A stretch of 34,902 nt of DNA from a virus. Made by a program: the position numbers and the translations under genes. The stretch is from positions 1 to 34,902 of IMG/VR virus record IMGVR_UViG_3300017742_000046, one strand, 5' to 3'. The notes beneath the pieces were generated by a model that searched no databases, was not told the DNA's origin, and saw only the letters and a program-made list of their open reading frames with translations. Positions 1-34,902 of the stretch are shown piece after piece (within the stretch, counting starts at the first letter, position 1; every line of letters starts with the position of its first letter).

Positions 1-123
1 AGCTTCCTGCATCTCCTTCGTGCCGATCACAGATGCAATACGGCTGCGCTCTTGGAAGCTGGCGTTGTTAATAAACTCTTGGGCGTTCGGGCTGTTGAAG
101 CCTGGGAACTTAGCCAAGCCAAC
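1..123. repeat. Terminal overlap: bases 1-123 are identical to 34780-34902. The contig closes on itself, giving 34,779 unique bp.
   Basis: The string agcttcctgcatctccttcgtgccgatcac...cttagccaagccaac is present at both ends in the same orientation. One minus-strand reading frame runs through the junction without a stop. Confidence 0.95.
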
Positions 124-1245
124 CAAATCCTGATCTCCGCCTGCACCAGCTTGGCGAATGGCGTCATCTAGTGCGCTGACCACGTTCGAACCAATGCGAC
201 CATCTCTGACATATGCGTCAGTTGTTTTGATTAGAGAGTTAATAAAGCTGATGTTCGACTTGTGACTTGTCGGGTTCATCGCTGTAACAGCAATCAGATC
301 TGCACCTTTGCCAGCTTTCTTTGTCCCAATACCTTTGCCTTGAACGGCCCAGATTAGACCATTCTCTTGGCTTGATGGCAGCAGCGGGAAGCCTGGGCCA
401 CCCATCATCACCTCTGGAACATCAATCAGCGAACTGTCGATGCCCTTGTAGAAACCACCAGCGCGCGTCAGGTCAGCCACTGTTGGGATAATGCGAGCAT
501 CTTCCAAATCTCTAGGCGTAATGCGCGGTGCATCTACTGGGGTTTGATCGGGAATGTCTGGTAAACCACCGACAACATCAGCGCCAACACCCTGCGCCAT
601 AGATGGATCACCACGGCCACGAATAAAGTCAAAATCAAGTCCACCAAGCGCTCTGGTGTTACCAATCACGTCTGCCATGAATGGGCTGTCGTAGATCTCA
701 CGGGCTAGAATACTTGCGCCCTCTGCTACTGGCTTGGTCAACGGAAACGCCTCTGCAACGCCAAGGCCAGCCTCTAGGCCACCCAAGCCCATCTTGAGGT
801 AATCACCTTCCCGATAGCCCTCGACAGCTGTTCCGCCACCCTCTTCGATGCCATACACAGCGCCCAGTGGCGTTAGATCCGCCAAGCCAAGACCGTCTAG
901 GATGTTCTGAGATGTCGGGCTGGTGTCGCCCATGATGTCGCGTGCGTATCGACCAGCGACATATGGATCTAGGCCCATGCGATTGATTAAAGCGTCCTGA
1001 ACAAGCTGCGTATCCATCTCGCGCATGGTGTAGTCTGGCGCTTGGAGCGTGCCGTAAGTCGCTTCAGCCGCGGCAATGTCTTGCGGTGTTAGACGTGAAG
1101 GTGTTCTGGGAATACGACTAGAAGGCTGCAAGTTGCCGCGATACATAGACACTTCTTCTGGCGTAAAACCAGCAGCGAGAAAGTCATCATCGACCAGACC
1201 TGCTATTGATCGGTCGTATTCTGCTAGTTCTGCCAGTCTGTCCAT
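1..1245 (-). CDS. N-terminal 415 codons of an 850-aa ORF of unknown function in the packaging operon. It continues across the contig junction into 34779..33472.
   Basis: ATG at 1245-1243 overlaps the terS stop (TAATG). My hand translation (MDRLAELAEYDRSIAGLVDDDFLAAGFTPEEVSMYRGNLQPSS...) stays open to base 1. No competing ORF of 60 aa or more is listed for 1-1075. The frame matches the ORF 33472..34896 through the 123-bp overlap. Confidence 0.85.
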   Translation of the reverse strand, partial: MDRLAELAEYDRSIAGLVDDDFLAAGFTPEEVSMYRGNLQPSSRIPRTPSRLTPQDIAAAEATYGTLQAPDYTMREMDTQLVQDALINRMGLDPYVAGRYARDIMGDTSPTSQNILDGLGLADLTPLGAVYGIEEGGGTAVEGYREGDYLKMGLGGLEAGLGVAEAFPLTKPVAEGASILAREIYDSPFMADVIGNTRALGGLDFDFIRGRGDPSMAQGVGADVVGGLPDIPDQTPVDAPRITPRDLEDARIIPTVADLTRAGGFYKGIDSSLIDVPEVMMGGPGFPLLPSSQENGLIWAVQGKGIGTKKAGKGADLIAVTAMNPTSHKSNISFINSLIKTTDAYVRDGRIGSNVVSALDDAIRQAGAGGDQDLVGLAKFPGFNSPNAQEFINNASFQERSRIASVIGTKEMQEA

Positions 1246-1643
1246 TACGCGTCCTTTGGATCTACAATCACCCGCTCGATTTTCTGCACGATTGGACCGC
1301 CTTCTGGCCCTGAGTGTTCATTCTTCACCGTGTCATGCCAATCGGCGCGAAACCTGTTCTTCATGTTGAAGATGTAGCTGGTTGCGTTGAAACCGTCGAT
1401 CCCACCAAACGTAGCCATGCGGCCATTTCGTTCCCACCATGCTTGCGAATAGCGTATTGCTTCCTTTACGGCCTCCGAAAAATCTTTTCTTTCGTTCTGC
1501 CATCTGTCGAAAGTGTCGTATGCAATATCAAGTTCCAGAGCCATTTCGCACTTGCTCATTCCTTGCTTTCCGCACTCAATCACCGTCTCGCACATCTTGG
1601 GTTCGTATTTAGTGGGTCTTCCCTGTTTCTTCTTAGCTGCCAT
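1245..1643 (-). CDS. terS: Terminase small subunit (putative)
   Basis: 132 aa. The N-terminal segment KKKQGRPTKYEPKMCETVIECGKQGMSKCEMALELDIAYDTFDRWQ looks like an HTH. The C-terminal NATSYIFNMKNRFRADW is typical of small-terminase families. A GAGGTG RBS lies 6 nt before ATG 1643. It is the first gene of the packaging block. Confidence 0.7.
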   Translation of the reverse strand: MAAKKKQGRPTKYEPKMCETVIECGKQGMSKCEMALELDIAYDTFDRWQNERKDFSEAVKEAIRYSQAWWERNGRMATFGGIDGFNATSYIFNMKNRFRADWHDTVKNEHSGPEGGPIVQKIERVIVDPKDA

Positions 1644-1712
1644 TTTACACCTCATATCTCAGCCAAGCGGACTGGACGCATGGCTGCAATATAAAGCAAA
1701 GATGGTGTTATA

Positions 1713-2000
1713 TCAATCTTTGCTGGCAACCTCACCACCACACGCTGCGTAACCAGCCATGTCGATCCAGTTGTCTTGGTGCTTTGGGTTATCCCATGCC
1801 CTGACGGTCTTCAGATCAAGCATCATGATTGCGACCTGATCTGCCCTGATAGATACGCCAAGACGTGCGCTCCATATTGCGGCCAGCTTCGAAAAGCTGT
1901 CTTCTGCATCACCGTGGGTGGATGCTCTGTCTTTGGTGACGTATTCGTTTGCTGTTTCCAGAATGTGCGTTCGGTTCACGATCTGTCCTCCACTGGTCAA
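1713..2000 (-). CDS. Hypothetical protein of a conserved phage family (DUF6378-like, from memory)
   Basis: 95 aa. The motif THGDAEDSFSKLAAIWSARLG..ADQVAIMMLDLKTVRAW..DNWIDMAGYAA resembles a widespread small phage protein family. There is a 4-nt overlap with the upstream gene. Confidence 0.6.
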   Translation of the reverse strand: MTSGGQIVNRTHILETANEYVTKDRASTHGDAEDSFSKLAAIWSARLGVSIRADQVAIMMLDLKTVRAWDNPKHQDNWIDMAGYAACGGEVASKD

Positions 2001-2320
2001 TCGGCTTGATCCTGATACTTCCCGTTCCCGTATGATGCGGGTTCTTCTATGCGGTGAATTTCGAAAAGGGGCGATAAAATATCGTTCACAGCGGCGTCAA
2101 ACGTGCCTAGACTATCCTGCCTTCTCCACAATTTTTTAACCACAGCCTCTAACTCTTTTACGCGGGCTTCGTGGATGTCCGCGCGGACGTATTGCTGCCC
2201 TGAAAGGTCGTCATTTACATAACTATCCTTGTGCGCAACTCGTAACTCATCGATCCAGCTTGGTGCGTTGTTTACAGCTTCGCAAGCGTCCACCCAAATC
2301 CGTTCTGGTGCTTCGCTCAT
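1997..2320 (-). CDS. Hypothetical protein
   Basis: 107-aa ORF in the operon frame chain, with 4-nt overlaps at both ends. No motif recognised. Confidence 0.6.
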   Translation of the reverse strand: MSEAPERIWVDACEAVNNAPSWIDELRVAHKDSYVNDDLSGQQYVRADIHEARVKELEAVVKKLWRRQDSLGTFDAAVNDILSPLFEIHRIEEPASYGNGKYQDQAD

Positions 2321-2697
2321 GATGCCTCAACCTCATCGTAATAAGCGTCAAGCAGGGCACTCACGGCCAGTTCGGCTACGGTTACATTCATTCGCTCCGC
2401 TTCAGCAGTGACCCAATCTCGAAACTCTACGTTCTTCTGCGAATGCGGGAAGAATGCGCGCCGTATAGAACCATAGAAAAAATCTGAGCGAAGCTGGCCT
2501 CGCGCATCGCGCACGGTCTGCTGAGAAATCAGGCTCTCGTCTAATGCACGTCGCTTGATCCTTGAGACCTGTGAACAGCTAAGGCCCACCATTTGACCGA
2601 TCTCAGTCAGCGTCAGTCGCGGTGCCGTCTGAATATAGAGCGGCTTGATCACTCTCCAGCGCTCTTTGAACGCCTCTCTGCTTTCCATTTTACCCAT
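2317..2697 (-). CDS. HTH DNA-binding protein (sigma-70 region 4 / LuxR-like helix-turn-helix), possible transcription regulator
   Basis: 126 aa. The segment LTLTEIGQMVGLSCSQVSRIKRRAL is a typical HTH. It is located two genes upstream of terS. Confidence 0.55.
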   Translation of the reverse strand: MGKMESREAFKERWRVIKPLYIQTAPRLTLTEIGQMVGLSCSQVSRIKRRALDESLISQQTVRDARGQLRSDFFYGSIRRAFFPHSQKNVEFRDWVTAEAERMNVTVAELAVSALLDAYYDEVEAS

Positions 2698-2869
2698 TTT
2701 TGCTCTCCTTTGATTTCTTTAGTTCAGCTTTGTACTTACCCCAAGCAGCACGGGAAGCAGTATCAGCCTCATAAGAAGCATCTTGAGCAGCCAATACAGC
2801 CGTCCGAGCATCCCAAGCAACACGATGAGCAGCATGATAAGCCGCCTTTAGTTCTGCAAGCTTAGTCAT
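2690..2869 (-). CDS. Small Ala-rich helical hypothetical protein (59 aa, below the ORF-track cutoff)
   Basis: Hand translation: MTKLAELKAAYHAAHRVAWDARTAVLAAQDASYEADTASRAAWGKYKAELKKSKESKNG. It fills the 2698-2861 gap and overlaps both neighbours by 8 nt. The listed + ORF 2593..2865 is its antisense shadow. Confidence 0.5.
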   Translation of the reverse strand: MTKLAELKAAYHAAHRVAWDARTAVLAAQDASYEADTASRAAWGKYKAELKKSKESKNG

Positions 2870-3053
2870 TATTCTGCGCCTTCTTCAGATCTGCCAACAA
2901 TTGCAGCTTGTCTTTCCGCAAACGCTGCACAGCCTCACTCAAGCGCTTGATTTCGTCCGCTTGCGTCGCGGCCTTGCTCTGCCATTTCTTTGCGTTGGCA
3001 GCCTCGATGTTCAAGCTGGTTAGAAGGCTGCTGACTGTTTCATCTGTGCTCAT
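2862..3053 (-). CDS. Hypothetical coiled-coil protein
   Basis: 63 aa with heptad-like sequence (EIKRLSEAVQRLRKDKLQLLADLKKAQ). ATGA overlap with the upstream gene. Confidence 0.55.
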   Translation of the reverse strand: MSTDETVSSLLTSLNIEAANAKKWQSKAATQADEIKRLSEAVQRLRKDKLQLLADLKKAQNND

Positions 3054-3241
3054 ATGTTAAACCCTTCGATACGTCGATCGCTCACGAACTTTTTAAGATT
3101 CGATTTTGCTTCCCAATATTGCCGGCCGGCACCTGGTGGCGCGTCAAACGTGTTCAGTAGAGCCTCTGCCCAGAAATCTACTTGTTGCCGGAGAAATTTA
3201 AGCTCTGAGGCTTGGGCGGGCGGTAGTTCGTTTTGGATCAT
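3050..3241 (-). CDS. Hypothetical protein
   Basis: 63-aa ORF with a TAATG overlap upstream and an ATGA overlap downstream. Confidence 0.55.
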   Translation of the reverse strand: MIQNELPPAQASELKFLRQQVDFWAEALLNTFDAPPGAGRQYWEAKSNLKKFVSDRRIEGFNI

Positions 3242-3426
3242 TATTTTCCCTCCAACTTAGACAATTCCAGCATCGCTCTCTTAAGTGAAACGCGGTCTAT
3301 TGCGAGATCAGCCGATGCCGTGCTTGATCGCAAACCTGAGCCATAGCCCCGCTCTGCGCGCTTGATGGACGCATCCTTGTAGCGGATGAAATCCCGCAGG
3401 GCTTGGATGCGCTGGTGGTCATTCAT
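3241..3426 (-). CDS. Hypothetical protein
   Basis: 61 aa counted from ATG 3426 (MNDHQRIQALRDF...), which overlaps the stop of the pentapeptide gene (ATGA). The longer track ORF start at 3441 is less likely. Confidence 0.55.
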   Translation of the reverse strand: MNDHQRIQALRDFIRYKDASIKRAERGYGSGLRSSTASADLAIDRVSLKRAMLELSKLEGK

Positions 3427-3653
3427 CGCTTCAGCCTCCATGTGTCAAAAATTATAGCACCTTCCAGATTGGCCCAGCGCAGATCGGCATTGCTCAGATC
3501 GGCACCGCTCAGATTGGCATTGCTCAGATCGGCCCCGCTCAGATCGGCATTGCTCAGATCGGCACCTTTCAGATTGGCTTTCGCACCCTTTGAGTTATCC
3601 GCAAGCCATTCACTATGGGCTGCGAGGACTGCTTTAAGATCTTCTTGTGTCAT
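3423..3653 (-). CDS. Pentapeptide-repeat protein (76 aa)
   Basis: ANLKGADLSNADLSGADLSNANLSGADLSNADLRWANLEGAI gives about eight consecutive A(D/N)LxX pentapeptides. A GGGAGGA RBS precedes ATG 3653. ATGA overlap with the upstream gene. Confidence 0.85.
   Translation of the reverse strand: MTQEDLKAVLAAHSEWLADNSKGAKANLKGADLSNADLSGADLSNANLSGADLSNADLRWANLEGAIIFDTWRLKR
3465..3584. repeat. Eight tandem 15-bp units (cagatYggcNNNNNN) forming the coding repeat of the pentapeptide gene
   Basis: Units start at 3465, 3480, 3495, 3510, 3525, 3540, 3555 and 3570. Units 3480, 3510 and 3540 are nearly identical (cagatYggcattgct). Confidence 0.9.
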
Positions 3654-3832
3654 TTTTTTTCCTCCCAGAGTTTACTAACCCTGTGCTTTAGGTTTTTTTG
3701 TGCTGGGTGCTTTTTTATGAAGGCGCGGCGCTGTTCGAGACTTGGCAAGCTTAGAACGTGCCGTGCAGCGCTTTCTATCCACTGATCCTTGCAGGCTTGT
3801 GCATATGCCTGCTTGGTCTGCGTGTCGGGCAA
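3650..3832 (-). CDS. Hypothetical protein (TTG start)
   Basis: 60 aa. There is no ATG in the open frame. The TTG at 3832 is preceded by GGTGAGG at 5-nt spacing. Confidence 0.5.
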   Translation of the reverse strand: MPDTQTKQAYAQACKDQWIESAARHVLSLPSLEQRRAFIKKHPAQKNLKHRVSKLWEEKK

Positions 3833-3876
3833 GTAAACCTCACCTGCACCGACTGGATCACCCTCACGCCACGGCT

Positions 3877-4335
3877 TTAAAATGGGATTTCATCATCTAG
3901 GTCACGCCCCATTGCGCCACCGCCGCTATTGCCATAACTGCCGCCACCTTGGTTGCCGCCGCCATAGCCACCTTGGTTGTCGGTGCGACCATCAAGCATC
4001 GTCATGACGCCATCATAGCCATTCAAAACCACTTCTGTGGAATACCGATCCTGACCTGATTGATCCTGCCACTTGCGTGTCTGCAATTTGCCTTCGATGT
4101 AAATTTTGGAGCCTTTGCGCAAATATTGCTCCGCGATACGCGCGATACCTTCTTGGAGAATGGCAACCGTGTGCCATTCGGTCTTCTCTCTGCGTTCGCC
4201 AGTGTTCTTGTCCTTCCAATTCTCAGACGTGGCGATGCGCAAATTGCAGACCTTGCCACCATTTTGAAATGTGCGCACTTCTGGGTCGGCCCCCAGATTG
4301 CCAATGATGATAACTTTGTTGACTGAAGCGGCCAT
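3877..4335 (-). CDS. ssb: Single-stranded DNA-binding protein
   Basis: 152 aa. It has an OB-fold N-terminus ([16 protein letters not shown]...TEWHTV...[20 protein letters not shown]), a Gly-rich linker and an acidic DDEIPF tail. Confidence 0.95.
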
Positions 4336-4346
4336 GCTTGCCCCCT

Positions 4347-4529
4347 TTAAGATTGTGAAACGCGATAGAACTTGTCGATCATCCCGTGCTTGCGCATGAA
4401 ATTAACAACGTGCCTCGCTTGTTCTTCTGTTGCTAGGCCGCGATGACCAATGTCCTCAACACCGTAACCTTCTGACAGGTCTTTGATGATGCTGCGAACA
4501 AGTTCATCTGTCAGCCCAGCGCAATTCAT
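4347..4529 (-). CDS. Hypothetical protein
   Basis: 60-aa ORF in the operon orientation, 11 nt upstream of ssb. Confidence 0.5.
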
Positions 4530-4553
4530 AAGTTTTTAGTCCAGTTGATTGGT

Positions 4554-4569
4554 GGGGTCCGAAGCCCCC
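4554..4569 (-). terminator. GC-rich UUCG-tetraloop hairpin downstream of gene 4575..4958
   Basis: The minus-strand RNA reads GGGGGC-UUCG-GACCCC, with one G/A mismatch, 5 nt after the stop. It has no clear U-tract. Confidence 0.4.
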
Positions 4570-4574
4570 GTTGG

Positions 4575-4958
4575 TTATGCTGCTAGTTTTTCAGCCTTCA
4601 AGATGCCCGATTTACAGGCGCTGCGGTTCCAATCGGTTGTGCCGATCACATCCCATTTCCAGTGGGATTTTGCCTCTGGGTGGCCTTGGTGCCACTCGTG
4701 GAAAAATTCGCCAGTGCAAAAGCAGATAGCGTCGACGCCAAAGTCTTTGGGATCAATATCAATGTTTTTGCCTTTTACTGCATGGCCAGCCTTTGCGTGC
4801 CACGACCAGCGTTCGTTTTTGCGGCCATGCAAGCCGGCAAGCTGAACCTTAAAAGTGTCTCCGCCTTTCTCGACGATCCAGCTTCCAGCGTAGTCAGTTA
4901 ATTTAATATCCCCCATCAGCTCGCCCTTGGTGCCGTTTGTGAAATCAAAAACTTTCAT
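4575..4958 (-). CDS. Hypothetical His/Trp/Cys-rich protein
   Basis: 127 aa with DAICFCTGEFFHEWHQGHPEAKSHWKW. Flanked by hairpins on both sides. Confidence 0.6.
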   Translation of the reverse strand: MKVFDFTNGTKGELMGDIKLTDYAGSWIVEKGGDTFKVQLAGLHGRKNERWSWHAKAGHAVKGKNIDIDPKDFGVDAICFCTGEFFHEWHQGHPEAKSHWKWDVIGTTDWNRSACKSGILKAEKLAA

Positions 4959-4982
4959 TTTTATACTTCCTTGATTTGGTTG

Positions 4983-5002
4983 TTGGGGGCCAAAGCCCCC
5001 AA
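4983..5002 (-). terminator. Perfect 8-bp GC-rich hairpin with a UUUG loop downstream of gene 5009..5269
   Basis: The minus-strand RNA reads UUGGGGGC-UUUG-GCCCCCAA and starts 6 nt after the TAA stop. Confidence 0.5.
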
Positions 5003-5008
5003 TAATGC

Positions 5009-5269
5009 TTACTTAATGAAGCATGGATTGTGCAGTGTGCCATCTGGCATCACGCGGCGGATTGCAGCAGAGGCATTGCCCATACGATCAACCCATGCGT
5101 CAGCAAGATTGCCAGCGTGTTCCACATCGTCAGCGTCCAGCTCAACGAAACGATCAGCAACAGACATGTCGCTAGATGTTTCAACATGAACAACGAACGC
5201 TGGCTTGCGCTCAACAATACGCTGACCAGCAGCATCTGCGGAAAGAAGAAAAGAAAGAGAATGTGCCAT
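5009..5269 (-). CDS. Hypothetical acidic protein (moron-like unit)
   Basis: 86 aa, about 13 acidic versus 8 basic residues. It is preceded by a 121-bp gap with a promoter-like motif and followed by a hairpin. Confidence 0.6.
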   Translation of the reverse strand: MAHSLSFLLSADAAGQRIVERKPAFVVHVETSSDMSVADRFVELDADDVEHAGNLADAWVDRMGNASAAIRRVMPDGTLHNPCFIK

Positions 5270-5337
5270 GAGACCCTCCAGTCTGGCTGCGCTGCGTGGC
5301 GGAATTGCCGCGCTTGGCGCTATGTCTTGTTGAAATT

Positions 5338-5387
5338 AGATTATCTCCACACAACACCATATGCAAGGTTTAATTTGCACTTTGCAC
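5338..5387 (-). promoter_or_regulatory. Candidate internal promoter plus operator-like ATGCAA-N8-TTGCAC motif
   Basis: On the minus strand: TTGCAT (5366-5361), 17-nt spacer, TAATCT (5343-5338). The plus-strand string ATGCAAggtttaatTTGCAC (5361-5380) has the same architecture as 7504-7523. An extra TTGCAC lies at 5382-5387. Confidence 0.35.
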
Positions 5388-5390
5388 ATT

Positions 5391-5807
5391 TTATTTATCA
5401 CTTCCGCCAAATTTCTTCACAGAAAATCCAGCTTGAGCCATGATTTCATCTGCGCGTTCTTTGCTCATCCGCTCTCTGGGCTGCGTTGCAATCAGCGGGA
5501 CGTGACCTCTGTCGAAGCTGTTGATCGCTGCGCGTGCAACCATCAGCGGTCCAAGTTCTTTCTGGGCGCGCTCTGCGATGTCGCCTGTCATGGGCTTCTT
5601 GCGGCGATCTGGATTGTCTTTGCCGATCCACCAGCGAACAGCCTTGGCAATCGACCAGGCTGGGAAGTCTTTCAATTCGTGATACCAATCATCTGCGATC
5701 GACTTCATCATGCCTTCGGAGATGTCACCTTGGAAATACTGAGCAAGCAATGAAGCAATGCGTCCAGTGATCCACTTCGCGGGCGCAGGCGTATAGAGTT
5801 TGTTCAT
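5391..5807 (-). CDS. Putative helicase-loader-like protein (G39P-like segment); start uncertain
   Basis: The ORF is open from 6044 and overlaps the upstream gene by 215 nt. ATG 5807 is the first start beyond that gene's stop; alternative ATGs are at 5891 and 6044. SIADDWYHELKDFPAWSIAKAVRWWIGKDNPDRRKKPMTGDIAERA recalls the G39P loader family (from memory). Confidence 0.45.
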   Translation of the reverse strand: MNKLYTPAPAKWITGRIASLLAQYFQGDISEGMMKSIADDWYHELKDFPAWSIAKAVRWWIGKDNPDRRKKPMTGDIAERAQKELGPLMVARAAINSFDRGHVPLIATQPRERMSKERADEIMAQAGFSVKKFGGSDK

Positions 5808-5829
5808 AGCCTCTTCGAGCGCGTCACGC

Positions 5830-6522
5830 TCAGTCTTCGAAGTCAGCGGCGTATGCAGCAAATCCCGCCATGAGCGCGTTATGTCCTCCATTTGCTCTGG
5901 TGGGACGTGATCGGGCAAACTTCTTAGCGTTTCCAAGCCATGTCCGCCAAGCAGCGTCCCAATCTTTGAATGTTGATCCTTTGGCGTGGTGATAATTTCT
6001 GAACTGCTCTGCTTCATGGTTTGTTTCCTCCGTTGAAAAGCCACGTTTCATTGCGTCTTCGATGTTACGATCTGATGGCACCCAATTATCAGGCAACGAA
6101 CAAGAGCGCTTGCGCTTTGCTGGTTTTGGGTCTTCTGACCCAAATAAAGTATCTGGTTTAATATCTGGTTTACTAACTGGTATAGGTTCGCCCTTCTGGG
6201 CAGTTCCATTTGCCTTTTTGGGCAATTGGATTGGCCCCGATGGGCAATACCATTTTGTTCGATCGTAACCTGCCTTGTTGAAGCTGCCTGACAGTATCAA
6301 TCCAGCCTCTTCCAGCTTATCCAAAGCCGTTCTGATCTGCTTGGATGTAAGGTATGGAAAAAGAGCATCGAACGCTTTGATGCTGTTGTAGGTCCAATGA
6401 CGACCATCGTGCAGGTGCTTGCCATTCGCGGCGTTTTTCTGCGTCCACCAAACAATGTTCTGATAAAGAACAGCGGCATTAACGCCAACTTTCGTTGCAA
6501 TCTCTGGATCAAAGCTGTGCAT
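5830..6522 (-). CDS. Replication initiation / replisome organizer protein (winged-helix N-terminus, DnaD-like)
   Basis: 230 aa. The N-terminus VLYQNIVWWTQKNAANGKHLHDGRHWTYNSIKAFDALFPYLTSKQIRTALDKLEEAGLI has a typical phage replication-protein wHTH. The C-terminal AEQFRNYHHAKGSTFKDWDAAWRTWLGNA motif is also typical. Confidence 0.65.
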   Translation of the reverse strand: MHSFDPEIATKVGVNAAVLYQNIVWWTQKNAANGKHLHDGRHWTYNSIKAFDALFPYLTSKQIRTALDKLEEAGLILSGSFNKAGYDRTKWYCPSGPIQLPKKANGTAQKGEPIPVSKPDIKPDTLFGSEDPKPAKRKRSCSLPDNWVPSDRNIEDAMKRGFSTEETNHEAEQFRNYHHAKGSTFKDWDAAWRTWLGNAKKFARSRPTRANGGHNALMAGFAAYAADFED

Positions 6523-6555
6523 CGACTTTTCCTTTTCTCTTGTGGAAACGTCGAT

Positions 6556-6671
6556 CCTGAACTATATTCAGGTCAACGCATCCGCCTATGCGTTTCGCCT
6601 TCACTGTCGTATCCTCCCCGACAGCAGGCATTACTGGGACGGGTTGAGCGCTTGGACACGCTCCCCGTCCC
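6556..6671 (-). promoter_or_regulatory. Structured intergenic region with four consecutive stem-loops
   Basis: Hairpin 1, 6556-6572: CCTGAA/TTCAGG. Hairpin 2, 6575-6594: AACGCAT/ATGCGTT. Hairpin 3, 6604-6624: CTGTCG/CGACAG. Hairpin 4, 6636-6671: GGGACGGG-tt-GAGCG / CGCTC-CCCGTCCC, 13 bp with an 8-nt loop. The function (ori, antitermination RNA or terminator) is unknown. Confidence 0.5.
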
Positions 6672-6682
6672 GACATTTTATA

Positions 6683-6895
6683 TCAGATCGCCCCATCTTC
6701 CAAGCGTTTTAGCGCGCGCAAACGTGACACCTCACTGAGACGATAAATGCCACCTTTCATAATAACCTCTCCAGCATCGTGCATCTGGATCAGCAGATCT
6801 TGAACCTCGCGCGGGTGATGACCTGTCATCTGTGACACCTCGCCAGCAGATGCCGCCTCAATTCCAAACAAATAAATCAAAATGTCCTGCTTCAT
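6683..6895 (-). CDS. Small winged-helix DNA-binding protein (putative)
   Basis: 70 aa. ASAGEVSQMTGHHPREVQDLLIQMHDAGEVIMKGGIYRL looks like a MarR/FaeA-type wHTH. ATGA overlap with the upstream gene. Confidence 0.5.
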   Translation of the reverse strand: MKQDILIYLFGIEAASAGEVSQMTGHHPREVQDLLIQMHDAGEVIMKGGIYRLSEVSRLRALKRLEDGAI

Positions 6896-7251
6896 GTTTC
6901 CCTGACCTCAAGTCCCATTGCACGGGCTACTGCAACCCGCACCTCATAATCGCGTGTTGGCATGCCCTTCACATCTTCATAGATTAAAACGTCATCTTCG
7001 ATGTAGGTGAAGTCAAACGTCAGCTTCATCTTTCGCCCTGTGCGCGTGTAAAGCGGACGGTGCTGGCCCATCAGTTCAACCTTCACCTGGCGCTTTAGAT
7101 CGCTGATCTCGCCTGCACGCTCCAGAAGCTGTAAGTCCATCCAGCGCGCCGCCTCTTTCTTGCTGTCAAACTTGATGTCTCCCACAACAGTTTTCTTCGC
7201 GTTATACTTGTTGCGCGAAGGCTTGCGAAAGAACTTGGGCTGCATCTTCAT
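6892..7251 (-). CDS. DUF1064 family protein (PD-(D/E)xK-like nuclease fold)
   Basis: NKYNAKKTVVGDIKFDSKKEAARWMDLQLLERAGEISDLKRQVKVEL...FDFTYIEDDVLIYEDVKG matches the DUF1064 pattern. ATG 7251 overlaps the upstream stop (ATGA). Confidence 0.75.
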   Translation of the reverse strand: MKMQPKFFRKPSRNKYNAKKTVVGDIKFDSKKEAARWMDLQLLERAGEISDLKRQVKVELMGQHRPLYTRTGRKMKLTFDFTYIEDDVLIYEDVKGMPTRDYEVRVAVARAMGLEVRET

Positions 7252-7451
7252 TTCCAAGCATCCATTGGCACGGCACAATCTGTCAGTTCTTCGATGCGCT
7301 TGCGAACTGAGCGATGCGGCTTAACCTTGCCAGACAGCCAGCGCGAGATCGACGCGCTATCAACGCCAATCTGTTCCGCAAACCAGTTTTTCCGAATGCC
7401 CTGATCCTTGAACCAAGCATCAAACAGCAACACTGCTTTTGTCTTTTCCAT
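7248..7451 (-). CDS. Cro/XRE-type HTH regulator, first gene of the leftward operon
   Basis: 67 aa from ATG 7451, with a GGAGGA RBS. IRKNWFAEQIGVDSASISRWLSGKVKP is a classic HTH. Confidence 0.75.
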   Translation of the reverse strand: MEKTKAVLLFDAWFKDQGIRKNWFAEQIGVDSASISRWLSGKVKPHRSVRKRIEELTDCAVPMDAWK

Positions 7452-7480
7452 TGCACTTCCTCCAATATGTGATGACAGCA

Positions 7481-7509
7481 TATCTAAAAAAAATATCAAC
7501 ACAATGCAA
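7481..7509 (-). promoter_or_regulatory. Candidate leftward early promoter
   Basis: On the minus strand: TTGCAT (7509-7504), 17-nt spacer, TAGATA(T) (7486-7481). It lies about 30 nt upstream of the Cro-like gene. Confidence 0.35.
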
Positions 7510-7546
7510 ATTATTTCTTGCACCTACCAATCGGCGCGTTTAGAAG
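7504..7546 (+). promoter_or_regulatory. Operator-like inverted repeat ATGCAA-N8-TTGCAC plus candidate rightward early promoter
   Basis: The inverted repeat spans 7504-7523. TTGCAC (7518-7523), 17-nt spacer, TAGAAG (7541-7546). A GGAGGA RBS precedes ATG 7571. Confidence 0.35.
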
Positions 7547-7570
7547 TTAATTACTAACGGAGGAAAACAA

Positions 7571-7897
7571 ATGTTTAAATGGAAAGAACAGAACGGCAAG
7601 ATCGTCGCCAACCGCGCATGGATCATGACCGAAGCCTGGGCGATCGTAAATCGCTTCAAGAAGTCTGGCGTCAAAAAGCCAATTAGTGAAGCCATGAAGC
7701 TGGCTTGGTGGACAGCCAAAATGGAAGTCAGCGTGCAAATCAGCGTTCGCGGCCAGATGGCGAACATCAAGGAACTTGCAAAGCTGGGCGCAGATCGTCT
7801 GCGCTCAATGGCAAACGACATTGAGAACATCGATCGTCACAGCACAGCAGACACCAAACGCCTGGCCGACATTCGCCAAGCAATTCACTACGCGTAA
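7571..7897 (+). CDS. Hypothetical protein, first gene of the rightward operon
   Basis: 108 aa with a strong RBS (acGGAGGAaaacaaATG). No motif recognised. Confidence 0.65.
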   Translation: MFKWKEQNGKIVANRAWIMTEAWAIVNRFKKSGVKKPISEAMKLAWWTAKMEVSVQISVRGQMANIKELAKLGADRLRSMANDIENIDRHSTADTKRLADIRQAIHYA

Positions 7898-7907
7898 GGA
7901 GGAAAAT

Positions 7908-8006
7908 ATGCGTATCAGAGACATAATCACAGACCTGATCGGGGTCATCGCAATCTTCGGGGGAGCATATGCCTTCCTCATTATCGGACACGGGTTAGGA
8001 TACTAA
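7908..8006 (+). CDS. 32-aa hydrophobic peptide with a single predicted TM helix
   Basis: MRIRDIITDLIGVIAIFGGAYAFLIIGHGLGY. An AAGGAGGA RBS lies 6 nt upstream of ATG 7908. It fills the gap between flanking genes exactly. Confidence 0.55.
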   Translation: MRIRDIITDLIGVIAIFGGAYAFLIIGHGLGY

Positions 8007-8007
8007 A

Positions 8008-8598
8008 ATGAAAAGCATCGCAACAGCACTCGCATCAGCGCAGATCAACATGGGCAAGGCGCTCAAGCAAGCCAACAACCCGCATTTCCGCAGCAAGTAT
8101 GCAGACCTTGGCAGCGTCATGGATGCCTGTTTGCCAGCGCTTAACGAACACGGCATTGCTGTGATCCAGCCAACAGGCGAAGATGACACTGGCCGCTTTG
8201 TAGAAACCATTATGATCCACGGTGAAAGCGGCGAACAGCTTTCGTGCCGCGTGCCACTGATCGTCAGCAAGAACGACATGCAGGGATATGGCTCTGCGGT
8301 CACATACGCTCGACGCTACGGCCTCATGGCAATGGCTGGCATTGCGCCAGAGGACGACGACGGAAACGCTGCTGCAAAGGCTGCGCCAAAGCAAGAGCCG
8401 CCAAAGCCAATCAGCGCCGATCAGTTCCAAGAGATGAACGGCCTGATCTTTGAAACCGAAACTGACGAAGTGAAGTTCTGCGCATATTGGAAGGTTAATG
8501 AACTCAACCAGATGAACGCCAAGCAAGCAGCAGATGCAATCGCCATGCTCAAGAAGAAAAAAGCATCGCAGGAGGAAAACAATGGAACAGCGGACTGA
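8008..8598 (+). CDS. erf: Erf-family single-strand annealing protein
   Basis: 196 aa. NNPHFRSKYADLGSVMDACLPALNEHGIAVIQ...YGSAVTYARRYGLMAMAGI is the ERF family signature (from memory). Confidence 0.8.
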   Translation: MKSIATALASAQINMGKALKQANNPHFRSKYADLGSVMDACLPALNEHGIAVIQPTGEDDTGRFVETIMIHGESGEQLSCRVPLIVSKNDMQGYGSAVTYARRYGLMAMAGIAPEDDDGNAAAKAAPKQEPPKPISADQFQEMNGLIFETETDEVKFCAYWKVNELNQMNAKQAADAIAMLKKKKASQEENNGTAD

Positions 8599-9196
8599 TG
8601 AATGGTTCGCAGCGCGTCTGGGGTGTGTAACAGCATCCCGCACCGCTGACGTAATGGCCAAGACCAAGAGCGGATACAGCGCCAGCCGTGCAAACTACAT
8701 GGCCCAGCTTATCACAGAACACCTGACCAACGAAAAGGCTGATGGGTTCTCATCCGCTGCAATGCAGTGGGGGACTGAGACAGAGCCACAGGCACGGGCC
8801 GCATACGAACTCATGACCGGCGAAGACGTGCTTGAGGATGGTTTTGTGGCCCACCCTACCATAAAAGGCTTCGGTGCCTCTCCTGACGGGCTTGTGGGCG
8901 CTGACGGGCTGGTTGAGATCAAGTGTCCCAACAGTGCCACGCACATCGACACGCTGCTGTCAGAAAAGGTGCCTGCGAAGTATGTCACGCAGATGCAGGT
9001 GCAGATGATGTGCTGTCAGCGCGAATGGTGCGATTTTGTCAGCTTTGACCCGCGCCTGCCTGGTGACATGAACTTTTGGATGCAACGCGTCTGGGCAGAC
9101 GAAGAGCGCCAGAAAGAAATCGAAACAGAGGTGCGCCTGTTTATCCTTGAGATGGAAGACAAGCTGCAAAATCTGCGCGACAAGTTTGGAGGATAA
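8582..9196 (+). CDS. YqaJ / lambda-exonuclease-like recombination exonuclease
   Basis: Starts at ATG 8582 after GGAGGA. RTDEWFAARLGCVTASRTADVM...WGTETEPQARAAYE...ASPDGLVGADGLVEIKCP matches the YqaJ PD-(D/E)xK pattern. Confidence 0.85.
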   Translation: MEQRTDEWFAARLGCVTASRTADVMAKTKSGYSASRANYMAQLITEHLTNEKADGFSSAAMQWGTETEPQARAAYELMTGEDVLEDGFVAHPTIKGFGASPDGLVGADGLVEIKCPNSATHIDTLLSEKVPAKYVTQMQVQMMCCQREWCDFVSFDPRLPGDMNFWMQRVWADEERQKEIETEVRLFILEMEDKLQNLRDKFGG

Positions 9197-9197
9197 G

Positions 9198-9377
9198 ATG
9201 CAAGTCGATCAAAACAAAATCATTGAAACCTTTGAGCGCGTCGAAGAAGAAGCTGGTGGCCTATGGAACGCCATGCCTTCGATGACACTGGACAAGACTG
9301 CGATCGAACTGGATCTGCCGCGAGAAAAGGTGCGCAGCGTTATGATTGACCACTGGACGCAGGCTGGTGCGGGCTGA
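9198..9377 (+). CDS. Hypothetical protein
   Basis: 59 aa from ATG 9198 with a GGAGGA RBS. The stop overlaps the next ATG. Confidence 0.5.
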   Translation: MQVDQNKIIETFERVEEEAGGLWNAMPSMTLDKTAIELDLPREKVRSVMIDHWTQAGAG

Positions 9378-9835
9378 TGCCCACAAAGATCATCAGAGAA
9401 TTGCAGCATGTTGATGCGCTTGCCAATATGCTGCGTGATCGAAAGTTGCCAATTACTGTAACATGGACGCAAGGCGCTCCGAGATCTACCGCGCAAAACA
9501 GGCTGGCACAAAGATGGTTCACAGACATTGCAGTTCAGCTTGGAGATCAAACGCATGAAGATGTGCGTGCAGAATGTAAGTTGCGCTTCGGCGTTCCAAT
9601 TTTGCGCGCACAGAATGAAGCTTTTAAGCTGTCCTATGATCGAGTTCTGAAGCACTTGCCTTATGAACCAAAACTTGAAGCGATAAAAGCATTTGATCTT
9701 CCAGTAACTCGACTAATGACCGTCAAACAAATGACGGAATTTATGGAACAGATGCAGCTTCATTGGTCAGTGCAAGGCGTTAGACTGACTGACCCAGAGG
9801 CTCTTAAATATGAACAGGAGTTTTGCGATGGGTAA
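9377..9835 (+). CDS. ninB: NinB/Orf-like recombination mediator
   Basis: 152 aa. PRSTAQNRLAQRWFTDIA and MTVKQMTEFMEQMQLHWSVQGVRLTDPE align with lambda NinB (RSLDQNRKLWACLGDVS and MRVGEFAELLELIQAFGTERGVKWSDE), recalled from memory. Confidence 0.65.
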   Translation: MPTKIIRELQHVDALANMLRDRKLPITVTWTQGAPRSTAQNRLAQRWFTDIAVQLGDQTHEDVRAECKLRFGVPILRAQNEAFKLSYDRVLKHLPYEPKLEAIKAFDLPVTRLMTVKQMTEFMEQMQLHWSVQGVRLTDPEALKYEQEFCDG

Positions 9836-10292
9836 AAAAATAGCACCAAAAGGTTCAAGTGAAGAGTTCCTTAGACGCAATGTTGGCCTTCAATCTGATG
9901 ACTGTTTGATTTGGCCATATAGAACAAACAAAGGTTATGGATTAGCCGTAATCAATGGGAAACAAAAAACAGCATCTAGATGGATGTGCATATTGGCTCA
10001 TGGTGAACCAGTAGGTCAGAAAAAACATGCTGCACACCAATGCGGAAACCCAGCTTGCGTAAATCCAAATCATCTAGAATGGAAAACTCACAAACAAAAC
10101 ATGCACGACAAAAAACGTCATGGAACAGACAACATCGGAGAACGAAATGGCAAAACGAACCTAACAGAAGATGACGTTAGATATATCAGATCAGCGCCGC
10201 CAAACTTAGCGCCGCTCATGCAAAAGTATAATATGTCAAAAAACGGAATATCGAAAATTAGAAGTCGCCTAAGATGGGCGCATGTGGAGTAA
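9828..10292 (+). CDS. HNH homing-type endonuclease (HNH_3-like)
   Basis: CLIWPYRTNKGYGLAVINGKQKTASRWMCILAHGEP...AAHQCGNPACVNPNHLEWKTHKQNMHD. ATG 9828 follows AGGAG. Local GC is about 40% against about 52% in the flanks. Confidence 0.85.
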   Translation: MGKKIAPKGSSEEFLRRNVGLQSDDCLIWPYRTNKGYGLAVINGKQKTASRWMCILAHGEPVGQKKHAAHQCGNPACVNPNHLEWKTHKQNMHDKKRHGTDNIGERNGKTNLTEDDVRYIRSAPPNLAPLMQKYNMSKNGISKIRSRLRWAHVE

Positions 10293-10296
10293 AACC

Positions 10297-10575
10297 ATGT
10301 TCAAACACGACGAAGAATTTAAGGAGATGGGTGACAATGCCCACAAAGCAACAGCGGAACAGATCCGCGCATACATCGAACGATTTGAGCGCCTTGAGGC
10401 TGAAAAGCAGGATGTGATGCAGGGACAGAAAGAAATCATGTCTGAGGCCAAAGGCAACGGCTTTAACGTCAAAGCGCTGCGCAAGATTATTGCGGACAGA
10501 AAGCGCGATGCGGATGATCTGGCTGAAGAACAGGAGATTGTAGAACTGTATAAATCAGCGCTGGGGATAGGATAA
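10297..10575 (+). CDS. gapR: GapR-like (DUF2312) DNA-binding protein
   Basis: QIRAYIERFERLEAEKQDVMQGQKEIMSEAKGNGFNVKALRKIIADRKRDADDLAEEQEIVELYKSALG matches the alphaproteobacterial GapR/DUF2312 pattern (AKGNGFDVK..LRK...R). Confidence 0.8.
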   Translation: MFKHDEEFKEMGDNAHKATAEQIRAYIERFERLEAEKQDVMQGQKEIMSEAKGNGFNVKALRKIIADRKRDADDLAEEQEIVELYKSALGIG

Positions 10576-10757
10576 TGAAAGTATCGGTGAAAGAAAAAAA
10601 TGGAAGTTACATGGTAATAAATAATGGTGAGATAGTCGCAGAAAAATTGAGTAATTCTCAGGCATGGAAAATGGCGGACAAGATAACGAACGAGCCAACA
10701 TCACGCCAAGAAGATGTTTATGCTTGGAAAGCAAAAAAGGATGCAAGCAATGAGTAA
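10575..10757 (+). CDS. Hypothetical protein (AT-rich ORFan)
   Basis: 60-aa ORF. Its start overlaps the gapR-like stop. Local GC is about 35-40%. Confidence 0.45.
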   Translation: MKVSVKEKNGSYMVINNGEIVAEKLSNSQAWKMADKITNEPTSRQEDVYAWKAKKDASNE

Positions 10758-10986
10758 TGTCGTTAATCCAGAGCAATTTCAGGAATTTAGGCACAAAAAA
10801 CTTCAAAAGTTAATGGCAGAAGAAAACATGTCGGAATATGTTCTTACTGGCGGCGCTTTTTTGGACGGATTGAACTCAGGTGTTTCTATTGCAGACATGG
10901 AAAATTGCTACATGCAAAGCCAAGATTTCCTTGAATTTGAAAGAAAAGTTTGGGCTGAAATTTATAAAATAGGAAAATACAAATGA
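10750..10986 (+). CDS. Hypothetical protein (AT-rich ORFan)
   Basis: 78 aa from ATG 10750, with AAGGA 8 nt upstream. The ORF is open from 10714. Confidence 0.45.
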   Translation: MSNVVNPEQFQEFRHKKLQKLMAEENMSEYVLTGGAFLDGLNSGVSIADMENCYMQSQDFLEFERKVWAEIYKIGKYK

Positions 10987-11174
10987 TGTGGCTGAGAAAA
11001 ATCGTGATGCGCCCCACGGCCAAAAAGGAACTGGCAAGGATCAAAGAAGAGCGCGACAGGACGGAGGAAGCCATCAAACGCGCGCGACGTAACAAGCAGC
11101 GGGTGACTGACTTGTATGACCATGCTCAGAAACTGACCAAGGAAGCGCATCGTTGGGAGAAATACCTGCGATGA
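10983..11174 (+). CDS. Hypothetical basic coiled-coil protein
   Basis: 63 aa (KKELARIKEERDRTEEAIKRARRNKQR). ATGA overlaps at both ends. Confidence 0.5.
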   Translation: MMWLRKIVMRPTAKKELARIKEERDRTEEAIKRARRNKQRVTDLYDHAQKLTKEAHRWEKYLR

Positions 11175-11494
11175 GCCTCACTGGCAAGGGTCCAATAGGC
11201 CTCAAAAAGCCAAAACCAGAACGCGGCACGAAGGCTGCAAAGGAACATTTGCAACGTGTAAAAATGCTTCCTTGCGTCATCTGCCGCAAACCTGGCCCAT
11301 CAGATGCACACCACGTCATCTGCAATAGATACGGAACAAACAAAGCGAGCGATTTCGATGTCATCCCCCTCTGCAAAGCCCACCACCAAGATGGGCCAGA
11401 AGCCATCCACAACGGAAAACGATCATGGGTCGAAAAGCATGGACCAGATCACGGATATCTCGACACCGTGCGAAGGTGGCTCGACGCACTTTAA
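11171..11494 (+). CDS. DUF968-like HNH/Zn-finger nuclease-fold protein
   Basis: 107 aa from ATG 11171. LPCVICRKPGPSDAHHVICNRYGTNKASDFDVIPLCKAHHQDGPEAIHNG has the C-x2-C...HH...C-x2-HH...H arrangement. Confidence 0.6.
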   Translation: MSLTGKGPIGLKKPKPERGTKAAKEHLQRVKMLPCVICRKPGPSDAHHVICNRYGTNKASDFDVIPLCKAHHQDGPEAIHNGKRSWVEKHGPDHGYLDTVRRWLDAL

Positions 11495-11498
11495 CGCC

Positions 11499-11846
11499 AT
11501 GCCTGTGATGATACGTGGCGTAATGTATCAGTCACAAAAAAAAGCAGCAAAGGCGCTGGGCGTATCAAACAGTGCCATCAGCCAACGCCTGCGCGTGAAT
11601 GGCAACGCGGAGACAGTAGGGCTGGGGTTGAAAGGCGCTTCGATCGGCAACACAAACCGCGCCAGAAAGATTACCATTTGGGACATGACGTTTCCGTCAA
11701 GAACAAAGGCTGCGGAATTGATCGGGATAACGCGAAGCCAGCTTAATAAATGGACCTCACCCAAAGCGTCCAAATGGCAACAGAACCAGCTGCTGATCCA
11801 CGCGCTGAGATACAAGCGTGAACGTAACAAAAAAAATGGCCGCTAG
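11499..11846 (+). CDS. Protein with two NUMOD1-like HTH DNA-binding repeats
   Basis: 115 aa from ATG 11499. The repeats are VMYQSQKKAAKALGVSNSAISQRL and MTFPSRTKAAELIGITRSQLNKW. This pattern is typical of the DNA-binding modules of homing endonucleases. Confidence 0.5.
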   Translation: MPVMIRGVMYQSQKKAAKALGVSNSAISQRLRVNGNAETVGLGLKGASIGNTNRARKITIWDMTFPSRTKAAELIGITRSQLNKWTSPKASKWQQNQLLIHALRYKRERNKKNGR

Positions 11847-11873
11847 AGCGACCGAGTTGGGGAGGTAACTTCT

Positions 11874-12098
11874 TTAGAGATCTGCGCAGGCGGCGTCCAG
11901 CTTGCGTATGAGCGCCGCGCCAGTCGTTATGGACTGATCCCCGCCATCTTCCGCTAAAGCAGCTGCATGGGCCGATCTGTCGCGCAGAGTGCCATCGCAG
12001 ATCGCGCTATTGCTTGCCACGGTCGCGCAGCCAGTCACGAAGAACATCAGGATCATCGTCAGTGTCAACTTCATCCATGCGTTTGCGTGTTTCAACAT
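11874..12098 (-). CDS. Lipoprotein, candidate o-spanin (Rz1-like)
   Basis: Signal peptide MKLTLTMILMFFVTGC with a VTGC lipobox. The mature part is about 50 aa with 2 further Cys. The 5' end is embedded, out of frame, in the preceding TM-protein gene. Confidence 0.55.
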   Translation of the reverse strand: MLKHANAWMKLTLTMILMFFVTGCATVASNSAICDGTLRDRSAHAAALAEDGGDQSITTGAALIRKLDAACADL

Positions 12099-12225
12099 AG
12101 TCTTCTAGCCTTTCACGTTCTACGGCTTCGCCCTTGTCTGACCTTCCGCGCAAGTAAGCCGATAAGAGCGCGACAACGAAAGCGCCAGCAGCTGCCAAGT
12201 AAAGTTTTATGCGTCCGAAGATCAT
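12007..12225 (-). CDS. N-terminally anchored charged helical protein, candidate i-spanin (Rz-like)
   Basis: 72 aa. TM segment IKLYLAAAGAFVVALLSAYL is followed by a charged helix. It overlaps the lipoprotein gene by 92 nt. Confidence 0.5.
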   Translation of the reverse strand: MIFGRIKLYLAAAGAFVVALLSAYLRGRSDKGEAVERERLEDYVETRKRMDEVDTDDDPDVLRDWLRDRGKQ

Positions 12226-12228
12226 GCT

Positions 12229-12528
12229 TCACCACTTCACTTTGTCTGCCCAGTAAGCAGCTGACATTTTGCCCTTAGAGATATTCTTTGCGTGACGGGC
12301 TTTGAAAGATGCACGGCGCTTTTTAGCCGCTTCGCTTTCACCCTTCTTGGGCGGCGATCCAGATACACCTTTTTGACCAAAGCGGATCGTCTTCACCTTG
12401 TCGCCCTCTTTGGCAACAACAACGTGCGATTTGGTCGGGTGGCTGGGCGTGCGCTTGGGTTTGTTCACGCCCTTGACGCCAGCGCGTTTAACCGCTGACG
12501 CCGCTTTATCTGAGGCAGAGCGTGCCAT
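12229..12528 (-). CDS. Highly basic conserved hypothetical protein
   Basis: 99 aa, Lys/Arg-rich, ending in KGKMSAAYWADKVKW. Its ATG overlaps the stop of the 20-aa ORF (TAATG). Confidence 0.6.
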   Translation of the reverse strand: MARSASDKAASAVKRAGVKGVNKPKRTPSHPTKSHVVVAKEGDKVKTIRFGQKGVSGSPPKKGESEAAKKRRASFKARHAKNISKGKMSAAYWADKVKW

Positions 12529-12590
12529 TACTTTTTCTTGCCACCTTTTTTGGTGGTTTTCTTAGTTCCCATTTTCTTACCATATGGCAT
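12528..12590 (-). CDS. 20-aa lysine-rich micro-ORF (MPYGKKMGTKKTTKKGGKKK)
   Basis: Hand translation. TAATG overlaps at both ends link it to the flanking basic ORFs. Not in the ORF track because it is below the length cutoff. Confidence 0.35.
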   Translation of the reverse strand: MPYGKKMGTKKTTKKGGKKK

Positions 12591-12760
12591 TACTTCTTTC
12601 CCTTCCTTGCTGGTTTCTTCGCGGTCTTTGCAGCGGCTTTGAAAGCCTTTGCGGTGGGCGCGCCCTTTGCTCCAGGCTTGCGCTTCTTTTCGCCAGATCC
12701 AGCCGCAATGCGTTCCCGCTTGGATTGGATGTTAGCATATAATCCAGGTTTCCTCGCCAT
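12590..12760 (-). CDS. 56-aa lysine-rich protein
   Basis: Hand translation: MARKPGLYANIQSKRERIAAGSGEKKRKPGAKGAPTAKAFKAAAKTAKKPARKGKK. Its ATG overlaps the endolysin stop (TAATG). The hydrophobic + ORF 12522..12803 is its antisense shadow. Confidence 0.5.
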   Translation of the reverse strand: MARKPGLYANIQSKRERIAAGSGEKKRKPGAKGAPTAKAFKAAAKTAKKPARKGKK

Positions 12761-13425
12761 TATCTGTCTCCTTCAGCCCATTTTCGTAGGCGCTCTTTCA
12801 TAATCCAGATCGACATCAGGACACCAAGGCCAGCGAAGCCGAGAACGATATACTGAGCCGTGCTATCAAGCGCACTGAGTGCCGTCACGGCTGATCCGGT
12901 GGCAGAGGCAGCGGCGACCACAGATGCCTGCACAGTCTTGCTCTGTGCGGCGTTTGTGCGAGCGGGTGCGGGCGCTTTCCTGAAACCTGTCGAGAGGAAC
13001 AGACCGACCTCAGCTTCTCGTCGGTTGACCAAGCCTTTCACGACCTTGCCGCCAGCCTTGTTCCACCTGCGCATGGATTTCGGCACACGATCTTTGTCGC
13101 CCGCATTGAAGTGCCGCAGAGCGGATGACTTGCGGAATGCCCTCGGGCCGATGTTGTAAGCTAGCGAGGTAAACGCGCCAAGCTGGTTCTCGTTGATGTC
13201 AGCAATGATTGCTGGCTTGATCTCCGCGAGAAACTTTTCAATGACTTGCTCAAGATACCAATCGGCCTCGGCTTGGGTGATTGTGGTGTCAGGACCAACT
13301 TCGATGAAGCCAGCGCGTGATGTCAAACCGTAGCCGACAGTCCAGACGCCCGCCGGGCATTTATACGCCTTCAATTTGCAGCCCTCCCAGCGCTTAATGA
13401 GATCGATTGAGGCTTGGTTCAGCAT
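12760..13425 (-). CDS. GH24 (lambda/T4-type) lysozyme endolysin with a C-terminal TM segment
   Basis: 221 aa from ATG 13425. LIKRWEGCKLKAYKCPAGVWTVGYG...NQLGAFTSLAYNIG...KGLVNRREAEVGLF. C-terminal hydrophobic helix AQYIVLGFAGLGVLMSIWIM. Confidence 0.9.
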   Translation of the reverse strand: MLNQASIDLIKRWEGCKLKAYKCPAGVWTVGYGLTSRAGFIEVGPDTTITQAEADWYLEQVIEKFLAEIKPAIIADINENQLGAFTSLAYNIGPRAFRKSSALRHFNAGDKDRVPKSMRRWNKAGGKVVKGLVNRREAEVGLFLSTGFRKAPAPARTNAAQSKTVQASVVAAASATGSAVTALSALDSTAQYIVLGFAGLGVLMSIWIMKERLRKWAEGDR

Positions 13426-13426
13426 A

Positions 13427-13705
13427 TCATCCTCCAGAGCGGAATTTAAAAAAGATAAGACCGACAGCAGCGGTGGCCACGATCCAGAATAACCGCTCCG
13501 CAAAGCGCAGCGCTTGCCCATTGCTTCCGACGCGGTTTTCCACAAGCGACAAGCGTCGTTCTTGAGCGGACTGCTCATTATCAAGCGTGTCCATCCGCTT
13601 GAACAACGTAATCATTCGCTCTTCCATGCGGGCCAGCGCAACTATAGCTTCGGACATATTGTCTAGCTTGCTTTCAATACGCTCTAGGCGGTGATCGTCG
13701 TTCAT
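13427..13705 (-). CDS. Coiled-coil protein with a C-terminal TM helix (lysis-cassette associated; holin/antiholin-like role unproven)
   Basis: 92 aa. LERIESKLDNMSEAIVALARMEERMITLFKRMDTLDNEQ is followed by LFWIVATAAVGLIFFKF. Its stop lies 1 nt from the endolysin ATG. Confidence 0.5.
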   Translation of the reverse strand: MNDDHRLERIESKLDNMSEAIVALARMEERMITLFKRMDTLDNEQSAQERRLSLVENRVGSNGQALRFAERLFWIVATAAVGLIFFKFRSGG

Positions 13706-13803
13706 ATCAGTACAACCCTTTTCGTTCTGTGTACTGTGGAAGCTAACATAACCCAGCCTCGCTATGTATTAGGGAAAACCCGTAGAGGTTATCTGATTTC
13801 TGA

Positions 13804-14049
13804 TTACTCAGCAGCACTTCGAGCGTCAGTGCTATTAGACTGTCTGTGCTGCCAGACTTTCTTGAGCCAGATGGTTGCGACCAGAACCAGCACAGATGAT
13901 GCAACCCAAGCCCACAGGATAGCGCCAGGCACCATGCCGACAAACATGCCAGCATAGGTCAACCCAACAAGCGAAACCGCTATGTGTTGGGCTGGACCAT
14001 TTGCGCTTCTGATAGCTTGGTATGCTCCGTGCAGTCCTAGAGGTCGCAT
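13804..14049 (-). CDS. Candidate holin (two TM helices, charged C-terminus)
   Basis: 81 aa from ATG 14049; the track start at 14070 is a TTG. TM helices: HIAVSLVGLTYAGMFVGMV and GAILWAWVASSVLVLVATIWL. The tail is KKVWQHRQSNSTDARSAAE. Confidence 0.55.
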   Translation of the reverse strand: MRPLGLHGAYQAIRSANGPAQHIAVSLVGLTYAGMFVGMVPGAILWAWVASSVLVLVATIWLKKVWQHRQSNSTDARSAAE

Positions 14050-14051
14050 AA

Positions 14052-14345
14052 TTACATCCGATTTGGCCAAACGTCGTAGCCGTTTATTGATGCAACAGCT
14101 GTGCCTGACGTGTAGTCGCCAGTGTCGATACCAACGCGGTAATAGTTCAGGATCGGATCGTAACCAACTTCCTCAGAAGGTGCTGTGAAGGTGTCTACAT
14201 CACGCCAGGTTGTGCCATCTTCAGAACGCTGAACGGTGACAGTAGCGGAGAATGTGCCGCTGATGGAAAGGTTGAAGCTGCCAACAACTTGGATCGCATC
14301 TGACCAAGTATCTGCTGCGCCTGCTGAGACTGAAGTTTTGGGCAT
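14052..14345 (-). CDS. Hypothetical small beta-rich protein
   Basis: 97 aa (GSFNLSISGTFSATVTVQRSEDGTTWRDVDTF). An AAGGAGG RBS precedes ATG 14345. Confidence 0.6.
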   Translation of the reverse strand: MPKTSVSAGAADTWSDAIQVVGSFNLSISGTFSATVTVQRSEDGTTWRDVDTFTAPSEEVGYDPILNYYRVGIDTGDYTSGTAVASINGYDVWPNRM

Positions 14346-14438
14346 GATCGCCTCCTTATTTCAAAGTTACTGGACAGAACACCGATCCAAACACGGTGCC
14401 GAAAACGGTGAACACGGGCTGTATCGGCTCGCGTTCCA

Positions 14439-14693
14439 TTATTCTGCCGCCTGTGCTGAGGCGTATGCTGCCTTGACTTCGTCGGTAAACACCGTGCTGG
14501 CAATCGAAACCATGTCTGCATCTTCTGCCGATAGGTCAGCATCAGGTTTCAGCACATGGCGGTGGAAGGTACGAGAAATTTCTACGCCATCCTCTGCGAT
14601 TACAGTTGCTGTTCGAACTTGCACCACGGGATAACCCGCAGCCAGTTGCAATATCTCGATCTTGTCGTTGGTAGTTGCTTTAGTTAGAGCCAT
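14439..14693 (-). CDS. Hypothetical protein
   Basis: 84 aa from ATG 14693 (MALTKATTNDK...), with an AAGGAG RBS 5 nt upstream. Confidence 0.6.
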   Translation of the reverse strand: MALTKATTNDKIEILQLAAGYPVVQVRTATVIAEDGVEISRTFHRHVLKPDADLSAEDADMVSIASTVFTDEVKAAYASAQAAE

Positions 14694-14732
14694 GTTTATC
14701 TCCTTGGCTGGACTGTCCACGCACTAGGCGCA

Positions 14733-16349
14733 TTACCCATTGTTTGCGATAGTTGTGTTGGTAGCAGAACCAGAACTAATGTCGCCTGTTGCTGTACCGT
14801 CGATTATATTGCCAACAACAACGACCTTATTCGTAGTCCCCAATACTACACCATAGTCCCCGTTATAAATGCTGTTACCACTAATTACTGCATTGGATAT
14901 ACCAGCACCAGAGCTTACAAATTCAATGTTGTGGTCAGGAGTATCATTGGTAAGAGATAACGCATTCCCCGTAATAGCCACCCTAGATATTTCACCAGTT
15001 GTTGCAGTAGACTGTAAACGAATACAAGAGTTGCCAGAAGCAATGCTTATGGTGTTCCCAGTAATTGCGGTATCAAGGATATCATTACCATTTGCTGTAA
15101 TGATGATACCATTTGATGAACTGTTGGAAATGCTATTGTTGGCGATTGTAAGACCTCTAATACCTTCCCTATCAGCATCTTGCGTATTAACAGAAATACC
15201 AGAATCAGTCCCAACATTATTGATGATGTTGTCGGAAATAACGTAAGTGATCGTATCAGTCCCAGCTGTATCTAAAACACCTGTTTGGATTAAGACGCCG
15301 TGTCGAACAGCACTGTCGATAATGTTGTTGCAGATTATTGCTCGACCTCCTTGCACAACTATACCATCGTCAGATAACGCCGCAAAAACGTCAGGAACAT
15401 GCGTTCCGACATTATTACTATAGTTTATAAAGTCTGTTGGAGAGTGTGCATCCAACATAGCATCTTTCATCCCGTTGAATGTGCAATTCTGAGCAGTGAT
15501 AAAACGATTTATTCCTTCAGACCCGCCTGTGGTTACACCATGCCGCAGAAGCTCAAACGTACAGTTTGTCACTGTCATATAGTGAGTGCCTTTAGAAGCC
15601 GACGTACCATAACCAAAACCACTTCGATCTGCATTGGTGAAGTAGCAGTTGCTTACATGGATGTGGGCAGATCTAGTAAATCTTGATAGGCGTGTATCAA
15701 ATTTTTCAAATCTACAACTCTCTAAGTTTACATTTCTGCACTTCTCAAAGTCTGCCCCAATTTGCCCTGCTGGAGTAACTGCGTCATCCTTACCAATAAG
15801 CCTAATGTTTCTTAGGGTAATATTTTCTTTGCCATGTATCTTGGAAAGAGTGGCAGTGTTTGCTGTGGTATAAGGAGTGAAAAAACCTGAAACCATAGTC
15901 ACAGATGTTCCAGAAACCGACTTAACAAAGTTAATCTCTGATCTGGAAACTCCTGTTACAAAATCTTGAGTGTCTGTGATGTAAACCATATCACCTTCAG
16001 ACAACGTGGCTGCATCACCAGAGCTTAAAGATAAAACTCTATCACCAAAGGCTACGTTAGCAGTTAAAGAGAAAGGGCTATCTTGGGTTCCCATTGCCTC
16101 TAAGCAAGCCACAGCATCTGTATCAAACGTGAGAGTTGCGTTTTGGAAAACAACATCTGAAGGCATTTCTATAGTTGAGGAAACCTTGTATGTTTTACCA
16201 CCACCATCTAGGACGTAGTTAGCTGCTGCTGTCATAGCAGCCTGTACAGCAACAGTGTCATCTGCTACACCATCACCTACAGCATTGAACTGAGAAGGTG
16301 TGATGAACACATCTTCCAGCATACGGACATTTGCTTTTGTTAGTGCCAT
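14733..16349 (-). CDS. Right-handed parallel beta-helix tailspike / polysaccharide depolymerase (pectate-lyase-like)
   Basis: 538 aa. N-terminal FNAVGDGVADDTVAVQAAM motif. Repeated coils: ISDNIINN, IANNSISN, ITGNTISI, ITGNALSL, ISGNSIYN, VVGNIIDG. GC is about 40%. Confidence 0.8.
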   Translation of the reverse strand: MALTKANVRMLEDVFITPSQFNAVGDGVADDTVAVQAAMTAAANYVLDGGGKTYKVSSTIEMPSDVVFQNATLTFDTDAVACLEAMGTQDSPFSLTANVAFGDRVLSLSSGDAATLSEGDMVYITDTQDFVTGVSRSEINFVKSVSGTSVTMVSGFFTPYTTANTATLSKIHGKENITLRNIRLIGKDDAVTPAGQIGADFEKCRNVNLESCRFEKFDTRLSRFTRSAHIHVSNCYFTNADRSGFGYGTSASKGTHYMTVTNCTFELLRHGVTTGGSEGINRFITAQNCTFNGMKDAMLDAHSPTDFINYSNNVGTHVPDVFAALSDDGIVVQGGRAIICNNIIDSAVRHGVLIQTGVLDTAGTDTITYVISDNIINNVGTDSGISVNTQDADREGIRGLTIANNSISNSSSNGIIITANGNDILDTAITGNTISIASGNSCIRLQSTATTGEISRVAITGNALSLTNDTPDHNIEFVSSGAGISNAVISGNSIYNGDYGVVLGTTNKVVVVGNIIDGTATGDISSGSATNTTIANNG

Positions 16350-16360
16350 CTTTTAATCCT

Positions 16361-16936
16361 TTATGCAGCTCTGTATGAAACAACAAAATTTAACAAGGAG
16401 CTGACACCTATCGTGTTAAAGCTTAACTGAGTGCTTGAGCTATTTCTAAGCTCAAGTCGGTTTGAGCTATCGATGCTCACAAGTATGTCTGCTACACCAC
16501 CAGAATTATAAGTAAGATAAGCACCGCCAAGAGGAGAGGTTGCTGGAACGAATGGAAGGCCACTAAATCTTGCTACAGAACCATCTGCTGTTCCATCAAG
16601 TTGAACAGAACCTTCTAAGATTACTTGCTGCCCTATCTTTGTGTATTTTCCAGATGTTGTCGGTGTCCCTGAATAAGAAAGAACATTAGGCGTCCAGCCC
16701 CCTTCTTCATAGTCATCAAACAGTTCACTTGTGCCAGTGCCAGAGGTGGCGGAGAAGTCGATGCCTTTACCATCGGTCAGCACCACGTTGCCATCCTTAA
16801 GCGTGACGCCATCTAACGTAATACCTGCCGCGCCAGTTTTCTCAACAATCTGATCAACCGTTAGCGTTCCGTCCACAGTGACGTTGTTGAATGTCGGGTT
16901 GCGACCAAAGATGCCGCCTTGTTGTTTGATGGTCAT
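16361..16936 (-). CDS. Tail fibre-like protein
   Basis: 191 aa. The N-terminus GGIFGRNPTFNNVTVDGTLTV...ITLDGVTLKDGNV...SELFDDYEEGGWTP is a common phage fibre motif. The C-terminal half is AT-rich. Confidence 0.6.
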   Translation of the reverse strand: MTIKQQGGIFGRNPTFNNVTVDGTLTVDQIVEKTGAAGITLDGVTLKDGNVVLTDGKGIDFSATSGTGTSELFDDYEEGGWTPNVLSYSGTPTTSGKYTKIGQQVILEGSVQLDGTADGSVARFSGLPFVPATSPLGGAYLTYNSGGVADILVSIDSSNRLELRNSSSTQLSFNTIGVSSLLNFVVSYRAA

Positions 16937-16946
16937 TCCTGCCTCC

Positions 16947-17780
16947 TTACGGCACTAGGTTAATGATCGTGGTTACGGTTCCACCGACCACAGTCGCCAC
17001 ACCGAATGAAAAGAATTTGCCTGTCACCGTTCCAGTGATCGCGTATGATGCCGCTGGAACACAAACGGCCTGCGGATTGGTCGCAGACCAAGCTGCGTTA
17101 AAGGCTGCCGTATCATCCGTCACGCCATCACCGACAGCACCGAAGTCTTTGACCGATACAGTCTCTTGCAGCTTGGCTTTGACTGTTGTGTTGACTGCGC
17201 TCAGACCGCCTTGGTTATACGAAACCTGACCAGCAGCCAGACCGCCGACCAGTGGGCTTTCCTGTGAAACAATTTCAATGCCAGCATTCAACGGTGGCGC
17301 TTCAGAAAACGTGATGTTGCTGCCGCTAATCGTGTAAGTGTCTTTCTCCTGATAGACACCATCAATGTAGACGTTTGTTGCGTTCCTGGTGGCTGGCGAA
17401 GCGCCCATGCCGAATACGGTTGTTGTGCCATCGCCAGTCTGGTCTTGCACCGTCACAGAACCAGATGTTGCTGTCGCTGGATCGACGCCATATCCAACAG
17501 GGCTATAGATCACCAGAGCGTTGTTCTTGTCGCGGATTGTCACTGAGAACTGGCTGTCAGCGTAGATCAGCGCAGGCGAACCGTTGCGCATGACATAGCC
17601 GTTAGACGTGCGCAGAGGCTGTGCCGCAGGCTGCGTGAGCGCGCTGTCGTAATAGACTTGGATCGGGTTCGTTTCGGGGTTTTTGTTGACCTCGCCGAAA
17701 TACAGATACCCATTATCAAGGGGATCACCGCTCTTGTCAGTGAAGATGGGATACGGAGGTGCGAGTTGCGTAAGTGCCAT
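16947..17780 (-). CDS. Tailspike adaptor: P22 gp9-like head-binding domain plus a short pectate-lyase-type stub
   Basis: 277 aa. PYPIFTDKSGDPLDNGYLYFGEVNKNPETNPIQVYYDS..QPLRTSNGYV parallels the P22 gp9 N-terminus (PRPIFTES..NGKIYIGQ..NQIPVY..QPL), recalled from memory. The C-terminus VKDFGAVGDGVTDDTAAFNAAW is followed by only about 45 more aa. Confidence 0.65.
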   Translation of the reverse strand: MALTQLAPPYPIFTDKSGDPLDNGYLYFGEVNKNPETNPIQVYYDSALTQPAAQPLRTSNGYVMRNGSPALIYADSQFSVTIRDKNNALVIYSPVGYGVDPATATSGSVTVQDQTGDGTTTVFGMGASPATRNATNVYIDGVYQEKDTYTISGSNITFSEAPPLNAGIEIVSQESPLVGGLAAGQVSYNQGGLSAVNTTVKAKLQETVSVKDFGAVGDGVTDDTAAFNAAWSATNPQAVCVPAASYAITGTVTGKFFSFGVATVVGGTVTTIINLVP

Positions 17781-17839
17781 TTATTGTGTCCCCTTGCTCT
17801 GCAAGTCTTTTATCATAAAAAAGGGTGCTTTGGATAGGT

Positions 17840-20053
17840 TCATTGCTGGCCACCAACCGTCATGCGACCCGTGAATGGAATACGCGGCCCAAGTTCTTCT
17901 TCCTGAGAAAGAACAGCACCAGTTCCAGCGCCGACAGCAGGTGCCGTGATTTGACGTGGCGCAGCCCTCTGAGCCGTTGATTGCGCTGCTCTCATGGCAC
18001 CGTAAGGCTCTCGAATAATTTGACCAACGACGTTATTAATTATAGCTTTCCCAGGCCCACTTGCGGCAAGCATAGCTGCAAGTTTCTGAATTAACCCCAT
18101 AGCTTGATTTGAACTGTTAGAAGCATTAACGGCAGTGTTGGTTGCGCGTGCAGCCACATTTGAGAACTGCGTAATAAGATCTCTTTCCTCTTTGGAGAAA
18201 AGATTATTCACAACGCCAAGGTTCTCAGTTTTCAAATTCTCCCAAGCCTTTTTGAACTTAACGCCAGAAACAACTTGCTCACCTTCGCGGAAAACGCCCT
18301 CTGCCTCTTTTGACAAGCGAATAAACGCCTCTTGGCGAAGTGCATTCCACTCAGGTGTTGGCAAGTTTTTCTTCAAGTTCAAGAGATCTCTGGCAAGGTT
18401 TGTTTTCTTAGCCAGACCAGATGCAGTTGAGGTGAAGATTGCGTTTGCGGCGCTTTCTGGGGCAACTTTAAGTCTGCGCGCGGTTCCAGTTCCAACTTCA
18501 TCTGTCAGAATACCAAGCATTCCACCCTTGCTGTCCCACTTAGATTTATACTGACCCCAGTTTTTGACAGCTTGCTGCCACACATCAATGGCCGCTTGGT
18601 CCCCAATCACCAATTGATTGTCGATCGCATCAGACAATCTCTGGTCAAACATTCTAAGAACATCAGTTGCAGCAGCGCCTTCAGTGTCTGGCTCACCTTT
18701 TCTGAGGTTGCTAACCCGCGTCCGCCACGACTGCAAAGACTTGATGTCGCCACCATTCAGCATGATGTCATCAAGATCCGTCAGAAGCGCATCCATCTTG
18801 GGCGCGGTGGCTGGAGTGAAGCCCTCACGGTAACTTACCCTTGCAGCTTCAGCAAAGTCCAAAGCCTCATCTGGCTTCAAAACAGCAGCGCCCGAAGCCC
18901 TTGCTTGCTTGTAAAGATCAGACGCACGCGCGCGATCGCCCTCACGGGCCGCTACAAGCGCCTCTTGAGCCAGCCTGCCACCTTCCCCCTTGGAGATAGG
19001 GGCAGCGTCTGGAGCAAGGCGCTCAGTAAGCGCACCGATGTTTTCACGAAGAGCCTCTTGCTGACCTTGCTGGAAAGTCTTCATTTGCTGTTCAGCAGAT
19101 CGTCCCATAACGCCACTAGCCATAGCATCTTCAGCAAGCTGTTGACCCTTGCTTCCAGTGACCTGACCAGCAGTCATAGGAACCTCTACAGGAAGCCCTG
19201 TGGACATAGCGGATACACCAGCAGCCTCTGGCTCAACACCACGTCGAACTTGCTTTTGAATTTCAGCAGCAACATTGGCGGAAACTTCATCTGGGTTTAA
19301 TCCAGCATCTTGAGCAATCTTGGCTGGACCTGGAAGAAGACGCCCGTCAGGGCCAAGAACGCTTTCTGGACCACTGCGCCGCGCTATGTTGACCAAAGAC
19401 CCGACAAGATTGAACAGTTTTTCTCCAGCAACACCACCAGCAGCACCAAGCGGAACATCTGTTACTTGGAATGGAACGTCACTAAGCTGTGAACTTGCGG
19501 CTTCGACCAATCCCGCCTCAGTCGCCCCTACAGCCGCAGCGCCCTTGACACCAGTTGTAGTTACGCCAAGAGCCTTTAGCCCACGACCAATAGGAGTTGC
19601 AGCAGCAATAGCACCAGAAACCTGCAATCCCTCAGTTAATCCAAGACCAGGCTCATTAGGGTAAACGCGAGTAAATTGACCCGTTTTTTCACCGTCCCGA
19701 TATAAAGGAAGCACCGCAATTAAACGGCCAGCTTCATCTTCACTAAATTCCGCTTCTGGTTCAATCCTTGCTATTCCGCTGCGCAGACGATCGGGACTGC
19801 GTGTTGTCGCAAGGAGCGCGGTCATCTCAGCCGCTTTTGCTGGAGGCAAACCTAAATTGGCACTTGAAATATCAGCCACTGAAGGATCAGCGTCAGATCC
19901 AGTCACAGAAGTCCAGAAACGTGAAAGAACGCTTTCTTTTTTTTCCGTCATTCCACTGGTCATTTTCTTAAAAGCAGCAAGTGCTTGCTCTTGCGTTTCC
20001 GCTGTGACCTTGTAGCTGACGCCATTTTCATCTGTGAGTTTAAACTCAGCCAT
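17840..20053 (-). CDS. Large internal virion / ejection protein (positional analogue of P22 gp16)
   Basis: 737 aa, Ala/Gly-rich. It is the last of three genes of increasing size that follow the order of P22 gp7-gp20-gp16. Confidence 0.5.
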   Translation of the reverse strand: MAEFKLTDENGVSYKVTAETQEQALAAFKKMTSGMTEKKESVLSRFWTSVTGSDADPSVADISSANLGLPPAKAAEMTALLATTRSPDRLRSGIARIEPEAEFSEDEAGRLIAVLPLYRDGEKTGQFTRVYPNEPGLGLTEGLQVSGAIAAATPIGRGLKALGVTTTGVKGAAAVGATEAGLVEAASSQLSDVPFQVTDVPLGAAGGVAGEKLFNLVGSLVNIARRSGPESVLGPDGRLLPGPAKIAQDAGLNPDEVSANVAAEIQKQVRRGVEPEAAGVSAMSTGLPVEVPMTAGQVTGSKGQQLAEDAMASGVMGRSAEQQMKTFQQGQQEALRENIGALTERLAPDAAPISKGEGGRLAQEALVAAREGDRARASDLYKQARASGAAVLKPDEALDFAEAARVSYREGFTPATAPKMDALLTDLDDIMLNGGDIKSLQSWRTRVSNLRKGEPDTEGAAATDVLRMFDQRLSDAIDNQLVIGDQAAIDVWQQAVKNWGQYKSKWDSKGGMLGILTDEVGTGTARRLKVAPESAANAIFTSTASGLAKKTNLARDLLNLKKNLPTPEWNALRQEAFIRLSKEAEGVFREGEQVVSGVKFKKAWENLKTENLGVVNNLFSKEERDLITQFSNVAARATNTAVNASNSSNQAMGLIQKLAAMLAASGPGKAIINNVVGQIIREPYGAMRAAQSTAQRAAPRQITAPAVGAGTGAVLSQEEELGPRIPFTGRMTVGGQQ

Positions 20054-20056
20054 CCA

Positions 20057-21562
20057 TCAGCCCCCGATTTTCTCAATGATAACACCATCAATCACGACAG
20101 CACTGCCAGATGTATCACCACCGCCAATAATTGACCTGATCTCCGAAAGAGGATCTGACAACTCAAGTGAAGCATTCCTACCTGCGCTTGGGCTGAGAAT
20201 AAGCCCAGCTTCCTCAAGAGCCGCCCGATCTTCTTTTGGCGTCAAAGCATAATCAGCAACCTTTGATGCAATTACACCCAGTGCAATGTCATGCTCATTC
20301 ATTTTTCGAATGGTGTTGATGATACGCTGGTTGCCGCCTGGCTGGTTAATCAGGCCTGGCAGAGATCTCTTGAACAAAGCCAAATCTGCATCAGACATAG
20401 TTCCTGATCCTGGCGCACGTTGCTCTGGAACAAGTCGATTGATTGCGGCTTCAGCAGCTTGAATAAGATCCAAGCCCTCAGTCGCAATGCCAAACCTACC
20501 AAGATAAGACTTCACTGAAGTCCCAGCACCAGTTTGCACTTCTGACAAGATTTGCTCTAGGTCATCAATTTGCGCGCTTGTTCTGCGTGCCTTAATGCCC
20601 AAATCAATTTCGTTTGAAACTCTTGTAGCTTCTTTTTTGGAAAACTCTTTTGCAAAAGTCCCCTCTGCATCACCTAAAACATTTGTAATTGTGTTTGTTG
20701 CAGTTTTTTTAGAAGCGGTTTCAAAATGTTCTTGCGTAATTTTATCAGCGTTTAAGTCAGCGACCAATTTACCCATTGTAGATAGTGGGTCTTCACTGAG
20801 ACCAGCTTTTGCAGTCATTGCCTCTTCATATTGGCCATCACCACCCTCATCACGAGGAACGATGCCAGCTGCGCGAAGCTGTGCATCAGTGGTGCGGAAC
20901 GCTTCCGTTTTCTTAACATCACCGCCACCGAAAGCACTTTTATGCCACTTTTCAAATTCATCAAAAGGCATTATTGTAAGCAATGGAATGGAAACTTCTG
21001 CTCCCAAGGACAGAGGATCTTCTTCAAGTTTTATAAGCTGTGCCTGATACGCTGCCGCACCTGCATCATCACCAGAAGCAGTTGCCGCATCCAATCGTTC
21101 TTGGAGAATATTTCTTGCTACATCCGTGTTGCCTCGACCAATAGCAAAGCCAAGCTGCTGACCAAATTGCATTTCGTTGCCAAGGCGCTCTTCACTGAAG
21201 CTGTTTGCAAGTGATTGGAAGCGCTCAGAAACTTGGGGGAACTCAACCATAGCGCGGCGCAAGTCAGAAGCCGTGGCCGTTCCAGCCTCTTGCTTATCCA
21301 AGTATTCAAGCAATGCTTGCTGGCCGCGCGCTGCTTGCTCACGCTGTGCTTGAGCCTGTGCTGCTGCCGCCTGCTGTTGCCGAATGGCCCTAGCACGATC
21401 TTCCCTTGCCAGCGCAAATTTTTCTTGGGCGCGCGCCTCTTGGCTTTGAGCCAGTTCACGATCCTGACGCTGACCCAGAATACCTTCGCCAAACTTTAAG
21501 CCCTGCATGTAACCCTCAATCGGGTTCAGGACGTTCATAGAATAATTGATAGGACTAACCAT
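20057..21562 (-). CDS. Internal virion / ejection protein (positional analogue of P22 gp20)
   Basis: 501 aa with a Gln/Ala-rich coiled-coil N-terminus. TAATG overlap with the upstream gene. Confidence 0.5.
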   Translation of the reverse strand: MVSPINYSMNVLNPIEGYMQGLKFGEGILGQRQDRELAQSQEARAQEKFALAREDRARAIRQQQAAAAQAQAQREQAARGQQALLEYLDKQEAGTATASDLRRAMVEFPQVSERFQSLANSFSEERLGNEMQFGQQLGFAIGRGNTDVARNILQERLDAATASGDDAGAAAYQAQLIKLEEDPLSLGAEVSIPLLTIMPFDEFEKWHKSAFGGGDVKKTEAFRTTDAQLRAAGIVPRDEGGDGQYEEAMTAKAGLSEDPLSTMGKLVADLNADKITQEHFETASKKTATNTITNVLGDAEGTFAKEFSKKEATRVSNEIDLGIKARRTSAQIDDLEQILSEVQTGAGTSVKSYLGRFGIATEGLDLIQAAEAAINRLVPEQRAPGSGTMSDADLALFKRSLPGLINQPGGNQRIINTIRKMNEHDIALGVIASKVADYALTPKEDRAALEEAGLILSPSAGRNASLELSDPLSEIRSIIGGGDTSGSAVVIDGVIIEKIGG

Positions 21563-22272
21563 TAGAAAATCTCCCCTTGCGGCCTCATTCGCGGTCTAAG
21601 AGACGTTGTTGGAGCAAGTGAACTTTCGCCACCAAACCCACTAAACGGATTTTCGAAAATACCAGCGGAAACGCCGCCAGCATATTGGCCAATGCTGCCC
21701 ATTACGTTGCCAAATGCCTGACCTGACGCCAAAGCTGAACCAGCCGCAGCTGCGCCCTGCTGACCGTATAGGTTCGCAATGTTTTGACCTGTCTGCATAC
21801 CAGCCGTGCCAACGCCAGCAGCAGCATTCTGGCCCATAGTGGTCAAGCCACCAAGCCGTGAATACTGCTGATTGATAAGGCTTGAAAGAACCTGTGGTCG
21901 GAACTGAGCCAAAGCTGCCTGAGTGTTGCCGCCACGAAGACCACCAGTTGCCGATGCGCTTTGCAAAATAGCCTCTTCGCCCTGCTGCGTTAGGGTTTGA
22001 AACTCTTGTCCGCCTTCAATTGCAGCAATGGCTTTGCGCTGCGCTTTTGCACCTGACATGCCGCCAAGAGCCATTTGTTGAATAAGGCTTACATCACCAG
22101 CTTCCACATATGGCGAAAGAAGTTCTTGAACGCGATCAAATTGCCTGCTTTGCTCTTCAACGCCTTTATCAGCTGCCTGCGTTTGTGCGGCAGCGGCGCG
22201 CTTAGACGCTTTGTTCTGAACCACGCCGCCGATAATGGATGATCCAATTACTGCTGTGGCCATCATTGACAT
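21562..22272 (-). CDS. Internal virion / ejection protein (positional analogue of P22 gp7)
   Basis: 236 aa. Hydrophobic N-terminus MSMMATAVIGSSIIGGVV, then Gly/Ala/Gln-rich. GGAGGG RBS 8 nt upstream. Confidence 0.5.
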   Translation of the reverse strand: MSMMATAVIGSSIIGGVVQNKASKRAAAAQTQAADKGVEEQSRQFDRVQELLSPYVEAGDVSLIQQMALGGMSGAKAQRKAIAAIEGGQEFQTLTQQGEEAILQSASATGGLRGGNTQAALAQFRPQVLSSLINQQYSRLGGLTTMGQNAAAGVGTAGMQTGQNIANLYGQQGAAAAGSALASGQAFGNVMGSIGQYAGGVSAGIFENPFSGFGGESSLAPTTSLRPRMRPQGEIF

Positions 22273-22832
22273 GAGACAATCCCTCCAAGGTGTTTGCGAA
22301 CAGCATCGCTTATTGCATCAGCGTTCTTCTTTTCTTCTTGCTTGATCTTCCAAGCATCCGTCTTGTCCACGAACATATCTTCAATTTTTTCTGGATCTGT
22401 TTCGTCAGTAGCCAAAACATTCTGCCAGACAACATCTTCGATTGCGTATCCAAGTTTCCTGCCAGGTTCGCTGACAAAGATATATGGACCTTCAATGACG
22501 CGGACCTCATCGTTGATGACAACTGCGGCTTTGCCTTTAAGCAGAATGTTCATCGTCTGCTCTCTGTGCTTGTGGCTCAGAACCAAAGACCCAGCAGGAA
22601 CAAACAACTCACGGATACATACGCCAGGTCCAAAGTAATGATGGACAGGGCATTCAGCTTGTTCTTGAGACATAAGATATTGCTCGACAAGATCTAAGTC
22701 GATTGGAGCAAACTCTTCATTTCTCTCAATTATGTGCAATGGGCCATCCTTTTCGGACACTGCCTGCTGGCTGGCCATTGTCTCAGCACCTGCATTATCA
22801 CAGAAATCAGTCTCTACGGCAAGATCCTTCAT
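22263..22832 (-). CDS. Cupin-like beta-barrel protein
   Basis: 189 aa. CPVHHYFGPGVCIRELFVPAGSLVLSHKHREQTMNILLKGKAAVVINDE contains a G-x5-H-x-H cupin-type motif. ATGA overlap with the SLT gene. Confidence 0.5.
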   Translation of the reverse strand: MKDLAVETDFCDNAGAETMASQQAVSEKDGPLHIIERNEEFAPIDLDLVEQYLMSQEQAECPVHHYFGPGVCIRELFVPAGSLVLSHKHREQTMNILLKGKAAVVINDEVRVIEGPYIFVSEPGRKLGYAIEDVVWQNVLATDETDPEKIEDMFVDKTDAWKIKQEEKKNADAISDAVRKHLGGIVSCQ

Positions 22833-23368
22833 TTTAACTGAAACCTTTGCGCAATTTCGTATGGATTATACAGATCTGTCGGCTGAACTTGCTCCCTCTG
22901 AGTGGCGAAGAAATCAGCCAAAGCATCTCCTGGCTCGTAACCACGCGCAAACTCCTCTTCCTCTTGTGGGGTAGCCTGTGGGCGTCCCTCAAGAACTCTT
23001 GTGTCAGAGTATCCGCCCATAATTTTGTTTACATAGTTTTGCGTCTCTTCAAACGGAGGAATGCCGCCATATTTGCTGACGTTGCCTGGGCCAGCGTTGT
23101 AAGCGGCCAGTGCCAAAGACGTATCTCCAAACCGATCAATCTGCTGACGCAAGTATCTTGCGCCACCCCGAAGGTTTTGGACAGGATCTTCTGGATCAAC
23201 ACCCAAATCAGCCGCAGTCCCTGGCATAAGTTGTGCCAAGCCATAAGCACCAGCGGAAGAAGTTGCATTTGGATTAAAGGCGCTTTCAGCAGTAACTAAG
23301 CGAATAAACAGATCAGGATCGACACCTTCCTCCAAAGCAATGCGATATGCTGTGTCGCGGTAATACAT
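22829..23368 (-). CDS. Lytic transglycosylase (SLT domain), probably virion-associated
   Basis: 179 aa. AESAFNPNATSSAGAYGLAQLMPGTAADLG...AAYNAGPGNV. Confidence 0.85.
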   Translation of the reverse strand: MYYRDTAYRIALEEGVDPDLFIRLVTAESAFNPNATSSAGAYGLAQLMPGTAADLGVDPEDPVQNLRGGARYLRQQIDRFGDTSLALAAYNAGPGNVSKYGGIPPFEETQNYVNKIMGGYSDTRVLEGRPQATPQEEEEFARGYEPGDALADFFATQREQVQPTDLYNPYEIAQRFQLK

Positions 23369-23739
23369 CAGTCACACTCCTCCCAAGCCTGACAGGAGCG
23401 CAGGTTGTGGCACACGAAGTCAAAGCGCACACAGTAGCCACGACCACCCGCATCTGTGTCATAATCATCAAGCGGGATGCTTTCCATCATGGCCTGCTTC
23501 ATAGGGCCATTCTTGAAATACTCGCAGTTTGCGCAGAGGCGGCGGCGTGCTTCTTTCTCATCACAGCCCAGCGCGCTGCCAAGACCCTTCCAATACTCTT
23601 TGTTGGCTTTAGGGTCGATCGACGGGTTCTCTGGACCTAGACGCCACTCTTCAAGAGCCATCTTGCGGTTCTTCTTGTTCTCAGTTGTCGAGACGATCTT
23701 CATCTTCGGCAGGCCAAACTCAATCATCATATCATCCAT
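23368..23739 (-). CDS. Cys-rich hypothetical protein (possible metal or Fe-S binding)
   Basis: 123 aa with 7 Cys in the C-terminal 65 aa: GC..LCANCEYF...GYCVRFDFVCHNLRSCQAWEEC. Confidence 0.55.
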   Translation of the reverse strand: MDDMMIEFGLPKMKIVSTTENKKNRKMALEEWRLGPENPSIDPKANKEYWKGLGSALGCDEKEARRRLCANCEYFKNGPMKQAMMESIPLDDYDTDAGGRGYCVRFDFVCHNLRSCQAWEECD

Positions 23740-23748
23740 GTCGATCTC

Positions 23749-24087
23749 CTAGATCGTAATCTCACGCCCAGAGGCGCGAATGGTCAGTGTGGTTGCGGCG
23801 CTGGCTGTTGTCGAAATGTAATCCGCATCGACCAAGACTTGACCCACCATTTCTGGGCAGGTGTAGCATTCCCCAACATCTATGTTGCGCGCGTTGACGA
23901 TGCGGTTTGATGCCGATGCCGTGCCAAGGTTCGTCACAACATTGATCGTGATGGTAGCTGGTGCTGCGCCGTTGTTCGTGACTGTGAACTTGTCCACGAT
24001 CGCGTTCACGCCAGTTGCAGTATATTGCACGGTGTTTGTGGCTTCTGCCAGCTTGGGTTCAATCAGAACTGTGGGTGTGATGGTCAT
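23749..24087 (-). CDS. Small beta-rich structural-module protein, paralogue B
   Basis: 112 aa. It resembles the upstream 111-aa protein in length and in several motifs. ATGA overlap. Confidence 0.6.
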   Translation of the reverse strand: MTITPTVLIEPKLAEATNTVQYTATGVNAIVDKFTVTNNGAAPATITINVVTNLGTASASNRIVNARNIDVGECYTCPEMVGQVLVDADYISTTASAATTLTIRASGREITI

Positions 24088-24419
24088 ACTGCTTCTGCCC
24101 CGCTTGCTGTGATTGTGATGCCAGTGCCAGACGCTTCCATTTGGATTGTGTCACCAGCATTCAAGATCTGCGTGCCAGTCCACTGAATGTTTTCTTTGCT
24201 GTCGATCGGGAAGTCATAGAAAACAGCATTGCTAGTTCCTGCTGATCCCGCAGAAGGCACAAAGTAAATTCGATACGTCAAAGCACCCGCAGAGGTGTTC
24301 ACGATGTCCAAGTTTTTCACAAAGGCACGCGTTGAAGCTGGCACCGTGTAAAGCGTAGTGACGCTTGCAGTGATAGCCGCTTGCCCAATTTTGACTGGCG
24401 TGATGTCGTTATATGCCAT
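24084..24419 (-). CDS. Small beta-rich structural-module protein, paralogue A
   Basis: 111 aa. LYTVPASTRAFVKNLDIVNTS...ILNAGDTIQMEASGTGITITASGAE compares with QYTATGVNAIVDKFTVTNNG...VLVDADYISTTASAATTLTIRASGRE in the next gene. Confidence 0.6.
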   Translation of the reverse strand: MAYNDITPVKIGQAAITASVTTLYTVPASTRAFVKNLDIVNTSAGALTYRIYFVPSAGSAGTSNAVFYDFPIDSKENIQWTGTQILNAGDTIQMEASGTGITITASGAEAV

Positions 24420-25319
24420 TTAGTAAGCCTCCAACCAAACAAGCGTCCGTGCTGTTGCGTTACTCGCAGCGCTGGGCGCAGTGTTCTGCCACCGACTGTT
24501 TGCGGTGCTGTATGTTAAAATATCTCCGTCAGAAGGCGAAGGTGCTTGAACGTCATGCAATTCATCAACAGTTTCACCTGTCTTCATACGCACAAAGATT
24601 TCGCCAGAACCACCAGTCGCCGCGTTCAGAACCACCGCAACAGGAAGATCAAGGTTCGGCGCAGTAGGTCGAACATTTGTCCATGAACCAGCCGAAGATG
24701 GGCTGAAATAGATGATGTCGCCATCGTTCCACGTTTCGCCATATGGCGTGCCGCTAGTATTAAACCCACGCACCTTGCCAAAGCTGGTGATGTAGCCAAA
24801 ACCGTTGTTCGGGATGTCTTCGGTTGCCACGCCCATCATATAGATCGCGGGGGAGGAACCGTCAGCCACGGCCTCTGCAAAGGTCAGCTTACCAGAAGCG
24901 CCAAGCGTGCCTGTGAACATGACTGGCGTGCCATTGTCGATCTGACCGCCAGATGTGTTCTTAGCGTAATACTGAGTTTCCTGACCGACTTGCAGCATAA
25001 CGTCAGCGTTCATGCCAACGTCAATCGTCCCGTCATCTTCGTTCCACTGCATACGCCGCGCCGCGGCAACGTGCGGACCAACACGGTTGAAGTCGATATA
25101 ATCAGTCTTCAGGAAGTTTGCCTGATAGCTTTCAGCTTTGTTCTGCGCCACCCCTGCATCATATGCAGCAGCTTCAATCAGAAGTGTCAGCGCCGCGATG
25201 TCCGCAGGAACAAGATCACCCGCAACGATAAATAGGCGTTCAAGCGCCTTGACCATCTCAGGGTCATTACCAACAATTTTTGCGATTTGATTTCGTGTGG
25301 GGACATTTGGATCAGCCAT
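24420..25319 (-). CDS. Putative tail needle/plug-position protein (positional analogue of P22 gp26 / Sf6 needle with knob)
   Basis: 299 aa. Helical N-terminus and beta-rich C-terminus. It lies directly downstream of the gp10-like gene (TAATG overlap). The assignment is positional only. Confidence 0.35.
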   Translation of the reverse strand: MADPNVPTRNQIAKIVGNDPEMVKALERLFIVAGDLVPADIAALTLLIEAAAYDAGVAQNKAESYQANFLKTDYIDFNRVGPHVAAARRMQWNEDDGTIDVGMNADVMLQVGQETQYYAKNTSGGQIDNGTPVMFTGTLGASGKLTFAEAVADGSSPAIYMMGVATEDIPNNGFGYITSFGKVRGFNTSGTPYGETWNDGDIIYFSPSSAGSWTNVRPTAPNLDLPVAVVLNAATGGSGEIFVRMKTGETVDELHDVQAPSPSDGDILTYSTANSRWQNTAPSAASNATARTLVWLEAY

Positions 25320-26719
25320 TAGAACGCCAGCGGCTCAACCCGCGCCTCCAGTGCTGCGACAGCCACATGAGCGTCCGAGGTGCCACGGAAGCGCTGCATA
25401 CGCATGTTCCGCATGTGACCCTGCTGCAACCACATCAGCCGCTTGTTGCGCTCCCCTGTCTTGCCTGCACGGATCGGCTTTTCAGCGCTCCATGTGTCGC
25501 CATCAACAGAATACTGCGTCCAGATGGTCGGATCGACGCCAAAAGCTGTAGATCCAGTAAGGCAGACAAGTTCGATGTCATGGAAAATTGCACCCTGACC
25601 ATTGTTGTAAACAATTAGCGTGCCAAACTCCCAGCCGATCGTCTCACCCCAGTGCGTAGAAATGGTGTCATCCAGATAACCAAACTGATTGGTTGTCGGG
25701 TGGCAGACGTTCCAGCGGTCATAAGCCCAGATGCAAGTGCAGGCGTTCCACATGCCATCACCAACCAGCGTCGAAGAAAGCGTGAACCAAACCGCTTGGC
25801 TTGTTGCCTGTGACCCAGCACCATCAAACACAAGCGTGTGACGTGGCAGGTGAACGATCAAGAACGTGTGGGCCTTATCAACGCGCTCTTCCAAGAACGC
25901 AGTTGCAAGTTCAGCTTCAGTGTATTGCGTTAAGATTTCTTCAATCTCGCGGGTTGCAATCTTCGTCGCATTGCCATTTGCGCCCATATAGACTGAAGGC
26001 GCTTCGTTGCGGCCACCACCCAAGAACGCAATGTTGTCCATGAACACACAGCAAGCGTGCGTCCCGACAACACCCTTCTGGATCTGAGCGCCTGCAATGC
26101 GCTGAAACGGAAAGCCTGTGCTGCCTACGTTGTCAAAGACCTCAATCGTGTGACGGTTCAGGGCATAGACCTCATTGCGCAGCTTGAGCAAAGCCTTCAC
26201 GGGATCTGGATCAGCTTCAGACGAACCATACTTCAACGGGTTCACCGCAAACGGATCATCAAGATCAGTAACAACTAAGAACTCGCCATCTGTGGTCATG
26301 TAGTAACCATCAACCCAAACAACGTCCAAGACAGTGCCAAGATCGGTGTCAGTGACTTGCGTCAGCGTGGTGCCATCATACAGAAACAGATTGTTGTTTG
26401 ACGCGATTGCCAGATATGTGAAGCCATAGTCAAACGTCACCCGATCCGTTCCGCCAACATCACCAATCTCAGTAACGGTGTTGTCAGACGCGATCGAAAC
26501 CAGCTTGGTTCCCATCACACGGTAAATGTAGCCGTTCCAGTATATGCCGCCACGGTTGACGCCTGGGCCTGTGCCAGCTTCCACAATCCCCTCGCTAGGT
26601 CGCAGATAACCCTCAGAAATCCCCGTGCCTTTCGGAACAGGGATCATGTTCTTTGGGTAGGATGTCCGAAAGTTCGGAGACCCGTCTGCAAATATACCGC
26701 TGAGAATGGGAAGCTGCAT
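25319..26719 (-). CDS. P22 gp10-like tail hub / packaged-DNA stabilization protein
   Basis: 466 aa. FLIVHLPRHTLVFD compares with P22 gp10 LLIIHLPRHVLVYD. The N-terminus MQLPILSGIFADG...YLRPSEGI is similar too (from memory). Size and synteny match. Confidence 0.8.
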   Translation of the reverse strand: MQLPILSGIFADGSPNFRTSYPKNMIPVPKGTGISEGYLRPSEGIVEAGTGPGVNRGGIYWNGYIYRVMGTKLVSIASDNTVTEIGDVGGTDRVTFDYGFTYLAIASNNNLFLYDGTTLTQVTDTDLGTVLDVVWVDGYYMTTDGEFLVVTDLDDPFAVNPLKYGSSEADPDPVKALLKLRNEVYALNRHTIEVFDNVGSTGFPFQRIAGAQIQKGVVGTHACCVFMDNIAFLGGGRNEAPSVYMGANGNATKIATREIEEILTQYTEAELATAFLEERVDKAHTFLIVHLPRHTLVFDGAGSQATSQAVWFTLSSTLVGDGMWNACTCIWAYDRWNVCHPTTNQFGYLDDTISTHWGETIGWEFGTLIVYNNGQGAIFHDIELVCLTGSTAFGVDPTIWTQYSVDGDTWSAEKPIRAGKTGERNKRLMWLQQGHMRNMRMQRFRGTSDAHVAVAALEARVEPLAF

Positions 26720-26723
26720 TAAA

Positions 26724-27161
26724 TTATCCTACACGATACCAAGACGAAGTTGCACCATCATAGCGCATTGTGAAGAAATCGTTAGCAGCAAGCGTTGTCG
26801 GCGCACCCACAACAGTGGCTCCAGAAGACACCGTGAGGGACGTGACGATCTGCGTGCAGTTCACGGTCACTGTGTCCTTGTCAGACGCACCAGTGGGCAG
26901 CACAACGGCTCCAGCAGCGTATGTGCTAACAGGTGTCAGGATCAGCCAGACGTTGCCTGTGTTGACCGTGACGCTAAAGCCAGTGGCCGCAGGTGCCGCA
27001 TACTGAGTGTTCTGCGTGACTGTTGTGACGTTTGCGTTCACATAGTCCATCAGGGTGGTGACGGATGCCTTGCGGCTGTCGCCATTGTTTGTGGCCCACA
27101 CAGCAAGCTGATCGCCGCCTTGAAGTGAACTCACAGAGGAAAGTTGGTTAATGTTTGACAT
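26724..27161 (-). CDS. Hypothetical virion-module protein
   Basis: 145 aa, Thr/Val-rich and beta-like. It lies between the gp4-like and gp10-like genes. Confidence 0.55.
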   Translation of the reverse strand: MSNINQLSSVSSLQGGDQLAVWATNNGDSRKASVTTLMDYVNANVTTVTQNTQYAAPAATGFSVTVNTGNVWLILTPVSTYAAGAVVLPTGASDKDTVTVNCTQIVTSLTVSSGATVVGAPTTLAANDFFTMRYDGATSSWYRVG

Positions 27162-27164
27162 GTT

Positions 27165-27650
27165 TTACTCCAGATCAAGGATGCTGTCAGACCCGACAGT
27201 CAGTGGGTCTTGCGGTGCGCGAAGGAATGGGTCGTTGTAGTAACGATAGCCCTTGTTCCCAGCGCCAGCAGGGATTGTCGTGTTTCCAAGCTGCATCTCA
27301 ATTGGAAGCGCAGAGTTGGCAACCACTTCATTGTATGCACGCTTGGCAGATGCTTTCGTCTCAGGGCTGACAGTCTTGCCAAAGCCTCCAGAGATACGAA
27401 CAGACAGGTTGAGATACATGGCTTCGATCGCGCTGTCAGGCACACCGATTTCTTGATCTAGGTCGCTGTCAGCAGGCGAAGAAGGCAACGGATACCCAAG
27501 GCGAATACCTTTGGCGTTCCACGTTGCCATCATGTTATCTAAGCGCCGCAATGCGCTCTCAAGCTGCTGCGGCTGCAAATCAAAGACATACGAAGCAAGA
27601 CCGATTTCTTCGAATGCCTGTTCGACAATATCACGCTTCGTATATGCCAT
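27165..27650 (-). CDS. P22 gp4-like tail accessory factor (head-to-tail adaptor)
   Basis: 161 aa. KRDIVEQAFEEIGLAS...LESALRRLDNMMATWNAKGIRLGY parallels P22 gp4 KGDLVRAALRKLGVAS...DDLEAMMAEWYQDG (from memory). Synteny after coat matches. Confidence 0.7.
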   Translation of the reverse strand: MAYTKRDIVEQAFEEIGLASYVFDLQPQQLESALRRLDNMMATWNAKGIRLGYPLPSSPADSDLDQEIGVPDSAIEAMYLNLSVRISGGFGKTVSPETKASAKRAYNEVVANSALPIEMQLGNTTIPAGAGNKGYRYYNDPFLRAPQDPLTVGSDSILDLE

Positions 27651-27653
27651 GTG

Positions 27654-27842
27654 TTATTCCTTAGCTTTGCGCTTTGCCGCAGGTTTCTTTGCGGGCTTCT
27701 TGGGTGCCTTGGCTTCGTCCGTTGACTTGGCCCAGCCCTCTTTCACCTTTGCAGCAACGTCACCTTCTTCAACAACGATGTAGTCAAAGCTGTCACCGTG
27801 GATCTGGTGCTTGCCTGGGTGTTTATAAAGCATAACGCTCAT
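27654..27842 (-). CDS. Small hypothetical protein with a Lys/Pro/Ala-rich tail
   Basis: 62 aa. An AGGAGG RBS precedes ATG 27842. Located directly after the coat gene and its hairpin. Confidence 0.6.
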   Translation of the reverse strand: MSVMLYKHPGKHQIHGDSFDYIVVEEGDVAAKVKEGWAKSTDEAKAPKKPAKKPAAKRKAKE

Positions 27843-27863
27843 GTGAGCCTCCTATAAAGAGTA

Positions 27864-27885
27864 GGGTGGGACCGAAGCCCCACCC
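27864..27885 (-). terminator. Very stable UUCG-tetraloop hairpin immediately after the coat gene (attenuator or mRNA stabiliser)
   Basis: The minus-strand RNA reads GGGUGGGGC-UUCG-GUCCCACCC (9 bp including one G-U), starting 8 nt after the TAA stop. It is followed by UACUCUUUAU. Confidence 0.55.
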
Positions 27886-27893
27886 AAAGATCA

Positions 27894-29162
27894 TTAAGTC
27901 TGCGAGAACAGCATGATGCCAGCCATTTCAGGCTGAAGCAGCGCCACACCAAACAGTGTATCCCAACGATACTTTGTTTTCTGTGTGTTGATGTCGAACT
28001 GTTTCTGCATGACCAACTCAACACCCTGATCGGTTGTTGCGCGCATGATGTCTGCACCAGCATCCGTTGGAACTGCGAGCGAAGCTGGAAGCAGTTCGAT
28101 CGCATCACGGTGCCAGAAGCAGTTCACAGCAGCGTCAGCAGTGTTCAGGAATGTGATCGCCGCGCCATCAGCAGGCGTTGCAGTCACGTTCTGATACTGT
28201 GCTTCTGCATCAGTCGAGCCACCGTTAGAAACGATCGCAGGGCTGATTGTGATTGTGCCAGAACCACCAGAACCAGATACGATGCCTGTGACGCGGAACG
28301 TCTTCAGCTGACCTGTGTCTTGCTTGGTGATGTGGTGAACAGCGTTTACGCCAGCGATGGTGAACGCGTCACCAACTTTGACTGTGCCACCACCAACAGC
28401 AACGACCAGAGACTGTGTGCGGTTGTCTACGTTAGAAACCTCACCAGTCGCAGCAGTCGATGTTGCAGCAGGTGTGTGATACTGGTTTGCACCATTGACA
28501 GTCACAGTTGTGCCAGCAGCCGCTGTGAGGCGGTTTGCATAGTCCATCTTGAATGTCTGGAAACCAGCCACTTCACCAACATATGAACGACGATATGCTT
28601 CAGTTGGCATTTCGTTCATTGTCTGACGTGCAGCCAAGTCACCCGCCATGCCGTTATAGTCACGGCTGGAAAGTGCGAAGTTACGACCGTCCATCATGAC
28701 GCCTTGCTCGTTCATCAGAGCATCAGCTTCTGCGATGTCGGAATAACCGCCAGCAGCAGTGGTGCGCTTAGAAACGATTGTGCCCTGGTTGGACGCAACA
28801 GTCAGTGTCGCCACGTTGATGTCAGACGCCAACTTCTGTGCAGCAGAGGAACCAAGACGGTTCTCTTGCAGCTGGTCACGCAGTTCTTTGGCAGTCAAAA
28901 GCGCTGTGCTGTGCTTCTGGTAGCCAATAGTTGCGGGAACAGACAACTGAGTGTTGTCACCGAAGTTAGATGTTGCATCTGAACCATCGTAAGATTGCGC
29001 AATGTAAGGCATTGGACGCGAGATGGTGTCAGACGAACGCTCCATTTCAGCGCCGTTCGTGTTGTATTTGCTGACCAAAGACGAAAGCACAAGTGCATCG
29101 TTAAAGCCTGCAAGGATGTCTTCAAACGCTACGCGTTCTTCTTTTGAAAATGAGTTAGCCAT
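27894..29162 (-). CDS. P22-like major capsid (coat) protein
   Basis: 422 aa. MERSSDTISRPMPY, FWHRDAIELL and a C-terminal ..LLQPEMAGIMLFSQT parallel P22 gp5 MQRSSNTIWMPVEQ, FWADDAIRIV and ..RPEAIGVGLPGQTA (from memory). Confidence 0.9.
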   Translation of the reverse strand: MANSFSKEERVAFEDILAGFNDALVLSSLVSKYNTNGAEMERSSDTISRPMPYIAQSYDGSDATSNFGDNTQLSVPATIGYQKHSTALLTAKELRDQLQENRLGSSAAQKLASDINVATLTVASNQGTIVSKRTTAAGGYSDIAEADALMNEQGVMMDGRNFALSSRDYNGMAGDLAARQTMNEMPTEAYRRSYVGEVAGFQTFKMDYANRLTAAAGTTVTVNGANQYHTPAATSTAATGEVSNVDNRTQSLVVAVGGGTVKVGDAFTIAGVNAVHHITKQDTGQLKTFRVTGIVSGSGGSGTITISPAIVSNGGSTDAEAQYQNVTATPADGAAITFLNTADAAVNCFWHRDAIELLPASLAVPTDAGADIMRATTDQGVELVMQKQFDINTQKTKYRWDTLFGVALLQPEMAGIMLFSQT

Positions 29163-29179
29163 TTTCTACTCCATTAAGT

Positions 29180-30103
29180 TTAAGCTGATCGCTTCTGCCT
29201 CTTATACTGGAAAACCTTAGAATAGTCTCCAGTTCTTTCGGCTTCGGCTCTCAGACGTTCAAGGGTGTTGTCTACCGATCCAGAAGGGCGACCTGTGCCG
29301 CTGATCTTCTTTTCTGGCTTCGCTGACGCCTTGCGTTTTGTGACTTTCAAATTGGTCTCCAATTTTGCCACCGCAAAGGCGAACTTCACGGGATCTACAA
29401 TTGAGGAAAGTTCCTTCGCTTTTTTCGGGTTCTTGCCCAAAGCATAAACGACAAGAGCGGGATTATCCGCACCCTGAACAATCATGCCCTGCTGCATCAC
29501 GCTAAGAGTGTCCTGCACCACATCCTCTGCTGTCTCATAGTCTCTGACTTTAAGATCAGCTTTGGAAGAGTGATAACTCTCCAACTTGCCTTCCCATTCC
29601 TTCTGCACAGATTGCTGTTCAGCCTGAATGTTGGCCTGCTGTTCGTCATGCTGTCGCTTCTTTTCATACCACGACGCAAGTTCCGTCTCATATCGTTCGG
29701 TGTCGTAATCCGCGCTTTCGAGCGTTGGCTTTTCACCTAAAGGCTGACGAACAGGCGCTTGCCCACTCTCCAACTTTTCAAGTTTCTGCTCCAACTCCTT
29801 GGCGCGTTTCTTTTCCTCACGATACTGTTTGCGAAGATCGCGGACCCATTCAGGCGCGCGGGCTTCTTCCTCATCTTCGGGGTCAGGCGCTTCCCCATCA
29901 ATAGTGACAACAACATCAGCTTCGTCTTCAGCTTCAGCCTCAGAAGGTTCGTCCTCTTCAACTTCGCCATCAAGTTCAGCCTCTTCAGCTTCTACTTCTG
30001 GCTCATCTTCAAGTTCGAGTTCTGGCTCCTCCGCTTCAGTTTCCTGAAAGTCAAAGTCATCGTCTATTTCTGCCTTTTCAATCTGCATTAGATCCTCGTT
30101 CAA
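29180..30103 (-). CDS. Scaffolding protein (putative)
   Basis: 307 aa, between portal and coat as in P22 gp8 (303 aa). Extremely acidic N-terminal 90 aa, coiled-coil centre and basic C-terminal helix-rich end. Confidence 0.65.
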   Translation of the reverse strand: MNEDLMQIEKAEIDDDFDFQETEAEEPELELEDEPEVEAEEAELDGEVEEDEPSEAEAEDEADVVVTIDGEAPDPEDEEEARAPEWVRDLRKQYREEKKRAKELEQKLEKLESGQAPVRQPLGEKPTLESADYDTERYETELASWYEKKRQHDEQQANIQAEQQSVQKEWEGKLESYHSSKADLKVRDYETAEDVVQDTLSVMQQGMIVQGADNPALVVYALGKNPKKAKELSSIVDPVKFAFAVAKLETNLKVTKRKASAKPEKKISGTGRPSGSVDNTLERLRAEAERTGDYSKVFQYKRQKRSA

Positions 30104-30117
30104 TTCTCACCCATCTT

Positions 30118-32205
30118 TTATGTGCGTCTGGGCGGCTGACGCATTCCTGGCCCAGTGACTACGTTCTGTAGCTTCTGGGCTGTGTCTACTACGTTCGAGC
30201 GCTCTTTCTGTTCAATGCCAGCAAGCGTTTCGATCGTCTTGGCGCGCGTCTCTTCTGTTCGCGCTGCCGTGTATTCTGTGTCGGCCATAGCCTTCTGTGC
30301 CTGCGCCTGAGACTTCGCAGCCTCCGCTTCCAGATACATGGCCTGTGGATCAGGCTGACCCTGAAGCTGCTGAAGTTCAGCCATCAGTTCTTCGTTCTCT
30401 TGATCTGTAGGCTCAACAACACCCATGCGGATCAGCTTCTTGCGGAAGTATCCACGAACCTCGCCAATGCCCTCGCCTTCCATGTTCATCATGGCCATAG
30501 CGCCAAGCACCTGCTGCGTCTCTGGGTCAGTAGCAAGCTGCATCATGCCCATCAGTGAGCGAACAGTTGCAGAACGCTTAGAAGACGATGACGGGCCAAC
30601 CTCAACAGATACGTCAAACTTGGCTTTGCTCAGATCGTTCTCATACTCAACTTCGCCTGTTTCAGTGTTCAAGACAGGCTTGCCAAGTTCAATGCGGTGA
30701 AGTTCACCCTGCGAACCCATGCCCTTCATCTTGCGACCAGGCTCAACCATCGTGTCACGGGCCATAGAAAGCCAGATCTCACCGCAGCGCTTGACTGCCT
30801 TGGCCATGTTGCTCATGTAGATGAACGACTGCATGTCCAAACGGTTCTGGATCAACTCAACAGCTTTGCCAGAAATGTTGGTGGTCATTTCTTCGCCAGC
30901 TTCTTGGTTGCCCAACAGGTCAGAGATGTCTTGCTCTGTGATCTGCAATAGACCAGCAAGCGCAGGCGGAACAACAGGCGGCTTGGTGTAACCGATCGGA
31001 CCAGCAAGGCTTTCGTTGCCGTTCGCATCTGTCACGGTGTTCAGCAGCAGATACGGATAGTTCTTGAGGTTATCTTCAGCCCACATCATCTCAAAGCCTG
31101 CAACTTGCTCTGGTGTGAACAGTGGCTTTTCAACAGTGGAAAGCGCGGAGATTTCGCCCAGCTTCGACAGCTGCATGTTCTTCAGACGCTGTGCATCCTT
31201 GGCCATGCGAACGTGACCCATGCAACGCTCTACGTTGTCGATGAACCAGCGCTTGCCATAAACAGGCACGATCGGGATTTCTGCCCCTGCGATGTAGCCA
31301 GCATCTTCAATGATGCCAGAGCCAGACATGACGTATTTGCGAACCTTGCGGCGCTTCACGCGTTTCTGGCGGATCTCAATAGTGCCGATCGCATCAAGCG
31401 TTTCCTCAAGGCTTTCGTCTTCCTCGAACTCACGCTCGCTGTAGCGCTCTTCCTCACCGTCGATGGTCTGGAAGATGCGGATCAGTTCAGACGCCTCTTC
31501 GACGCGGTAAACCTCTGCAACGTAAACCATGTCTGGCGTTGCCCAATCGAACTCATACTGGTGGATTTCCTTGGGCCATGAGGCTGGATCGTCTTCATAC
31601 TCAGCAACGTAAGCATCGCGCGTCATGGCGGTCAGAACGTAGCACAGGCGCGCATCTGACTTGTCTTGGCGCTTTGCGTCCATATCAAAGAACACCGTGC
31701 TGTCAGCGTCATAGATTGGCTCTATGCGAATGCGCTGATTGTCGTTGTCTTCGTCATATTCGTCTTCATAGACAGTGCGCAGGCGGAATGCGCCAAAGCC
31801 ACCGCCAACAGCCTCTTCAAACGCGTTGTCATACGCCTCATCTGCTGCGCTGTCTTCTTCGTCGGCGCGGAACAGGGCATCACAAGTGTCTGCCAGCTTG
31901 TCATCTTCGTCGCCATCTTTGCTGACGTAATCAACAGTGATGCGGTTGTTTCGATATTCATTGATAATCCGCATGACCGACAGGTGGATCTTGTTGACCT
32001 CAAAGCGTGGCTTGTTGTTAAATTGCTCTGCAAGGTTGCCTTCCCACTGCGCACCAGCAATGGAATAAAAGCGACGATCTTCAAGGCACTGCAAGCGCTC
32101 TTCGCGCATGGAACCTTGTATGCTGTCAAACTCCAGAAGCGCTTCTTCGTGAATGTTTGCCAAACGCTCTTTCTTGGTCATTCGTGCCACAGCATCGCCT
32201 CGCAA
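30118..32205 (-). CDS. P22-like portal protein
   Basis: AGAEIPIVPVYGKRWFIDNVERCMGHVRMAKDAQRLKNM...FTPEQVAGFEMMWAEDNLKNYPYLLLN parallels P22 gp1 [39 protein letters not shown]...FWPEQIAGFEHMY...YPYYLLN. The start is ambiguous: TTG 32205, GTG 32190 (GAGG 7 nt upstream) or ATG 32181. Confidence 0.93.
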   Translation of the reverse strand: MRGDAVARMTKKERLANIHEEALLEFDSIQGSMREERLQCLEDRRFYSIAGAQWEGNLAEQFNNKPRFEVNKIHLSVMRIINEYRNNRITVDYVSKDGDEDDKLADTCDALFRADEEDSAADEAYDNAFEEAVGGGFGAFRLRTVYEDEYDEDNDNQRIRIEPIYDADSTVFFDMDAKRQDKSDARLCYVLTAMTRDAYVAEYEDDPASWPKEIHQYEFDWATPDMVYVAEVYRVEEASELIRIFQTIDGEEERYSEREFEEDESLEETLDAIGTIEIRQKRVKRRKVRKYVMSGSGIIEDAGYIAGAEIPIVPVYGKRWFIDNVERCMGHVRMAKDAQRLKNMQLSKLGEISALSTVEKPLFTPEQVAGFEMMWAEDNLKNYPYLLLNTVTDANGNESLAGPIGYTKPPVVPPALAGLLQITEQDISDLLGNQEAGEEMTTNISGKAVELIQNRLDMQSFIYMSNMAKAVKRCGEIWLSMARDTMVEPGRKMKGMGSQGELHRIELGKPVLNTETGEVEYENDLSKAKFDVSVEVGPSSSSKRSATVRSLMGMMQLATDPETQQVLGAMAMMNMEGEGIGEVRGYFRKKLIRMGVVEPTDQENEELMAELQQLQGQPDPQAMYLEAEAAKSQAQAQKAMADTEYTAARTEETRAKTIETLAGIEQKERSNVVDTAQKLQNVVTGPGMRQPPRRT

Positions 32206-32219
32206 TAAAATTTGGGTTG

Positions 32220-32248
32220 ATTATAAAATAGATTGACACAAAAAACAA
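32220..32248 (-). promoter_or_regulatory. Candidate sigma-70-type promoter in the AT-rich terL-portal gap
   Basis: On the minus strand: TTGTTT (32248-32243), 17-nt spacer, perfect TATAAT (32225-32220). Confidence 0.3.
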
Positions 32249-33475
32249 TCACCGTGCGATAGGCATCACAGTCGCGATTGCTTTGGCCTGCGGCTTCTTC
32301 TGCGTGTTGGCCCTTCGCGCACCCTCACAGGCATATCTGATTGCGTCAATAACGTGGTTATCTTTGTCTTCCAACACGGGCAAAATCGAGCCTGTGTCGC
32401 GGTCTGTCTTGTAGCTATACAGCGTCAGTTCGTCGATCGTGTGCTTGCAGCGCGGGTGAACGATGATGTCAAACGACTTGAGCCACTCAACACCTTCTTC
32501 AACAGACTTTGGCCCCTTGATCGCTGGCTGTATCTTAGGGAAGCCGTTCTTGCGCATATGGCTGATGGTCTCTGGGCGTGCGCTGTCGGCCACCATGGGC
32601 CATTTCTCAGCCTCTGGGATGGACATGACCAGCGAAGGCGTGTCCACAATCTCACAGCCCACCTGATAAGCCTCATAATCAATATACAGCTTGCGACCAA
32701 TGATGTGGCTGCGAACAGCAACGGTCGGGTCTGTAGCAAAGCCCCAGTCAGCGCCAAGGCGGTGGATTGCGTCTGGCGGTGCCTCAAAGTCTTCGATCGT
32801 CCAGTTCTTGAACACGCGCGTCTCGCTGTTGCGGACATAATCGCCCTTCCAGACGTGCATGTATTTGTCAGGGTCGCGCTTCTTGTCGTATTCCATTTCG
32901 TCCTTGAGAACGTCAGGGAACCACGGGTTGTCTTCGAAGTTGACCTCAACAACAGTGCTTTTCTCTGGGGCGTTTGGTCCGCGCAACAATCCCTCGATCG
33001 GATCGGTGTCGTAACGTGGGTTCCAAGTGAACCACAGCTGCGAACCTGGCTTACGAATGGTCGGGCGCAGAATGTCCAATGAGAACTGGCTCAGGCTCTG
33101 CGCTTCCTCAACCCAAGCGATGTCATAACCTTCAAGCGACTTGATGCTGTCAGCTGTGTGGTTCTGCAAACCTTGGAAGATGATGATGCCGCCATGAACG
33201 GATCTGATCTCGAACTCTTTGATCTGGAACATATGCGAGACGCCAAGTTCTTCGATCTTATTTTCAAGCAGCTTCTTAACCGACTGCGCCAGAGACTTCT
33301 GAACCTCACGAACGCACACAGCGTCAACGCGCTCCATGATGCTGCGCTCAATCAGCATCTCTGCGAACATGTGAGACTTGCCAGAACCACGGCCACCATG
33401 AGCGCCAAGGTATCTGGCGTCTGGATTACTGAGAACAGGAAGCGCCCAGCGCGGTGTTTTTATCTGGAGGTTCAC
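32249..33475 (-). CDS. terL: Terminase large subunit (Terminase_3 / PBSX-like)
   Basis: 408 aa. Walker A GAHGGRGSGKSH, IAWVEEAQ (Walker B-like) and a C-terminal nuclease region DNHVIDAIRYA. The GTG start at 33475 overlaps the upstream TGA (GTGA). Confidence 0.93.
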   Translation of the reverse strand: MNLQIKTPRWALPVLSNPDARYLGAHGGRGSGKSHMFAEMLIERSIMERVDAVCVREVQKSLAQSVKKLLENKIEELGVSHMFQIKEFEIRSVHGGIIIFQGLQNHTADSIKSLEGYDIAWVEEAQSLSQFSLDILRPTIRKPGSQLWFTWNPRYDTDPIEGLLRGPNAPEKSTVVEVNFEDNPWFPDVLKDEMEYDKKRDPDKYMHVWKGDYVRNSETRVFKNWTIEDFEAPPDAIHRLGADWGFATDPTVAVRSHIIGRKLYIDYEAYQVGCEIVDTPSLVMSIPEAEKWPMVADSARPETISHMRKNGFPKIQPAIKGPKSVEEGVEWLKSFDIIVHPRCKHTIDELTLYSYKTDRDTGSILPVLEDKDNHVIDAIRYACEGARRANTQKKPQAKAIATVMPIAR

Positions 33476-34902
33476 TGACCGATATTACGCATCGCCATTA
33501 TTTGCTCGATTTGGTCGGCTGGGATGCCTTGGTTCCTGAGTTGTTCAGGCGTAAGTCCCAATATACCTCTTGCACCTTCTCTTGCGCGGCTGGAGAGACG
33601 AAGTCCGTCACCAGTTCCAGCCTGCCCTGTATCTCCGCGTCCGACACTGGTCGGTTGAGGTTGAACAGTTTGGTCAGGGACGCGTCCAGCAGATCCTTCT
33701 GCCGTTGCGACAATTCCTTTAGTTTCGGCCCGATGGCTTGGCGCACCTGCCCCGCGAATGCCTGCAACCGCTGCTCTTCTGTCTGCATCTGATCCACTCC
33801 ATCTCATTACTATCACGGGCGGCATGCCCTGACTTTCATCCCAGCCATCAGAGCGCCATGCTTCGAGCAAATCCTCATAAGCAAGCTCGCCATGATCGGC
33901 CACATACATTTCTTTGTCGAACGGAACCCGCCCAACCTCTTCAAAACCAAACTCACCGTAGTATTGCGGCAAGAAGCCATCTGGAAACTTATCAGAAGGC
34001 ACAGCAAAAGCATCAAGTATATTTGCACCCTCGTCAAGCGCTTTTGCTATTACGCTTGGTGCGGCTGTGCCTTTTGATCCTGGAGCGTTGCTAACAACAC
34101 CCACTAAAGCCTTGTCGCCTTCCTGCATATCGACGCCAGCCCATGAGTAATCTGGCTTTGCATCAAGAGCAAAGAAGACATCGTCATCACCAAGCTGATA
34201 TGCCACCAGATCGCCAGAGCGCGCACCTGCCTTAACTTCCTGTGGTGAGTAGTTTGTCAGTGCTGGTTTGTATTTGTTGTCATTGATTGCATCAACAAAC
34301 TGCTGCGGAGATGCACCACCAGCTTTGACAGATGTGGTCGTGGGCTTCCAGTTGTCCGTCAGCGAGTTAACAAGCAGGCGCGTATCGATCGCAGGCATAC
34401 CTGTTCTGGCAGCTGCCTCCATTGTCATGATGCGCTCTAAGTTTTCAACCTGACGCCCAGTGACCTCTTGGATCGGTAGTGACATGTCGAAAGCGCGGCG
34501 TCCGCCTTTATTAAAGCCCTCACCAAATGCGTTGATGTTCTTTTCTCCCCAGAAGTCGGGGAACATTTCAAACGTCGATATGTTCTGGTCGAGCGCGCCA
34601 AACACACGGCCACGAATGCCATAGCGATAGCTTGGGTGGATAGGCAGACCCTCTGCGGCCAGATCCACTGGAGGCAAGCTGAAGTCAGGCTCAATGAATA
34701 GCAATGTGTCGCGCGGGTTTGCACCAGCATACTTGGGATCAACGGTCTCTTGCAGGACGCGGTTGACGTTGGGTACGCCAGCTTCCTGCATCTCCTTCGT
34801 GCCGATCACAGATGCAATACGGCTGCGCTCTTGGAAGCTGGCGTTGTTAATAAACTCTTGGGCGTTCGGGCTGTTGAAGCCTGGGAACTTAGCCAAGCCA
34901 AC
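33472..34902 (-). CDS. C-terminal 476 codons seen in this window (435 unique) of the 850-aa packaging-operon ORF; includes a GNAT-like segment
   Basis: The frame is open from the window edge. The M at 34896 in the track is an internal TTG. It continues the frame of 1245..1 through the 123-bp overlap. Its stop overlaps the terL start. Confidence 0.85.
   Translation of the reverse strand, partial: VGLAKFPGFNSPNAQEFINNASFQERSRIASVIGTKEMQEAGVPNVNRVLQETVDPKYAGANPRDTLLFIEPDFSLPPVDLAAEGLPIHPSYRYGIRGRVFGALDQNISTFEMFPDFWGEKNINAFGEGFNKGGRRAFDMSLPIQEVTGRQVENLERIMTMEAAARTGMPAIDTRLLVNSLTDNWKPTTTSVKAGGASPQQFVDAINDNKYKPALTNYSPQEVKAGARSGDLVAYQLGDDDVFFALDAKPDYSWAGVDMQEGDKALVGVVSNAPGSKGTAAPSVIAKALDEGANILDAFAVPSDKFPDGFLPQYYGEFGFEEVGRVPFDKEMYVADHGELAYEDLLEAWRSDGWDESQGMPPVIVMRWSGSDADRRAAVAGIRGAGAPSHRAETKGIVATAEGSAGRVPDQTVQPQPTSVGRGDTGQAGTGDGLRLSSRAREGARGILGLTPEQLRNQGIPADQIEQIMAMRNIGQ
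34780..34902. repeat. Second copy of the terminal overlap (identical to 1-123)
   Basis: Identical 123-bp string in direct orientation. Confidence 0.95.

Follow-up and report, generated by a model that had tools for sequence, protein, structure and literature searches.

A predicted two-coil pentapeptide-repeat protein with a variable array in the small-gene block of a phage with a P22-type coat

What might a pentapeptide-repeat protein (PRP) of only 76 amino acids do for the phage that encodes it? The question arises from a small gene in the window studied here, which is the whole 34,902-nucleotide stretch of IMG/VR record IMGVR_UViG_3300017742_000046. The first-pass annotation had suggested that its product takes part in host takeover or acts against host defences, as a DNA mimic or a topoisomerase modulator of the kind represented by Qnr, MfpA and AlbG.

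The record is a complete phage genome with a P22-type coat. It carries direct terminal repeats of 123 bp, giving a circle of 34,779 bp (34.8 kb), and CheckV places its completeness at 100%. Its structural genes form a P22-like module, and the nearest sequenced relative by coat protein is MW202867 (Manatee Spring), at 71% identity; the coat proteins of Pseudomonas and Ralstonia podophages are 57-61% identical. Because the early region of MW202867 differs and the pentapeptide-repeat gene was not found there, we regard the gene as accessory. The coat protein did not lead to a host. Contigs L125-L132 encode coat proteins with 55-92% identity to it and sit in metagenome-assembled genome (MAG) bins whose labels include Mycobacterium, Acidithiobacillales, Limnohabitans and Anabaena; this taxonomy is inconsistent, the contigs are probably mis-binned phage contigs, and the labels are therefore unfit for host assignment.

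The gene sits in a minus-strand operon that runs, in order, through a Cro-like helix-turn-helix (HTH) protein, a DUF1064/resolvase-like protein, a replication initiator, the single-stranded DNA-binding protein (SSB), a set of small ORFs, a second HTH protein, a DUF6378 protein and the small terminase subunit, TerS (Table 1). The setting described at first pass, among small ORFans between ssb and the packaging genes, thus holds: SSB and TerS bound the block, and profile searches gave no family annotation for the small ORFs between them. When the 76-aa protein and seven small ORFs near it were compared with PADLOC models, none matched. Erf and a YqaJ exonuclease are encoded on the plus strand, in an operon that diverges from this one.

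Table 1. Positions of the pentapeptide-repeat gene, its parts and other features within the window
Feature	Position	Strand	Remarks
Cro-like HTH protein	7248-7523	-	First gene of the minus-strand operon
DUF1064/resolvase-like protein	6892-7278	-	Minus-strand operon
Replication initiator	5830-6522	-	Minus-strand operon
SSB	3877-4335	-	phrog_44, E 6.2e-53; upstream boundary of the small-ORF block
Upstream 60-aa ORFan	3650-3832	-	No family match; conserved in L085; TGA stop overlaps the PRP start (ATGA)
Shine-Dalgarno GGGAGG	3661-3666	-	7 nt upstream of the ATG; identical in L085
PRP gene, 76 aa	3423-3653 (stop included)	-	In the ORF list; PF00805; phrog_7713; kept in L085
N-terminal cap, residues 1-25	3579-3653	-	Predicted helix 3-18; L..vL..H..WL....G motif
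Eight canonical A(D/N)LxX repeats, residues 26-65	3459-3578	-	15-nt units; two predicted beta-helix coils
C-terminal cap, residues 66-76	3426-3458	-	Degenerate ninth repeat AIIFD plus TWRLKR; conserved motif
Downstream 61-aa ORFan	3241-3426	-	Its ATG overlaps the PRP stop (ATGA)
126-aa protein, sigma-70 region-4-type HTH	2317-2697	-	PF04545, E 4e-6
DUF6378 protein	1713-2000	-	Between the 126-aa HTH protein and TerS
TerS	1245-1655	-	phrog_309, E 1.8e-25; downstream boundary of the small-ORF block
terL	32249-33475		phrog_3717, E 9e-59
850-aa ORF	1-1245 and 33472-34902	-	Joined across the 123-bp terminal repeat
Erf and YqaJ exonuclease	8008-9196	+	Divergent operon
HNH endonuclease	9810-10292	+	PF13392, E 2e-7

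Three other features of the genome were observed along the way. The 126-aa protein with the sigma-70 region-4-type HTH lies just upstream of the DUF6378 gene and terS; it could be an activator of late genes. The HNH endonuclease gene falls in a low-GC stretch (10001-11000, GC 0.41); here the GC content is markedly lower and the positive AT skew is strong, and the stretch may be a mobile insert that the plus-strand operon acquired recently. Finally, terS and terL are separated by an ORF of 850 aa, an unusual place for a large ORFan, whose sole family match is to phrog_2563 (E 8e-5, over 65 residues).

Judged from sequence, the 76-aa ORF is a genuine gene: its ribosome-binding site is strong, it overlaps each neighbouring ORF at an ATGA, and an orthologue is conserved between matching flanks. 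Each of the two overlaps is 4 nt, and the gene is translationally coupled to its neighbours. The downstream ORFan can also be read as 66 aa from position 3441; this is probably not its true start, to judge from the orthologous contig, where the ORF begins at the ATGA-overlapped ATG. A 91-aa ORF on the opposite strand (3403-3678, plus; …LLRSAPLRLALLRSAPLRSALL…) was considered and rejected as a gene: it is a shadow of the 15-nt repeats and has no family support. The orthologous contig carries equivalent opposite-strand shadow ORFs.

The protein reads MTQEDLKAVLAAHSEWLADNSKGAK, then the eight repeats ANLKG ADLSN ADLSG ADLSN ANLSG ADLSN ADLRW ANLEG, then AIIFD TWRLKR. Its match to PF00805 (residues 26-65, E 6.5e-17) scores 61.2 bits against a cut-off of 20.2, passing the Pfam gathering threshold and going well beyond what chance would give. 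An AlphaFold2 model built on a 15-sequence alignment has a mean pLDDT of 89.9; it places a helix at residues 3-18 (pLDDT 93-96), followed by one bridge residue per five positions from residue 27 to residue 67, with low confidence for the last 6 residues. The product described at first pass, a short N-terminal helix followed by about eight pentapeptides, is what these two results point to. We take the array to be a predicted right-handed quadrilateral beta-helix of two coils, with four repeats per coil. When the orthologue with 15 repeats was modelled in the same way (pLDDT 94.2), the added repeats simply lengthened the solenoid, and the C-terminal cap formed a short hairpin.

Foldseek comparisons agree with this picture. 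Np275 superimposes with an rmsd of 0.5 Å over 41-43 residues, and among predicted viral structures in BFVD, many phage proteins labelled 'pentapeptide' match with TMq values up to 0.86. The possibility, raised at first pass, that the structure would prove not to be a pentapeptide beta-helix is therefore set aside by the predicted fold and the Foldseek matches together. Solved proteins that share the A(D/N)LxX consensus and the Rfr beta-helix include Np275/Np276 (2J8I/2J8K), Rfr23 (2O6W), Alr5209 (6OMX), HetL (3DU1) and the synthetic Beta1 (4YFO). Sequence E-values to such consensus-type PRPs reach 9e-29, with the caution that similarity between PRPs is inflated by the repeats, and the rmsd is 0.5 Å over two coils. 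Unlike the phage protein, these are cellular or designed proteins of 4 to 12 coils, and they give no clue to mechanism.

Over the full length, the PDB match is of another sort. The N-terminal domain of NleL, a helix followed by a solenoid, aligns with TMq 0.62-0.65, and the NleL/SopA N-terminal beta-helix (3NAW, 3SQV) is the best full-length structural match, at 37% identity over 70 residues. That domain is regarded as a protein-interaction module. NleL and SopA themselves are 600-aa HECT-like ubiquitin ligases, type III effectors that enter eukaryotic cells by secretion, and the 76-aa protein lacks the ligase domain.

At the DNA level, the array consists of eight canonical 15-nt units. Their number and period are as first annotated; the coordinates given then, 3465-3584, were offset by 6 nt from the in-frame array at 3459-3578. 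Tandem Repeats Finder reports a period of 15/30 over 3465-3578 with a score of 165. Three of the 15-nt units are mutually identical (15/15), and the 30-nt double units agree at 26-28/30, an identity that, as read from the sequence, is the signature of recent duplication.

Such an array might be expected to vary among relatives, as the first-pass annotation predicted, and it does. Nucleotide comparison of the window with the phage collection offered little with which to look at this: megablast of positions 1-12000 gave zero matches, and a search at greater distance returned ssb and generic repeat matches only. A scan of genome contigs with the cap motifs found no orthologues. The same scan of metagenomes recovered stand-alone orthologues of cap-array-cap form (on contigs L085, L082, L083 and L086). 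These share the N-cap H..WLADxSKG and the C-cap GAIxxDxWxL, have no extra domain, and lie in a similar small-ORF block.

The closest of them, L085 (Ga0181424_10094929), is syntenic with positions 3815 to 2799 of the window at 78-82% nucleotide identity. Its PRP gene has the same start, Shine-Dalgarno sequence, upstream region, N-cap and C-cap; at the cap-coding ends of the gene, identity rises above the contig-wide value of about 80%. The array, however, holds 15 repeats versus 8, and this is the one length difference between the two genes, an in-frame block of 105 bp within the array. In a second lineage, L082 and L083 have 6 repeats (75 aa) versus 28 in L086 (176 aa), while their flanks are 91-93% identical. 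Two further metagenomic orthologues of this form are P0025 and P0059, of which P0059 has 4 repeats. All array indels are multiples of 15 nt, and the caps, the Shine-Dalgarno sequence and the reading frame are preserved across the two lineages, which are only about 57% identical. The array thus evolves as 15-nt units are added or removed in frame, presumably through slippage or short-homology recombination; the phage encodes a recombinase pair of its own, Erf and YqaJ. A comparable case is orf232 of Salmonella phages L and ST64T, a PRP gene in the early left operon of these P22-like phages, whose length differs between the two by one 15-bp repeat (PMC8022706). Unlike the gene studied here, orf232 encodes 232 aa, with about 15 repeats and further sequence, and lies in another operon.

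The repeats are not all that varies in this block. Between the homologues of the 61-aa and 63-aa genes, L085 has about 155 bp more than the window (682-852, corresponding to about 3240-3253), including a 56-aa ORF; the small-ORF block therefore gains or loses whole genes besides repeats.

The wider family is large. The exact 76-aa protein is a singleton cluster, and small PRPs with the same N-terminal cap occur in 437 of 50,697 phage records, among them Listeria, Rheinheimera, Staphylococcus, Mycobacterium and Salmonella phages. The search for homologues in other phages that the first-pass annotation had proposed thus turned up both a broad family and, in L085, a relative in a syntenic small-ORF block. 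The best PHROG is phrog_7713 (E 3.2e-16), matched over profile positions 4-72 of 103; the C-terminal third of the profile is absent here. All PHROGs matched are annotated 'unknown function', and the protein belongs to a common and mostly uncharacterised phage class. Most homologues in IMG/VR are 150-350 aa long, with an extra C-terminal domain such as DUF5758 or 'GC..EEW'. As a separate observation, several of the human-gut contigs L096-L123 (L102, L108, L109 and L111, for example) carry 3-6 paralogous PRP-DUF5758 genes in tandem, each with a different repeat number, a striking local expansion of a gene family.

With most homologues longer, one might ask whether the 76-aa form is a truncated remnant of a fusion protein. 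We reject this, since five sequences belonging to two lineages have kept the C-cap, its motif GAI(I/V)(F/L)D(T/G)W(R/K)(L/V) being kept in L085, P0025, P0059 and L086. A structural role in the virion is likewise rejected; the gene is in the early block, distant from the tail genes, and the sole tail-fibre match has an E-value of 0.15.

The conserved residues themselves are structural. They comprise H13, W16 and G23 of the N-cap, which are nearly invariant among homologues, the inward-facing Ala and Leu of the repeats, and the Trp-containing C-cap. Therefore, any binding surface would have to be the outward-facing i-1, i+1 and i+2 positions of the four flat faces. We imagine the product as a cytoplasmic mini-solenoid, closed at one end by the N-terminal helix and at the other by the hydrophobic Trp cap, with exactly two coils between. 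The gene is one of the accessory members of a nin-like block of small genes, between the replication and ssb genes and terS.

What such a protein might bind is suggested by a relative in Vibrio phage 24. Deletion of its PRP gene, 24_60, greatly raised the sensitivity of the phage to Sucellos, an abortive-infection system resembling RexAB, and phages that escaped Sucellos were mutated in gp60, at Y112R and at N110N/N115D (bioRxiv 10.1101/2024.07.02.601686). The deposited protein (SBVc24_0060, KJ572844.2, 12900-13322) has 140 aa: the N-cap comes first, then eight repeats, then about 75 aa that form a C-terminal domain. This protein matches phrog_7713 (E 4e-24, profile positions 9-101), as does the 76-aa protein, to which it is 53% identical over 57 aa. 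The two are also alike in their N-cap motif and in being encoded by a small gene among overlapping small ORFs of the early/replication region.

The residue numbers of the escaper mutations do not fit the deposited repeats directly. Residues N, Y and N fall on 110, 112 and 115 at one offset only, +70 residues, or 14 pentapeptides. Thus, by our own inference and not that of the authors, the residues changed would be N40, Y42 and N45 of the deposited sequence, outward-facing positions of the array, and this mapping suggests that gp60 acts through its repeat faces. The array is probably longer than the deposited record shows; according to the authors, the repeat region was mis-assembled and later re-sequenced (bioRxiv 10.1101/2024.07.02.601686).

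The analogy has its limits. The C-terminal domain of gp60, which matches phrog_37032 and bears the 'GC..EEW' motif, follows the array in gp60-like anti-Sucellos proteins and is not present in the 76-aa protein, whose chain ends 11 residues past the array and whose only match to phrog_37032 (E 0.028) is on repeat residues 23-45. With that domain absent, the analogy may not transfer. The array of gp60 is also probably longer than deposited and, as deposited, net basic (4 acidic and 6 basic residues), whereas the 76-aa protein is acidic. The anti-defence role proposed at first pass has therefore gained one precedent from the same PHROG, by analogy only and from a protein with an extra domain.

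Taking these together, the best-supported reading, drawn from the analogy with gp60, is that the 76-aa protein may be a small decoy or inhibitor that binds a host factor, most plausibly a component of an anti-phage defence; we would give it a probability of roughly 0.4. One can envision a more specific version, in which the mini-solenoid acts alone as a minimal decoy against defence, a host immune sensor of RexA-like or other abortive-infection type being bound by its flat repeat faces rather than by an appended domain, and rapid in-frame changes between 4 and 28 repeats would serve an arms race by retuning avidity or evading recognition. This version we consider doubtful. If it were true, the orthologues would represent the smallest known pentapeptide-repeat inhibitor in a natural range of lengths.

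Free variation in the length and charge of the array is also what one would expect of a weakly constrained gene, and this weighs on the decoy or inhibitor reading. Could the gene be a dispensable accessory ORF, its array changing neutrally and its product having no specific target under most conditions? Array length, angular register between the caps and charge do vary freely, the gene is missing from the nearest coat-protein relative, and the exact protein has no other member in its cluster. Against this, both caps, the Shine-Dalgarno sequence and the reading frame are kept in two well-separated lineages, no indel departs from a multiple of 15 nt, hundreds of phages carry this module, and one member of the family, gp60, has a measured phenotype. 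We see neutrality as unlikely on this balance, if somewhat less so than the specific decoy scheme above.

That brings us back to DNA mimicry. Qnr proteins have about 214-218 aa and about 9 coils, with loops A and B; MfpA has 183 aa and 8 coils, with a C-terminal helix that mediates a tail-to-tail dimer. As a group, Qnr, MfpA and AlbG span 183-221 aa and 8-10 coils, have a C-terminal dimerisation helix and, in Qnr, loops, and are conserved in length. The 76-aa protein resembles them in fold class and, in this copy, in its acidic surface. It differs in having two coils, no loops and an N-terminal helix, the only helix predicted; the AlphaFold2 model has no C-terminal dimerisation helix. The rise per coil in this fold is about 4.8 Å, and the two coils extend about 10 Å, roughly 3 bp, against about 100 Å for the MfpA dimer. 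Nor do the family models recognize the protein: the Qnr model NF033086 gives 19.9 bits against a cut-off of 240, and the MfpA model NF000349 gives 21.3 bits against a cut-off of 360, about 10-fold under the cut-offs.

The orthologues argue in the same direction. DNA mimics such as Ocr and ArdA present a surface that is strongly acidic throughout the family and covers the footprint of a target enzyme, tens of Å across. The 76-aa protein has a net charge of -3.4 (pI 4.8), or about -2 per coil, a value shared by L085. However, proteins with the same caps have net charges of -6.4 (L085), -0.3 (P0025), +0.6 (P0059) and +3.6 (L086, pI 9.4), with pI values from 4.6 to 9.4, and their 4 to 28 repeats correspond to 1 to 7 coils. 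Neither the length nor the angular register of the two ends is thus constrained, unlike in Qnr and MfpA, whose length is fixed. The Asp found at i-1 is the consensus of the PRP family as a whole and is present too in cyanobacterial PRPs that are not DNA mimics. The first-pass proposal of a mimic or gyrase modulator of the Qnr, MfpA and AlbG type is thus not supported: the model scores, the two coils and the missing dimerisation helix count against it, as do the spread of charge and repeat number among orthologues and the basic array of gp60. The specific arguments offered for DNA mimicry are removed, and it is unlikely that the protein is a fixed-length B-DNA mimic binding gyrase as Qnr and MfpA do.

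A looser form of mimicry can still be envisioned, in which an acidic beta-helix, perhaps as an end-to-end dimer, passes for a short piece of B-DNA and titrates a DNA-binding enzyme; candidate targets are gyrase, a RexA-like sensor of DNA, and components of restriction-modification or BREX systems. The fold is that of MfpA, Qnr and AlbG, and both the 76-aa protein and its closest orthologue are acidic. Small acidic mimics are a known class among phage proteins (PMC7261183, PMC10886550), and gp60 counters a RexAB-like system, with RexA thought to sense DNA-protein complexes (bioRxiv 10.1101/2024.07.02.601686). Set against the short solenoid, the absent dimerisation helix, the low family scores, the variable orthologues, the basic gp60 array and the consensus nature of the Asp residues, these points leave this form of mimicry improbable as well, about as doubtful as the stand-alone decoy.

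The partner might instead be one of the phage's own proteins. On this account, the 76-aa protein would be an adaptor or regulator of SSB, Erf/YqaJ, the replication initiator or the terminase, rather than a ligand of a host factor. The position of the gene would suit such a role, directly downstream of ssb, in an operon shared with replication genes and just upstream of terS, and the PRP modules of many phage homologues are joined to a variety of C-terminal domains, DUF5758 and 'GC..EEW' among them, which suggests a generic scaffold or adaptor. However, no co-variation was seen with any neighbouring gene, phages whose replication modules are unrelated also carry homologues, and the L082 and L086 lineage has different gene neighbours, a DNA methylase among them. 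We consider this very unlikely, the least probable of the explanations weighed here.

The reading of the protein as a decoy or inhibitor of a host factor would bear on a family that is widespread and poorly understood: phage PRP genes are common and spread over several PHROGs, with functions known for hardly any of them. The version at this locus is the smallest natural one, with two predicted coils and no extra domain, and its orthologues form a series of 4, 6, 8, 15 and 28 repeats. Such a series is convenient for asking whether the repeat surface alone is enough for anti-defence activity, as gp60 hints, and whether DNA mimicry is involved at all. Without anti-defence activity, this would be an ordinary accessory gene whose repeat is unstable.

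What the first reader, a model, noticed from the sequence alone, without database searches (positions are those of the whole stretch)
33472..34902. 850-aa ORF wedged between terS and terL, translationally coupled to both, reading through the contig junction
On the minus strand the terS stop overlaps an ATG at 1245 (TAATG). That frame stays open for 415 codons to base 1. Because bases 1-123 equal 34780-34902, it continues in the same frame to the TGA at 33472-33474, which overlaps the GTG start of terL (GTGA). The reconstituted product is 850 aa.

In P22-like packaging modules (gene order 3-2-1-8-5) terS and terL are adjacent, so a large gene coupled into that slot is unexpected. I recognise no family for the first ~640 aa, which contain Gly/Ala-rich stretches such as GLGGLEAGLGVAEA and PGFPLLPSSQENGLIWAVQGKG. 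The last ~110 aa are Gly/Arg/Pro-rich and look disordered. GC content is like the rest of the genome, so this does not look like a recent insertion. Position and coupling suggest a packaging- or capsid-associated, possibly injected, protein.
Basis: partly seen in the sequence, partly recalled or inferred. Interest (0 to 1): 0.78.

Follow-up and report, generated by a model that had tools for sequence, protein, structure and literature searches.

The report
Swappable effector gene between terminase subunits
The 850-residue gene between the small and large terminase genes of this P22-like phage is real, and it is a modular "carrier plus cargo" protein of the polyvalent type, probably packed into the capsid and delivered into the host, whose cargo pairs a widespread uncharacterised domain with a likely acetyltransferase.

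Summary
Bases 1-123 equal 34780-34902. The minus-strand frame 1245..1 + 34779..33472 encodes 850 aa, joined to terS by TAATG and to terL by GTGA. An independent contig is colinear across the junction, so it is not a misassembly.

The protein (X) is a mosaic:
- aa 1-232: a helical, partly disordered N-terminal module.
- aa 240-555: "domain A", confidently folded, with no Pfam, PHROG, NCBIfam or PDB relative.
- aa 556-755: a GNAT-like domain, supported only weakly.
- aa 756-809: a disordered linker.
- aa 810-850: a conserved tail.

The slot is not an oddity in this clade. Of 49 IMG/VR relatives with both terminase genes, 39 carry a 1.4-3.0 kb insert. Occupants carry ART-PolyVal, GNAT, LPD23 or PBECR5 domains, all hallmarks of polyvalent proteins. 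The A-GNAT cassette recurs in at least 730 protein clusters, including 2,000-6,000-aa polyvalent proteins and the internal-virion-protein block of a T7-like phage.

Best reading: a compact polyvalent, capsid-delivered effector. Packaging and enzymatic activity are inferred, not shown. It is a new variant of a known kind, of moderate interest.

The parts
1..1245 (-). First part of gene X (codons 1-415). The ATG at 1245-1243 shares one base with the terS stop (TAATG).
33472..34779 (-). Second part of gene X (codons 416-850 plus the TGA at 33474-33472). The TGA overlaps the terL GTG (GTGA).
   Evidence: Colinearity across the junction with the independent contig L010:
34780..34902 (.). Exact duplicate of bases 1-123, a terminal overlap marking circular closure of the contig. 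It is not extra coding sequence.
550..1245 (-). N-terminal 'carrier' module (aa 1-232). It is helical with low model confidence, and aa 162-230 are disordered. The most conserved piece is aa 1-36 (window 1138-1245): MDRLAELAEY..D.DFLAAGFTPEE...YR. It was found only in proteins in the terS-terL slot, joined to different cargos.
1..528 (-). Domain A, first part (aa 240-415). It contains the conserved residues D258, G282-G283, W299, H328, N331 and R400.
34360..34779 (-). Domain A, second part (aa 416-555). It contains the conserved residues H463, Y466 and G472.
33760..34359 (-). GNAT-like domain (aa 556-755). It has the loop G649-S-K-G652-T-A654 and the motif Y689..G693-F694.
   Evidence: Sequence tests were negative:
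33598..33759 (-). Linker rich in Gly, Ala, Thr, Arg and Pro, predicted disordered (aa 756-809).
33475..33597 (-). Conserved C-terminal helical tail (aa 810-850; N831 and G833 invariant). In other proteins it often follows the A-GNAT cassette about 55 residues downstream.
1245..1655 (-). Small terminase subunit (136 aa), upstream neighbour.
   Evidence: phrog_309, E 1.8e-25
32249..33475 (-). Large terminase subunit (408 aa, GTG start), downstream neighbour. No evident Shine-Dalgarno sequence precedes it.

Best explanation
X is a compact polyvalent-type effector encoded in a hypervariable cargo slot between terS and terL of a metagenomic clade of P22-like podophages. It is translated late, in series with the terminase subunits (TAATG and GTGA overlaps).

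Its parts, and what I think each does:
- **N-terminal module (aa 1-232).** I infer that it is the carrier that brings the protein into the procapsid or to the portal region.
- **Cargo (aa 240-850).** This is a conserved cassette of domain A, a GNAT-like domain, a linker and a tail. I infer that it leaves the virion with the DNA and acylates a host or defence target early in infection. The GNAT-like domain would be the catalytic unit. Domain A would be its obligate partner, either selecting the substrate or providing a second activity.

**Shown**
- The ORF and its coupling at both ends.
- The module boundaries.
- Cargo swapping on a constant carrier in a constant slot.
- The same cargo on other carriers, in other virion and packaging contexts, and inside giant polyvalent proteins.

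**Inferred**
- Encapsidation.
- Ejection into the host.
- Acyltransferase activity.
- The target.
For: **Modularity**
- blastp breakpoints fall at aa ~228-240, inside a linker predicted to be disordered.
- 35 proteins share only aa 1-~230. About 38 share only aa ~233-850.

**Same slot, same carrier, different cargo**
- L001 has terS, then the N module plus ART-PolyVal, then terL and a P22 portal.
- L004 has the N module plus a GNAT that Pfam recognises.
- Pfam on 62 partial homologues finds GNAT families, ART-PolyVal, DUF3990, SLT and Ntox14.

**Survey of close terL relatives**
- At least 596 IMG/VR contigs carry a close terL relative.
- Of the 49 loci holding both terminase genes, 39 have a 1.4-3.0 kb insert and 8 have terS abutting terL.
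- The 28 occupants scanned carry ART-PolyVal (6), GNAT families (Acetyltransf_7 in 4, Acetyltransf_CG in 2), LPD23 (E 3.7e-23) and PBECR5 (E 6e-14). All are domains of the polyvalent-protein network described in PMC5512222.

**Same cargo on other carriers and in other contexts**
- In the T7-like L007 the cassette sits in the block of gp14-like (phrog_418) and gp16-like (phrog_6651) internal virion proteins.
- In L003 it is fused behind an SLT domain, between terL and the portal.
- In L006 it lies before the terL of a third phage type.
- In phage C72C1 a domain-A protein lies upstream of the portal gene.

**Spread of the cassette**
- The domain A profile finds 730 clusters at 50% identity.
- 68 of the best 146 are longer than 1,500 aa, up to 6,086 aa.
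- 121 of 146 have the GNAT-like domain directly behind A.
- P0168 reads LPD22, ART-PolyVal, A, G. P0151 reads Zeta_toxin, A, G.

**Conserved polar residues suggest activity**
- Domain A: D258, H328, N331, R400 and H463 are each at least 95% conserved.
- G domain: the N646/G649/G652 loop and Y689-x3-G-F are conserved.

**Precedent**
- The 2,811-aa polyvalent protein gp47 of podophage phi24B was detected in virions by mass spectrometry (bioRxiv 10.64898/2026.04.10.717836).
- Iyer et al. describe a phage polyvalent GNAT family that neighbours ART (PMC5512222).
Against: - There is no direct evidence that X is in virions or is ejected.
- X carries no recognised head-targeting domain. It has no MuF, portal or MPTase hit.
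- The N motif and the tail are not shared with any other ORF of the window, including the P22-type ejection proteins.
- The phage already has a P22-like ejection-protein block.
- The GNAT assignment is weak.
  - Foldseek gives E ~0.03 and TM 0.42-0.46.
  - There is no Pfam GNAT hit in 16 diverse members.
  - There is no PDB profile hit.
  - hhalign to a genuine GNAT gives only P = 0.0033.
- Domain A has no known relative, so no function can be transferred to it.
- One relative (L014) may keep the N module without cargo. That would mean the N module has a role of its own.
Confidence: 0.6

Rival explanations
1. X is a late cytoplasmic enzyme that is not packaged. It would act inside the producing cell. 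For example, it might modify phage DNA as it is packaged, as the GNAT-fold enzyme Mom of phage Mu does. It might instead acylate terminase, portal or host proteins. Its place between terS and terL would reflect a link to packaging rather than to delivery.
For: - The gene is embedded in the terminase operon and coupled to both subunits.
- In several phage types the cassette lies next to terL.
- No known capsid-targeting domain is present.
Against: - The same slot holds ART-PolyVal, PBECR5 and LPD23 proteins. These are typical of delivered effectors.
- In a T7-like phage the cassette sits among internal virion proteins, far from the terminase genes.
- The cassette is also embedded in 2,000-6,000-aa polyvalent proteins.
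- Eight of 49 relatives package DNA without any insert, so X is not needed for packaging.
Confidence: 0.2
2. X is mainly a structural ejection or conduit protein. The helical, glycine-rich N module would help build the channel across the cell envelope, as P22 gp7, gp20 and gp16 or T7 gp14-16 do. The C-terminal domains would be accessory or inactive.
For: - The N module is helical, Gly/Ala-rich and partly disordered.
- One relative may keep the N module alone.
- Related cassettes are fused to SLT-bearing and gp16-like proteins.
Against: - No segment is hydrophobic enough to span a membrane. The highest 19-residue Kyte-Doolittle mean is 1.24.
- X is strongly acidic, with a net charge of -40.
- The window already has a P22-type ejection block.
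- Eight of 49 relatives lack any insert.
- Polar residues in domains A and G are conserved at 95% or more across hundreds of clusters, which argues for catalysis or ligand binding.
Confidence: 0.1
3. The 850-aa ORF is an artefact. A false circular junction would have fused two separate ORFs.
For: The ORF exists only after the two ends of the window are joined.
Against: - Dozens of full-length homologues of 835-906 aa align end to end without a break.
- P0001 lies on an independent contig with terS, X and terL contiguous.
- The DNA alignment is colinear across the junction.
Confidence: 0.01
4. X is a diverged MuF / SPP1 gp7-type head morphogenesis protein with a toxin-like C-terminus.
For: - The logic is the same: an N-terminal virion-association module with a variable C-terminal effector (PMC5512222).
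- One BFVD 'Phage head morphogenesis domain' protein appears among the fold matches, but at E 0.85.
Against: - There is no Pfam or PHROG MuF hit at permissive thresholds.
- The gene lies before terL, not after the portal.
- The fold match is not significant.
Confidence: 0.03

Closest known systems
Polyvalent proteins of phages and conjugative elements (Iyer, Burroughs, Anand, de Souza, Aravind 2017; PMC5512222)
   Same: - X is a multi-domain polypeptide encoded beside terminase and portal genes.
- Its sister proteins in the same slot carry ART-PolyVal, GNAT, LPD23 and PBECR5 domains.
- The A-GNAT cassette occurs inside giant proteins that also hold LPD22, ART-PolyVal or Zeta_toxin.
- The paper describes a phage GNAT family that neighbours ART.
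   Different: - X itself matches no Pfam polyvalent domain.
- It has no processing metallopeptidase.
- It is small (850 aa).
- Domain A and the N module match none of the Pfam LPD models.
- The translationally coupled terS-terL position is not reported in what I read of that paper.
MuF-domain effector fusions (phage Mu gpF, SPP1 gp7, MuF polymorphic toxins)
   Same: A constant N-terminal module linked to the head or packaging region carries interchangeable C-terminal effector domains.
   Different: - There is no sequence or fold similarity to MuF.
- The gene lies upstream of terL rather than downstream of the portal.
Encapsidated, injected host-modifying or anti-restriction proteins (T4 Alt, P1 DarA/DarB, N4 virion RNA polymerase, phi24B gp47)
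   Same: All are proposed to be carried in the head and released with the DNA to act before phage genes are expressed. phi24B gp47 is a polyvalent protein found in podovirus virions.
   Different: - No homology was detected.
- T4 Alt uses a cleavable capsid-targeting sequence and a prohead protease, which P22-like phages lack (my own knowledge).
- Packaging of X is untested.
GNAT acetyltransferases used in phage-host conflict (AcrVA5, which acetylates Cas12a; Mu Mom; TacT- and AtaT-type toxins). These examples come from my own knowledge and were not tested here.
   Same: The predicted beta-alpha topology and two motif-like segments resemble the acyl-CoA binding core.
   Different: - No sequence-profile match to any GNAT family was found.
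- The domain is always preceded by the 315-aa domain A, which those enzymes lack.
T7-like internal virion protein gp16 (with its SLT domain) and its relatives
   Same: The same A-GNAT cassette is fused to a protein with weak gp16-like similarity in L007. It is also fused behind an SLT domain in P0073.
   Different: - X has no gp16-like or SLT part.
- The window's transglycosylase is a separate 179-aa protein at 22829-23368.

Membership tests
Polyvalent proteins (Iyer et al. 2017) | Several unrelated globular domains in one polypeptide of a phage or mobile element | tested here: met
   The N module, domain A, the GNAT-like domain and the tail are separated by disordered linkers. blastp breakpoints fall at the linkers.
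Polyvalent proteins (Iyer et al. 2017) | Contains, or is linked by domain architecture to, domains of the polyvalent network (ART, LPDs, PBECR, MuF, MPTase and others) | tested here: met
   - X has no direct Pfam hit.
- Its N module is fused to ART-PolyVal and GNAT domains in sister proteins.
- Its A-G cassette lies next to ART-PolyVal and LPD22 in P0168, and in the same protein as Zeta_toxin in P0151.
- Other occupants of the slot carry LPD23 and PBECR5.
Polyvalent proteins (Iyer et al. 2017) | For the phage type: encoded among virion and packaging genes of a phage with a terminase-portal system | tested here: met
   The gene order is terS, X, terL, portal, scaffold, coat. Relatives show the same or similar contexts.
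Polyvalent proteins (Iyer et al. 2017) | Packaged in the capsid and delivered to the host with the DNA | not testable with these tools
   This needs virion proteomics or an injection assay. The only support is precedent (phi24B gp47).
Polyvalent proteins (Iyer et al. 2017) | A zincin-like metallopeptidase for processing. This is frequent in the family but not obligatory. | tested here: not met
   No peptidase family was found in X.
GNAT superfamily (aa 556-755) | The GNAT fold, with topology b1-a1-a2-b2-b3-b4-a3-b5-a4-b6-b7 | tested here: inconclusive
   - The order of secondary-structure elements in the AF2 model fits.
- Foldseek's best PDB matches are GNATs (5yge, 9cr5). They score only E ~0.03, probability 0.92-0.96 and target TM 0.42-0.46.
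GNAT superfamily (aa 556-755) | The acyl-CoA pyrophosphate loop Q/R-x-x-G-x-G/A after strand b4, and the motif B tyrosine (Y..GF) | tested here: inconclusive
   - X has G649-S-K-G652-T-A654. The first position is Gly, not Gln or Arg.
- X also has Y689-x3-G693-F694.
- G652 is 94% conserved and Y689 95% conserved over 116 cluster representatives.
- Both motifs align in register with a Pfam-positive GNAT, but only at P = 0.0033.
GNAT superfamily (aa 556-755) | A significant sequence-profile match to a GNAT family or a solved GNAT structure | tested here: not met
   None of 16 diverse members hits a Pfam GNAT family at E <= 0.1. No PDB chain among the profile hits at E <= 1 is a GNAT.
MuF / SPP1 gp7 head morphogenesis family | A match to PF04233 or the MuF fold, with the gene directly after the portal gene | tested here: not met
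   There is no Pfam or PHROG hit. The BFVD 'head morphogenesis' match has E 0.85. The gene lies upstream of terL.
P22 ejection proteins gp7, gp20 and gp16 | Homology to the ejection-protein families, with the gene downstream of the tail genes | tested here: not met
   - X hits no ejection-protein PHROG.
- The window's own block is at 17840-22272, with phrog_598 at 21562-22272.
- The two share no motif.

The most novel reading that the evidence does not exclude
The terS-terL junction of this abundant metagenomic P22-like clade would be a dedicated effector-exchange locus, kept in place by translational coupling. A previously undescribed carrier module would load interchangeable weapons into the capsid. 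Domain A would be a new enzyme or recognition fold that works as an obligate pair with an atypical GNAT. Together they would carry out a host-takeover or anti-defence reaction not yet known, and one that is widespread in phages (at least 730 protein clusters, including giant polyvalent proteins).
Probability: 0.3. Interest if true: 0.75.

Novelty: new variant of a known kind. Interest (0 to 1): 0.55.

Why it matters
**A testable example of a poorly tested class.** Polyvalent proteins are predicted to be the first proteins a phage fires into a cell, but few have been tested. X offers a small, 850-aa, two-domain version in a simple 35-kb podophage. It comes with natural controls: relatives with no insert, and relatives with ART, PBECR or LPD cargo on the same carrier.

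**A defined new domain.** Domain A folds confidently and is strongly conserved. It has no Pfam, PHROG, NCBIfam or PDB relative, yet it occurs in hundreds of phage protein clusters, nearly always followed by the same GNAT-like domain. Working out its activity could reveal a new host-takeover or anti-defence chemistry.

**A practical use.** The slot could serve as a marker for finding delivered effectors in metagenomes.

Tried and rejected
**X and the window**
- tblastn of X against GenBank phages found no match. The A-G region of P0151 found only one weak hit, phage C72C1, and nothing in plasmids.
- A full-length profile against PDB sequences found nothing.
- No ORF elsewhere in the window shares the N motif or the tail, and the window has no tRNA.

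**Domain A**
- Pfam, PHROGs and NCBIfam gave nothing credible.
- The PDB profile search gave only a ParB helix-turn-helix resemblance at E 0.14, which I reject as not significant and inconsistent with the predicted secondary structure.
- Foldseek of the high-confidence domain A model against the PDB gave a best E of 0.64 at probability 0.02. I found no solved relative.

**G domain**
- The PDB profile and Pfam searches were negative.

**Motif comparisons that found no relationship**
- The N-terminal motif and the C-terminal tail are not repeats of one motif (hhalign probability 0.3%).
- The two N-module classes are not homologous. They share only a 17-residue junction motif.
- X's tail is not related to the other common C-terminal module of slot occupants.

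**Searches that yielded little**
- A word-indexed protein search with the domain A alignment returned only 4 hits and was uninformative.
- The GTDB genome scan found two loci. Both appear to be phage DNA within metagenome-assembled genomes (one a fragment in a 5.2-Mb scaffold), and they give no host information.
- Literature searches found no report of a polyvalent protein between terS and terL in P22-like phages.
Full report
**1. The observation**

The window ends in an exact 123-bp direct repeat (1-123 = 34780-34902), so the unit length is 34,779 bp. On the minus strand, 1245..1 joined to 34779..33472 is a single ORF of 850 codons.

Its ATG shares one base with the stop of the upstream gene (TAATG), and an AAGGA lies about 9 nt upstream. 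Its TGA overlaps the GTG of the downstream gene (GTGA). No obvious Shine-Dalgarno sequence precedes that GTG.

- terS, 136 aa, phrog_309, E 1.8e-25.
- terL, 408 aa, Terminase_3 plus Terminase_3C.
- A P22-type portal, scaffold and coat.

The rest of the genome fits a P22-like podophage. It has a head-closure protein, an ejection protein (phrog_598), a transglycosylase, tailspike-like proteins, a lysozyme, a YqaJ-type recombinase domain, SSB and an HNH endonuclease.

The junction is genuine:
- About 40 homologues of 835-906 aa align end to end.
- P0001 (91% identical, 850 aa) lies uninterrupted on an independent contig between a terS and a terL.
- blastn gives one colinear 3,258-bp alignment across the junction.

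**2. Anatomy**

blastp against 120 homologues shows two independently distributed parts:
- Residues 1-~230 occur alone in front of other C-termini in 35 proteins.
- Residues ~233-850 occur behind other N-termini in about 38 proteins.

An AlphaFold2 model built on 46 sequences gives:

| Residues | Prediction |
|---|---|
| 1-160 | Helical, low confidence |
| 162-230 | Disordered |
| 240-755 | Confident, pLDDT 75-93 |
| 760-810 | Disordered |
| 810-848 | Short helices |

Within the N module the first 36 residues (MDRLAELAEY..D.DFLAAGFTPEE...YR) are by far the most conserved.

X is acidic, with a net charge of -40. It has no membrane-spanning segment.

**3. The confident core is a two-domain cassette**

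*Domain A (aa 240-555)*
- Modelled alone with 23 diverse sequences, it reaches pLDDT 91.5 and pTM 0.87.
- Foldseek finds nothing in the PDB. The best match has E 0.64, probability 0.02 and TM below 0.2.
- It has no Pfam, PHROG or NCBIfam family.
- The only PDB sequence-profile resemblance is a non-significant one to a ParB helix-turn-helix (E 0.14).
- A profile search of 1.84 billion cluster representatives finds 730 clusters at E <= 1e-3 and 133 at E <= 1e-30.
- Of the best 146, 68 are longer than 1,500 aa, and the longest is 6,086 aa.
- Across 132 representatives the most conserved positions are G282-G283 (100%), D258 (98%), G472 (98%), N331 (97%), H328 (96%), and W299, F397, R400 and H463 (95% each). 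This pattern suggests an active or ligand-binding site.

*The GNAT-like domain (aa 556-755)*
- It follows domain A directly in 121 of those 146 proteins. A 40-residue 'tail' motif often comes about 55 residues later.
- The order of its secondary-structure elements matches the GNAT fold.
- The only PDB fold matches of the full model with high Foldseek probability are GNATs (5yge, 9cr5), at E ~0.03, probability 0.92-0.96 and TM 0.42-0.46.
- The segments SKGTA and YYGEFGF align in register with the RSKGVGT and FYKRFGF motifs of a Pfam-positive GNAT from a sister protein, at hhalign P = 0.0033.
- G652 and Y689 are 94-95% conserved.
- The sequence-profile tests fail, however. None of 16 diverse members hits a Pfam GNAT family, and no PDB GNAT is found.
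- I therefore call it GNAT-like and put that at roughly 0.75, not proven.

**4. Context and shuffling**

*The same N module in the same slot carries other cargo.*
- ART-PolyVal in L001.
- A classical GNAT in L004.
- Across 62 partial homologues Pfam finds GNAT families, ART-PolyVal, DUF3990, SLT and Ntox14.

*The same cargo rides on other carriers.*
- A second, unrelated N-terminal class in the same slot of another P22-like subgroup (L008).
- A protein just upstream of the terL of a third phage type (L006).
- A 1,404-aa protein with an SLT domain, between terL and the portal (L003).
- In the T7-like L007, a 1,056-aa protein inside the block of internal virion proteins.
  - That block has a gp14-like protein (phrog_418).
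  - It also has a phrog_6651 internal virion protein, whose profile appears split between the cassette-bearing protein and the next ORF.

*Giant carriers include polyvalent hallmarks.*
- P0168 reads LPD22, ART-PolyVal, A, G.
- P0151 reads Zeta_toxin, A, G.

*The cassette is rare in deposited genomes.*
- Only phage C72C1 in GenBank has a weak domain A homologue, encoded upstream of the portal gene.
- There is none in plasmids.

**5. How unusual is the slot?**

The nearest GenBank relative by portal similarity (MW202867, 70% portal identity) has terS directly followed by terL. This is the classical P22 arrangement.

IMG/VR, however, holds at least 596 contigs with a close terL relative. Among the best 80 loci, 49 contain both terminase genes:

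| Arrangement between terS and terL | Loci |
|---|---|
| Insert of 1.4-3.0 kb | 39 |
| terS abutting or overlapping terL | 8 |
| Short gap (200 or 565 nt) | 2 |

These loci were not dereplicated.

The upstream ORF nearly always overlaps the terL start by 4 nt.

Pfam on 28 occupants finds ART-PolyVal (6), GNAT families (Acetyltransf_7 in 4, Acetyltransf_CG in 2), LPD23 (E 3.7e-23) and PBECR5 (E 6e-14).

The slot is therefore a hypervariable effector locus that is typical of this clade. X is one of its alleles.

**6. Mechanism**

*Shown*
- A coupled late gene.
- A constant carrier with interchangeable cargo.
- Cargo shared with internal-virion-protein contexts and with polyvalent proteins.

*Inferred*
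- The N module loads X into the procapsid or the portal region.
- The flexible linkers allow X to pass through the tail channel.
- The A-G cassette acts early in the host as an acyltransferase on a host or defence target.

Because terL lacks its own ribosome-binding site, terL may depend on translation of X. A nonsense mutation in X would then be polar on an essential gene, which would stabilise the cargo. This too is inference.

Two precedents support the model:
- Iyer et al. predicted that phage polyvalent proteins are encapsidated. They describe a GNAT family adjacent to ART in such proteins (PMC5512222).
- phi24B gp47, a polyvalent protein, was detected in podovirus virions.

*Against*
- There is no direct evidence of packaging.
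- No known targeting domain is present.
- No motif is shared with the phage's own ejection proteins.
- The GNAT evidence is weak.
- One possibly cargo-less N module exists, in an error-prone contig.

**7. Comparison and novelty**

X behaves like a polyvalent protein and passes the architecture and context tests for that class. It matches no single annotated family end to end. It is not MuF and not a P22 ejection protein.

New elements, as far as these tools and the searched literature show:
- The coupled terS-terL effector slot.
- Its carrier modules.
- Domain A, defined as an obligate partner of an atypical GNAT-like domain.

It cannot be excluded that Iyer et al. listed domain A among the LPDs that never became Pfam families.

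**Verdict:** a new variant of a known kind, interest about 0.55.

Noticed in passing
L014 1286-4545 (IMG 3300075516 contig): A close relative has an intein (PF14890) in its terL. Its slot protein seems to be the N module alone (~265 aa), with no cargo. The contig appears to contain frameshifts, so this is unverified.
   Followed up: partly
C-termini of slot occupants, e.g. L016 5850-6001, L042 2050-2203, L045 5850-6001: Many slot proteins end in a second conserved module (..KYGIAGAA..LGVS..DVE.A...P.S.WDQLVVGPQ). They do so whatever their cargo (ART-PolyVal and others) and whichever N-terminal class they have. The module is unrelated to X's tail and its function is unknown.
   Followed up: partly
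L007 6001-12507: In a T7-like contig, profile positions 53-263 of phrog_6651 (internal virion protein) match the N-terminus of the cassette-bearing protein. Positions 861-1135 match the next ORF. The A-GNAT cassette looks as if it was inserted into, and split, a gp16-like gene.
   Followed up: partly
window 17840-20053 and 20057-21562 (minus strand): Two large ORFs (737 and 501 aa) sit where P22 gp16 and gp20 would be, next to the phrog_598 ejection protein. Neither has any PHROG hit.
   Followed up: no
window 9810-10292 (+), 2317-2697 (-), 12760-13584 (-): Three features noticed: an HNH_3 endonuclease in the early region, a small protein resembling Sigma70 region 4 a few genes upstream of terS, and a lysozyme with an N-terminal extension of about 60 residues. 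The window has no tRNA.
   Followed up: no
Junction between the N modules and domain A in relatives (e.g. P0004 aa ~225-245); absent in X around aa 225-235: A 17-residue motif (GR.P.TFDDVE.AM) precedes domain A in both otherwise unrelated N-terminal classes. It is missing from X. It may mark a recombination joint or belong to the cargo.
   Followed up: partly
L011 7908-10906 (5.2-Mb scaffold of an Anaerolineae MAG): An X-like gene (71% identical over aa 214-850) is followed by a truncated terL, with no portal or coat gene. It is either a phage remnant or a chimeric scaffold, and it says nothing about the host.
   Followed up: partly
X aa 322-351 (window ~193-282, minus strand): The segment AMNPTSHKSN...AYVRDGRI of domain A weakly resembles the ParB helix-turn-helix (6s6h, E 0.14). 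The match is not significant and does not fit the predicted strand-helix pattern.
   Followed up: yes
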